Assembly: GCA_964016885.1 (NCBI GenBank) | Contig: OZ024742.1 | Span: forward strand, 360,654,001 to 360,718,000 | Direction: 5' to 3' | Length of the DNA stretch: 64,000 nt | From: Eledone cirrhosa | Lineage: Eukaryota | Shown here: one piece after another, positions 1-64,000 of the stretch | Numbering within the stretch: the stretch's first letter is position 1 | Layout of the letters: each line of letters starts with the position of its first letter | The notes under the pieces: generated by a model | The model's input: only the letters and a program-made list of their open reading frames with translations | What the model was told of the DNA's origin: nothing | The model's database searches: none | Position numbers and translations under genes: made by a program

Positions 1-53
1 ACAAGGATGGTGGCGGTGATGTCTTGAGGATTTCTTACGTAGAAGACAGATGA
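1..53 (+). other. Possible 3' end of a terminal coding exon (...KDGGGDVLRISYVEDR*)
   Basis: Open frame from position 3 to TGA at 51-53 with coding-like composition. It is followed by AT-rich sequence with AATAAA at 206-211. Too short to identify. Confidence 0.25.
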
Positions 54-1269
54 AAACTAAAGTGACTATATATAAAAAAAAAAAATCTCAAAGGATTTTT
101 GTCTAGTGATTCTATCATTCACTGCCTTAACAACACAATTCTTTGCCATCTTCATCATCACTAACAGCATCAAACATCGTTGACATTAAACCTTAATAGA
201 ACACCAATAAAATATAGGAATTACAAATAAGTATTGAAGTTTGCTTTAGTATTTCATAATATTCCACGCACCAGTTACATTAACCAAATTACGATTACCA
301 ATGTGTGAAATACGTATCAATACACACACAAGGACAATAAATAACACGCATATACATACATGTGCACATATATACATCTATAAAATATATGTGTATTAGA
401 CAAAAATCTTTGAGAAACAATCATAGCACGTAGTATCTACGTTAAGTTGTTGTCTGACTTTGCACACGTGTACACATACATAGAGTTTGCTTTTATTACA
501 CACGTGTACACATGTATACTTACTGACACACATATAACTTACACACATATAACTTGCCAGGCTTATCAAATTACATATACAGCTCCATTCATATTCTTCT
601 AAACGAGACGTATTTTATACAATATACAAGGTTCCCCCTCCTATACGTTTACATTCCTACACTTACTATATACTGACATAGACACACACACATCTAAATA
701 ATTCGCTGCTTAATCAAAATAAACACACACATGGAAATAGGGGCATACAGGAAAATATATAGATATAGATATATAGAGAGAGAGATAGATAGATACATTA
801 ATAAATTTATTCTCGCGTGTATTTCATTTTGATACGAATAAAACCACCAAGCCAGCCTCTTTCTCTCTCTCCTTCCTTCCTTCACATAGTCAAAGAGCAA
901 CAAGGAGACAGAGTGGGCGAAAGTGTGTTCTCTAAACTTGTTCGGCTTCTGCCCTGAAATATGTGAGGGGCAAATACCATATAGGTTCTGTGGCTTAGCC
1001 CAGGGCATATCACACCTTTAAATGAGGAGAGACGAACCCACGAACACTACTCACTCAGTCTACAGTGGAAGTCCATCCACATAAGTCATCGTAGCATCTC
1101 ATACCAACTTTGTAACACTTTACACACACATGATCCCATTACACACACATATATCTCAAGTACTACTACATAAGTGTTGACAACGTAAACATCAAGCATT
1201 TGGCTCCGTTTAACAAAGCCAAACGAAAAAGTGTTGTGCTGTTTTTTGGCTCAGCCTTTTCAGGCAGGG

Positions 1270-1436
1270 ATCGATCGCGTTAATTATTACTGTTATTTTA
1301 TTTTAATATTATTTCGTGTTGTTGCTGGTACCAAAGGAAATATTGTTCACTTCAGGTCAATTATCGGAACTATATTTACCTTGGATATTTTAACTGTCTC
1401 GCTAAAGGATTCAACTCGCTACACTTCTAGGTGAGT
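1270..1436 (+). other. Candidate non-coding (5') exon ending at a consensus splice donor
   Basis: CTAG|GTGAGT at 1427-1436 is a perfect 5' splice site in unique sequence. The exon start is a guess. Confidence 0.3.
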
Positions 1437-2280
1437 AAACCATTAGTTCTATAACTTTACCAAAGAATCTTGCTACAAATCTATATATTTCTATCTCTTC
1501 AGCTGTCAATTTTCTCCTAGCTATCATTCCGTGTATTTTTTGTTTAAAAGTATCCAGGAGGATTCTCCTGTTTATTAGCTCCAGTTACATTAGTGAATGT
1601 GGTTCTAAAGAAAACTTGGTAAATTTTTACTATAACATCCATCTCAAAGAAGGTTGTTATAGAGTTCTCTGGTGGAGGGAGTAATTTACGACACTTTTTG
1701 AAGACCACATCTAAAAATCATAAGAAAAACATACATTTCACTTTCAAAATTCTACTCAAACCTGTCAACACTACCCTTAATTTTTTTTAATGTTTACTAT
1801 TACGCTTGTCTCGGAAACGAGTGTAATAAAGCATTTACCGAAAACTAATCTTAGACTTTTCAAAGGTTAACTGAAGGTTTTAAAATATAATTTATTTACA
1901 GTCATATTAGCAGGCTGTCTTTGGAAGCAATTTACACTACATACACTAACAATTAACATAACAAATGATGTGTATTAAAACTAACAAGAGGAAAAATAAT
2001 TAAAGAAGTAAAAATGGTTACAAGAAGCGCTGGAACTTCCCTTCATCTCTAGATATGAGTTTTAACATGTTTAAAAAGTGACTTTTCTTGTCTAGAATTG
2101 CTGGAAAATGTTTTTTTTTTATTTTTTATTTTTTTTTTACATCATATACATACATATATGTATGTATGTATTGACGAATGTTGAAAATTTAATATATTAA
2201 ATTCTTTTTCTTTTCGTAACTTGTACATTTATTACAAGTTAAGTTTGTGTTGTACCAACTTTAGAATTACCGACTGTCAT

Positions 2281-2415
2281 ACGTCCCTTTACGATCTGAG
2301 TTCAAATCCCGCCGAGGTTAACTTTGCCTTTCATCCATACAGAGGTCGATAAAATAAAGTACCAGTAATGTACTGGGTATTTGCTGGCCTTGTGCCAAAA
2401 GTAGAAACAATTATA
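2281..2415 (+). mobile_element. tRNA-derived SINE family A (octopus OK-like), 5'-truncated
   Basis: GAGTTCAAATCCC B-box, then TTAACTTTGCCTTTCATCC..GGTCGATAAAATAAAGTACCAG and a GCTGGCCTTGTGCCAAAAGTAGAAACAATT tail. The same sequence recurs at 10086, 15394, 18390, 31200 and 34708. Confidence 0.85.
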
Positions 2416-2516
2416 ACAGAACTAGCAATGTGCGTGCGTGTTAGACTGTGTAGCATCAGAGTCCATAGTCTTATATTCTCTGTAAAGTGCTAGATTTAAG
2501 GAATATACGGTCATTG

Positions 2517-2948
2517 AATCATTACCAAAACCGCCCTCGGTTTTATTATGCAAAGCTATTTATTTTAAATATTTATATTTATGTAAAAAATCTTCCATTA
2601 TAATTTTAAGAGCTCTTGAAAACCCTTTCGATACCAAATCATCCTTGGTTTTAGGATACAAAACTGTTTCTTTTAAAGTGTTTATATTTATTAAAAAACC
2701 TATCATAATTCTATGTAAGAACTAAACCGCCAGAAACCACCCCTGAGTTTTGGAAACAAACTTTATTTTAAAGTATATTTTTATCTAAAAACCTTCCATC
2801 ATCTTAAGATACTGTAAAGTTATGTTCCAAACATCAGTATAAGTTATTTATATAACTAAACCTGTTAAAATTCTTGATTATTTTCGAAATTATTTGACAA
2901 AATCATAAGCAGTGTCTTTTATTAGAAATATGGTAAGGAAAGGGCTAA
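2517..2948 (+). mobile_element. TTAA-type (piggyBac-like) MITE family 1 with an internally triplicated 5' part
   Basis: Left end AACCCTTTCG at ~2621 and right end GCAGTGTCTTTTATTAGAAATATGGTAAGGAAAGGGCTAA to 2948. Homologous to 35278-35532 and 55394-55553. Confidence 0.65.
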
Positions 2949-3409
2949 AGATATATACAGTATATACTGGTGACACGTTAAATGGTAAGGAATAGTTGAC
3001 ATTGCTTTAGGAAAGGCTGAAGGATATATCGTAGATGAAGGAAGGTTTGGTGGTGGGTTGAAGTGATGGTGTGTCAGACAAACTGAAGTGAGGGACAGAA
3101 GTGGTGCAAGGCAGCCGAAATATTAATATCTGAATGTATGTACAGTGTGTGTATAGACATTTTACCAAGTAAAGTCCGTGTATACACATATGTGTGTGTG
3201 TCTGTATGAATGTGTGTCGGGACGTGTGTGTGTCTATGTATAGATGTGTGTAAGTATATATATACACACATATATGTGTGTATGAACATGTGTGTGCGTG
3301 TGTATGGACGTGTGTGTGTTTATGTATAGACACGTGTATGTCATTGTATAGATGTGTGTATGTGTATATATATGTGTGTGTGTCTTTGTAAAGACATGTA
3401 TGTCATTGT

Positions 3410-6352
3410 ATAGACGTGTGTATGTGTGTCTATATACAGACATGTGTATGTGTTTCTATATACAGACATGTGTATGTGTTTCTATATACAGACGTGTGTA
3501 TGTTTCTATATACAGACATGTGTATGTGTTTCTATATACAGACGTGTGTATGTTTCTATATACAGACATGTGTATGTGTTTCTATATACAGACATGTGTA
3601 TGTGTTTCTATATACAGACATGTGTATGTGTTTCTATATACAGACATGTGTATGTGTTTCTATATACAGACATGTGTGTGTTTCTATATACAGACATGTG
3701 TATGTGTGTCTATATACAGACGTGTGTATGTGAATCTATATACAGACGTGTGTATGTGAATCTATATACAGACGTGTGTATGTGTGTCTATATACAGACG
3801 TGTGTATGTGAATCTATATACAGACGTGTGTATGTGTGTCTATATACAGACGTGTGTATGTGTGTCTATATACAGACGTGTGTATGTTTCTATATACAGA
3901 CGTGTGTATGTTTCTATATACAGACGTGTGTATATGTTTCTATATACAGACGTGTGTATATGTGTCTATATACAGACGTGTGTATATGTGTCTATATACA
4001 GACGTGTGTATGTGTGTCTATATACAGACGTGTGTATGTGTGTCTATATACAGACGTGTGTATGTGTTTCTTTATACAGACGTGTGTATGTGTGTCTATA
4101 TACAGACGTGTGTATGTGTGTCTATATACAGACGTGTGTATGTGTGTCTATATACAGACGTGTGTATATGTCTATATACAGACGTGTGTATGTGTTTCTA
4201 TGTACAGACATGTGTATGTGTTTCTATATACAGACGTGTGTATGTGTGTCTATATACAGACGTGTATATGTTTCGATATACAGACGTGTGTATGTGTGTC
4301 TATATACAGACGTGTGTATGTGTGTCTATATACAGACGTGTGTATGTGTGTCTATATACAGACGTGTGTATGTGTGTCTATATACAGACATGTGTATGTG
4401 TGTCTATATACAGACGTGTGTATGTTTCTATATACAGACGTGTGTATGTGTGTCTATATACAGACGTGTGTATGTGTTTCTATATACAGACGTGTGTATG
4501 TGTTTCTATATACAGACGTGTGTATGTGTGTCTATATACAGACGTGTGTATGTGTTTCTATATACAGACGTGTGTATGTGTTTCTATATACAGACGTGTG
4601 TATGTATGTCTATATACAGACGTGTGTATGTTTCTATATACAGACGTGTGTATGTGTGTCTATATACAGACGTGTGTATGTTTCTATATACAGACGTGTG
4701 TATGTTTCTATATACAGACGTGTGTATGTTTCTATATACAGACGTGTGTGTGTTTCTATATACAGACATGTGTGTGTTTCTATATACAGACATGTGTGTG
4801 TTTCTATATACAGACATGTGTGTTTCTATATACAGACATGTGTGTGTTTCTATATACAGACATGTGTGTGTTTCTATATACAGACGTGTGTATGTGTTTA
4901 TATATACAGACGTGTGTATGTGTTTATATATACAGACGTGTGTATGTGTGTCTATATACAGACATGTGTGTGTGTTTCTATATACAGACATGTGTGTGTT
5001 TCTATATACAGACATGTGTGTTTTTCTATATACAGACATGTGTATGTGTTTCTATATACAGACGTGTGTATGTTTCTATATACAGACGTGTGTATGTGTT
5101 TCTATATACAGACGTGTGTATGTTTCTATATACAGACGTGTGTATGTTTCTATATACAGACATGTGTATGTGTTTCTATATACAGACGTGTGTTTGTGTG
5201 TCTATGTATAGATGTGTGTAAGTATATATATACACACATATGTGTGTATGAACATGGGTGTGCGTGTGTATGGACGTGTGTGTGTCTTTGTAAAGACATG
5301 TATGACATTGTATAGACGTGTGTATGTGTCTGAATATACAAGCGTGTGTGTGTATACACGCGTGTTTCTGTATATAACGGACGTGTGTATATGTTTCTGT
5401 ATACACGCGTGTTTCTGTATATAACGGACGTATGTATATGTTTCTATATACAGACGTGTGTATGTGTTTCTATATACAGATGTGTGTATGTGTTTCTATA
5501 TACAGACATGAATATGTGTTTCTATATACAGACATGAATATGTGTTTCTATATACAGACGTGTGTATGTGTTTCTATATAGACGTGTGTATGTGTTTCTA
5601 TATACAGACGTGTGTATGTGTATCTATATACAGACGTGTGTATGTGTATCTATATACAGACGTGTGTATGTGTGTCTATATACAGACGTGTGTATGTGTG
5701 TCTATATACAGACGTGTGTATGTGTGTCTATATACAGACGTGTGTATGTGTGTCTATATACAGACATGTGTATGTGTGTCTATATACAGACATGTGTATG
5801 TGTGTCTATATACAGACGTGTGTATGTGTGTCTATATACAGACGTGTGTATGTGTGTCTATATACAGACGTGTGTATGTGTGTCTATATACAGACGTGTG
5901 TATGTGTCTATATACAGACGTGTGTATGTGTCTATATACAGACATGTGTATGTGTGTCTATATACAGACATGTGTATGTGTGTCTATATACAGACATGTG
6001 TATGTGTGTCTATATACAGACGTGTGTATGTGTGTCTATATACAGACGTGTGTATGTGTTTCTATATACAGACGTGTGTATGTGTGTCTATATACAGACA
6101 TGTGTATGTGTGTCTATATACAGACGTGTGTATGTGTGTCTATATACAGACGTGTGTATGTGTGTCTATATACAGACGTGTGTATGTGTGTCTATATACA
6201 GACGTGTGTATGTGTGTCTATATACAGACATGTGGATGTGTGTCTATATACAGACATGTGTATGTGTTTCTATATACAGACATGTGTATGTGTGTCTATA
6301 TACAGACGTGTGTATGTGTGTCTATATACAGACGTGTGTATGTGTTTACAGA
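3410..6352. repeat. 26-bp minisatellite (TGTGTATGTGTGTCTATATACAGACG, with 24-bp variants)
   Basis: Direct tandem repetition; the 26-aa periodicity of the spurious ORFs equals 3 x 26 bp. Interrupted at ~5190-5440. Confidence 0.95.
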
Positions 6353-6569
6353 TATGTGCATGTGGGTGTTTGAATGTTAAAAAAGGAAGAACTACTCATT
6401 ACCGCAATAGAATGTAATTGTTTATCAACGCTAAAACTTTTCTCTTTCTACTTCAAGTTTCGCGATTCCTCGCTGATCACACAACAGAAGTTTGTATTAT
6501 AAAGTATAGCAAATATTATGAATATAGACAACGTCTCTGAAATAATAAGACATTATAGAGGAACATTCT

Positions 6570-6715
6570 GGTAAAAGGGGCTTTGCAGCTATACGGTTCT
6601 GGGTCCAGTCCCACTCTACGGCATCTTGGGGAGCAATTGTCCTAAATGGCCTCGGGTTCACTAATGCTGTGCGAGTGGAATTTGATAAACGAAAACTGCA
6701 GAAAACTGTCGTGCA
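6570..6715 (+). mobile_element. Degenerate tRNA-derived SINE (octopus OR-like) followed by a (CA/TA)n tail
   Basis: GGTTCTGGGTCCAGTCCCACT..GGCATCTTGGG..GGCCTCGGG..GAGTGGAATTTGATAAACGAAAACTG resembles an octopus SINE recalled from memory. Microsatellite follows at 6715-6880. Confidence 0.6.
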
Positions 6716-6973
6716 TACACACATACAAACACACACACATGCATACATGTATACACACATATATACACACATATATACACACATACACACATTTATATAT
6801 ACACATACACATATATATACACACACACACATATATACACACACATGCATACATGTATACACAAACACATATATATAGTGATAATAATAAATATGAGGAC
6901 TAAAATCCAAAGAGGGTTCGATAAGGATAAATCAGATATATAAGCGACTCGTTGCTTAAACTTTAATCTGTTA

Positions 6974-7016
<43 letters not shown>

Positions 7017-7236
7017 GCATACATATACATACACAGTACAGGTTAAATCTTATTTTAGCGTGCAAAAACAAAATGTGAAAGTGCAAAGAAAATTCTGCGA
7101 TAAACTAAAAAATATTCATTGGAAATATTGTAGACGAAGGTGCTGGGGGTGGCATTAGGTGTTTGGTCCAGTGTGGAAAGGAATGCAGGCAAATGTTCTC
7201 TACTGGAAAAAAACAAGTATTCTTGCGGGCGTCATA

Positions 7237-7541
7237 TACTCTCAGGTCTTAAATAATGCCCCCCCCCCCCCCCATTAGATTTTACTAATCTTCTCCAGCG
7301 AAATTTTATTGTAGGTGATTCATATCGATATAATAATTATATTTTCATTAAAAAAACATTATATATGACAAACAAAGAACATAAGAAATCCAGTATTTAC
7401 GAACGTACACTATATAATTACCGATAACCCCTACCCCCGTTTATTCCACTCCACCACCCCCACATTATAAGAATTTAAGTAAATGTCCAACCCCCACCCC
7501 TGCCTATTCCCCTCACCCCTATTATTTGGAGCCCGGGACTG
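7237..7541 (+). mobile_element. TA-type MITE (Tc1/mariner-pogo-like), copy 1
   Basis: Left TIR TACTCTCAGGTCTTAAATAAT and degenerate right TIR ATTATTTGGAGCCCGGGACTG. The interior (GCGAAATTTTATT, CATTAAAAAAACATTATA, AATTACCGAT) is shared with 7905-8194. Confidence 0.7.
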
Positions 7542-7544
7542 TCA

Positions 7545-7875
7545 GTAAGGCAAGCCGCTAACAATGGCAAGAACTTTGTTGTCAGTGACCCAGCTTCCTC
7601 CGCCCAAAAAAATTCGAACGTCACAGACTGGAAAAAATAGTTTGCCGATGATTCTTGGCATTTTAGAAATTTATTCCGTTTGGCTACGTAAGCAGTGACC
7701 CCCACCTTAATGGCAGCATTTAGGATGTGGGAAGGAGCTAAAGAATCGTTTACTGTAGTATCCCACATGAGGCATCTACCTTTTACCCAGGCCAGGAGTA
7801 AAGGGTAAGACCATCTACTGTCTGTCTAATCAACCCTGGACAATCTAACTGGTTCCAGGATTGATGAGATATTGA
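7545..7875 (-). pseudogene. CRE-clade non-LTR retrotransposon restriction-like endonuclease (RLE) fragment
   Basis: Frameshifted minus-strand translation SILEPVRLSRVD*..DGLT..AWVKGRCLMWDTTVNDSLAPSHI..AKRNKFLK..NYFFQSVTFE. This matches the CRE RLE pattern EPxGLxRxDGKRPDGLTLxPWxxGRxLxWDxTxxDTxAPSH..KxxKY..YxFxPxxxE. Confidence 0.8.
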
Positions 7876-7904
7876 CTGGAGCAAGAGTACACTATCCTAC
7901 CAAC

Positions 7905-8194
7905 TACTCTCAGGTCTAGAATAATCGTCTTAACCGCACTTAAACCACCACACTCCCGCTTATTAAATGTTGCTAATATATCTCTGGCGAAATTTTATTT
8001 TAAGAGGTAGCATTCCTTCAACAATTAATTTTCTTTAGACATTAAAAAACATTATACAGGACAAAAAAAACAAAAAAACGTCCGTTACTCAATATGTAAA
8101 CTAAACGACTAATTCTGGTTTTAAAAAATCAACGGGGACAACCTAGAAAAATTACCGATTTTCCAACCCCGCTATTATTTGGCACATGAGAGTA
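7905..8194 (+). mobile_element. TA-type MITE (Tc1/mariner-pogo-like), copy 2
   Basis: TIRs TACTCTCAGGTCTAGAATAAT (7905) and ATTATTTGGCACATGAGAGTA (8174-8194; reverse complement TACTCTCATGTGCCAAATAAT). Confidence 0.75.
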
Positions 8195-8664
8195 CTTATT
8201 TGATCTCGGACGACTGGGCTTCATACTCCGGGATGAAGTAATGGAAACTACAAATATGACATCATTAATCCCTCAGTTTTAGGAACTAAAACGTTGAGTG
8301 ATTAAACAGGAACTATTTTTTGAAGGACGAACGTTGTTGGAATTGAAACTTTCTTAGAAATAAGGAATTTACTTTCGTTTCTTTTGAAATTTACTCTCAC
8401 TTTTTTTTTCTCTTTTGGCACCCTAAAATAAGATTTAACCCTTGTACGAACACACCCCCACATGCACGCGCGCACTCACAGCAAACTGTGTGCTATGGCT
8501 GTCATTATCATCATTTAACGCCAGTTTGCCGTTAAATGATGTTTTTTAATACTGTAATGTCAACATTTACCTATCATTACAGATACAGATACACACACAG
8601 ATACATACACATATCTACATACACATAGATACATATACACATACAGACACATATCATTATGATG

Positions 8665-8795
8665 ATCATCTTCATCACTTTTACTACGTCCACATTTCCA
8701 TGCTTGCATGGATTTAACGGATCCTCTCGTCACTTGTTACTTCCTTTGTCAACTCCACCGTGGGTTCCAGCATCCTGAGATCCACTGTCACTACT
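8665..8795 (-). mobile_element. RTE-LINE 3' end fragment
   Basis: CATCATC tail plus TTTCCATGCTTGCATGG and CTTTGTCAACTCCACCGTG, as in 26856-27130 and 31581-31930. Confidence 0.6.
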
Positions 8796-8838
8796 ACAAC
8801 TACCCACTCCCCCTTACACACAGAGGTAGTCTTACCCT

Positions 8839-9341
8839 TTACGCCCTTAGTCAAAAATGAAACTAACGATAATGGGGAATGTAAAAACAGATAATTTAGT
8901 ATTCTTGATTTACCGAAACGAATAAGTTCTGTTTCGATATGGATGCATCTATATTAACTATATGCTATTGTTGTATTTGTTCGTAATACATGTGCTTTTA
9001 AAAGGAATTTTTTGTTACAATATATATACAGGAAGCATTAAGTATATCTTGTTAACGAGCATCAAAACTTCATTACAAGTATAAACCCGTTTTTCTCTGT
9101 AAATATAAGTTTTGCATTTGTAATTTTTTTATTCTTGCAATCAAAATATACACAGTTTCATGAATATGTAAAAGTAATTTCAATTTAAAAGTACGTCTAT
9201 TACGATAAATAAACAGTATTTAGTTAATTTAGAAGTATCCACGTTAAAATACGATAATTTCGTTTCGGTAATTCAAGAAAACCAAGTTATATTTTTTACA
9301 TTTTCCATTATCGTTACTTTCGTTTTTAACTTGGAACGTAA
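8839..9341. mobile_element. Fold-back MITE with long imperfect TIRs
   Basis: TTACGCCCTTAGTCAAAAATGAAACTAACGATAATGGGGAATGTAAAAA..TTCTTGATTTACCGAAACGAA matches the reverse complement of 9257-9341 (TTACGTTCCAAGTTAAAAACGAAAGTAACGATAATGGAAAATGTAAAAA..TTCTTGAATTACCGAAACGAA). The symmetry extends further inward. Confidence 0.8.
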
Positions 9342-9370
9342 TCAACAAGGTAACACACACAAACGCGCGC

Positions 9371-9464
9371 TTATTATGTCTAAATAGTTAGGCTTGTTAC
9401 TTTGGAGTTACACCTGCGCAGGTGAAACTCCAAAGTAACAAGCCTAACTATTTAGACATAATAA
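9371..9464. repeat. 94-bp near-perfect palindrome (probable Penelope-like inverted end with a hammerhead 3' half)
   Basis: 47-bp arms centred on CCTGC|GCAGG with one mismatch. The right arm contains GAAACT-CCAA-AGTA. Confidence 0.85.
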
Positions 9465-9582
9465 ATGAATATTTAAACTCTACTTCGGTATTGAGTACTC
9501 TTGCAACCTTTAGCAAAGTGACTTCAACTATAGCCTCGAGTTATCCGATGCATTGTGAGTCACACAGACACACACATACACA

Positions 9583-9667
9583 TACAGGAAGTCCCCCCCC
9601 CAAAAAAAATGATACATACTTTAACAGCATTCTAATAAAAGTGTGTATATTTATGGGACATCCTGTG
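9583..9667. mobile_element. Very short Tc1/mariner-like MITE remnant
   Basis: TACAGGAAGTCCC...GGGACATCCTG inverted ends around ~55 bp. Confidence 0.5.
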
Positions 9668-9784
9668 TGTATATATATATACACACACACTACCGACTGT
9701 AGTGTAAACAGACGAAAAGTACTCGACGACTTGGCTCCCTTAAAATATGTATGTATATATATAGCATGTATTACATGTATATAT

Positions 9785-9824
<40 letters not shown>

Positions 9825-9829
9825 CATGT

Positions 9830-9980
9830 ATATATGTATGTCACAAGTGTAGTGTTTGTACCAGAATTTTCAAGTCGCTGGCTGGACTAAAAAGTCACAC
9901 TCGTTCAGCGCATCGGTGGGGGTTCTCCTACATGGATATAAAGTAGTGGCCGTACACGAAAAAAAGGTGGCAGCCACCAT
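9830..9980 (+). mobile_element. 5'-truncated LINE (RTE-like) 3' end encoding a C2H2-like finger
   Basis: HKCSVCTRIFKSLAGLKSHTRSAH, then a short 3' UTR ending GTGGCAGCCACC(AT)n. Flanked by a duplicated TATATATAGCATGTATTACATGTATA (~9756 and ~9980). Confidence 0.65.
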
Positions 9981-10085
9981 ATATATAGCATGTATTACAT
10001 GTATACATATATCTCATCATCATCATCATCGTTTAACGTCTATCTTCCACGATAGCATGGGTTAGACATTATATATATATATATA

Positions 10086-10278
10086 TAATTGTTTCTACCT
10101 TTGGCACAAGGCCAGCAATTACACAGTGTATTACTGGTACTTTATTTTATCGACCCCGTAAGGATGAAAGGCAAAGTTAACTTCGGCGGGATTTGAACTC
10201 AGAATGGAAAGGGCCGTAACTCTTTGCGTCACAGCATGGCGTCCGACCCTCTACCGATACTGCCAATTCACCGCCTTA
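10086..10278 (-). mobile_element. SINE family A, near full length
   Basis: The minus strand reads GGCGGTGAATTGGCAGTATCGGTAGAG (A-box), GAGTTCAAATCCC (B-box) and the GCCTTGTGCCAAAGGTAGAAACAATT tail. Confidence 0.9.
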
Positions 10279-10368
10279 AAATGTGTGTTATTGCTGTTTA
10301 TGTTACATAAATTCAACCAAATGAGATCGATAAAATAAGTATCAGTCTTGAAAAGAATAATTACTGAA

Positions 10369-13300
10369 GTCTATATATAATTAGTTTAAGTTACTACATG
10401 GTAATATAACAGTGAGACCAGTCGATATATAATTAGTTTAAGTTACTACATGGTAATATAACAGTGAGACCAGTTGATATATAATTAGTTTAAGTTACTA
10501 CATGGTGATATATAACAGTGAAACCAGTCGATATATAATTAGTTTAAGTTACTACATGGTAATATATAACAGTGAAACCAGTCGATATATAATTAGTTAA
10601 AGTTACTACATGGTAATATATAACAGTGAAACCAGTCGATATATAATTAGTTTAAGTTACTACATGGTAATATATAACAGTGAAACCAGTCGATATATAA
10701 TTAGTTTAAGTTACTACATGGTAATATATAACAGTGAAACCAGTTGATATATAATTAGTTTAAGTTACTACATGGTAATATATAACAGTGAGACCAGTTG
10801 ATATATAATTAGTTTAAGTTACTACATGGTAATATAACAGTGAAACCAGTCGATATATAATTAGTTAAAGTTACTACATGGTAATATATAACAGTGAAAC
10901 CAGTTGATATATAATTAGTTTAAGTTACTACATGGTAATATATAACAGTGAGACCAGTTGATATATAATTAGTTAAAGTTACTACATGGTAATATATAAC
11001 AGTGAAACCAGTTGATATATAATTAGTTAAAGTTACTACATGGTGATATATAACAGTGAAACCAGTTGATATATAATTAGTTAAAGTTACTACATGGTAA
11101 TATATAACAGTGAAACCAGTCGATATATAATTAGTTTAAGTTACTACATGGTAATATATAACAGTGAAACCAGTTGATATATAATTAGTTAAAGTTACTA
11201 CATGGTGATATATAACAGTGAAACCAGTTGATATATAATTAGTTAAAGTTACTACATGGTAATATATAACAGTGAAACCAGTCGATATATAATTAGTTTA
11301 AGTTACTACATGGTAATATATAACAGTGAAACCAGTTGATATATAATTAGTTAAAGTTACTACATGGTAATATATAACAGTGAGACCAGTTGATATATAA
11401 TTAGTTAAAGTTACTACATGGTAATATATAACAGTGAAACCAGTTGATATATAATTAGTTAAAGTTACTACATGGTGATATATAACAGTGAAACCAGTCG
11501 ATATATAATTAGTTAAAGTTACTACATGGTAATATATAACAGTGAAACCAGTCGATATATAATTAGTTTAAGTTACTACATGGTAATATATAACAGTGAA
11601 ACCAGTTGATATATAATTAGTTAAAGTTACTACATGGTAATATATAACAGTGAGACCAGTTGATATATAATTAGTTAAAGTTACTACATGGTAATATATA
11701 ACAGTGAAACCAGTTGATATATAATTAGTTAAAGTTACTACATGGTGATATATAACAGTGAAACCAGTTGATATATAATTAGTTAAAGTTACTACATGGT
11801 AATATATAACAGTGAAACCAGTTGATATATAATTAGTTAAAGTTACTACATGGTAATATATAACAGTGAAACCAGTCGATATATAATTAGTTTAAGTTAC
11901 TACATGGTAATATATAACAGTGAAACCAGTTGATATATAATTAGTTTAAGTTACTACATGGTAATATATAACAGTAAAACCAGTTGATATATAATTAGTT
12001 TAAGTTACTACATGGTAATATATAACAGTGAAACCAGTTGATATATAATTAGTTTAAGTTACTACATGGTAATATATAACAGTGAAACCATTTGATATAT
12101 AATTAGTTAAAGTTACTACATGGTAATATATAACAGTGAAACCAGTCGATATATAATTAGTTTAAGTTACTACATGGTAATATATAACAGTGAAACCAGT
12201 TGATATATAATTAGTTTAAGTTACTACATGGTAATATATAACAGTGAAACCAGTTGATATATAATTAGTTTAAGTTACTACATGGTAATATATAACAGTG
12301 AAACCAGTCGATATATAATTAGTTTAAGTTACTACATGGTAATATATAACAGTAAAACCAGTTGATATATAATTAGTTTAAGTTACTACATGGTGATATA
12401 TAACAGTGAAACCAGTTGATATATAATTAGTTTAAGTTACTACATGGTAATATAACAGTGAAACCAGTCGATATATAATTAGTTTAAGTTACTACATGGT
12501 AATATAACAGTGAGACCAGTCGATATATAATTAGTTTAAGTTACTACATGGTAATATAACAGTGAGACCAGTTGATATATAATTAGTTTAAGTTACTACA
12601 TGGTAATATAACAGTGAAACCAGTCGATATATAATTAGTTAAAGTTACTACATGGTAATATATAACAGTGAAACCAGTTGATATATAATTAGTTTAAGTT
12701 ACTACATGGTAATATATAACAGTGAGACCAGTTGATATATAATTAGTTAAAGTTACTACATGGTAATATATAACAGTGAAACCAGTTGATATATAATTAG
12801 TTAAAGTTACTACATGGTGATATATAACAGTGAAACCAGTTGATATATAATTAGTTAAAGTTACTACATGGTAATATATAACAGTGAAACCAGTCGATAT
12901 ATAATTAGTTTAAGTTACTACATGGTAATATATAACAGTGAAACCAGTTGATATATAATTAGTTAAAGTTACTACATGGTGATATATAACAGTGAAACCA
13001 GTTGATATATAATTAGTTAAAGTTACTACATGGTAATATATAACAGTGAAACCAGTCGATATATAATTAGTTTAAGTTACTACATGGTAATATATAACAG
13101 TGAAACCAGTTGATATATAATTAGTTAAAGTTACTACATGGTAATATATAACAGTGAGACCAGTTGATATATAATTAGTTAAAGTTACTACATGGTAATA
13201 TATAACAGTGAAACCAGTTGATATATAATTAGTTAAAGTTACTACATGGTGATATATAACAGTGAAACCAGTCGATATATAATTAGTTAAAGTTACTACA

Positions 13301-15323
13301 TGGTAATATATAACAGTGAAACCAGTCGATATATAATTAGTTTAAGTTACTACATGGTAATATATAACAGTAAAACCAGTTGATATATAATTAGTTTAAG
13401 TTACTACATGGTAATATATAACAGTGAAACCAGTCGATATATAATTAGTTAAAGTTACTACATGGTAATATATAACAGTGAAACCAGTCGATATATAATT
13501 AGTTAAAGTTACTACATGGTAATATATAACAGTGAAACCAGTCGATATATAATTAGTTTAAGTTACTACATGGTGATATATAACAGTGAAACCAGTTGAT
13601 ATATAATTAGTTAAAGTTACTACATGGTAATATATAACAGTGAAACCAGTCGATATATAATTAGTTAAAGTTACTACATGGTAATATATAACAGTGAAAC
13701 CAGTCGATATATAATTAGTTTAAGTTACTACATGGTGATATATAACAGTGAAACCAGTTGATATATAATTAGTTAAAGTTACTACATGGTAATATATAAC
13801 AGTGAAACCAGTCGATATATAATTAGTTAAAGTTACTACATGGTAATATATAACAGTGAAACCAGTCGATATATAATTAGTTTAAGTTACTACATGGTAA
13901 TATATAACAGTGAGACCAGTCTATATATAATTAGTTAAAGTTACTACATGGTAATATATAACAGTGAGACCAGTTGATATATAATTAGTTTAAGTTACTA
14001 CATGGTAATATATAACAGTGAAACCAGTCGATATATAATAAGTTAAAGTTACTACATGGTAATATATAACAGTGAGACCAGTCGATATATAATTAGTTAA
14101 AGTTACTACATGGTAATATATAACAGTGAGACCAGTCGATATATAATTAGTTAAAGTTACTACATGGTAATATATAACAGTGAAACCAGTCTATATATAA
14201 TTAGTTAAAGTTACTACATGGTAATATATAACAGTGAAACCAGTCGATATATAATTAGTTTAAGTTACTACATGGTAATATATAACAGTGAAACCAGTTG
14301 ATATATAATTAGTTAAAGTTACTACATGGTAATATATAACAGTGAAACCAGTTGATATATAATAAGTTAAAGTTACTACATGGTAATATATAACAGTGAG
14401 ACCAGTTGATATATAATTAGTTAAAGTTACTACATGGTGATATATAACAGTGAAACCAGTTGATATATAATTAGTTAAAGTTACTACATGGTAATATATA
14501 ACAGTGAAACCAGTTGATATATAATTAGTTTAAGTTACTACATGGTAATATATAACAGTGAGACCAGTTGATATATAATTAGTTAAAGTTACTACATGGT
14601 GATATATAACAGTGAAACCAGTTGATATATAATTAGTTTAAGTTACTACATGGTAATATATAACAGTGAAACCAGTTGATATATAATTAGTTTAAGTTAC
14701 TACATGGTAATATATAACAGTGAGACCAGTTGATATATAATTAGTTTAAGTTACTACATGGTAATATATAACAGTGAAACCAGTTGATATATAATTAGTT
14801 TAAGTTACTACATGGTAATATATAACAGTGAAACCAGTTGATATATAATTAGTTTAAGTTACTACATGGTAATATATAACAGTGAGACCAGTTGATATAT
14901 AATTAGTTTAAGTTACTACATGGTAATATATAACAGTGAAACCAGTTGATATATAATTAGTTTAAGTTACTACATGGTAATATATAACAGTGAAACCAGT
15001 CGATATATAATTAGTTAAAGTTACTACATGGTAATATATAACAGTGAAACCAGTCGATATATAATTAGTTTAAGTTACTACATGGTAATATATAACAGTG
15101 AAACCAGTTGATATATAATTAGTTTAAGTTACTACATGGTAATATATAACAGTGAAACCAGTTGATATATAATTAGTTAAAGTTACTACATGGTAATATA
15201 TAACAGTGAAACCAGTTGATATATAATAAGTTAAAGTTACTACATGGTAATATATAACAGTGAGACCAGTTGATATATAATTAGTTAAAGTTACTACATG
15301 GTAATATATAACAGTGAAACCAG
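10369..15323. repeat. 54-bp AT-rich satellite, ~92 copies (GTYGATATATAATTAGTTWAAGTTACTACATGGTRATATATAACAGTGARACCA)
   Basis: The period was measured directly (GTCGAT at 10581 and 10635). Some units are 52-bp variants. Confidence 0.97.
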
Positions 15324-15356
15324 AAAAAAATCAAACTATATATCATTATCATCATT

Positions 15357-15503
15357 ATTTTATCGACCCCGTAAGGATGAAAGGCAAAGTTAATCCCGCC
15401 GAGGTTAACTTTGCCTTTCATCGTTACTGGGTCGATAAAATAAAGTACCAGTAATACACTGAGGTAATTGCTGGCCTTGTGCCAAAAGTAGAAACAATTA
15501 TCA
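15357..15503 (+). mobile_element. SINE family A with an inverted 5' duplication (fold-back)
   Basis: 15357-15393 is the reverse complement of 15405-15441. A normal SINE 3' tail runs to ~15503. Confidence 0.85.
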
Positions 15504-15762
15504 TTAGTTAATGTCCAGTCCTTCTGCAGTTAATAGTTTTCAACACTTGCCTGGGTAAACACTGCTAGGAGGGGGTGGGTAGATTACATGGTGAAGGGGA
15601 GAGTATAAGGTAGAGGTGGCCTTAAAGAGAGATGTTTGGTGGTATTCCCTTGTGAAGCACCCCCCCCCGCCTCCACACACACACACTGGCATGTTTGAAC
15701 CAGGAAATGGGAAATCAGAGATGTGCATGGTGAATCACCTACACACATGTCTAAAGAATTGA

Positions 15763-15835
15763 AGCTACACCTGATAAGGGATTGTCTTGTCTACTCTTTG
15801 TCATACCCCTTGTCAGCCCCGAAGGTTTAGTGGCT
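15763..15835 (+). ncRNA. Degenerate type I hammerhead-ribozyme-like motif (Penelope-like relic)
   Basis: AGCTAC-AC-CTGATAA-GGG..CCCC-GAAG-GTTTA-GTGGCT. Stem I (AGCTAC/GTGGCT) and the stem II base pair, but the core has two substitutions. Confidence 0.4.
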
Positions 15836-15960
15836 GTTCCAGCACATCCCCCTTGAGGTCCTCTTTATTAGTCGAACCCCTTGTGAGCCTCAAGAGGTGG
15901 AGTGATTGTTACAGCATGTCTCCTTCCCCCGGGGTAATATATTCTCCATCCTGTCAGCCA

Positions 15961-16070
15961 GGAACCAGAGGTGGAGGGTAAGTTAGTTGGGAGTGGAGGG
16001 GATAGAGGTTCAGGTGGGAACCAGAGCTGGAGGGTAAGTTAGTTGGGAGTGGAGGATAGAGGTTCAGGTG
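15961..16070. repeat. Two-copy direct repeat of 56/54 bp
   Basis: GGAACCAGAGSTGGAGGGTAAGTTAGTTGGGAGTGGAGG..ATAGAGGTTCAGGTG at 15961 and 16017. Confidence 0.9.
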
Positions 16071-16403
16071 TCACTTTCTGTCATATTTTAAACATAGAAT
16101 TTACTTCTCAACTAGAACTTGTAGTAAAACTTTGATCAGTTTTAGTATACTTGTATCTACTTGGGTACTTGGTATTTATTTAAAAATTAAAGAGGGGTGT
16201 GGCAGACTCTAAACCCCAGTCTAAGTAAGCAATGTATCTCAGCTACACTTCATGGACAAAATGGCTGAAGTATTACCACAGAAAATAGCCAGTGATACCC
16301 ACTGTATCAACCATTCTGCCTCATAGGGCTCATTCCGTATTTGTGATGCATTCCTCCTGATTTTGCAGTGGAAAACAGCATTCCTTGCTACAGTGGATTT
16401 ATG

Positions 16404-16983
16404 AATTTGGGGTCTATGTAATTATTATAACCACAATTTGGGGTCTATGTAATTATTATAACCACAATTTGGGGACTGTGTAATTATTATAACCACAATT
16501 TGGGGTCTGTGTAATTATTATAACCACAATTTGGGGACTGTAATTATTATAACCACAATTTGGGGACTGTGTAATTATTATAACCACAATTTGGGGACTG
16601 TGTAATTATTATAACCACAATTTGGGGACTGTAATTATTATAACCACAATTTGGGGTCTGTGTAATTATTATAACCACAATTTGGGGACTGTGTAATTAT
16701 TATAACCACAATTTGGGGACTAATTATTATAACCACAATTTGGGGTCTGTGTAATTATTATAACCACAATTTGGGGACTGTGTAATTATTATAACCACAA
16801 TTTGGGGACTGTGTAATTATTATAACCACAATTTGGGGTCTGTGTAATTATTATAACCACAATTTGGGGACTGTAATTATTATAACCACAATTTGGGGAC
16901 TGTAATTATTATAACCACAATTTGGGGTCTGTGTAATTATTATAACCACAATTTGGGGTCTGTAATTATTATAACCACAATTA
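16404..16983. repeat. 31-bp minisatellite (AATTTGGGGWCTRTGTAATTATTATAACCAC, with 27-29-bp variants), ~19 copies
   Basis: Direct tandem repetition. Confidence 0.95.
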
Positions 16984-17059
16984 CTTTGGAGGCAAAGATC
17001 TACAACCTTACTAATTAGCTAACAATATTAAGATTGAAACATAAACCTTGATGTTAATG

Positions 17060-17250
17060 ATGATAGTGATGTTTGGTGATGGTGGTGATGGTGATGGTGG
17101 TGATGATGGTGATGATGGTGATGGTGATGGTGATGATGGTGGTGGTAGTGAGTTTGGTGATGGTGGTGGTGATGATGTTAGTGAGGGCAGTGGTGGTGAT
17201 GATAGTGAGTGGTGGTGATATTGATGGTGTTTGGTGATGGTGGTGGTGAA
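17060..17250. repeat. (GGT/GAT)n microsatellite
   Basis: Visible trinucleotide repeat. Confidence 0.9.
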
Positions 17251-17341
17251 GATGTCAATTTGGACATGTCAACATTACCTCAACAATTTCGACAAGTTAA
17301 GGTATTGGGCACATAAATTTCAAATCTACAGCAATCACTCA

Positions 17342-17927
17342 ATTCTGGGTCAACTGGTCTTTTCTAGGTCAACTGGTCTACCCTGGGTCAACTGGTCTAT
17401 TCTAGGTCAGTAAGTCTATTCTGGGTCAACTGGTCTATTCTAGGTCAGTAAGTCTATTCTGGGTCAACTGGTCTATTCTAGGTCAGCAAGTCTATTCTGG
17501 GTCAACTGGTCTATTCTAGGTCAGCAAGTCTATTCTGGGTCAACTGGTCTATTCTGGGTCAGCAGTCTATTCTGGGTCAACTGATCTATTCTAGGTCAGC
17601 AAGTCTATTCTGGGTCAACCAGTCTATTCTGGTCAGCAAATCTATTCTGGGTCAACTGGTCTATTCTTGGTCAACCATTCTGGGTCAACTTTTCAATAAT
17701 TCTATTTTAGGTCAAATATGTTATACTGGGTCAACGGATCTAATCTAGGTCAACTGATTTATTCTAGGTCAACTGTTCTATTCTGGGTCAACTGATCAGC
17801 CGTTCTATTCTGGATCAACTGATCTATTCTAGGTCAACTGATCTATTCTAGGTCAACCGATCTATTCTGGGTCAACCGATCAACCGTTCTATTCTGGGTC
17901 AACTGATCAACTGTTCTACTGTGGGTC
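17342..17927. repeat. 19-bp degenerate minisatellite (TATTCTRGGTCAACTGRTC), partly a 38-bp dimer
   Basis: Alternating TATTCTGGGTCAACTGGTC / TATTCTAGGTCAGYAAGTC units. Confidence 0.9.
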
Positions 17928-18389
17928 ACCCATTTTTCTGTCCATTGATTCACTGTTGAGGTGCTATGATGGTATCTGGGTAGTAATGTTTGGTAATCTC
18001 ATATTACTGGTGTTACTGGAATGAACCTATCCAACGAAGGAAGGCCTTATACAGTTGCTTGATTTCCTAGAAATAGCAACCAAATCTAAAAAATCATACC
18101 TTAAACTTTAATAAAATAAAGGACTCATTTGATACACCATTGCTTGAAAATTTACTGGATAGTCATGGCTAGAATGCCTTCCATCTGAGATTTACCTAAT
18201 GAAAGTTGATCTATGATATGGTATAACATGGTCCCGTAACTTCCGAGGAAGTCGTAGGGGCACCCTATTGATATAAAGCATCTCTTGAGCATTTTAACCC
18301 TGGCAGAGCTCCTTTCCAGGACTGAATACAGCAGATTTTTCCATTCTTCCAGAGAAGGATAGAGTAAGTAAATGGAAGGGAAAAAGAGA

Positions 18390-18552
18390 TATAGAGGAAG
18401 AATTAACCCCAGTACTAAACTGGTACTTTTATCATTGACCTCAAGTATGAAAAGCAAAGTGGACCTCGTGAGGATTTGAACTTAAGAGAACAGGAAGTAA
18501 TACCACAAAGTATTCTCTCCAATGTTCTAATGACTGCCATTTTGTCACCTTC
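18390..18552 (-). mobile_element. SINE family A, degenerate
   Basis: CCCCAGTACTAAACTGGTACTTTTATCATTGACC..TGAAAAGCAAAGTGGACCTCG..GGATTTGAACT matches the reverse complement of family A. Confidence 0.7.
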
Positions 18553-18699
18553 ACTAAACAATAATTAGAACATTGACTCAAACAAACAATGAAGAAATGG
18601 CACACTGACTAATGTAGTCCTAGATACATTATTCCTTGGAATGGAAGCTTTTGATCCTAAGTCTGCACATTGGTGTTAATTGAGGGCCAAGCAACAACA

Positions 18700-20045
18700 G
18701 CATACCACCACCATTACACCACCACCACCACAGTATCTATTACTAATATTACCATCAAATAGACACCACTAATACCACTGTCATTAACACCACCACCACT
18801 ACTACCCAAGCTACCACCAATACCACCATTACTACTGTCACCACCATTACTATTACCACCACCACACCACAACTACCACACACCAATACCACCACCACCA
18901 CACTACCATCACCACCACCACACCACAAAACCACTACAACACCATCACCACCACACCACCACCAACACCATTACCACCACCACACCACCACCACACCACC
19001 ACCAACACAACACCACCACCACACCACCACACTACCATCACCACACCACACCACCACACTACCATCACCACACCACACCACCACACTACCATCACCATAC
19101 CACACAACACCACCACACTACCATCACCACACCACCAACACCACAACCACCACATCACCACACCACCACCACCACACCACTACCACCACCAGCACAACCA
19201 CACCACTACCAGCACCAGCACCACCACACCACCATCACCACCACACCACCATCACCACCACACCACCATCACCACCACACCACCACCACCACCACCACCA
19301 CACCACTACCACCACCAGCACCACACCACCACCACACCACACCACCACCACACCAACACCACCACCACACCACACCACACCACAACCACACCACACCACA
19401 CCACCACCACCCAACACCACCACCACCACCACCACACCATACCACCACCACCCAACACCACCACCACCACCCAACACCACCACCACCACCCAACACCACC
19501 ACGACCACTCAACACCACCACAACCACCACCACACCACGACCACCACCACACCACCACCACCACACCACCACACCACCACACCACACCACCACCACCACC
19601 ACTCAACACCACCACCACCACCACACCAATACCACCACCACCACCACACCACACCACGACCACCACCACACCACGACCACCACCACACCACCACACCACC
19701 ACACCACACCACCACCACCACCACACCAATACCACCACCACCACCACACCACCACACCACACCACCACCACCACTCAACACCACCACCACACCACCACCA
19801 CACCACCACACCACCACCACCACCACACCACCACCACACCACACCACACCACACCACACCACACCACCACTACCCAACACCACCACCCCACACCACCACC
19901 ACCCAACACCACCACACCACACCACACCACCACCACACCACCACACCACCACCACCCAACACCACCACCACCACTCAACACCACCACCACCACACCACAC
20001 CACACCACCACCACCCAACACCACCACCACCACTCAACACCACCA
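18700..20045. repeat. (CAC/CACCA)n low-complexity array
   Basis: Visible mosaic of CAC and CACCA. Confidence 0.95.
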
Positions 20046-20137
20046 GACCCTAAAGTTCTGACTCAATATATATATGTCTTTCTGTTGTTCTTGTTGTTGT
20101 TGATGTGACCATTAAAGTTGTCATTGTTGTTGTTGTT

Positions 20138-21703
20138 GTCACTATGCTGGTCTTGTTGTTGTTGTCACTATGCTGGTCTTGTTGTTGTAGTTGTTGTTGT
20201 CACTCTGCTGGTCTTGTTGTTGTAGTCACTATGCTGGTCTTGTTGTAGTTGTTGTCACTATGCTGGTCTTGTTGTAGTTGTTGTCACTATGCTGGTCTTG
20301 TTGTTGTTGTTGTTGTCACTATGCTGGTCTTGTAGTTGTTGTTGTCACTCTGCTGGTCTTGTTGTAGTTGTTGTCACTATGCTGGTCTTGTTGTTGTTGT
20401 TGTTGTCACTATGCTGGTCTTGTAGTTGTTGTTGTCACTCTGCTGGTCTTGTTGTTGTGGTTGTTGTTGTCACTCTGCTGGTCTTGTTGTTGTGGTTGTT
20501 GTTGTCACTCTGCTGGTCTTGTTGTTGTGGTTGTTGTTGTCACTCTGCTGGTCTTGTTGTTGTAGTTGTTGTTGTCACTCTGCTGGTCTTGTTGTTGTTG
20601 TTGTCACTATGCTGGTCTTGTTGTTGTAGTTGTTGTTGTCACTATGCTGGTCTTGTTGTTGTTGTAGTTGTTGTCACTCTGCTGGTCTTGTTGTTGTTGT
20701 TGTTGTTGTCACTATGCTGGTCTTGTTGTTGTTGTCACTCTGCTGGTCTTGTTGTTGTTGTTGTTGTTGTCACTGCTGGTCTTGTTGTTGTTGTTGTCAC
20801 TCTGCTGGTCTTGTTGTTGTTGTTGTCACTCTGCTGGTCTTGTTGTTGTAGTTGTTGTCACTATGCTGGTCTTGTTGTTGTTGTCACTATGCTGGTCTTG
20901 TTGTTGTTGTTGTCACTATGCTGGTCTTGTTGTTGTTGTTGTCACTCTACTGGTCTTGTTGTTGTTGTTGTTGTCACTATGCTGGTCTTGTTGTTGTTGT
21001 TGTTGTCACTCTGCTGGTCTTGTTGTTGTAGTTGTTGTCACTATGCTGGTCTTGTTGTTGTTGTTGTTGTCACTATGCTGGTCTTGTTGTTGTTGTTGTC
21101 ACTCTGCTGGTCTTGTTGTTGTAGTTGTTGTTGTCACTATGCTGGTCTTGTTGTTGTTGTTGTCACTCTGCTGGTCTTGTTGTTGTTGTTGTTGTTGTCA
21201 CTATGCTGGTCTTGTTGTTGTAGTTGTTGTCACTATGCTGGTGTTGTTGTTGTTGTTGTTGTCACTCTGCTGGTCTTGTTGTAGTTGTTGTTGTTGTTGT
21301 TGTCACTCTGCTGGTCTTGTTGTTGTTGTTGTCACTATGCTGGTCTTGTTGTTGTTGTTGTCACTCTGCTGGTCTTGTTGTTGTTGTTGTCACTCTGCTG
21401 GTGTTGTTGTTGTTGTCACTATGCTGGTGTTGTTGTTGTTGTTGTCACTCTGCTGGTCTTGTTGTTGTAGTTGTTGTTGTCACTCTGCTGGTCTTGTTGT
21501 TGTTGTCACTCTGCTGGTGTTGTTGTTGTTGTCACTATGCTGGTGTTGTTGTTGTTGTTGTCACTCTGCTGGTCTTGTTGTTGTAGTTGTTGTTGTCACT
21601 CTGCTGGTCTTGTTGTTGTTGTTGTTGTTGTCACTATGCTGGTCTTGTTGTTGTAGTTGTTGTCACTATGCTGGTCTTGTTGTTGTTGTTGTTGTTGTCA
21701 CTA
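20138..21703. repeat. Compound minisatellite: constant GTCACTMTGCTGGTCTT core plus a variable (GTT)n/GTA spacer
   Basis: The core recurs roughly every 26-41 bp; only the spacer length varies. Confidence 0.95.
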
Positions 21704-21767
21704 TTACTTTGATCGTCAGAATTGATGCAGTTGTTATTTTAGTCACCATGATCGTAGATGTTTTTCG

Positions 21768-22477
21768 TTGTAGTAGTAGTAGTAGTTGTTGTAGTAGTAG
21801 TAGTTGTTGTAGTAGATGTTTTTGTAGTAGTAGTTGTTGTAGTAGTAGTTGTTGTAGTAGTTTTTATAGTAGTAGTAGTTGTTGTAGTAGATGTTTTTGT
21901 AGTAGTAGTTGTTGTAGTAGTTGTTGTAGTAGTTGTTTTTGTAGTAGTAGTAGTTGTAGTAGTAGTTGTTGTAGTAGTTTTTATAGTAGTAGTAGTTGTT
22001 GTAGTAGATGTTTTTGTAGTAGTAGTAGTTTTTGTAGTAGTAGTAGTAGTAGTTTTTGTAGTAGTAGTAGATGTTTTTGTAGTAGTAGTAGTAGTAGTTT
22101 TTGTAGTAGTAGTAGTAGTAGTTGTTGTAGTAGATGTTTTTGTAGTAGTAGTAGCAGTAGTAGTAGTAGTTGTAGTAGATGTTTTTGTAGTAGTAGTTGT
22201 AGTAGTACTAGTAGTTGTAGATGTTGTTGTAGTAGATGTAGTAGTAGTAGTAGTAGTTGTAGTAGTAGTAGTTGTTGTAGTAGTAGTAGTAGTTGTTGTA
22301 GTTGTAGTAGATGTTTTTGTAGTAGTAGTACTAGTAGTTGTAGTAGATGTTTTTGTTGTAGTAGTAGTACTAGTAGTTGTAGTAGATGTTGTAGTAGTAG
22401 TTGTTGTAGTAGTAGTAGTTGTTGTAGTAGTAGTTGTTGTAGTAGATGTTTTTGTTGTAGTAGTAGTAGTTGTTGTA
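21768..22477. repeat. (GTA/GTT)n compound microsatellite with GATGTTTTT interruptions
   Basis: Visible trinucleotide mosaic. Confidence 0.95.
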
Positions 22478-22856
22478 AATGAGTCAGTTATTCATTAAAG
22501 TCTCACTGACAAGTCTGTCTAAATTAGTTTACATACTAGCAATTGTAATAGCATTACTAAAGCCTAACTTAGTCACTCTATTGTGTAACATCCTTACAGA
22601 ATTCCATCTATTCACATATCATTGCTCACTAGAAACAATACTACTTTCACTACTAATTGCTACACAGAAACACAGAAACGTTCTATCTCTCCATCTACTT
22701 CTCTAACTTCCTCTCTACTTATATATATAATATATTTAAAAGTTAAACAAGGTTCAATGAATACATCAAAGAATGAGTTTTACAATAGATTGGAAGCACT
22801 CAACAGCAAGGTTTTCCAGAGTTATTAATATTAACTAAAAATATTAACAAAATATT

Positions 22857-23104
22857 AATATTAACAAAATAGATATTCTTGTGATCAATTATATTTTATT
22901 AGACATATTTCAGAGGTACTGAGTTAAGTTAAGATTTAGTCATGGTAGTACCATGACTAAATCTTAACCATCTAATATGTCAGGGTATGTCATGTATCAT
23001 TTTATTTTATCTGATGAGGACGTACTGTTCAACTTAACTCAGTACCTCTGAAATATGTATAATAAAATATAATTGGTCACAAGAATATCTATTTTGTTAA
23101 TATT
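22857..23104. mobile_element. Nested fold-back, probable Penelope-like element (pLTR) remnant
   Basis: 74-bp inverted arms 22857-22930 / 23031-23104 with 2 mismatches. An inner perfect 20-bp hairpin lies at 22928-22968, and a hammerhead core overlaps the right arm. Confidence 0.75.
22999..23073 (+). ncRNA. Minimal type I hammerhead ribozyme (Penelope/retrozyme type)
   Basis: Stem I ATTTTATTTTAT/ATAAAATATAAT, CTGATGA at 23011-23017, stem II GGACGTACTG/CAGTACCTCT, GAAA at 23050-23053, minimal stem III ATA-TG-TAT, and cleavage triplet AUA (23059-23061). Confidence 0.7.
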
Positions 23105-23124
23105 TTTTTGAATTAATATATAAT

Positions 23125-23460
23125 GGAGGCACATGGCTTAGTGGTTAGAGCATTGTCCTTGCAATCGAAAGGTTGTGAGTTCAATTCTCAGACCGGGTGA
23201 TGTGTTGTTTCCTTGAGCAAGACACTTTATTTCACATTGCTCCAGTTTACTCAGCTGTAGAAATGAGATGATAGGGACTGGGGTCCCTATCATTCCACTG
23301 CAGAGTGGTCGTGGAGGTGCCACGGCAAAAAAGCACCCAGCACTCACTGTAAATGAGGTAGGCGTTAGGAAGGGCATCCAGCTGTAGAAATCAAGCCAGA
23401 ATCAGTTCCCGTCCCACCCTTGCAAGCAGGGAAAAGCGGACGTAAAAATGATGATGATGA
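23125..23460 (+). mobile_element. tRNA-derived SINE family B (MetaSINE-like core, RTE-derived tail)
   Basis: A-box TGGCTTAGTGG, B-box GAGTTCAATTC, core CCTTGAGCAAGACACTT, and tail CCCTTGCAAGCAGGGAAAAGCGGACGTAAAA(ATG)n. A near-identical copy is at 32305. Confidence 0.9.
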
Positions 23461-23483
23461 TATATATATAATATATATATATA

Positions 23484-23703
23484 TCATCATCATCGTTTAA
23501 CGTCCATTTTCCACGCTAGCATGAGTTAGACGGGAGTTGTCCCAATTTGAGTCAAGGTTGGTCGGGTGACCGTGTCTCGCTCATATAGGACTATCTGGCA
23601 GGTTTTCTACGGCTGGATGCCCTTCTTAACACCAACCACATTTACAGTGTGGGACTGGGAACTTTTTACCGTGTTACCTACACGGCCACATTACAGCGTG
23701 GAC
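23484..23703 (-). mobile_element. SINE family B 3' fragment
   Basis: (CAT)n..TTTTCCACGCTAGCATG..CTGGATGCCCTTCTTAACACCAACCAC matches the reverse complement of the family B tail. Confidence 0.75.
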
Positions 23704-23767
23704 TGTATGTATGTATGTATGTATGTATCAAAACAAATGCCGCAGTACATGGAAAGAATATATTAGT

Positions 23768-23830
23768 TTAACGCTTGAAATAGCAGGAAGAGGGTCTTAA
23801 TGTTGCGGGCGCTAGTCCTTCACCAGAAGA
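23768..23830 (-). ncRNA. Degenerate minimal hammerhead motif, copy 2 of a Penelope-like pLTR
   Basis: The minus strand reads TCTT-CTGGTGA-AGGACTAGCGCCC-GCAA-CATTA-AGA. It shares the TTAACGCTTGA flank with 24125. Confidence 0.45.
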
Positions 23831-23899
23831 AAGAATGAGTGTGTATGTATATATATATATATGTATATATATATATAAAAGTAGAAGGGGTATTTAATT

Positions 23900-23996
23900 T
23901 GTTGGAAATGAAATGTTTTGCTCAAGAACACAACACACAACCCAGTCCAGGAATCAAACCCACAACATTATGATTGTTAGTCCAACACCCTTACCA
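23900..23996 (-). mobile_element. SINE head fragment (family B-like)
   Basis: TTGCTCAAGAACACAACAC..GGAATCAAACCCACAAC..CCCTTACCAC is the reverse complement of the tRNA head and core. Confidence 0.65.
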
Positions 23997-24124
23997 CACA
24001 CACACACAAACACACACACACAAACACACCACACACCACACACCACACACACACGCACACGCACACGCACACGCACACACGCACACACGCGCGCCGCCGC
24101 CGTATATGGAAGGGATATATTAGG

Positions 24125-24450
24125 TTAACGCTTGATATAACACGAAGAGAATGTTAACGTTTCGGATGCTAGTCCTTCATCATGAGAAATAAGATAGATT
24201 GGGGGGACGGGCGGGATGGAATTGGAAAAAATGTCTTTAGATATTGAAGGTACTAGGGTGGGAGTGAAACATAGATGGGTGAGAAGAAGGTGGTGTAAGA
24301 AGATTGTAGTAGAGGAAAAGTGGTAGAGAGTCGTGGAATATTTAAATGTAAGAAGCAAAGAAAATTTCAATGATACGAAAGATTTCCTGGTGGAAGTTCA
24401 GGTGTACTCCGGGTTGGTATCCAGTTTCAGGGTGAAAATCCAATTAGAAA
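24125..24450 (-). mobile_element. Penelope-like 3' remnant with a degenerate hammerhead (24151-24187)
   Basis: The minus strand reads ATGATGA-AGGA-CTAGCA-TCC-GAAA-CGTT-A. An upstream frameshifted NWIFTLK/TGYQPGVHLNF resembles the WIxxLxTxxPxGLN end of Penelope GIY-YIG endonucleases. Confidence 0.55.
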
Positions 24451-24464
24451 ATCCAACAAATTTA

Positions 24465-24950
24465 TAATCATCATCACTGTTTAACGTCTATTTTTGCATG
24501 CTTGTATTTGCATAGGTTAGGTAGGTTGCCCACGTCATGAGAAAAGTCTGGACAGCTGGTCATGTCATTCCTTGCTCAGACAGAACTGTATTTGGCTGGG
24601 AGTTTTTACAGCTGGATTCCCTTCCTAATACCAACCATGTTTACAGTGTGGAACTGGATGGCACTGTTATGAAGAGGGACAAGCCAGTTGGCCACGCTGT
24701 ACCCTGCTCACAGCAGAACCATAGTTTGGGAGCTGGGTGGTCCCAGTATAAGGGATGTCTGAATATATATACACACATCATCATCATCATCATCACCGTT
24801 TAATGACCATTTTTCCATGTTAGCATGGGTTAGATGAGTTGTCCAGATGTGAGCCAAGCCAGATCAAATGACCATGTCTTACTAACGCAGGACTGATTTC
24901 TATGGCTGGATGCTAGTCGTAACACCAATCACATTTACAGTGTGTGCTGG
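24465..24950 (-). mobile_element. Two SINE family B 3' fragments
   Basis: (CAT)n tails at ~24468 and ~24778, each followed by CATGCTTG/CATGTTAGCATGGG and CTGGAT..ACCAA..TTTACAGTGTG. Confidence 0.7.
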
Positions 24951-24998
24951 GTCCTTATATACACACATACACACATATATATGTATATATATATATGT

Positions 24999-25181
24999 AT
25001 GCCAGTAGAGGAAGACCACGAAAGACATGGGCGGAGGTGGTGAGAGCAGACTTCAGATCGCTGAAGCTCACGGTGGAGATGACGAAGGACTGTGAGAAGT
25101 GGAGAGATGCTGTGCTGAATAGAACCCGTCCACCCTTGCAAGCAGGGAAAAGTGGACGTAAAATGATGATGATGATGATGA
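24999..25181 (+). mobile_element. RTE-LINE 3' end (5'-truncated)
   Basis: SRGRPRKTWAEVVRADFRSLKLTVEMTKDCEKWRDAVL is an RTE ORF C-terminal motif, followed by a (GAT)n tail. Confidence 0.85.
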
Positions 25182-25744
25182 TATATGTATGTATAGTAAG
25201 ACTCACTATTTAGCCTTGATAAATATATATGTATGTATGTGTGTGTGTGTGTGTATATGTACATATGTATATATAGTGTGGTGTGTGTATTTATATATAT
25301 ATGTACACATGTATATATAGTGTGGTGTGTATATATGTATATGTGTGTGCATGTGTATGTGTGTACCGTCTTCACTCGGTAGTCAGCAGGGAACTTGCCA
25401 CACTCTCCTCATCCATGATTTGATCGAACTTATGTTCACAGATATCACGGACTTGTTTCCTCTCTTTCTGTTGCAATACCATCTCTGTTTGTTTACATGT
25501 CTCGCTCGCTCCACCCTATTCTACGTGTCCCAATAACTTTTGTTAGTTATTGCTCGCACCAGCCAGAGGTATATCATCTTTAATGCGAAGAAATACCAAT
25601 GACAGCTGGAAGATAACTGATGACGGACGCCCTATCTTCTCGCTCTAAATTTATTCATATGTATCCCATTTGCAACAATGCAGCACACCATTTTTCATAT
25701 ATATATACACGTGTATGTGTGTATATATATATATATATCTTCTA

Positions 25745-26089
25745 TCTTCTATATATATAAAAGCGAGGATGTCTGTGTGTCTGTGTACAACTTTGGATAC
25801 CTAAGGCTTTTACAATTACCAACTGAATTTGACCAAATTTTCTGTGCACGTTGCGCAGGTCGCTAAGATGGTCACATCACAAACATTTTTCAAATCGACC
25901 CACGTTGAGCAATAAAAAATCGATATCAAAATTATCGGTAGCAAAATTGATGTAAGGGAGATAACCAACTTTATTGACAGAAATATAAACATCAGATTCA
26001 TTTGAAGATAAATCACTAATATTATCGTTTGTTTCTTGTTTATTCTTTGTTGCATTTCAAACCCCGGGCAACGCCGGGTAAATCTGCTA

Positions 26090-26090
<1 letters not shown>
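25745..26090 (+). mobile_element. Non-autonomous Helitron
   Basis: 5' A|TCTTCTATATATATAAAAG, subterminal hairpin CCCGGGCAACGCCGGG, and 3' CTAG|T. Inserted at an AT dinucleotide. Confidence 0.85.
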
Positions 26091-26144
<54 letters not shown>

Positions 26145-26164
26145 TACACACATACACGTGTATA

Positions 26165-26520
26165 ATCATCATCCTCATTACTGTTTAACTTCAGCATGGG
26201 TTATACAGGTTGTCATATACTAAGGATAGACTGGTCAGGTAACCATGTTGCATTCATAAGATCCATTTTTGGCCTAGTTCCCCTATGGATGGATGGATGG
26301 ATGCCATTCCTTATGCCAACCACTTTACAGGGTGGACTCTGCTTTTTTTGTCATGGCAACAGCACAACCACCTTACAAGGTTGACTGGGCACATGTTATC
26401 ATGGCTCCAGTGTAACTCACTTTTGCAGTGGACTGGATACTTTTGTCATGGAACCAGTACGATCACTTTACACAGTGGACTGGGTGCTTTTTATCATGGC
26501 ACCAGTACAACCACCTTTTT
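26165..26520 (-). mobile_element. SINE family B fragment with ~4 copies of its internal ~47-bp repeat
   Basis: GGATGCCATTCCTTATGCCAACCACTTTACAG followed by repeated CACTT..ACAGTGGACTGG..TCATGGCACCAGTAC. Confidence 0.7.
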
Positions 26521-26714
26521 CACCCTGTTCTTACTCTACCATACTTTCAAAACATTCTTTTTCAATGCTGTTTAGGTCACCTAGGTAACAGAAACTGAAA
26601 TATTGCCAAGGAACCCTCCTAACATTTGAAATCTTATTTTATGGGTTCTTTTGAAATAACTTTCAATAATTGATTCAAATAATATTTTATTAGAAATATG
26701 GTAACGTTAGGGTT

Positions 26715-26850
26715 TGATAAAACCCTAGTCTTCACTAGGTTTACTTTGAAACCACTTAGGTTTTGTTTCAATTTTTGGAATTTCTTCTGTAAATCTTCAA
26801 TAAATTCAGGTACAAGCATTAAGCCAATGTCATCCAAAAGGTCTCAAAGA
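26715..26850 (-). pseudogene. RTE reverse-transcriptase fragment (YADD region)
   Basis: LLDDIGL..EDLQKKFQKLKQNLSGFKVNLVKTRVL resembles ADDL..EELQ....W...L...GLKVNxxKTKVL. Confidence 0.7.
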
Positions 26851-26855
26851 AACCT

Positions 26856-27130
26856 ATCATCATTTTTACATCCACTTTTCCATGCTTGCATGGGTTGGAT
26901 AGGTCCTTCTCAGCATGGCATCTCTCCAATTGTCACATTCCTTTGTCATCTCCTCTGCCAGACTTAGTGATTTGAGGTCAGCTCTCATAACCTCTGCCCA
27001 GGTCTTTCTTGGTCATCCTCTACTGTGGCTTCGCTCCACTGGGATTTCCTGGCATTTCTTCACCCATCGGTCATTGTCCATGTGTATCACATGTCCACAC
27101 TGATGCAGTCTTCTCTCCTGCACACCACCT
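26856..27130 (-). mobile_element. RTE-LINE 3' end
   Basis: Minus strand RRLHQCGHVIHMDNDRWVKKCQEIPVE..RG*PRKTWAEVMRADLKSL..EMTKECDNWRDA. Confidence 0.85.
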
Positions 27131-27533
27131 CGATAAATTATTTTATTATGGCCTAGAGAATTACAATAATCCGTTTAGCCCCCCCCCCCCCCAATCTATA
27201 ACCTTGCTGTTAGTGTCTCTGTGTATGGCTTGCACAGTTCCTACTAACACATCTAGGTTTTCTTAGTAACAAACCAGACCACAGAGTATGAAACCCTAAC
27301 GTAGGTGTTCCTCAGATTAACGAATATTACATCAAGTGGCATACTCATTACAAAATAATTCCTTGGTTGTTATAACACTAGGGAGAGGGCATCAATGTGA
27401 CCCTGACTTGCACAAACCTGAACTTTATCCCATCTAAGCTATTTAGTTGTACTCTTGTAACTCTTTCTTCCTAATTAGTTATCCTGTAACTCTTTCTAAT
27501 TTGATATGTTGTAACTTTACCTAATTAGTTGTG

Positions 27534-28017
27534 CACTAAGAAGGGAGGTAGGTGTAAAAGCCAAATTCTCTCTCTTCAATTCAGTATTTGTGCCAACCTT
27601 GCGTAATGACCGAAAGAATAGGATTGCGAATACAAGCGGTGGAAATGAGGTTTCTCCGAAGGGTCTTTGGTGGAGTAACGTTACTTGATAGAGTGCATAG
27701 TTCGGCGATGAGAGAGTCACTCCAGGTAGAGTTGCTACTTTTCCTAATTGAGAGATCACAGCTCTGATACTATGGACATGTGGTTAGAATGTCTGAGAGA
27801 AGAATCTCTGGACAGATTTTATGGGCAAAACCAACCAGCAGGAGACCCAGGGGTAGACCCCGAGCAAGATGGTAGGATAACATCGATGAGCTTGGCTTGT
27901 CTCACTTGGAGATCCAGCTGGATCAGTTGGAGACAGTTGCTTCTGACTGGACTCACTGAAAGTTGTGTTTGAGGACGCTGCCCCCATGACCCTCTCAGGA
28001 ATAAGTGGGTGGAAGAT
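27534..28017 (+). mobile_element. RTE-type LINE 3' region (second family), decayed
   Basis: RIQAVEMRFLRRV..LDRVHS..IERSQL*YYGHVVRMS..KPTSRRPRGRPRARW. Homologous to 30434 and 56119. Confidence 0.85.
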
Positions 28018-28711
28018 GTTGTACTCTAACTTTTTCTCTTATTTTCTCAACTTGGTCCATCAACTTAAGGCTGATATCCAGTATTTGGTCAAAACAATCT
28101 TTAAGAAACCTTCACAACACTTGAAGAAATGAGACTAGATGGCAGCTTGATATTCACATGGTTTATATGATAAATTATATATATATCCCAGTGCCATATG
28201 TATTCCGATTATAGAAAAGGTGAATAGGTACACCATATTGCTGTGTGTTGTAAGAGGTAACTAAAATGGTTGGCATCAGGAAGAGCATCTGGTTGTAAAA
28301 CATTGTCTCAAGACATCCCATCAACCCATGCCAGCATGGAAAAGTGGATGCAAAAATGTCATGATGTTGGTGATGATACAATATAGGATTAAATCTTGCC
28401 AAAGTTAAGACCATGCCAATATTTTCATGTCTTACCATTAATCTGTTGAAGTCTCATCTAAATTTACCTGTTATTTTTCTCTTGCAAGTCTCAGGCACTG
28501 CTGCACCTCTTCAGACTAATCCCTATTCTTGGTCAGTTGACATACCATCATTGTCAAATGGTACCGCACAACAAACTGGGGAATATAACAAATGTTTTTT
28601 AAGGCCCTTTTCCGTGTTAAAGCAGACCTTAAACCTTATGAGCCCCGTGACAAGCTTCATACCAATTATAGGGTCCTCTAAGCCAATGTTTTTCAACCAC
28701 CTGATTATTCT

Positions 28712-28940
28712 TTAACCCTTTAGTATTTACATTACGCTATATTTACTATTGAATTTTCGCAGTAAAGGCTTTACCTCACATAATTATCTCGCATAATATT
28801 GAATCTATGAGATTTTGATATTATTTATTTTGAGAACAATACCTTAACCTCAGTATGAGTGGCCAGTCACGACCGGTTTCAACAGAAAGAGGTGAGAGAA
28901 TTTTGGCTGGATATGGCCGGTTTAAATGCTAAAGGGTTAT
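28712..28940 (+). mobile_element. TTAA MITE family 2 (piggyBac-like)
   Basis: TTAA-CCCTTTAGTATTTA...TAAATGCTAAAGGG-TTAT. Same element as 33253 and 32002. Confidence 0.85.
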
Positions 28941-29125
28941 GGGCAATATTTTACAGCCAGATGCTCTTTCTGACACCAATACTTTTAGTTACCTTTTACA
29001 ATATACAGAGAGAGATATGTCATACCTATTCTAAACAGGATAACACACAGTGTCACAACAACAATTGAGAAATATGACATTATTTTTAACAGAAGTGTTC
29101 CAAGTCTAAACAAGCTTTGAGCACT

Positions 29126-29300
29126 ATCTAGACCTAACAACTCTCCCCGTCTGATGGGGAGATTTGCAATAGCCATTGGAGTGGGAGAGAGATGTCTTCT
29201 CTTGAGAAAATGGGTATAGCTTTCATTATGTAAAATCTCCCCATTTTGCATCATTTCTCCCCGTTTTGGAGCATTTCTTTTCATGGTTCTCTCCGACAAC
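29126..29300. mobile_element. Possible hAT-like MITE end
   Basis: TAGACCTAACAACTCTCCCCG resembles CAGACCTGCCAACTCTCCCG-type hAT TIRs, with repeated CTCCCC/GGGGAG subterminal motifs. No partner TIR is seen. Confidence 0.35.
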
Positions 29301-29414
29301 GCTTTAAAGGATAATGTAACTTCATATCTTAAGGCAATATTAAAGAGAAGCAGTCCAAGGGTGGCCTATATATGTAATGTTTACCATTGTTCATACCACA
29401 CTACCTGAAACATC

Positions 29415-29767
29415 CCCTCTAAAAACTTTCCATCCTAATTTTATGTAAGAACCTTTGTTGAATTATGTTTCAAAAATTGTCATCATTATTACTATTTAAC
29501 ACCTGTTTTCTATGCTTGCATGGGCTAGACAGGCTGTCACATACTGAGACTAGATTAATCAGGTGACTATATCTTGCTCATACTCACCAGTTTTCACTGG
29601 ATGTCCTTCTTAATGCCAACCGCTTTACTATGTGTAATGGGAGCATTTTATTGTGACTCTAGCGCTACCACAACATGAACTGGGTACTTTTTGTTATTGA
29701 TAACTCCCTTCATATTCTAGATTATAAGCAGTGTATTTCATTTGGAATATGGTAAAGAAATGGTTAA
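29415..29767 (+). mobile_element. MITE family 1 remnant interrupted by a minus-strand SINE B fragment (~29480-29690)
   Basis: Right end GCAGTGTATTTCATTTGGAATATGGTAAAGAAATGGTTAA, with body motif CTTTCCATCCTAATTTTATGTAAG. Confidence 0.55.
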
Positions 29768-30433
29768 AACGCCCTAGAACCTCAATAGTTACTTTTATAC
29801 TGTGAATACTTTTACTACTCTATCTAACCACCTAATCTTTTCTCTATTCAAACCAGTTCTATTATAATCTGAAGCAATGGAGAAGAAAGGAACGTCTTTA
29901 AACAAAAATATTTATCTTCCATTAACAATATACAACTAACAAAGATTACAGTGTAAATAGACAGGTTGAATATAAGCATGTTACTAAAACAGTCGTGATT
30001 TGGCTACTATCAATAACATTGACAAGATAGCTGCTAACTGCTCTAACAATATAATGAGACATTTGTATCATCACTAAAGTAATATATATTTCTTACATAG
30101 ATTTGTATTGGGGGGAAAATTAGGGATATGTAATGTTTATACATGTGTCAAGGTCATTGATGTTGATAACAAGGTGAAGGACAGGTATCTAATGATTCTG
30201 CTAACCATAAGAGTTTAATGAAGCAGTGAATTTAACACATGTTTCTATAGCATTAAAAGGTTGACAGACAAATCTCTCTTATGGTAGAGGTAGAACAAAT
30301 ACTGGTATAGCATTACATAAACTCTTTCTAATTAGATATGAGGGGAAAATGAGGATGGAAGGCAGGAGGTTGAATTAAGTGCAAGAATTGCAGGAGCTGG
30401 TGCAGTTATGTGCCAGCTTCAGCATTCAGTAAC

Positions 30434-30955
30434 AAGAAGGGAGGTAGGTTTAAAAGCCAAATTCGCTATCATTAATTCAGTATTCAGAAGAAGGGAGGTA
30501 GGTGTAAAAACCAAACTCACTATCATTAATTCAGTATTCGTGCCAACCTTGGGTAATGACTGAAAGAATATGATTACGAACACAAGTGGCTGAAATGGGG
30601 TTTCTCCAAAGGGCCCTTGGAGTAAAGTTACTTGATAGAGTGCATAGCTCAGAGTCACTTCAGGTAGAGCCACTACTTCTCCAAATTGAGAGATCACAGC
30701 TCCAATACTTTGGACATGTGGCTAGAATGTCTTGGGAAAGAATCACTGGACAGATTTTAAAGGCAAAACCAACTGGCAGGGGACCCAGAGGTAGATTCCG
30801 AGCGAAATGGTTGGATAACATCCATGAGCTTGGATGGTCTTGCTTAGGGATTCGGCCAGATCAGTTGGAGATGGTTGTTTCTGACAGGATCAACTGGAAG
30901 GAGTATTTGAGGCCTGTGCCCTCACGACCCTCTCAGGGATATGTGGGCGAAGAAG
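30434..30955 (+). mobile_element. RTE-type LINE 3' region, with a 54-bp duplication at its 5' end
   Basis: ORF 30586: AEMGFLQRALGVKLLDRVHSS..IERSQLQYFGHVARMS..GRGPRGRFRAKWLDNI. AAGAAGGGAGG occurs at 30434 and 30488. Confidence 0.9.
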
Positions 30956-31120
30956 GGGAAAGTGTGGATGCTACTGAACAATATAAATGTGATAAAGGAG
31001 CTGAGTCCAAGAAAATAAGGAAGGTCAATATGGAACGGATGAGTGAAGCCATTAAAGACATGAAGACAGAGAAATACTCCAGACCTGTGATGTTAAAAAC
31101 ATCTGAAGTGATTGAGATCA
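30956..31120 (+). pseudogene. LINE pre-RT linker fragment
   Basis: VNMERMSEAIKDMKTEKYSRP resembles ITxEEVxxAIKxMKxGKAPGP. Confidence 0.45.
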
Positions 31121-31199
31121 CATGAGGTACTGAATTAAACATTCCAGTTATGCTTGTATCTCCTATAAGTGACATATCAGAGCCATTATTAACTCCTAT

Positions 31200-31360
31200 A
31201 AGGGCAGTGAATTAGCAATAATTGGTAGAGCATTGGACAAAATACATTGTGGTATTAAGTTATGACTTTCTATGTTCTGAGTTCAAATCCCGCTGAGACC
31301 AACTTTGCCTTTCATCCTTTCGAAGTCTAACAAAAAAGTACCAGTCTTGTACTGGGGTTT
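31200..31360 (+). mobile_element. SINE family A, degenerate
   Basis: GGCAGTGAATTAGCAATAATTGGTAGAG..GAGTTCAAATCCCGCTGAG..AACTTTGCCTTTCATCC..AAGTACCAG. Confidence 0.8.
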
Positions 31361-31580
31361 ATTCTTCCTCTATGTCTCTTTCTCATGCCCTCTTTTTTCC
31401 TCTCTCTCTTTCTTTCTCTGGAAGAAACAGTTGTGTTTGGACTAAAAAGACAGGATGGTCTCCTCCAAGTCTTAAGTGTCACAGCAGCTCTTTACGACAC
31501 AATCGGGAGTTACAGATCAATACATACATGTTTGTAGGCAAGGAATGGATAAAAACTTGATTTTAGGTACTCAGAACAAG

Positions 31581-31930
31581 CATCATCATCATTGTTTTTA
31601 CATCCATTTTTCCAAGTTTGCATGGGTTGGACAGGTCCTTCTCAGCACAGCATCTCTTTACTCACCACATTTGTCATCTCCACAGTAAGTCTCAGTGATT
31701 TAAGGTCAACTACCACCACCTCTGCCCAGGTCTTTGTTGGTCTACCTCTACTGCAGCTTCATTCCAGTGGCATTTCCTCGTACTTCTTCATCCAGCAATT
31801 ATCATCCATGTACATCACATGTCTGTACCAATGCAGTCTTCTCTCTTACACCTCTGATTCCTCTTAACCCAGTTTCTCCCTCAGTTCATTCAAGCTCTGC
31901 CTTTCTCTCGTGTTTACATTTCACATCCAA
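31581..31930 (-). mobile_element. RTE-LINE 3' end
   Basis: Homologous to 26856-27130, with a (CAT)n tail. Confidence 0.85.
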
Positions 31931-32001
31931 CAATAATTGCTATATAAAAGATGCAGTGGAGGTTTTAATCACATTGAGAGAACATCATGAATTAGGTTGC
32001 A

Positions 32002-32219
32002 TTAACACTTTAGCATTTAAACCGGCCGTATCCGGCCAGAATTCTCTCACCTCTTTCTGTTCAAACCTGCCATAACAAGCGACTCACACTGATGTTAAGG
32101 TATTGTTCTCAAAATAAATAATATCAAAATCTCAGATTCGATATTATGTGAGATATTTATGATATTTACCACAAAAGGACTATAGTAAATATAGAGTAAT
32201 GTAAATGCTAAAGGGTTAA
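32002..32219 (-). mobile_element. TTAA MITE family 2, inverted copy
   Basis: TTAA-CACTTTAGCATTTA...TAAATGCTAAAGGG-TTAA. The interior is the reverse complement of 33253-33478. Confidence 0.9.
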
Positions 32220-32304
32220 ATATACAGTGGCTGTATCTATAGCAAAACATTTTGGTACTTTTCAGATAGGCTCTGTTACTTAATCATTTCATGACCACAT
32301 TTCA

Positions 32305-32745
32305 AGGCACATGGCTTAGTGGTTAGAGCATTGGGCTTGCAATCGAAAGGTTGTGAGTTCAATTCTCGGACTGGGTGATGTGTTGTTTCCTTGAGCAAGA
32401 CACTTTATTTCACATTGCTCCAGTTTACTCAGCTGTAGAAATGGGATGATAGAACCGGGGTCCCTATCATTCCACTGCAAAGTGGTTGTGGAGGTGTCGC
32501 GGCAAAAAAGCACCCAGCCCACACTGAAAAGTGGGCGTGTAGGCGCCACGGAAAAAAAGCACCCAGCACTCACTGTAAATGAGGTTGGTGTTAGGAAGGG
32601 CATCCAATTGTAGCAATCAAGCCAGAATCAGTTGCCGTATCAGCAAGCCAAGGTCAGCCGACCAGACACTGCCCACAACAGGACAACCCGTCTAACCCAT
32701 GCTAGTGTGGAAGAACGAACGTAAAATGGTGATGATGATGATGAT
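32305..32745 (+). mobile_element. SINE family B, full length, with two internal ~49-bp repeats
   Basis: Near-identical to 23125-23460, with an extra AAAAAGCACCCAGC unit and a (GAT)n tail. Confidence 0.9.
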
Positions 32746-32974
32746 AATTTCAAATGAAATACACTCTAATTAATTAATGAAGAATTTCGAGAGATTTACT
32801 AAAATTATTAATTATTTCATTACTAAGATAGTAACTTAATGTAAGGTTCTTATATAAAATTATGTTGGAAGATTTTAATTTAAATTGGAAACCTTTTAAT
32901 GGGGGGGTGTTATATTTCATAGAACCAGAGCTGGTTTTGACTGGGTTTGACTGGGTTTGTAATCAAAGGGTTAA
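32746..32974 (-). mobile_element. MITE family 1, inverted degenerate copy
   Basis: ATTTCAAATGAAATACAC is the reverse complement of the right subterminal motif. The left end TCAAAGGGTTAA ends at 32974. Confidence 0.55.
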
Positions 32975-33252
32975 TTTATTACAATCAGTTCTATGTCCAG
33001 TGGAGTAACTTTTGACCAGGTCAAGGACAAGTAGTTGCCAATAGCCACTTAAAAAACACAATAGCATATAACTCACCTACTTCAGATATCACAAAACCTC
33101 ACGTTTACAATTTTTGTTTTTCAAGAATTACTGTCCCTTGTTTATTCACAGTTCATTAGCAAGAATTTTCTTTCAATGCTTTCGTGTGTGTTAAATTAGT
33201 TAAATTAGTCATAAAGTAGTTTTGAAATATGAAATCCATTTATTTTATATCT

Positions 33253-33478
33253 TTAACCCTTTAGCATTTACATTACTCTATATATGTTGTTATATTTTCG
33301 CAGTAAAGGCTTTACCTCACAGAATTACACATAATATCGAATCTACAAGATTTTGATATTATTTACTTTGAGAACAATACCTTAACATAAGTATGAGTGG
33401 CCTGTTATGGCCAGTTTGAACAGAAAAAGGTGAGAGAATTCTGGCCGGATATGGCCGGTTTAAATGCTAAAGGGTTAA
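33253..33478 (+). mobile_element. TTAA MITE family 2 (piggyBac-like), intact
   Basis: Perfect 14-bp TIR CCCTTTAGCATTTA / TAAATGCTAAAGGG with TTAA on both sides. Confidence 0.92.
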
Positions 33479-33549
33479 TACTTGTACCAATATTCAGGAA
33501 TATTTTCTAGCACAGCAACTCTCCCCTCGTCACATTTCCTCATCATTTC

Positions 33550-33660
33550 ACAGAGGAAATGATGAAGGAATGTAACCAGTGGAGAGATGCTGTGCTGAGA
33601 GGGACCCATCCAACCCATGCAAGCATGAAAAAACGGATATAAAAACGATGATGGTGATGA
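33550..33660 (+). mobile_element. RTE-LINE 3' end fragment
   Basis: GTGGAGAGATGCTGTGCTGA..CCAACCCATGCAAGCATG..(GAT)n. Confidence 0.75.
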
Positions 33661-33691
33661 TTTCTAATTTTGTTTTTGTTTTTTTTCAAAG

Positions 33692-33767
33692 ATGGTCTTT
33701 ATTCAACAAATGTCAGTTTCATGTTTGCAATAACATTAAATAAATCAAGGGGAAGTAGAAGAGAGAG
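33692..33767 (+). other. Candidate 76-nt internal exon
   Basis: Branch-like CTAAT (~33664), a long T-tract, acceptor AAG| at 33691 and donor AG|GTAAGC at 33768. One frame is open (GLYSTNVSFMFAITLNKSRGSRRE). Confidence 0.3.
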
Positions 33768-34357
33768 GTAAGCTCTACTTCCCTGTCTAGGCAGTATATC
33801 TTAACTGCAGCCCACAGCCAACATGGTAAAAGTACCCATTCTAAAGAGTTCTTATTTAAATATAAATATGTCAACATCATTTTATGTAAGAACCATATGT
33901 TACATTGCTATCTTAATAATGAAATAATTAATTTATTCAATCCTTCAAAATTCTTCATTAATTAATTGTGTATATTTCATTAGAAATACAGTCACTGAAG
34001 GGTGACTAAGAACCCCTCTATTTTCAACAACTACAATATCTAACAGTGTATATACACCTACACCATCCTTGAATTAACCATTGTTCAAAATAATCATGTA
34101 CTTAGGGTCTCAAGTAATGAAACCTAAAAAAATGTATATCATCATTTTAACCTCCACTTTCGCTGTTAGCAAGGTTTGGATGGGTAATATATAGGTTTTA
34201 ATTTCTCTGATCTTCTGGTGTCATTTATTTAACAGAGGTCTACCAATCTTTATACAGCTTTAGGAGTCTCACCAAGTTTTAATTAGGTACTGGTCATCAT
34301 GTCTATCCAAATGGAAGTAATTCACAACTAGAGCTAAAATCTGTAATTTCATCAGTT

Positions 34358-34679
34358 GTGAAGGCGCATGGCTTTCTGATTAGAGTATTCAGCTGACAAT
34401 CATAAGTTTATCAGTTCAATTCCTGGTGGCACATTGTGTCCTTGAGCAAGACATTTTATTTCACATTGCTCCAGTCTACTCAGCTGACAAAAATGAGTTG
34501 TGTCTGTAATTCAAATGGTCAGCTTTGTCACATTCTGCGTCACGCTGAATCTCCCTAAGAACTACATAAAGGATACACGTCTGTGGAATGCTCAGCCACT
34601 TGGACGTTAATTTCATGAGCAGGCTGTTCCATTGATCGGATCAACTGGAACATTTGTCATCGTAACCAACGGAGTCCAT
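34358..34679 (+). mobile_element. tRNA-derived SINE family C with an 11-bp target-site duplication
   Basis: tRNA head and CCTTGAGCAAGAC core, with a different tail ending GTAACCAACGGAGTCCA. TTTCATCAGTT occurs at 34347-34357 and 34680-34690. Confidence 0.85.
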
Positions 34680-34707
34680 TTTCATCAGTTATAATGGTTT
34701 GTGATTT

Positions 34708-34892
34708 AGGTACAACAATTTTTTTTTTGTGGGAGAGGGAGTCAATTAAATTGACCCCAGTGCATTACTGGTACTTTATTTCATCGTCCTCTAAAGATGA
34801 AAGGCAAAGCTAACCTCAGTGGAATTTGAGGGCCGTAACTCTGTGTCACAAAGGTGTCTGATGCTCTACCGATGATTCTGCCAATCCACCAT
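34708..34892 (-). mobile_element. SINE family A, degenerate
   Basis: GACCCCAGTGCATTACTGGTACTTTATTT..GATGAAAGGCAAAGCTAACC..CTCTACCGAT..CTGCCAAT. Confidence 0.8.
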
Positions 34893-35277
34893 CTTTTCCA
34901 ATAACAAACGTTTCCTTCTAGACATCATCACTATGTTTTCCATGAAAGGTTTATTCCTTCTGAATGACATACAAAAGTTTTCTTCTTTACATTGATAATT
35001 CTTTCTGTACTCTGGGGCTGTGGGGAGGCCACCAATATGATTGACTGACTTGTCAGTTCATCACTCAGATGTTCTCATGATTCTATATATATATAGAGAG
35101 AGAGATTTATGTACATATGTATGAATGTCCTATGAAAGATAATTTATATAAGACTGATTACTAATCCCCTCATCACCAAGACCAAATTATTAAGTGTAAT
35201 TCTTCAGAAACCCTATTGTCAGAGGTGGGGAGAGGGTGGGTGTTCATTTGGAGTGTGATTTGTCATGAATTATGGCT

Positions 35278-35532
35278 TTAACCCTCTTTATATCAAACCG
35301 CCTAAAATTGTCACTGTTTTTATAAGAAACTTTTTTATTTAAAGTGTTTATATTCATCTAAAGCCCCTCCATCCTCATTTTATCTAAGTACCTTTTTATG
35401 TTCCAAGCATCATCTTAATATTCAGCAAACTAGTTAGATTACTAAATCTGTCCAAATTCTGGGTTATTTTCAACATTTTGTGAAAAACAAAGTCAATGTC
35501 TTTCATTAGAAATATGGTAATGAAAGGGTTAA
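35278..35532 (+). mobile_element. TTAA MITE family 1 (seed of the 48-bp satellite)
   Basis: TTAA-CCCTCT left end, with a body shared with 2620-2948 (TTTAAAGTGTTTATATT, TTATGTTCCAA.CATCA). Right end TGTCTTTCATTAGAAATATGGTAATGAAAGGG-TTAA. Confidence 0.8.
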
Positions 35533-38500
35533 TGACATAGACAGTGGCTTTCATTAGAAATATGGTAATGAAAGGGTTAATGACATAGACAGTGGTTTTC
35601 ATTAGAAATATGGTAATGAAAGGGTTAATGACATAGGGAGTGTCTTTCATTAGATATATGGTAATGAAAGGATTAATGACATACACAGTGGCTTTCATTA
35701 GATATATGGTAATGAAAGGGTTAATGACATAGACAGTGTCTTTCATTAGATATATTGTAATGAAAGTGTTAATGACATAGACAGTGTCTTTCACTAGACA
35801 TATGGTTATGAAAGGGTTAATGACATAGGTAGTGTCTTTCATTAGAAATATGGTAATGAAAGGGTTAATGACATAGGTAGTGTCTTTCATTAGACATATG
35901 GTCATGAAAGGGTTAATGACATAGGTAGTGTATTTCATTAGAAATATGGTAATGAAAGGGTTAATGACATAGACAGTGTCTTTCATTAGAAATATGGTAA
36001 TGAAGGGTTAATGACATAGGGAGTGTCTTTCATTAGATATATAGTAATGAAAGGGTTAATGACATAGACAGTGTCTTTCATTAGAAATATGGTAATGAAG
36101 GGTTAATGACATAAACAGCGTCTTTCATTAGAAATATGGTAATGAAAGGGTTAATGACCTAGACAGTGTCTTTCATTAGAAATATGGTAATGAAAGGATT
36201 AATGACACAGACAGTGTCTTTCATTAGATATATGGTAATGAAGGGTTAATGACATAAACAGCGTCTTTCATTAGAAATATGGTAATGAAAGGGTTAATGA
36301 CCTAGACAGTGTCTTTCATTAGAAATATGGTAATGTAAGGGTTAATGACATAGGGGGTGTCTTTCATTAGATATATGGTAATGTAATGGTTAATGACATA
36401 GGGAGTGTCTTTCATTATAAATATGGTAATGAAAGGGTTAATGACATAGGTAGTGTCTTTCATTAGAAATATGGTAATGTAAGGGTTAATGACATAGACA
36501 GTGCCTTTCATTAGAAATATGGTAATGAAAGGGTTAATGACCTAGACAGTGTCTTTCATTAGAAATATGGTAATGTAAGGGTTAATGACATAGGGAGTGT
36601 CTTTCATTAGATATATGGTAATGTAATGGTTAATGACATAGACAGTGTCTTGCATTAGAAATATGGTAATAAAAGGGTTAATGACATGGGTAGTGTCTTT
36701 CATTAGAAATATGGTAATAAAAGGGTTAATGACATAGGGAGTGTCTTTCATTATAAATATGGTAATAAAAGGGTTAATGACATGGGTAGTGTCTTTCATT
36801 AGATATATGGTAATGAAAGGGTTAATGACATAGACAGTGGCTTTCATTAGATATATGGTAATGAAAGGGTTAATGACGTAGGTAGTGTCTTTCATTAGAA
36901 ATATGGTAATGAAAGGGTTAATGACGTAGGGAGTGTCTTTTATTAGAAATATGGTAATGAAAGGGTTAATGACATAGGGAGTGTCTTTCATTATAAATAT
37001 GGTAATAAAAGGGTTAATGACATAGGGAGTGTCTTTCATTATAAATATGGTAATAAAAGGGTTAATGACATGGGTAGTGTCTTTCATTAGATATATGGTA
37101 ATGAAAGGGTTAATGACATAGACAGTGTCTTTCATTAGATATATGGTAATGAAAGGGTTAATGACATAGACAGTGTCTTTCATTAGATATATGGTAATGA
37201 AAGGGTTAATGACAGGTAGTGTCTTTCATTAGATATATGGTAATGAAAGGGTTAATGACATAGACAGTGTCTTTCAGTAGATATATGGTAATGAAAGGAT
37301 TAATGACATAGACAGTGTCTTTCATTAGATATATGGTAATGAAAGGGTTAATGACATAGGGAGTGTCTTTCAGTAGATATATGGTAATGAAAGGGTTAAT
37401 GACAGGTAGTGTCTTTCATTAGATATATGGTAATGAAAGGGTTAATGACATAGACAGTGGCTTTCATTAGAAATATGGTAATGAAAGGGTTAATGACATA
37501 GGGAGTGTCTTTCATTAGATATATGGTAATGAAAGGGTTAATGACATAGACAGTGGCTTTCATTAGAAATATGGTAATGAAAGGGTTAATGACATAGGGA
37601 GTGTCTTTCATTAGAAATATGGTAATGAAAGGATTAATGACATAGACAGTGTCTTTCATTAGATATATGGTAATGAAAGGATTAATGACATACACAGTGG
37701 CTTTCATTAGACATATGGTAATGAAAGGGTTAATGACATAGACAGTGTCTTTCATTAGATATATTGTAATGAAAGTGTTAATGACATAGACAGTGTCTTT
37801 CATTATAAATATGGTAATGAAAGGGTTAATGACATAGGTAGTGTCTTTCATTAGATATATGGTAATGAAAGGGTTAATGACATAGACAGTGTCTTTCATT
37901 AGATATATGGTAATGAAAGGGTTAATGACATAGACAGTGTCTTTCATTAGATATATTGTAATGAAAGTGTTAATGACATAGACAGTGTCTTTCATTATAA
38001 ATATGGTAATGAAAGGGTTAATGACATAGGTAGTGTCTTTCAGTAGAAATATGGTAATGAAAGGGTTAATGACATAGACAGTGTCTTTCATTAGATATAT
38101 GGTAATGAAAGGGTTAATGACATAGGGAGTGTCTTTCATTAGAAATATGGTAATGAAAGGGTTAATGACAGGTAGTGTCTTTCATTAGATATATGGTAAT
38201 GAAGGGTTAATGACATAGGTAGTGTCTTTCAGTAGAAATATGGTAATGAAAGGATTAATGACATAGACAGTGTCTTTCATTAGATATATGGTAATGTAAT
38301 GGTTAATGACATAGACAGTGTCTTTCATTAGAAATATGGTAATGAAAGGGTTAATGACATAAACAGTGTCTTTCATTAGAAATATGGTAATGAAAGGGTT
38401 AATGACATAGGTAGTGTCTTTCAGTAGAAATATGGTAATGAAAGGATTAATGACATAGACAGTGTCTTTCATTAGATATATGGTAATGTAATGGTTAATG

Positions 38501-41500
38501 ACATAGACAGTGTCTTTCATTATAAATATGGTAATGAAAGGGTTAATGACATAGACAGTGTCTTTCATTAGATATATGGTAATGTAAGGGTTAATGACAT
38601 AGGGAGTATGTTTCATTAGAAATATGGTAGTGAAAGGGTTAATGACATAGACAGTGTCTTTCATTAGATATATTGTAATGAAAGGGTTAATGACATAGAC
38701 AGTGTCTTTCATTAGATATATGGTAATGAAAGGGTTAATGAAATAGGGAGTGTCTTTCAGTAGATATATGGTAATGAAAGGGTTAATGAAATAGGGAGTG
38801 TCTTTCATTAGAAATATGGTAATGAAAGGGTTAATGACATAGGCAGTGTCTTTCATTAGAAATATGGTAATGTAAGGGTTAATGACATAGGGAGTATGTT
38901 TCATTAGAAATATGGTAATGAAAGGGTTAATGACATAGGGAGTGTCTTTCATTAGATATATGGTAGTGAAAGGGTTAATGACATAGGGAGTGTCTTTCAT
39001 TAGATATATGGTAGTGAAAGGGTTAATGACATAGACAGTGTCTTTCATTAGAAATATGGTAATGTAAGGGTTAATGACATAGGGAGTATGTTTCATTAGA
39101 AATATGGTAATGAAAGGGTTAATGACATAGACAGTGTCTTTCATTAGAAATATGGTAATGTAAGGGTTAATGACATAGGGAGTGTCTTTCATTAGAAATA
39201 TGGTAATGAAAGGGTTAATGACATAGACAGTGTCTTTCATTAGAAATATGGTAATGTAAGGGTTAATGACATAGACAGTGTCTTTCATTAGAAATATGGT
39301 AATGTAAGGGTTAATGACATAGGGAGTGTCTTTCATTAGATATATGGTAATGAAAGGGTTAATGAAATAGGGAGTGTCTTTCAGTAGATATATGGTAATG
39401 AAAGGGTTAATGACATAGACAGTGTCTTTCATTAGATATATAGTAATGAAAGGGTTAATGAAATAGGGAGTGTCTTTCATTAGAAATATGGTAATGAAAG
39501 GGTTAATGACATAGACAGTGTCTTTCATTAGATATATGGTAATGAAAGGATTAATGACATAGGCAGTGTCTTTCATTAGAAATATGGTAATGAAAGGATT
39601 AATGACATAGGCAGTGTCTTTCATTAGAAATATGGTAATGAAAGGGTTAATGACATAGGTAGTGTCTTTCATTAGAAATATGGTAATGAAAGGGTTAATG
39701 ACATAAACAGTGTCTTTCATTAGAAATATGGTAATGAAAGGGTTAATGACATAGGCAGTGTCTTTCATTAGATATATGGTAATGAAAGGATTAATGACAT
39801 AGGCAGTGTCTTTCATTAGATATATAGTAATGAAAGGGTTAATGACATAAACAGTGTCTTTCATTAGAAATATGGTAATGAAAGGATTAATGACATAGGC
39901 AGTGTCTTTCATTAGATATATGGTAATGAAGGGTTAATGACATAGGTAGTGTCTTTCATTAGAAATATGGTAATGAAAGGGTTAATGACCTAGACAGTGT
40001 CTTTCAGTAGAAATATGGTAATGAAAGGGTTAATGACATAGGGAGTGTCTTTCAGTAGAAATATGGTAATGAAAGGGTTAATGACATACGCAGTGTCTTT
40101 CATTAGAAATATGGTAATGAAAGGGTTAATGACATAAACAGTGTCTTTCATTAGAAATATGGTAATGAAAGGGTTAATGACATAAACAGTGTCTTTCATT
40201 AGAAATATGGTAATGAAAGGGTTAATGACATAGGCAGTGTCTTTCATTAGATATATGGTAATGAAGGGTTAATGACATAGGTAGTGTCTTTCATTAGATA
40301 TATGGTAATGAAAGGGTTAATGACATAAACAGTGTCTTTCATTAGAAATATGGTAATGAAAGGGTTAATGAAATAGACAGTGTCTTTCATTAGAAATATG
40401 GTAATGAAGGGTTAATGACATAGGTAGTGTCTTTCATTAGATATATGGTAATGAAAGGGTTAATGAAATAGGGAGTGTCTTTCAGTAGATATATGGTAAT
40501 GAAAGGGTTAATGAAATAGGGAGTGTCTTTCAGTAGATATATGGTAATGAAAGGGTTAATGACCTAGACAGTGTCTTTCATTAGAAATATGGTAATGAAA
40601 GGGATAATGACATAGGGAGTGTCTTTCATTAGAAATATGGTAATGAAAGGGTTAATGACATAGGTAGTGTCTTTCATTAGAAATATGGTAATGAAAGGAT
40701 TAATGACATAGGGAGTGTCTTTCATTAGATATATGGTAATGAAAGGGTTAATGACATAGGGAGTGTCTTTCATTAGAAATATGGTAATGAAAGGGATAAT
40801 GACATAGGGAGTGTCTTTCATTAGAAATATGGTAATGTAAGGGTTAATGACATAGGGAGTGTCTTTCATTAGAAATATGGTAATGTAAGGGTTAATGACA
40901 TAAACAGTGTCTTTCATTAGAAATATGGTAATGAAAGGGTTAATGACATAGACAGTGTCTTTCATTAGAAATATGGTAATGTAAGGGTTAATGACATAGG
41001 GAGTGTCTTTCATTAGAAATATGGTAATGAAAGGGTTAATGACATAGGGAGTGTCTTTCATTAGAAATATGGTAATGAAAGGGTTAATGACATAGGTAGT
41101 GTCTTTCATTAGAAATATGGTAATGAAAGGGTTAATGACATAAACAGTGTCTTTCATTAGAAATATGGTAATGAAAGGGTTAATGACATAAACAGTGTCT
41201 TTCATTAGAAATATGGTAATGAAAGGGTTAATGACATAGGTAGTGTCTTTCATTAGATATATGGTAATGTAATGGTTAATGACATAGGCAGTGTCTTTCA
41301 TTAGAAATATGGTAATGAAAGGGTTAATGACCTAGACAGTGTCTTTCAGTAGAAATATGGTAATGAAAGGGTTAATGACATAGGGAGTGTCTTTCAGTAG
41401 AAATATGGTAATGAAAGGGTTAATGACATAGGTAGTGTCTTTCATTAGAAATATGGTAATGAAAGGGTTAATGACATAGGTAGTGTCTTTCATTAGAAAT

Positions 41501-44500
41501 ATGGTAATGAAAGGGTTAATGACATAAACAGTGTCTTTCATTAGAAATATGGTAATGAAAGGGTTAATGACATAGGTAGTGTCTTTCAGTAGATATATGG
41601 TAATGTAATGGTTAATGACATAGGGAGTGTCTTTCAGTAGAAATATGGTAATGAAAGGGTTAATGACGTAGGGAGTGTCTTTTATTAGAAATATGGTAAT
41701 GAAAGGGTTAATGACATAGGTAGTGTCTTTCATTAGAAATATGGTAATGAAAGGGTTAATGACATAGACAGTGTCTTTCATTAGAAATATGGTAATGAAA
41801 GGATTAATGACATAGGGAGTGTCTTTCATTAGATATATGGTAATGTAAGGGTTAATGACATAGGGAGTGTCTTTCATTAGATATATGGTAATGTAATGGT
41901 TAATGACATAGGGAGTGTCTTTCATTATAAATATGGTAATGAAAGGGTTAATGACATAGGGAGTGTCTTTCATTAGAAATATGGTAATGAAGGGTTAATG
42001 ACATAGACAGTGTCTTTCATTAGAAATATGGTAATGAAAGGATTAATGACATAGGTAGTGTCTTTCATTAGATATATGGTAATGAAAGGATTAATGACAT
42101 ACGCAGTGTCTTTCATTAGATATATGGTAATGAAAGGGTTAATGACATAGACAGTGTTTTTCATTAGAAATATGGTAATGAAAGGGTTAATGACATAGTC
42201 AGTGTCTTTCATTAGAAATATGGTAATGAAAGGGTTAATGACATAGGTAGTGTCTTTCATTAGAAATATGGTAATGAAAGGGTTAATGAAATAGGTAGTA
42301 TCTTTCATTAGATATATGGTAATGAAAGGATTAATGACATAGGTAGTGTCTTTCATTAGAAATATAGTAATGAAAGGGTTAATGACATAGGGAGTGTCTT
42401 TCATTAGATATATGGTAATGTAATGGTTAATGACATAGACAGTGTCTTTCATTAGAAATATGGTAATGAAGGGTTAATGACATAGACAGTGTCTTTCATT
42501 AGAAATATGGTAATGAAAGGGTTAATGACATAGGCAGTGTCTTTCATTAGAAATATGGTAATGAAAGGGTTAATGACCTAGACAGTGTCTTTCATTATAA
42601 ATATGGTAATGAAAGGGTTAATGACATAGGTAGTGTCTTTCATTAGATATATGGTAATGAAAGGATTAATGACATACGCAGTGTCTTTCATTAGATATAT
42701 GGTAATGAAAGGGTTAATGACATAGACAGTGTCTTTCATTAGATATATTGTAATGAAAGTGTTAATGACATAGACAGTGTCTTTCATTAGACATATGGTA
42801 ATGAAAGGGTTAATGACATAGGTAGTGTCTTTCATTAGATATATGGTAATGAAAGGGTTAATGACATAGACAGTGTCTTTCATTAGATATATGGTAATGA
42901 AAGGGTTAATGACATAGACAGTGTCTTTCATTAGATATATTGTAATGAAAGTGTTAATGACATAGACAGTGTCTTTCATTATAAATATGGTAATGAAAGG
43001 GTTAATGACATAGGTAGTGTCTTTCATTAGATATATGGTAATGAAAGGGTTAATGACCTAGACAGTGTCTTTCATTAGAAATATGGTAATGAAAGGGTTA
43101 ATGACATAGACAGTGCCTTTCATTAGAAATATAGTAATGAAAGGGTTAATGACCTAGACAGTGTCTTTCATTAGAAATATGGTAATGAAAGGGTTAATGA
43201 CATAGGGAGTGTCTTTCATTAGAAATATGGTAATGAAAGGGTTAATGACAGGTAGTGTCTTTCATTAGATATATGGTAATGAAAGGGTTAATGACATAGA
43301 CAGTGTCTTTCATTAGATATATGGTAATGAAAGTGTTAATGACATAGACAGTGTCTTTCATTATAAATATGGTAATGAAAGGGTTAATGACATAGGTAGT
43401 GTCTTTCATTTGATATATGGTAATGAAGGGTTAATGACATAGGTAGTGTCTTTCAGTAGAAATATGGTAATGAAAGGATTAATGACATAGACAGTGTCTT
43501 TCATTAGATATATGGTAATGTAATGGTTAATGACATAGACAGTGTCTTTCATTAGAGGGTTAATGACATAGACAGTGTCTTTCATTAGATATATGGTAAT
43601 GTAAGGGTTAATGACATAGGGAGTATGTTTCATTAGAAATATGGTAGTGAAAGGGTTAATGACATAGACAGTGTCTTTCATTAGAAATATGGTAATGTAA
43701 TGGTTAATGACATAGACAGTGTCTTTCATTAGAAATATGGTAGTGAAAGGGTTAATGACATAGACAGTGTCTTTCATTAGAAATATGGTAGTGAAAGGGT
43801 TAATGACATAGACAGTGTCTTTCATTAGAAATATGGTAATGAAAGGGTTAATGAAATAGGGAGTGTCTTTCAGTAGATATATGGTAATGAAAGGGTTAAT
43901 GACATAGGCAGTGTCTTTCATTAGAAATATGGTAATGTAATGGTTAATGACATAGACAGTGTCTTTCATTAGATATATTGTAATGAAAGGGTTAATGACA
44001 TAGACAGTGTCTTTCATTAGATATATGGTAATGAAAGGGTTAATGAAATAGGGAGTGTCTTTCAGTAGATATATGGTAATGAAAGGGTTAATGACCGAGA
44101 CAGTGTCTTTCATTAGAAATATGGTAATGAAGGGTTAATGACATAAACAGCGTCTTTCATTAGAAATATGGTAATGAAAGGGTTAATGACCTAGACAGTG
44201 TCTTTCATTAGAAATATGGTAATGTAAGGGTTAATGACATAGGGAGTGTCTTTCATTAGATATATGGTAATGTAATGGTTAATGACATAGGGAGTGTCTT
44301 TCATTAGATATATGGTAATGAAAGGCTTAATGACATAAACAGTGTCTTTCATTATAAATATGGTAATGAAAGGGTTAATGACATAGGTAGTGTCTTTCAT
44401 TAGAAATATGGTAATGAAGGGGTAATGACATAGACAGTGTCTTTCATTAGAAATATGGTAATGAAAGGCTTAATGACATAAACAGTGTCTTTCATTATAA

Positions 44501-47500
44501 ATATGGTAATGAAAGGGTTAATGACCGAGACAGTGTCTTTCATTAGAAATATGGTAATGAAGGGTTAATGACATAGACAGTGTCTTTCATTAGAAATATG
44601 GTAATGAAAGGCTTAATGACATAAACAGTGTCTTTCATTATAAATATGGTAATGAAAGGGTTAATGACATAGGTAGTGTCTTTCATTAGAAATATGGTAA
44701 TGAAGGGTTAATGACATAGACAGTGTCTTTCATTAGAAATATGGTAATGAAAGGATTAATGACATAGGTAGTGTCTTTCATTAGATATATGGTAATGAAA
44801 GGGTTAATGACATAGACAGTGTCTTTCATTAGAAATATGGTAATGAAAGGATTAATGACATAGGCAGTGTCTTTCATTAGATATATGGTAATGAAAGGAT
44901 TAATGACATACGCAGTGTCTTTCATTAGATATATGGTAATGAAAGGGTTAATGACATAGACAGTGTTTTTAATTAGAAATATGGTAATGAAAGGGTTAAT
45001 GACATAGTCAGTGTCTTTCATTAGAAATATGGTAATGAAAGGGTTAATGACATAGGTAGTGTCTTTCATTAGAAATATGGTAATGAAAGGGTTAATGAAA
45101 TAGGTAGTATCTTTCATTAGATATATGGTAATGAAAGGATTAATGACATAGGTAGTGTCTTTCATTAGAAATATAGTAATGAAAGGGTTAATGACATAGG
45201 GAGTGTCTTTCATTAGATATATGGTAATGTAATGGTTAATGACATAGACAGTGTCTTTCATTAGAAATATGGTAATGAAGGGTTAATGACATAGACAGTG
45301 TCTTTCATTAGAAATATGGTAATGAAAGGGTTAATGACATAGGCAGTGTCTTTCATTAGAAATATGGTAATGAAAGGGTTAATGACATAGGGAGTGTCTT
45401 TCATTATAAATATGGTAATGAAAGGGTTAATGACATAGGTAGTGTCTTTCATTAGATATATGGTAATGAAAGGGTTAATGACATAGACAGTGTCTTTCAT
45501 TAGATATATTGTAATGAAAGTGTTAATGACATAGACAGTGTCTTTCATTAGACATATGGTAATGAAAGGGTTAATGACATAGGTAGTGTCTTTCATTAGA
45601 AATATGGTAATGAAAGGGTTAATGACATAGGTAGTGTCTTTCATTAGAAATATGGTAATGTAAGGGTTAATGAAATAGGTAGTATCTTTCATTAGATATA
45701 TGGTAATGAAAGGGTTAATGACATAGACAGTGTCTTTCATTAGATATATGGTAATGAAAGGATTAATGACATAGGTAGTGTCTTTCATTAGAAATATAGT
45801 AATGAAAGGGTTAATGACATAGAGAGTGTCTTTCATTAGAAATATAGTAATGAAAGGGTTAATGACATAGAGATTGTCTTTCATTAGAAATATGGTAATG
45901 TAATTGTTAATGACATAGGGAGTGTCTTTCATTAGAAATATGGTAATGAAAGGGTTAATGACATAGGTAGTGTCTTTCATTAGAAATATGGTAATGAAAG
46001 GGTTAATGACATAGGTAGTGTCTTTCATTAGAGATATGTTAATAAAGGTGTTAATGACATAGGTAGTGTCTTTCATTAGAAATATGGTAATGTAAGGATT
46101 AATGACATAGACAGTGTCTTTCATTATAAATATGGTAATAAAGGGGTTAATGACATAGGGAGTGTCTTTCATTATAAATATGGTAATAAAGGGGTTAATG
46201 ACATAGGTAGTGTCTTTCATTAGAAATATGGTAATGTAAGGGTTAATGACATAGGGAGTATGTTTCATTAGATATATGGTAATGAAAGGGTTAATGATAT
46301 AGACAGTGTCTTTCATTAGACATATGGTAATGAAAGGGTTAATGACATAAGTAGTGTCTTTCATTAGAAATATGGTAATGAAAGGGTTAATGACATAGAC
46401 AATGTCTTTCATTACAAATATGGTAATGAAAGGGTTAATGACATAGGTAGTGTCTTTCGTTAGATATATGGTAATGAAAGGGTTAATGACATTGGTAGTG
46501 TATTTCATTAGATATATGGTAATGAAAGGGTTAATGACATAAACAGTGTCTTTCATTAGATATATGGTAATGAAAGGGTTAATGATATAGACAGTGTCTT
46601 TCATTAGACATATGGTAATGAAAGGGTTAATGACATAGGTAGTGTCTTTCATTAGAAATATGGTAATGAAAGGGTTAATGACATAGACAATGTCTTTCAT
46701 TAGAAATATGGTAATGAAAGGGTTAATGACATAGGTAGTGTCTTTCGTGAGATATATGGTAATGAAAGGGTTAATGACATAGGTTGTGTATTTCATTAGA
46801 AATATGGTAATGAAAGGGTTAATGACATAGACAGTGTCTTTCATTAGAAATATGGTAATGAAGGGTTAATGACATAAACAGCATCTTTCATTAGAAATAT
46901 GGTAATGAAAGGGTTAATGACCTAGACAGTGTCTTTCATTAGAAATATGGTAATGAAAGGGTTAATGACATAGGTAGTGTCTTTCATTAGAAATATGGTA
47001 ATGAAAGGGTTAATGACACAGACAATGTCTTTCATTAGAAATATGGTAATGAAAGGGTTAATGACATAGGTAGTGTCTTTCATTAGAAATATGGTAATGA
47101 AAGGGTTAATGACACAGACAATGTCTTTCATTAGAAATATGGCAATGAAAGGGTTAATGACATAGACAGTGTCTTTCATTAGAAATATGGTAATGAAAGG
47201 GTTAATGACATAAACAGTGTCTTTCATTAGAAATATGGTAATGAAAGGGTTAATGACATAGGTAGTGTCTTTCGTTAGATATATGGTAATGAAAGGGTTA
47301 ATGACATAGGTAGTGTCTTTCGTTAGATATATGGTAATGAAAGGGTTAATGACATAGGTAGTGTCTTTCATTAGAAATATGGTAATGAAAGGGTTAATGA
47401 CGGGTAGTGTCTTTCATTAGATATATGGTAATATAAGGGTTAATGACATAGGTAGTGTATTTCATTAGATATATGGTAATGAAAGGGTTAATGACATAAA

Positions 47501-50500
47501 CAGTGTCTTTCATTAGATATATGGTAATGAAAGGGTTAATGATATAGACAGTGTCTTTCATTAGACATATGGTAATGAAAGGGTTAATGACATAGGTAGT
47601 GTCTTTCATTAGAAATATGGTAATGTAAGGATTAATAACATAGGTAATGTCTTTCATTAGAGATATGTTAATAAAGGTGTTAATGACATAGGTAGTGTCT
47701 TTCATTAGACATATGGTAATGAAAGGGTTAATGACATAGAAAGTGTCATTCATTAGAAATATGGTAATGCAAGTTTTAATGACATAGGTAGTTTCTTTCA
47801 TTAGATATATGGTAATGAAAGGGTTAATGACATAGGGAGTGTCTTTCATTAGAAATATGGTAATGAAGGGTTAATGACATAGGGAGTGTCTTTCATTAGA
47901 AATATGGTAATGTAAGGGTGAATGACATAGGTAGTGTCTTTCATTAGATATATGGTAATGAAAGGATTAATGACATTGGGAGTGTCTTTCATTAGAAATA
48001 TGGTAATGAAAGGGTTAATGACATAGGAAGTGTCTTTCATTAGATATATGGTAATGAAAGGGTTAATGACATAGACAGTGTCTCTCATTAGAAATATGGT
48101 AATGAAAGGGTTAATGACATAAACAGTGTCTTTCATTAGATATATGGTAATGAAAGGGTTAATGACATAGGTAATGTCTTTCATTAGAAATATGTTAATA
48201 AAAGGGTTAATGACATACAGTGTCTTTCATTAGAAATATGGTAATGAAAGGGTTAATGACATAGGTAGTATCTTTCATTAGATATATGGTAATGAAAGGG
48301 TTAATGACATACACAGTGTCTTTCATTAGAAATATGGTAATGAAAGGGTTAATGACATAGGTAGTATCTTTCATTAGATATATGGTAATGAAAGGATTAA
48401 TGACATAGACAGTGTCTTTCATTAGAAATATGGTAATGAAAGGGTTAATGACATAGGTAGTATCTTTCATTAGATATATGGTAATGAAAGGGTTAATGAC
48501 ATACACAGTGTCTTTCATTAGAAATATGGTAATGTAAGGGTTAATGACATAGGGAGTGTCTTTCATTAGAAATATACTAATGAAAGGGTTAATGACATAG
48601 GGAGTGTCTTTCATTAGAGATATGTTAATAAAGGTGTTAATGACATAGGTAGTGTCTTTCATTAGAAATATGGTAATGAAAGGGTTAATGACATAGGGAG
48701 TATGTTTCATCAGAAATATGGTAATGAAAGGGTTAATGACATAGGGAGTGTCTTTCATTAGAAATATGGTAATAAAAGGGTTAATGACATAGCCAGTGAC
48801 TTTCATTAGATATATGGTAATTAAATATTAATGACATAGACAGTGTCTTTCATTAGAAATATGGTAATGAAAAGGTTAATGACAGGTAGTGTCTTTCATT
48901 AGAAATATGGTAATGAAAGGGTTAATGACATAGACAGTGTCTTTCATTAGAAATATGGTAATGAAGGGTTAATGACATAAACATCGTCTTACATTAGAAA
49001 TATGGTAATGAAAGGGTTAATGACATAAACAGTGTCTTTCATTAGAAATATGGTAATAAAAAGGTTAATGACATAGGTAGTGTCTTTCATTAGATATATG
49101 GTAATGGAAGGGTTAATGACATAAACAGCCTCTTTCATTAGAAATATGGTAATGGAAGGGTTAATGACATAAACAGCGTCTTTCATTAGAAATATGGTAA
49201 TGAAAGGGTTAATGACATAGGTAGTGTCTTTCATTAGATATATGGTAATGAAAGGATTAATGACATAGGTAGTGTCTTTCATTAGATATATGGTAATAAA
49301 AGGGTTAATGACATAGCCAGTGTCTTTCATTAGATATATGGCAATGAAAGGGTTAATGACATAGGTAGTGTCTTTCATTAGAAATATGGTAATGAAAGGG
49401 TTAATGACATAGGTAGTGTCTTTCATTAGAAATATGGGAATGAAAGGGTTAATGACATAGGTAGTGTCTTTCATTAGATATATGGTAATGAAAGGGTTAA
49501 TGACATAAACAGCGTCTTTCATTAGAAACATGGTAATGAAAGGCTTAATGACATAAACAGTGTCTTTCATTAGAAATATGGTAATGAAAGGGTTAATGAC
49601 ATAGACAGTGTCTTTCATTAGAAATATGGTAATGGAAGGGTTAATGACATAAACAGCCTCTTTCATTAGAAATATGGTAATGAAAAGGTTAATCACATAG
49701 ACAGTGTCTTTCAGTAGAAATATGGTAATGAAAGGGTTAATGACATAGACAGTCTCTTTCATTAGAAATATGGTAATAAAAGGGTTAATGACATAGGTAG
49801 TGTCTTTCATTAGAAATATGGTAATGAAAGGATTAATGACATAGACATTGTCATTCATTAGAAATATGGTAATGAAAGTTTTAATGACATAGACAGTGTC
49901 TTTCATTAGATATATGGTAATGAAAGGGTTAATGACATAGGGAGTGTCTTTCATTAGAAATATGGTAATGACGGGTTAATGACATAGGGAGTGTCTTTCA
50001 TTAGAAATATGGTAATGTAAGGGTTAATGACATAGGTAGTGTCTTTCATTAGAAATGTGGTAATGAAACGGTTAATGACATAGGTTGTGTCTTTCATTAG
50101 AAATATGGTAATGAAAGGGTTAATGACATAGGTAGTATCTTTCATTAGATATATGGTAATGAAAGGGTTAATGACATAGGTAGTGTCTTTCATTAGATAT
50201 ATGGTAATGAAAGGGTTAATGACATAGGTAGTGTCTTTCATTAGAAATATGGTAATGTAAGGGTTAATGACATAGACAGTGTCTTTTCATTATAAATATG
50301 GTAATAAAGGGGTTAATGACATAGGTAGTGTCTTTCATTAGAAATATGGTAATGAAGGGTTAATGACATAAACAGCGTCTTTCATTAGAAATATGGTAAT
50401 GAAAGGGTTAATGACATAGGTAGTGTCTTTCATTAGATATATGGTAATGAAAGGATTAATGACATAGGTAGTGTCTTTCATTAGATATATGGTAATAAAA

Positions 50501-53500
50501 GGGTTAATGACATAGCCAGTGTCTTTCATTAGATATATGGCAATGAAAGGGTTAATGACATAGGTAGTGTCTTTCATTAGAAATATGGTAATGAAAGGGT
50601 TAATGACATAGGTAGTGTCTTTCATTAGAAATATGGGAATGAAAGGGTTAATGACATAGGTAGTGTCTTTCATTAGATATATGGTAATGAAAGGGTTAAT
50701 GACATAAACAGCGTCTTTCATTAGAAACATGGTAATGAAAGGCTTAATGACATAAACAGTGTCTTTCATTAGAAATATGGTAATGAAAGGGTTAATGACA
50801 TAGACAGTGTCTTTCATTAGAAATATGGTAATGGAAGGGTTAATGACATAAACAGCCTCTTTCATTAGAAATATGGTAATGAAAAGGTTAATCACATAGA
50901 CAGTGTCTTTCAGTAGAAATATGGTAATGAAAGGGTTAATGACATAGACAGTCTCTTTCATTAGAAATATGGTAATAAAAGGGTTAATGACATAGGTAGT
51001 GTCTTTCATTAGAAATATGGTAATGAAAGGATTAATGACATAGACATTGTCATTCATTAGAAATATGGTAATGAAAGTTTTAATGACATAGACAGTGTCT
51101 TTCATTAGATATATGGTAATGAAAGGGTTAATGACATAGGGAGTGTCTTTCATTAGAAATATGGTAATGACGGGTTAATGACATAGGGAGTGTCTTTCAT
51201 TAGAAATATGGTAATGTAAGGGTTAATGACATAGGTAGTGTCTTTCATTAGAAATGTGGTAATGAAACGGTTAATGACATAGGTTGTGTCTTTCATTAGA
51301 AATATGGTAATGAAAGGGTTAATGACATAGGGGAGTGTCTTTTATTATAAATATGGTAATAAAAGGGTTAATGACATAGGTAGTGTCTTTCATTAGATAT
51401 ATGGTAATGAAAGGGTTAATGACATAGTTAGTGTCTTTCATTAGATATATGGTAATGAAAGGATTAATGACATAGGGAGTGTCTTTCATTAGATATATGG
51501 TAATGAAAGGGTTAATGACATAGGTAGTGTCTTTCATTAGATATATGGTAATGAAAGGGTTAATGACATAGGTAGTGTCTTTCATTAGAAATATGGTAAT
51601 GTAAGGGTTAATGACATAGACAGTGTCTTTTCATTATAAATATGGTAATAAAGGGGTTAATGACATAGGTAGTGTCTTTCATTAGAAATATGGTAATGAA
51701 GGGTTAATGACATAAACAGCGTCTTTCATTAGAAATATGGTAATGAAAGGGTTAATGACATAGGTAGTGTCTTTCATTAGATATATGGTAATGAAAGGAT
51801 TAATGACATAGGTAGTGTCTTTCATTAGATATATGGTAATAAAAGGGTTAATGACATAGCCAGTGTCTTTCATTAGATATATGGCAATGAAAGGGTTAAT
51901 GACATAGGTAGTGTCTTTCATTAGAAATATGGTAATGAAAGGGTTAATGACATAGGTAGTGTCTTTCATTAGAAATATGGGAATGAAAGGGTTAATGACA
52001 TAGGTAGTGTCTTTCATTAGATATATGGTAATGAAAGGGTTAATGACATAAACAGCGTCTTTCATTAGAAACATGGTAATGAAAGGCTTAATGACATAAA
52101 CAGTGTCTTTCATTAGAAATATGGTAATGAAAGGGTTAATGACATAGACAGTGTCTTTCATTAGAAATATGGTAATGGAAGGGTTAATGACATAAACAGC
52201 CTCTTTCATTAGAAATATGGTAATGAAAAGGTTAATCACATAGACAGTGTCTTTCAGTAGAAATATGGTAATGAAAGGGTTAATGACATAGACAGTCTCT
52301 TTCATTAGAAATATGGTAATAAAAGGGTTAATGACATAGGTAGTGTCTTTCATTAGAAATATGGTAATGAAAGGATTAATGACATAGACATTGTCATTCA
52401 TTAGAAATATGGTAATGAAAGTTTTAATGACATAGACAGTGTCTTTCATTAGATATATGGTAATGAAAGGGTTAATGACATAGGGAGTGTCTTTCATTAG
52501 AAATATGGTAATGACGGGTTAATGACATAGGGAGTGTCTTTCATTAGAAATATGGTAATGTAAGGGTTAATGACATAGGTAGTGTCTTTCATTAGAAATG
52601 TGGTAATGAAACGGTTAATGACATAGGTTGTGTCTTTCATTAGAAATATGGTAATGAAAGGGTTAATGACATAGGTAGTGTCTTTCATTAGATATATGGT
52701 AATGAAAGGGTTAATGACATAGGTAGTGTCTTTCATTAGATATATGGTAATGAAAGGGTTAATGACATAGGTAGTGTCTTTCATTAGAAATATGGTAATG
52801 TAAGGGTTAATGACATAGACAGTGTCTTTTCATTATAAATATGGTAATAAAGGGGTTAATGACATAGGTAGTGTCTTTCATTAGAAATATGGTAATGAAG
52901 GGTTAATGACATAAACAGCGTCTTTCATTAGAAATATGGTAATGAAAGGGTTAATGACATAGGTAGTGTCTTTCATTAGATATATGGTAATGAAAGGATT
53001 AATGACATAGGTAGTGTCTTTCATTAGATATATGGTAATAAAAGGGTTAATGACATAGCCAGTGTCTTTCATTAGATATATGGCAATGAAAGGGTTAATG
53101 ACATAGGTAGTGTCTTTCATTAGAAATATGGTAATGAAAGGGTTAATGACATAGGTAGTGTCTTTCATTAGAAATATGGGAATGAAAGGGTTAATGACAT
53201 AGGTAGTGTCTTTCATTAGATATATGGTAATGAAAGGGTTAATGACATAAACAGCGTCTTTCATTAGAAACATGGTAATGAAAGGCTTAATGACATAAAC
53301 AGTGTCTTTCATTAGAAATATGGTAATGAAAGGGTTAATGACATAGACAGTGTCTTTCATTAGAAATATGGTAATGGAAGGGTTAATGACATAAACAGCC
53401 TCTTTCATTAGAAATATGGTAATGAAAAGGTTAATCACATAGACAGTGTCTTTCAGTAGAAATATGGTAATGAAAGGGTTAATGACATAGACAGTCTCTT

Positions 53501-55397
53501 TCATTAGAAATATGGTAATAAAAGGGTTAATGACATAGGTAGTGTCTTTCATTAGAAATATGGTAATGAAAGGATTAATGACATAGACATTGTCATTCAT
53601 TAGAAATATGGTAATGAAAGTTTTAATGACATAGACAGTGTCTTTCATTAGATATATGGTAATGAAAGGGTTAATGACATAGGGAGTGTCTTTCATTAGA
53701 AATATGGTAATGACGGGTTAATGACATAGGGAGTGTCTTTCATTAGAAATATGGTAATGTAAGGGTTAATGACATAGGTAGTGTCTTTCATTAGAAATGT
53801 GGTAATGAAACGGTTAATGACATAGGTTGTGTCTTTCATTAGAAATATGGTAATGAAAGGGTTAATGACATAGGGGAGTGTCTTTTATTATAAATATGGT
53901 AATAAAAGGGTTAATGACATAGGTAGTGTCTTTCATTAGATATATGGTAATGAAAGGGTTAATGACATAGTTAGTGTCTTTCATTAGATATATGGTAATG
54001 AAAGGATTAATGACATAGGGAGTGTCTTTCATTAGATATATGGTAATGAAAGGGTTAATGACATAGGTAGTGTCTTTCATTAGATATATGGTAATGAAAG
54101 GGTTAATGACATAGGTAGTGTCTTTCATTAGAAATATGGTAATGTAAGGGTTAATGACATAGACAGTGTCTTTTCATTATAAATATGGTAATAAAGGGGT
54201 TAATGACATAGGTAGTGTGTTTCATTAGAAATATGGTAATGAAGGGTTAATGACATAAACAGCGTCTTTCATTAGAAATATGGTAATGAAAGGGTTAATG
54301 ACATAGACTGTGTCTTTCATTAGAAATATGGTAATGAAAGTTTTAATGACATAGGTAGTGTCTTTCATGAGAAATATGGTAATGAAAGGGTTAATGACAT
54401 AGGTAGTGTCTTTCATTAGAAATATGGTAATGAAAGGGTTAATGACATAGGTAGTGTCTTTCATTAGAAATATGGTAATAAAAGGGTTAATGACATAGCC
54501 AGTGTCTTTCATTAGATATATGGCAATGAAAGGGTTAATGACATAGGTAGTGTCTTTCATTAGAAATATGGTAATAAAAGGTTTAATGACATAGGGAGTG
54601 TCTTTCATTAGAAATATGGTAATAAAAGGTTTAATGACATAGGGAGTGTCTTTCATTATAAATATGGTAATGAAAGGGTTAATGACATAGGGAGTGTCTT
54701 TCATTAGATATATGGTAATGAAAGGGTTAATGACATAGGTAGTGTCTTTCATTAGAAATATGGTAATGAAAGGGTTAATGACATAGGTAGTGTCTTTCAT
54801 TAGATATATGGTAATGAAAGGGTTAATGACATAAACAGCGTCTTTCATTAGAAACATGGTAATGAAAGGCTTAATGACATAAACAGTGTCTTTCATTAGA
54901 AATATGGTAATGAAAGGGTTAATGACATAGACAGTGTCTTTCATTAGAAATATGGTAATGAAGGGTTAATGACATAAACAGCGTCTTTCATTAGAAATAT
55001 GGTAATGAAAATGTTAATGACAGGTAGTGTCTTTCATTAGAAATATGGTAATGAAAGGGTTAATGACATAGGTAGTGTCTTTCATTAGATATATGGTAAT
55101 GAAAGGGTTAATGACATAGGGAGTGTCTTTTATTAGAAATATGGTAATGAAAGGGTTAATGACATAGGGAGTGTCTTTCATTAGAAATATGGTAATAAAA
55201 GGGTTAATGACAGCCAGTGTCTTTCATTAGATATATGGCAATGAAACGGTTAATGACATAGGTAGTGTCTTTCATTAGAAATATGGTAATGAAAGGGTTA
55301 ATGACACAGGCAGTGTCTTTCATTAGAAATATGGTAATGAAAGGGTTAATGACATAGGTAGTGTCTTTCATTAGAAATATGGTAATGAAAGGGTTAA
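35497..55397. repeat. 48-bp satellite, ~415 copies (TGACATANNNAGTGTCTTTCATTAGAWATATGGTAATGAAAGGGTTAA)
   Basis: Direct tandem repetition, with 16-aa periodicity of the minus-strand pseudo-ORFs. Contains higher-order repeats. Confidence 0.98.
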
Positions 55398-55553
55398 AGT
55401 GTTTATATTTATGTAGAAACATTCTATTATAATTTCATGTAAGAAACACCAGTTTAATAATGAGAACTTTTGTTATGACTAAATCCCTCCAAATTCTGTT
55501 TTCAAAATCCTAGGCAGTGTATTTCATTAGAAATATGGTAATGAGACGGTTAA
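55394..55553 (+). mobile_element. MITE family 1 right-hand part
   Basis: Starts at the internal TTAAAGTGTTTATATT motif and ends GGCAGTGTATTTCATTAGAAATATGGTAATGAGACGGTTAA. Confidence 0.7.
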
Positions 55554-56118
55554 AATTAGTAATCACCACACTAGTGTTTCTTTTTACTATTGGTTGTACA
55601 TAAACTGAAACAGAAGTCCAGAAAACTAGATCAGGATGACACATGGTTTCTGTGTTTGATAGAAGGCTTTACTGTTTAGAAGGACCCTACAACTGTGGGC
55701 TAGGGTGTAACAGCGTATGGCCCCTCCCAACAGTTACAGATGTCCATTGTTGTATTACTGTACAGGTATAGTCCATCATTCAGTCTTCCAGACACTGCTT
55801 CAACCGAATAGTAATACACAGGTATATCTGGTAATATAGTAGACATACTAATTGACTGGTCCAAAAGGTAATGACATAGGTATATTTAACTCTTAATGTC
55901 CTGTACCACATGAAACCACATTAACAAGACATTCTTGAAAAATATAAAATGGCACTATGAGTGGATCATATTGAAAATTAAATTCTTTACTTTAGATACT
56001 GGAAATGTTCACAGCAATCTATCCGATAGTAAAGATACTATAAGCATTTGAATTGACAAATCTGTTTTTAAATATTTTCTACTAAATCATTACAAGATGT
56101 TAATGAACAGCTCTGTTG

Positions 56119-56473
56119 TGAATACAAGCGGCCAAAATGGGGTTTACTCCGAATGGTTTTAAGAAGAACATTACTAAATAGAGTGCATGGCTCAGAGATA
56201 AGGGAATTGCTCCAGGTAGAGCATGGGGTTAGAATGTCTCAGGAAAGAATTTATGGGAAAACCCAACCGGCAGGAGACCCAGAGGTAGACCACAAGCAAG
56301 ATGGTTGGATAACATTTATGAGCTTGGCTGGTCTCACTTGGAAATCCAGCCGGATCAATTAAAGGCACTTGCTTCAGGACCTGCTGGCAGGAGTGTTTGA
56401 GGACTCTGCTCCCATGGTCCTCCCCGGGATAAGTGGCCAAAGAAGAAGTGACTACTACTACTACTACTACTAT

Positions 56474-56506
<33 letters not shown>

Positions 56507-56508
56507 CA
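56119..56508 (+). mobile_element. RTE-type LINE 3' region with a (CTA)n tail
   Basis: GAATACAAGCGG..ATAGAGTGCATGGCTC..GGCAGGAGACCCAGAGGTAGACC..GGATAAGTGG, homologous to 27534 and 30434. Confidence 0.85.
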
Positions 56509-56948
56509 TTCTGGGGCGAAGGGTCCGTGCATGCAATGTATGCAGTGCATGCATTATAGAATCTTGAGTTGATCAATTGCATCGGTTGAAGCAAGCAGAA
56601 TTTTGGCTGCTTACTAAACCGTAGACACATAAAAAGATAACACTCACACATACTAGATAACACTAAATGCGGCTTTGCCCGGGAGGATCATTTGGAGGGA
56701 AATAGGGGGGGGGGGGTAAGGGTGCACAGCCCCACTTTCCGCCATGGCAATTGGACTGCATGCCCTGCTTTCCAGGTTACCCTTCGGCACTGCTACCATT
56801 ACTGCTGCTACTATACTGCTGCTGCTACTACTGCTACTGGTACTACTACTATCGCTACTATTGACAACACTACTACCACTACTACTACTACCAATACTGC
56901 TGCTACTAATTATCTTTTTCGCCTTTTTTCATCTATTATTTTGCCGCG

Positions 56949-59900
56949 CCCCCACACACCATCTCTGAGACCCCACCAATGCCATCATCTCTAACATCCC
57001 TTCCCCCACACACCATCTCTGAGACCCCACAAATGCCTTCATCTCTAACACCTCTCCCCCCACACACCATCTCTGAGACCCCACCAATGCCATCATCTGT
57101 AACACCCCTCCCCCCACACACCATCTCTGAGACCCCACCAATGCCATCATCTCTAACACCCCTCCCCCCACACACCATTTCTGAGACCCCACCAATGCCA
57201 TCATCTGTAACACCCCTCAGCCCACACAGCATCTCTGAGACCCCACCAATGCCATCATCTCTAACACCTCTCCCCCCACACAGCATCTCTGAGACCCCAC
57301 CAATGCCATCATCTCTAACACCTCTCCCCCCCACACACCATCTCTGAGACCCCACCAATGTCATCATCTGTAACACCTCTCCCCCCCACACACCATCTCT
57401 GAGACCCCACCAATGCCATCATCTCTAACACCCCTCCCCCCACACACACCATCTCTGAGACCCCACAAATGCCATCATCTCTAACACCTCTCCCCCCACA
57501 CATCATCTCTGAGACCCCACCAATGCCATCATCTCTAACACCCCTCCCCCCACACACCATTTCTGAGACCCCACCAATGCCATCACCTGTAACACCCCTC
57601 CGCCTACACCATCTCTGAGACCCCACCAATGCCATCATCTGTAACACCCCTCCCCCCACACACCATCTCTGAGACCCCACAAATGCCATCATCTCTAACA
57701 CCCCTCCGCCTACACCATCTCTGAGAACCCCACCAATGCCATCATCTGTAACACCCCTCAGCCCACACAGCATCTCTGAGACCCCACCAATGCCATCATC
57801 TCTAACACCCCTCCGCCCACACAGCATCTCTGAGACCCCACCAATGCCATCATCTCTAACACCTCTCCCCCCCACACACCATCTCTGAGACCCCACCAAT
57901 GCCATCATCTGTAACACCTCTCCCCCCTACACACCATCTCTGAGACCCCACAAATGCCATCATCTGTAACACCTCTCCCCCCACACAGCATCTCTGAGAC
58001 CCCACCAATGCCATCATCTCTAACACCTCTCCCCCCTCACACCATCTGAGACCCCACCAATGCCATCATCTCTAACACCTCTCCCCCCTCACACCATCTC
58101 TGAGACCCCACCAATGCCATCATCTCTAACACCTCTCCCCCCTCACACCATCTCTGAGACCCCACCAATGCCATCATCTCTAACACCCCTCCCCTCTACA
58201 CACCATCTCTGAGACCCCACCAATGCCATCATCTCTAACACCCCTCCCCCCACACACCATCTCTGAGACCCCACCAATGCCATCATCTGTAACACCTCCC
58301 TCCCCCCACACACCATCTCTGAGACCCCACCAATGCCATCATCTGTAACACCCCTCCCCCCACACACCATCTCTGAGACCCCACCAATGCCATCATCTCT
58401 AACACCTCTCCCCCCACACAGCATCTCTGAGACCCCACCAATGCCATCATCTCTAACACCTCTCCCCCCTCACACCATCTCTGAGACCACACCAATGCCA
58501 TCATCTCTAACACCTCTTCCCCCACACACCATCTCTGAGACCCCACCAATGCCATCATCTCTAACACCTCTCCCCCCACACACCATCTCTGAGACCCCAC
58601 CAATGCCATCATCTGTAACACCCCTCCCCCCACACACCATCTCTGAGACCCCACCAATGCCATCATCTCTAACACCCCTCCCCCCACACACCATCTCTGA
58701 GACCCCACCAATGCCATCATCTCTTACACCCCTCCCACCACACACCATCTCTGAGACCCCACCAATGCCATCATCTGTAACACCCCTCCCCCCACACACC
58801 ATCTCTGAGACCCCACCAATGCCATCATCTCTAACACACCTCCCCCCACACACCATCTCTGAGACCCCACCAATGCCATCATCTCTAACACCTCTCCCCC
58901 CCACACACCATCTCTGAGACCCCACCAATGCCATCATCTCTAACACCCTTCCCCCCACACACCATCTCTGAGACCCCACCAATGCCATCATCTCTTACAC
59001 CCCTCCCACCACACACCATCTCTGAGACCCCACCAATGCCATCATCTCTAACACCCTTCCCTCCACACACCATCTCTGAGACCCCATCAATGCCATCATC
59101 TCTTACACCCCTCCCACCACACACCATCTCTGAGACCCCACCAATGCCATCATCTCTAACACCTCTCCCCCCTACACACCATCTCTGAGACCCCACCAAT
59201 GCCATCATCTCTAACACCCCCCGCCTCCACACACCATCTCTGAGACCCCACCAATGCCATCATCTCTAACACCCCTCCCCCCTACACATCATCTCTGAGA
59301 CCCCACCAATGCCATCATCTCTAACACCTCCCGCCTCCACACACCATCTCTGAGACCCCACCAATGCCATCATCTTTAACACCTCTCCCCCCACACACCA
59401 TCTCTGAGACCCCACCAATGCCATCATCTCTAACACCTCTCCCCCCTACACACCATCTCTGAGACCCCACCAATGCCATCATCTCTAACACCCCCCGCCT
59501 CCACACACCATCTCTGAGACCCCACCAATGCCATCATCTCTAACACCTCTCCCCCCTACACATCATCTCTGAGACCCCACCAATGCCATCATCTCTAACA
59601 CCCCCCGCCTCCACACACCATCTCTGAGACCCCACCAATGCCATCATCTCTAACACCTCTCCCCCCACACACCATCTCTGAGACCCCACCAATGCCATCA
59701 TCTCTAACACCTCTCCCCCCACACACCATCTCTGAGACCCCACCAATGCCATCATCTCTAACACCCCCCGCCTCCACACACCATCTCTGAGACCCCACCA
59801 ATGCCTTCATCTCTAACACCTCTCCCCCCACACACCATCTCTGAGACCCCACCAATGCCATCATCTCTAACACCTCTCCCCCCTCACACCATCTCTGAGA

Positions 59901-62900
59901 CCCCACCAATGCCATCATCTCTAACACCCTTCCCCCCACACACACCATCTCTGAGACCCCACCAATGCCATCATCTCTAACACCCCTCCCCCCTCACACC
60001 ATCTCTGAGACCCCACCAATGCCTTCATCTCTAACACCCCTCCCCCCACACACCATCTCTGAGACCCCACCAATGCCATCATCTCTAACACCTCTCCCCC
60101 CACACACCATCTCTGAGACCCCACCAATGCCATCATCTCTAACACCTCTCCCCCCACACACCATCTCTGAGACCCCACCAATGCCATCATCTCTAACACC
60201 TCTCCCCCCCACACACCATCTCTGAGACCCCACCAATGCCATCATCTCTAACACCTCTCCCCCCACACAACATCTCTGAGACCCCACCAATGCCATCATC
60301 TCTAACACCCTTCCCCCCACACACACCATCTCAGACCCCACCAATGCCATCATCTCTAACACCTCCCTCCCCCCAGACACCATCTCTGAGACCCCACCAA
60401 TGCCATCATCTCTAACACCCCTCCCCCCTCACACCATCTGAGACCCCACCAATGCCATCATCTCTAACACCCCTCCCCTCACAGACACCATCTCTGAGAC
60501 CCCACCAATGCCATCATCTCTAACACCTCCCTCCCCCCAGACACCATCTCTGAGACCCCACCAATGCCATCATCACTAACACACCTCCCCCCACACACCA
60601 TCTCTGAGACCCCACCAATGCCATCATCTCTAACACTCCTCCCCCCACACACACCATCTCTGAGACCCCACCAATGCCATCATCTCTAACACCCTTCCCT
60701 CCACACAACATCTCTGAGACCCCACCAATGCCATCATCTCTAACACCCTTCCCCCACACACCATCTCTGAGACCCCACCAATGCCATCATCTCTAACACC
60801 TCCCTCCCCCCAGACACCATCTCTGAGACCCCACCAATGCCATCATCACTAACACACCATCTCTGAGACCCCACCAATGCCATCATCTCTAACACTCCTC
60901 CCCCCACACACACCATCTCTGAGACCCCACCAATGCCATCATCTCTAACACCCTTCCCCCACACACCATCTCTGAGACCCCACCAATGCCATCATCTCTA
61001 ACACCTCTCCCCCCTACACACCATCTCTGAGACCCCACCAATGTCATCATCTCTAACACTCCTCCCCCCACACACACCATCTCTGAGACCCCACCAATGC
61101 CATCATCTCTAACACCCTTCCCCCCACACACGATCTCTGAGACCCCACCAATGCCATCATCTCTAACACCTCCCTCCCCCCAGACACCATCTCTGAGACC
61201 CCACCAATGCCATCATCACTAACACACCTCCCCCCACACGCCATCTCTGAGACCCCACCAATGCCATCATCTCTAACACTCCTCCCCCCACACACACCAT
61301 CTCTGAGACCCCACCAATGCCATCATCTCTAACACTCCTCCCCCCACACACACCATCTCTGAGACCCCACCAATGCCATCATCTCTAACACCTCTCCCCC
61401 CACACAACATCTCTGAGACCCCACCAATGCCATCATCTCTAACACTCCTCCCCCCACACACACCATCTCAGACCCCACCAATGCCATCATCTCTAACACA
61501 CCTCCCCCCACACACCATCTCTGAGACCCCACCAATGCCATCATCTCTAACACTCCTCCCCCCACACACACCACCTCTGAGACCCCACCAATGCCAGCAT
61601 CTCTAACACCCCCCGCCTCCACACACCATCTCTGAGACCCCACCAATGCCATCATCTCTAACACCTCTCCCCCCACACAACATCTCTGAGACCCCACCAA
61701 TGCCATCATCTCTAACACCCTTCCCCCCACACAACATCTCTGAGACCCCACCAATGCCATCATCTCTAACACCCTTCCCCCCACACACACCATCTCAGAC
61801 CCCACCAATGCCATCATCTCTAACACACCTCCCCCCACACACCATCTCTGAGACCCCACCAATGCCATCATCTCTAACACTCCTCCCCCCACACACACCA
61901 CCTCTGAGACCCCACCAATGCCAGCATCTCTAACACCCCCCGCCTCCACACACCATCTCTGAGACCCCACCAATGCCATCATCTCTAACACCCCTCCCCT
62001 CTACACACCATCTCTGAGACCTCACCAATGCCATCATCTCTAACACCCCTCGCCCCACACACACCATCTCTGAGACCCCACCAATGCCATCATCTCTAAC
62101 ACCCCTCCCCTCTACACACCATCTCTGAGACCTCACCAATGCCATCATCTCTAACACCCCTCGCCCCACACACACCATCTCTGAGACCCCACCAATGCCA
62201 TCATCTGTAACACCTCTCCCCCCACACACCATCTCTGAGACCCCACCAATGCCATCATCTCTAACACCCCTCCCCCCACACACCCATCTCCATGCCCCCC
62301 CCCACACCATCCCTGAGACCCCACCAATCCCATCATCTCTAACACCCCTCGCCCCACACACACCATCTCTGAGACCCCACCAATGCCAGCATCTCTACCC
62401 CCCCCCAAACCATCTCTGAGACCCCACCAATGCCATCATCTCTAACCCCCCCCCACACCATCTCTAACACCCCCCACACCATCTCTGAGACCCCACCAAT
62501 GCCATCATCTCTAACACCCCCACCCACACACCATCTCTGAGACCCCACCAATGCCATCATCTCTAACACTCCACCCCCCACACACACCACCTCTGAGACC
62601 CCACCAATGCCAGCATCTCTAACACCCCCCGCCTCCACACACCATCTCTGAGACCCCACCAATGCCATCATCTCTAACACCCCTCCCCTCTACACACCAT
62701 CTCTGAGACCTCACCAATGCCATCATCTCTAACACCCCTCGCCCCACACACACCATCTCTGAGACCCCACCAATGCCATCATCTCTAACACCCCTCCCCT
62801 CTACACACCATCTCTGAGACCTCACCAATGCCATCATCTCTAACACCCCTCGCCCCACACACACCATCTCTGAGACCCCACCAATGCCATCATCTGTAAC

Positions 62901-63445
62901 ACCTCTCCCCCCACACACCATCTCTGAGACCCCACCAATGCCATCATCTCTAACACCCCCCCCCCCATCTCCACCCCCCCCCCCCCCAACATCCCTGAGA
63001 CCCCACCAATCCCATCATCTCTAACACCCCTCGCCCCACACACACCATCTCTGAGACCCCACCAATGCCAGCATCTCTACCCCCCCCCCCAAACCATCTC
63101 TGAGACCCCACCAATGCCATCATCTCTAACCCCCCCCCCCCACACCATCTCTAACACCCCCCACACCATCTCTGAGACCCCACCAATGCCATCATCTCTA
63201 ACACCCCCACCCACACACCATCTCTGAGACCCCACCAATGCCATCATCTCTAACCCCCCCCCCCCACACCATCTCTAGCACCCCCCACACCATCTCTGAG
63301 ACCCCACCTATGCCATCATCTCTAACACCGCTCCCCCCACACAACATCTCTGATACCCCACCAATGCCATCATCTCTAACACCTCTTCCCCCACACACCA
63401 TCTCTGAGACCCCACCAACGCTATCATCACAAACCCCCCCCCCCC
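56949..63445. repeat. C-rich ~54-bp minisatellite, ~120 copies (CACACCATCTCTGAGACCCCACCAATGCCATCATCTCTAACACCCCTCCCCCCA)
   Basis: Period 54 (ATCTCTGAGA at 56961 and 57015). Variation is concentrated in the C-tract. Confidence 0.97.
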
Positions 63446-64000
63446 ACTCCTATGTTACTGCCATCCTAAATATATCCACCACTGAGCTTCTTTATAGACT
63501 TGTTTTCTTCATTGGACATCATCTGACAGACAACTCTTGTTTACTAGCTATCTCTCTCATATATATATAATATATACAGAATAAAAAGAAAACACACCTC
63601 AGACTCACAAATGAAAACAACCCCTCCCCAAAACATGACACTAACACCAACACAAAAGAGCTCACAACAACAGCAAACAAAAAACACCAAACAAAAACAT
63701 GCATACACATACATAAACACAAGAAACAAAAAACTGTTAAACATTGTGTACAACAACAATCTAATAAAAACACAAGGGCCTAACTTCACCCAGGCAGGGG
63801 ATTTCCCCCACCTCAAAATGATTAAGGCCCCACAGGACACCTATAAAACTTTAAAAAACAATTTTAAAGAGGACGTGGGTCCCCCCTGCGTCGGGCCCAT
63901 TAACCGCGTCCTCCTAAAAAACTACCCCACCCCCTCCCCAAACACCCACACAACTCCAAGCTCCCCAACCACACAACACACTGATGCCCCTACACTTCCA

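What the first reader, a model, noticed from the sequence alone, without database searches (positions are those of the whole stretch)
22857..23104. Near-intact minimal hammerhead ribozyme inside a nested double fold-back
Seen: CTGATGA (23011) and GAAA (23050) are joined by a 9/10-bp stem II and closed by an 11/12-bp stem I (22999-23010/23062-23073), with a tiny stem III (ATATGTAT) and an AUA cleavage triplet. The 3' half is duplicated in inverted orientation (74-bp arms, 2 mismatches) around a second perfect 20-bp hairpin. Established: Penelope-like elements and retrozymes carry such minimal type I hammerheads, which act as dimers through a palindromic stem III, and PLE insertions often have inverted ends. 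Inference: stem III derives from the palindrome ATACGTAT by CpG decay. In a + strand transcript the upstream antisense arm would sequester the ribozyme, giving a built-in OFF conformation, and would form long dsRNA that cephalopod ADARs could edit.
Basis: partly seen in the sequence, partly recalled or inferred. Interest (0 to 1): 0.75.

Follow-up and report, generated by a model that had tools for sequence, protein, structure and literature searches.

The report
Hydra-clade Penelope stub with hammerhead
This is a short, folded-back end piece of a known kind of jumping gene that has well over a thousand close copies in this genome; it carries a genuine hammerhead-ribozyme motif that likely serves the parent element, while in this copy it is predicted to be silenced debris rather than a regulatory switch.

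Summary
The motif and both fold-backs are real. They belong to a 390-bp insertion (22730-23119) in a (TA)n tract: the 5'-truncated 3' end of a Penelope-like element joined head-to-head to an inverted copy that lost 65 nt, so the 'nested double fold-back' is one palindrome. In 21 of 21 loci with the parent's endonuclease end, this hammerhead lies 1.8-3.1 kb downstream. The parent protein has the Hydra-clade motifs (DKT, CxCx5C, C-terminal GIY-YIG). A family pattern has 1,631 genomic matches and a broader hammerhead pattern 82,414 (controls 0 and 4). Helix II covaries at 9 of 9 pairs across related families. ATATGTAT is the family state (94 of 100 listed copies, ATACGTAT 0), so it is not CpG decay of this copy. 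The antisense arm is predicted to block the fold (+48 kcal/mol), but such arms are a routine insertion by-product; no transcription or editing evidence was obtained, and cleavage is untested. Extra: 13 of 15 newly fetched inverted pairs carry one long and one short end. Hydra elements with hammerheads are published for octopus, and this scan already reported the same architecture on other DNA of this genome.

The parts
22720..22729 (.). (TA)n target tract, left side
   Evidence: family copies end in (TA)n
22730..22836 (-). Inverted copy, 'long' 3' end: ~104-nt tail of the element (in full elements it runs on into the ORF start)
   Evidence: left arm read on - strand; L063, L069 junctions; tail 104 nt in L069; table 7 (loose TA ends at 22730)
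22837..22856 (-). Small local duplication within the inverted copy
   Evidence: (I19, D12)
22857..22927 (-). Inverted copy of the hammerhead's 3' half and downstream sequence (mirror of 23034-23104); lacks CUGAUGA, one private change at the mirror of 23059
22928..22947 (-). Inverted copy of the first 20 nt of the sense copy; 65 nt (mirror of 22969-23033) are missing between this and the previous part, at a 3-nt AAC microhomology
22949..23119 (+). Sense, 5'-truncated 3' end of a Hydra-clade Penelope-like element, ending at the 'short' end
   Evidence: two differences from the majority of 24 copies (23030, 23076)
22999..23073 (+). Minimal type I hammerhead motif: helix I 22999-23010/23062-23073, core CUGAUGA 23011-23017, helix II 23018-23027/23040-23049 with a C.C mismatch, GAA 23050-23052, self-complementary AUAUGUAU 23053-23060, predicted cut after A23061
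23120..23123 (.). Remnant of the TA tract, right side; a tRNA-like repeat follows
   Evidence: weak Rfam tRNA match 23134-23191

Best explanation
The locus is a 5'-truncated, head-to-head inverted insertion of the 3' end of a Hydra-clade Penelope-like retrotransposon in a (TA)n tract; its minimal hammerhead likely cuts the parent element's RNA as a dimer, and in this copy it is predicted to be an inactive passenger. Shown: the full element is about 4.4-4.5 kb (hammerhead + tail, then an ORF with RT, CxCx5C linker and GIY-YIG nuclease, then ~1.9 kb of AT-rich non-coding sequence, then the hammerhead again). Copies end at two fixed places, 55 and 159 nt past the predicted cut. Inverted pairs mostly carry one end of each kind. 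Inferred: in a partial-tandem transcript the 5' and 3' hammerheads pair through AUAUGUAU (six A-U pairs around a tandem U.G/G.U) to form helix III and cut slowly, probably with help from the element's protein. Because copies run past the cut site, the template copied is uncut there or circularised. The nuclease breaks both strands of (TA)n, reverse transcription starts from each DNA end at one of the two internal sites, and the two truncated cDNAs are joined at their 5' ends. A 65-nt microhomology deletion in the left arm, during or after insertion, produced the apparent second hairpin.
For: Family: 47 matches from 40 scored of 190 candidates, 30 loci at 97-99%; 1,631 exact pattern matches vs 0 control. 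Link to ORF: 21 of 21 loci with the endonuclease/3' UTR junction carry this hammerhead on the same strand 1.8-3.1 kb downstream (L032 and L056 were picked knowing this, the other 19 were not). L063 and L069 have hammerhead + tail directly before the ORF start. DKT is present in 2 of 21 loci (most are 5'-truncated), CxCx5C in 14 of 21, YIG/YIE in 16 of 21; these match the Hydra definition and, by eye, the published Hydra-1_Obim protein. Structure: 22 family representatives, 91.8% of cells paired, 17 of 21 pairs with two-sided changes, helix II 9 of 9, 0 of 500 shuffles reach the covariation score, slid controls 32-52% paired. Position 7 varies (T, C, A, G) as in active hammerheads. Core intact in 16 of 21 ORF-anchored copies by script. 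Ends: 11 of 11 head-to-head pairs mixed long/short (five arms re-read by eye), then 13 of 15 in a fresh set, 2 long/long, 0 short/short, p=0.003. Folding: forcing the hammerhead fold costs 48 kcal/mol with the left arm present, and 16 kcal/mol already when helix II has just been made. Literature: inverted 5'-truncated copies and a one-sided tail are standard for these elements; a lizard element cuts and extends both strands, starts at two internal sites, and has a protein-assisted hammerhead that is dispensable for insertion in vitro.
Against: No cleavage was measured. Even without the left arm the predicted probability of the helix I register is about 0.01, the AUAUGUAU self-duplex is only -2.2 kcal/mol, and free co-folding of two copies did not give the dimer fold. 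A review passage says AUA sites can be orders of magnitude slower than GUC or GUA (PMC3138052). The base of helix II is G.U rather than the G10.1-C11.1 pair typical of published minimal forms, although many published Hydra hammerheads also have U before GAA. Core and part of helices I and III were imposed by the patterns used to pick the aligned rows; only helix II is free of that bias, and relatedness alone can beat the shuffle control. The unit is longer than the <3 kb usual for Hydra. No intact full-length ORF was seen among the 21 loci. No tree was built. Pfam and PDB searches did not recognise the protein pieces. Two of the 15 fresh pairs are 5.5 and 8.5 kb apart and may be separate insertions, and one 'long' arm (L145) has only part of the tail.
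Confidence: 0.85

Rival explanations
1. The hammerhead-shaped motif is kept in these elements as a protein-binding or folding signal for reverse transcription, and it cuts rarely or never.
For: Weak all-A-U helix I, mis-registered monomer fold and weak dimer duplex. A slow AUA triplet is fixed in 99 of 100 listed copies. Genomic copies extend 55-159 nt past the cut. In the lizard element, core mutants still insert and no RNA ends map to the cut.
Against: The catalytic residues stay fixed while position 7 and all nine helix II pairs change across families (core partly imposed by selection). Helix III stays self-complementary. Minimal forms show some cleavage as dimers.
Confidence: 0.2
2. This copy is a host-used RNA switch: read-through on the + strand makes a long hairpin that holds the ribozyme off and is edited by ADAR.
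For: The hairpin is predicted to be very stable (-134 kcal/mol) and to exclude the ribozyme fold. One of the copy's private changes is A>G at 23076 in the paired arm. Another note of this scan reports edited Penelope hairpins elsewhere in this genome (not checked by me).
Against: Inverted pairs are routine: 15 were picked out of the first 100 listed matches. There is no partner hammerhead nearby for a dimer (one match in the window), so there is no predicted ON state. No convincing host exon among 15 of the window's 62 long frames scanned. One A>G change is not an editing signature, and rare changes in 24 copies show no A>G excess on the sense strand (4 A>G, 9 T>C, 6 G>A, 4 C>T).
Confidence: 0.04
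3. It is a non-autonomous retrozyme-like mini-element that replicates as a small RNA of its own.
For: Most close copies are short and have no ORF. Retrozymes carry type I hammerheads and derive from Penelope ends.
Against: 5' ends are scattered from -15 to beyond -1,500 and run continuously into the coding element. No tandem array at this locus.
Confidence: 0.05

Closest known systems
Hydra clade of C-terminal EN+ Penelope-like elements, including Hydra-1_Obim of Octopus bimaculoides (Craig et al. 2021, PMC8557442 / bioRxiv 10.1101/2021.04.23.441226; passages of the main text, supplement part 2 of 59 and supplement search hits read)
   Same: DKT motif, CxCx5C linker, C-terminal GIY-YIG, (TA)n target, hammerhead near the 3' end, inverted 5'-truncated copy and one-sided tail; many listed Hydra hammerheads also have U before GAA.
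   Different: A different family from Hydra-1_Obim (different hammerhead; unit ~4.4-4.5 kb vs 2,507 bp, owing to ~1.9 kb of non-coding 3' sequence). Tail of 104 nt vs the 30-40 bp described. AUA cut site, a C.C mismatch in helix II, and an 8-nt self-complementary helix III with tandem G.U.
Minimal type I hammerheads of metazoan Penelope-like elements (Cervera and de la Pena 2014, PMC4209133; parts 1-2 of 4 read)
   Same: Long helix II, poorly closed helix I, palindromic helix III, dispersed single motifs from truncated copies, and opposite-strand pairs 100-700 bp apart.
   Different: No extra base between positions 9 and 10.1 in the best-supported register, and G.U or A-U often replaces G10.1-C11.1. 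The genomic count here (82,414 for one pattern) is about nine times the largest figure in that paper (about 9,000 in Xenopus tropicalis), though the descriptors differ.
PAc (Poseidon of Anolis carolinensis) in vitro (Frangieh et al. 2024, PMC11167929; parts 1-2 of 4 read)
   Same: Two internal start sites that define a tail; both DNA strands cut and extended; AT-rich target; hammerhead close to the ORF start.
   Different: Poseidon clade. There the hammerhead overlaps the ORF start and the start sites are not homologous to the target. Here the cut is 213 nt before the ATG and both ends fall in TA-rich sequence like the target.
Metazoan non-LTR retrozymes (Li, Clavereau and Pollet 2026, 10.64898/2026.07.22.740005, part 1 of 5 read; PMC7761336 passages)
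   Same: Type I hammerhead with dimer logic; related to Penelope ends.
   Different: Retrozymes are non-coding tandem repeats; this is a truncated end of a coding element with no tandem array.

Membership tests
Type I (minimal) hammerhead ribozyme | Core C3 U4 G5 A6 N7 G8 A9 ... G12 A13 A14 A15.1 ... U16.1 H17 | tested here: met
   intact in 16 of 21 ORF-anchored copies by script
Type I (minimal) hammerhead ribozyme | Helices I and II supported by compensatory changes | tested here: met
   helix II 9 of 9 pairs and helix I 6 of 8 pairs with two-sided changes (helix I partly imposed by selection)
Type I (minimal) hammerhead ribozyme | Palindromic helix III region allowing a dimer | tested here: met
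   ATATATAT, ATGCGCAT, ATACGTAT, ATATGTAT across families; 94.3% of cells paired; duplex weak for this family
Type I (minimal) hammerhead ribozyme | G10.1-C11.1 pair and an extra base after A9 (typical of published minimal forms) | tested here: not met
   G.U at this pair in 99 of 100 listed copies; A-U 9, G.U 7, G-C 6 of 22 families. Typical rather than required; U before GAA is common in published Hydra motifs
Type I (minimal) hammerhead ribozyme | Match to an Rfam hammerhead model | tested here: not met
   none at E<=5 in 20000-26000
Type I (minimal) hammerhead ribozyme | Site-specific self-cleavage | not testable with these tools
   needs a bench assay
Hydra-clade Penelope-like element | Single ORF with RT followed by a C-terminal GIY-YIG nuclease | tested here: met
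   order RT - linker - YIG in broken natural copies L063, L069, L073, L032; no intact ORF seen
Hydra-clade Penelope-like element | DKG changed to DKT | tested here: met
   L063 and L069; 2 of 21 loci, most others do not reach this far 5'
Hydra-clade Penelope-like element | CxCx5C linker | tested here: met
   14 of 21 loci
Hydra-clade Penelope-like element | No CCHH motif in the nuclease | tested here: met
   by eye only: nuclease text follows the Hydra rows, not the Neptune rows, of the published alignment
Hydra-clade Penelope-like element | Insertion into (TA)n; hammerhead in the terminal repeat | tested here: met
Hydra-clade Penelope-like element | Generally shorter than 3 kb | tested here: not met
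   hammerhead-to-hammerhead 4,436 nt (L069) and 4,491 nt (L063); a general tendency, not a diagnostic motif
Hydra-clade Penelope-like element | Placement in the Hydra branch of an RT tree | not tested
   published sequences were read but not used in a tree
Non-LTR retrozyme | Non-coding tandem repeats with a hammerhead in each unit | tested here: not met
   no tandem array at the locus; parent codes for RT and nuclease

The most novel reading that the evidence does not exclude
This genome carries more than 80,000 core-intact minimal hammerheads of one related group, far above published counts, built on an unusual design (AUA site, conserved C in a helix II mismatch, 8-nt dimer palindrome). Their Hydra-clade carriers integrate by priming reverse transcription from both ends of a double-strand break in (TA)n at two fixed internal sites, which is why inverted pairs get one long and one short end. 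That would make the long-open questions of how Penelope inverted ends form and what their hammerheads do testable on thousands of young natural copies.
Probability: 0.35. Interest if true: 0.6.

Novelty: new member of a known kind. Interest (0 to 1): 0.3.

Why it matters
As a locus it matters little: it is one of over a thousand stubs. As a family it offers a large, young, natural data set for two open points in Penelope biology: whether minimal hammerheads cut in vivo, and how inverted ends with a one-sided tail arise. The near-fixed long-plus-short pairing supports two-ended priming. The sheer number of perfect fold-backs could be a large source of double-stranded RNA in an animal with heavy RNA editing, but nothing here shows that this copy is transcribed.

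Tried and rejected
Rfam scan: no hammerhead, only hairpin-driven microRNA matches below their thresholds. Pfam and PDB did not recognise the RT or nuclease pieces; the assignment rests on motifs and the published alignment. RNA evidence: no RNA holder listed; the three runs laid were contigs of one sample, kind not on record, and say nothing on expression or editing. CpG decay of this copy rejected. An alternative register with a GUC cut, suggested by the C in the left arm, rejected: that C is private to the left arm. Host gene: 15 of 62 long frames scanned, only weak or repeat-driven matches; neighbouring windows were not examined. Target-site duplication could not be read inside (TA)n. Two other Penelope ORFs next to family copies (L033, L035) were set aside as different elements; one is 45% identical to the family RT. 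The twin small hairpins proposed in earlier notes: ACTC...GAGTGC follows the short end in 3 of 3 junction copies and a GCTC...GAGCGC counterpart follows the long end, but neither folds better than shuffles (z 0.26 and -0.75), so their role is untested. Lunse et al. 2017 (dimer cleavage) was not held; only its title was seen in a reference list. Literature searches for an octopus hammerhead census found none beyond Craig et al.; an octopus repeat annotation has no mention of ribozymes (PMC13282606, term search); subscription papers and bioRxiv supplements were not visible. Sequence look-up in the scan's own notes was blank.

Full report
Observation. All reported features are in the sequence: the core CTGATGA (23011) and GAAA (23050), helix II with 9 of 10 pairs, helix I with 11 of 12 pairs, ATATGTAT, the AUA triplet, 74-nt arms with two mismatches (23059, 23076) and a perfect 20-nt inverted repeat. 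Rfam has no hammerhead match here. The window lies on contig C3 of a 3.0-Gb genome. That the animal is an octopus-type cephalopod is my inference from likeness to published octopus elements, not a tool result.

It is a repeat. The 141-nt core region gave 47 matches from 40 scored of 190 candidates; the 30 fetched loci are 97-99% identical (three pairs of them are the two arms of one insertion). A 34-place family pattern has 1,631 exact matches against 0 for the reversed control. Copies end in (TA)n at one of two places and start at scattered 5' points.

Anatomy of this copy. The sense copy runs 22949-23119 and stops at the short end. It shares the first 20 nt with the sense copy, then skips 65 nt (22969-23033) at an AAC microhomology and resumes. 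So the two nested hairpins are one palindrome centred on 22948 with a deletion that removed the 5' half of the ribozyme from the left arm. The sense arm differs from the majority of 24 copies at two places, one shared with 3 copies and one private A>G.

The parent element. One locus (L032) had reverse-transcriptase and nuclease remnants about 2 kb upstream. I searched with the nuclease/3' UTR junction (41 matches from 40 scored of 1,280 candidates) and fetched 20 of them. All 21 loci, L032 included, carry this hammerhead on the same strand 1.8-3.1 kb downstream; two of the 21 were chosen knowing that. In L063 and L069 a hammerhead and tail also sit right before the ORF start, giving units of 4,491 and 4,436 nt. 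In L069 the predicted cut is 55 nt before the short end, 159 nt before the long end and 213 nt before the ATG. The protein pieces show DKT (2 of 21 loci), CxCx5C (14 of 21) and a C-terminal YIG nuclease (16 of 21). These are the diagnostic features of the Hydra clade (Craig et al. 2021, passages), whose supplement lists an Octopus bimaculoides member with a hammerhead. By eye the N-terminus, DKT region, RT motifs and nuclease follow the Hydra rows of their alignment. All copies seen are broken; no tree was made; Pfam and PDB gave nothing.

Is the hammerhead real? The genome holds many related families. A pattern with the core and the 3' strand of helix I has 82,414 matches against 4 controls; one with ATACRTAT has 1,234 against 3. 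I aligned the window, one sister-family copy and 20 of the 34 rows found, dropping near-duplicates by hand. On the named structure 91.8% of 461 cells pair, 17 of 21 pairs show two-sided changes, no shuffle of 500 reaches the covariation score, and slid controls pair at 32-52%. The core and parts of helices I and III were required by my patterns, so helix II (9 of 9 pairs covarying, never imposed on these 20 rows) is the clean evidence; relatedness can inflate the shuffle result. Position 7 is free, and a C at the helix II mismatch is invariant in 22 of 22. Among the 21 ORF-anchored copies the core is intact in 16 by script. The helix III octamer is ATATATAT, ATGCGCAT, ATACGTAT or ATATGTAT in most families, all self-complementary if G.U is allowed, which fits the dimer model of Cervera and de la Pena 2014 (parts 1-2 read).

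CpG decay. In the first 100 listed family copies, counted by eye, the loop is TG in 94, TA in 5, TC in 1 and CG in 0; position 11.1 is T in 99 and position 17 is A in 99. ATATGTAT was therefore in the master that spread, not a later decay of this copy. An older C-to-T change in the lineage is possible, since L134, a close relative, has ATACGTAT.

Can it cut? Predicted folding is unfavourable. Alone, helix II forms (p 0.99) but the helix I register does not (p 0.01), and the active fold is 4.4 kcal/mol above the best fold. The AUAUGUAU self-duplex is -2.2 kcal/mol against -10.5 for AUGCGCAU, and free co-folding did not give the dimer fold. A review passage calls AUA a slow site (PMC3138052). 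With the left arm present the active fold costs 48 kcal/mol, and 16 kcal/mol already when helix II has just been made. There is no second complete hammerhead of this pattern in the window. This copy is thus predicted to be silent. For the parent, slow, dimer- and probably protein-assisted cutting is the best guess, by analogy with the lizard element whose hammerhead needs the protein and is dispensable for insertion in vitro (Frangieh et al. 2024, parts 1-2 read).

How the fold-back arises. Inverted 5'-truncated copies and a one-sided tail are described as standard for these elements. Of 13 loci with both orientations, 2 were tail-to-tail and set aside; the other 11 each have one long and one short end, after I re-read five arms that my pattern had mis-called. 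As a fresh test I fetched 15 head-to-head pairs from the list (a 16th, tail-to-tail, was left out of the count): 13 are mixed, 2 long/long, none short/short, p=0.003 against independent ends. One long arm is incomplete and two pairs are 5.5 and 8.5 kb wide. The window follows the rule. This fits priming from both ends of a double-strand break at two internal sites, which is inferred, not shown.

OFF switch and editing. The predicted sequestration is real as thermodynamics, but it is a by-product shared by many copies. No convincing host exon was found among 15 of 62 long frames. The copy has one A>G change, and rare changes in 24 copies show no A>G excess on the sense strand.

Prior work. Hammerheads in Penelope ends, the Hydra clade and an octopus member are published. 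Earlier notes of this scan reached the same reading for other families in this genome, including the two ends and twin small hairpins behind them; I found the two motifs in this family but no folding signal above shuffles. Searches for a published count of octopus hammerheads found none, within the limits of the library.

Verdict. A new family of a known clade, and an ordinary truncated copy of it. Interest 0.3, carried by the family-level numbers and the long-plus-short rule rather than by this locus.

Noticed in passing
G000 genome-wide: 82,414 matches to one minimal-hammerhead pattern (control 4), about one per 36 kb; many listed matches come as close minus-then-plus pairs.
   Followed up: partly
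alignment A1, column 25 (window 23021): An unpaired C after the third pair of helix II is invariant in 22 of 22 family representatives, opposite C in most; possible tertiary or protein contact.
   Followed up: no
L069:1228-1437: A predicted 12-bp helix brackets the long end and the second small hairpin just before the ORF start.
   Followed up: no
L033:2844-6242: Two head-to-head copies of this family enclose 1.8 kb of a different Penelope-type element with its own RT and GIY-YIG remnants; L035 likewise joins a related RT (45% identical) directly to the family's last 420 nt. Possible template switching between elements.
   Followed up: partly
L031:8954-9400: A sister family (1,991 candidates) with a G10.1-C11.1 pair and ATATATAT sits as its own fold-back right behind a copy of this family; insertions pile up in the same TA tracts.
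   Followed up: partly
window 23125-23300: tRNA-like repeat (weak Rfam tRNA match 23134-23191) directly after the insertion; very high summed contig depth.
   Followed up: no
window 35497-55397, 56949-62967, 10373-15323, 3412-6345: Long minisatellite arrays (48 nt x 415, 54 nt x 111, 54 nt x 92, 26 nt x 115) make up over half of the window.
   Followed up: no
window 20124-22476: TTG/TAG-rich array; the 26-41-nt units shift frame each time, while 21739-22491 gives a 250-residue threonine-rich frame on the minus strand, probably chance.
   Followed up: no
window 9842-9916: A single C2H2 zinc-finger-like stretch (Pfam E 0.004, below cut-off) at the end of a low-complexity frame.
   Followed up: partly
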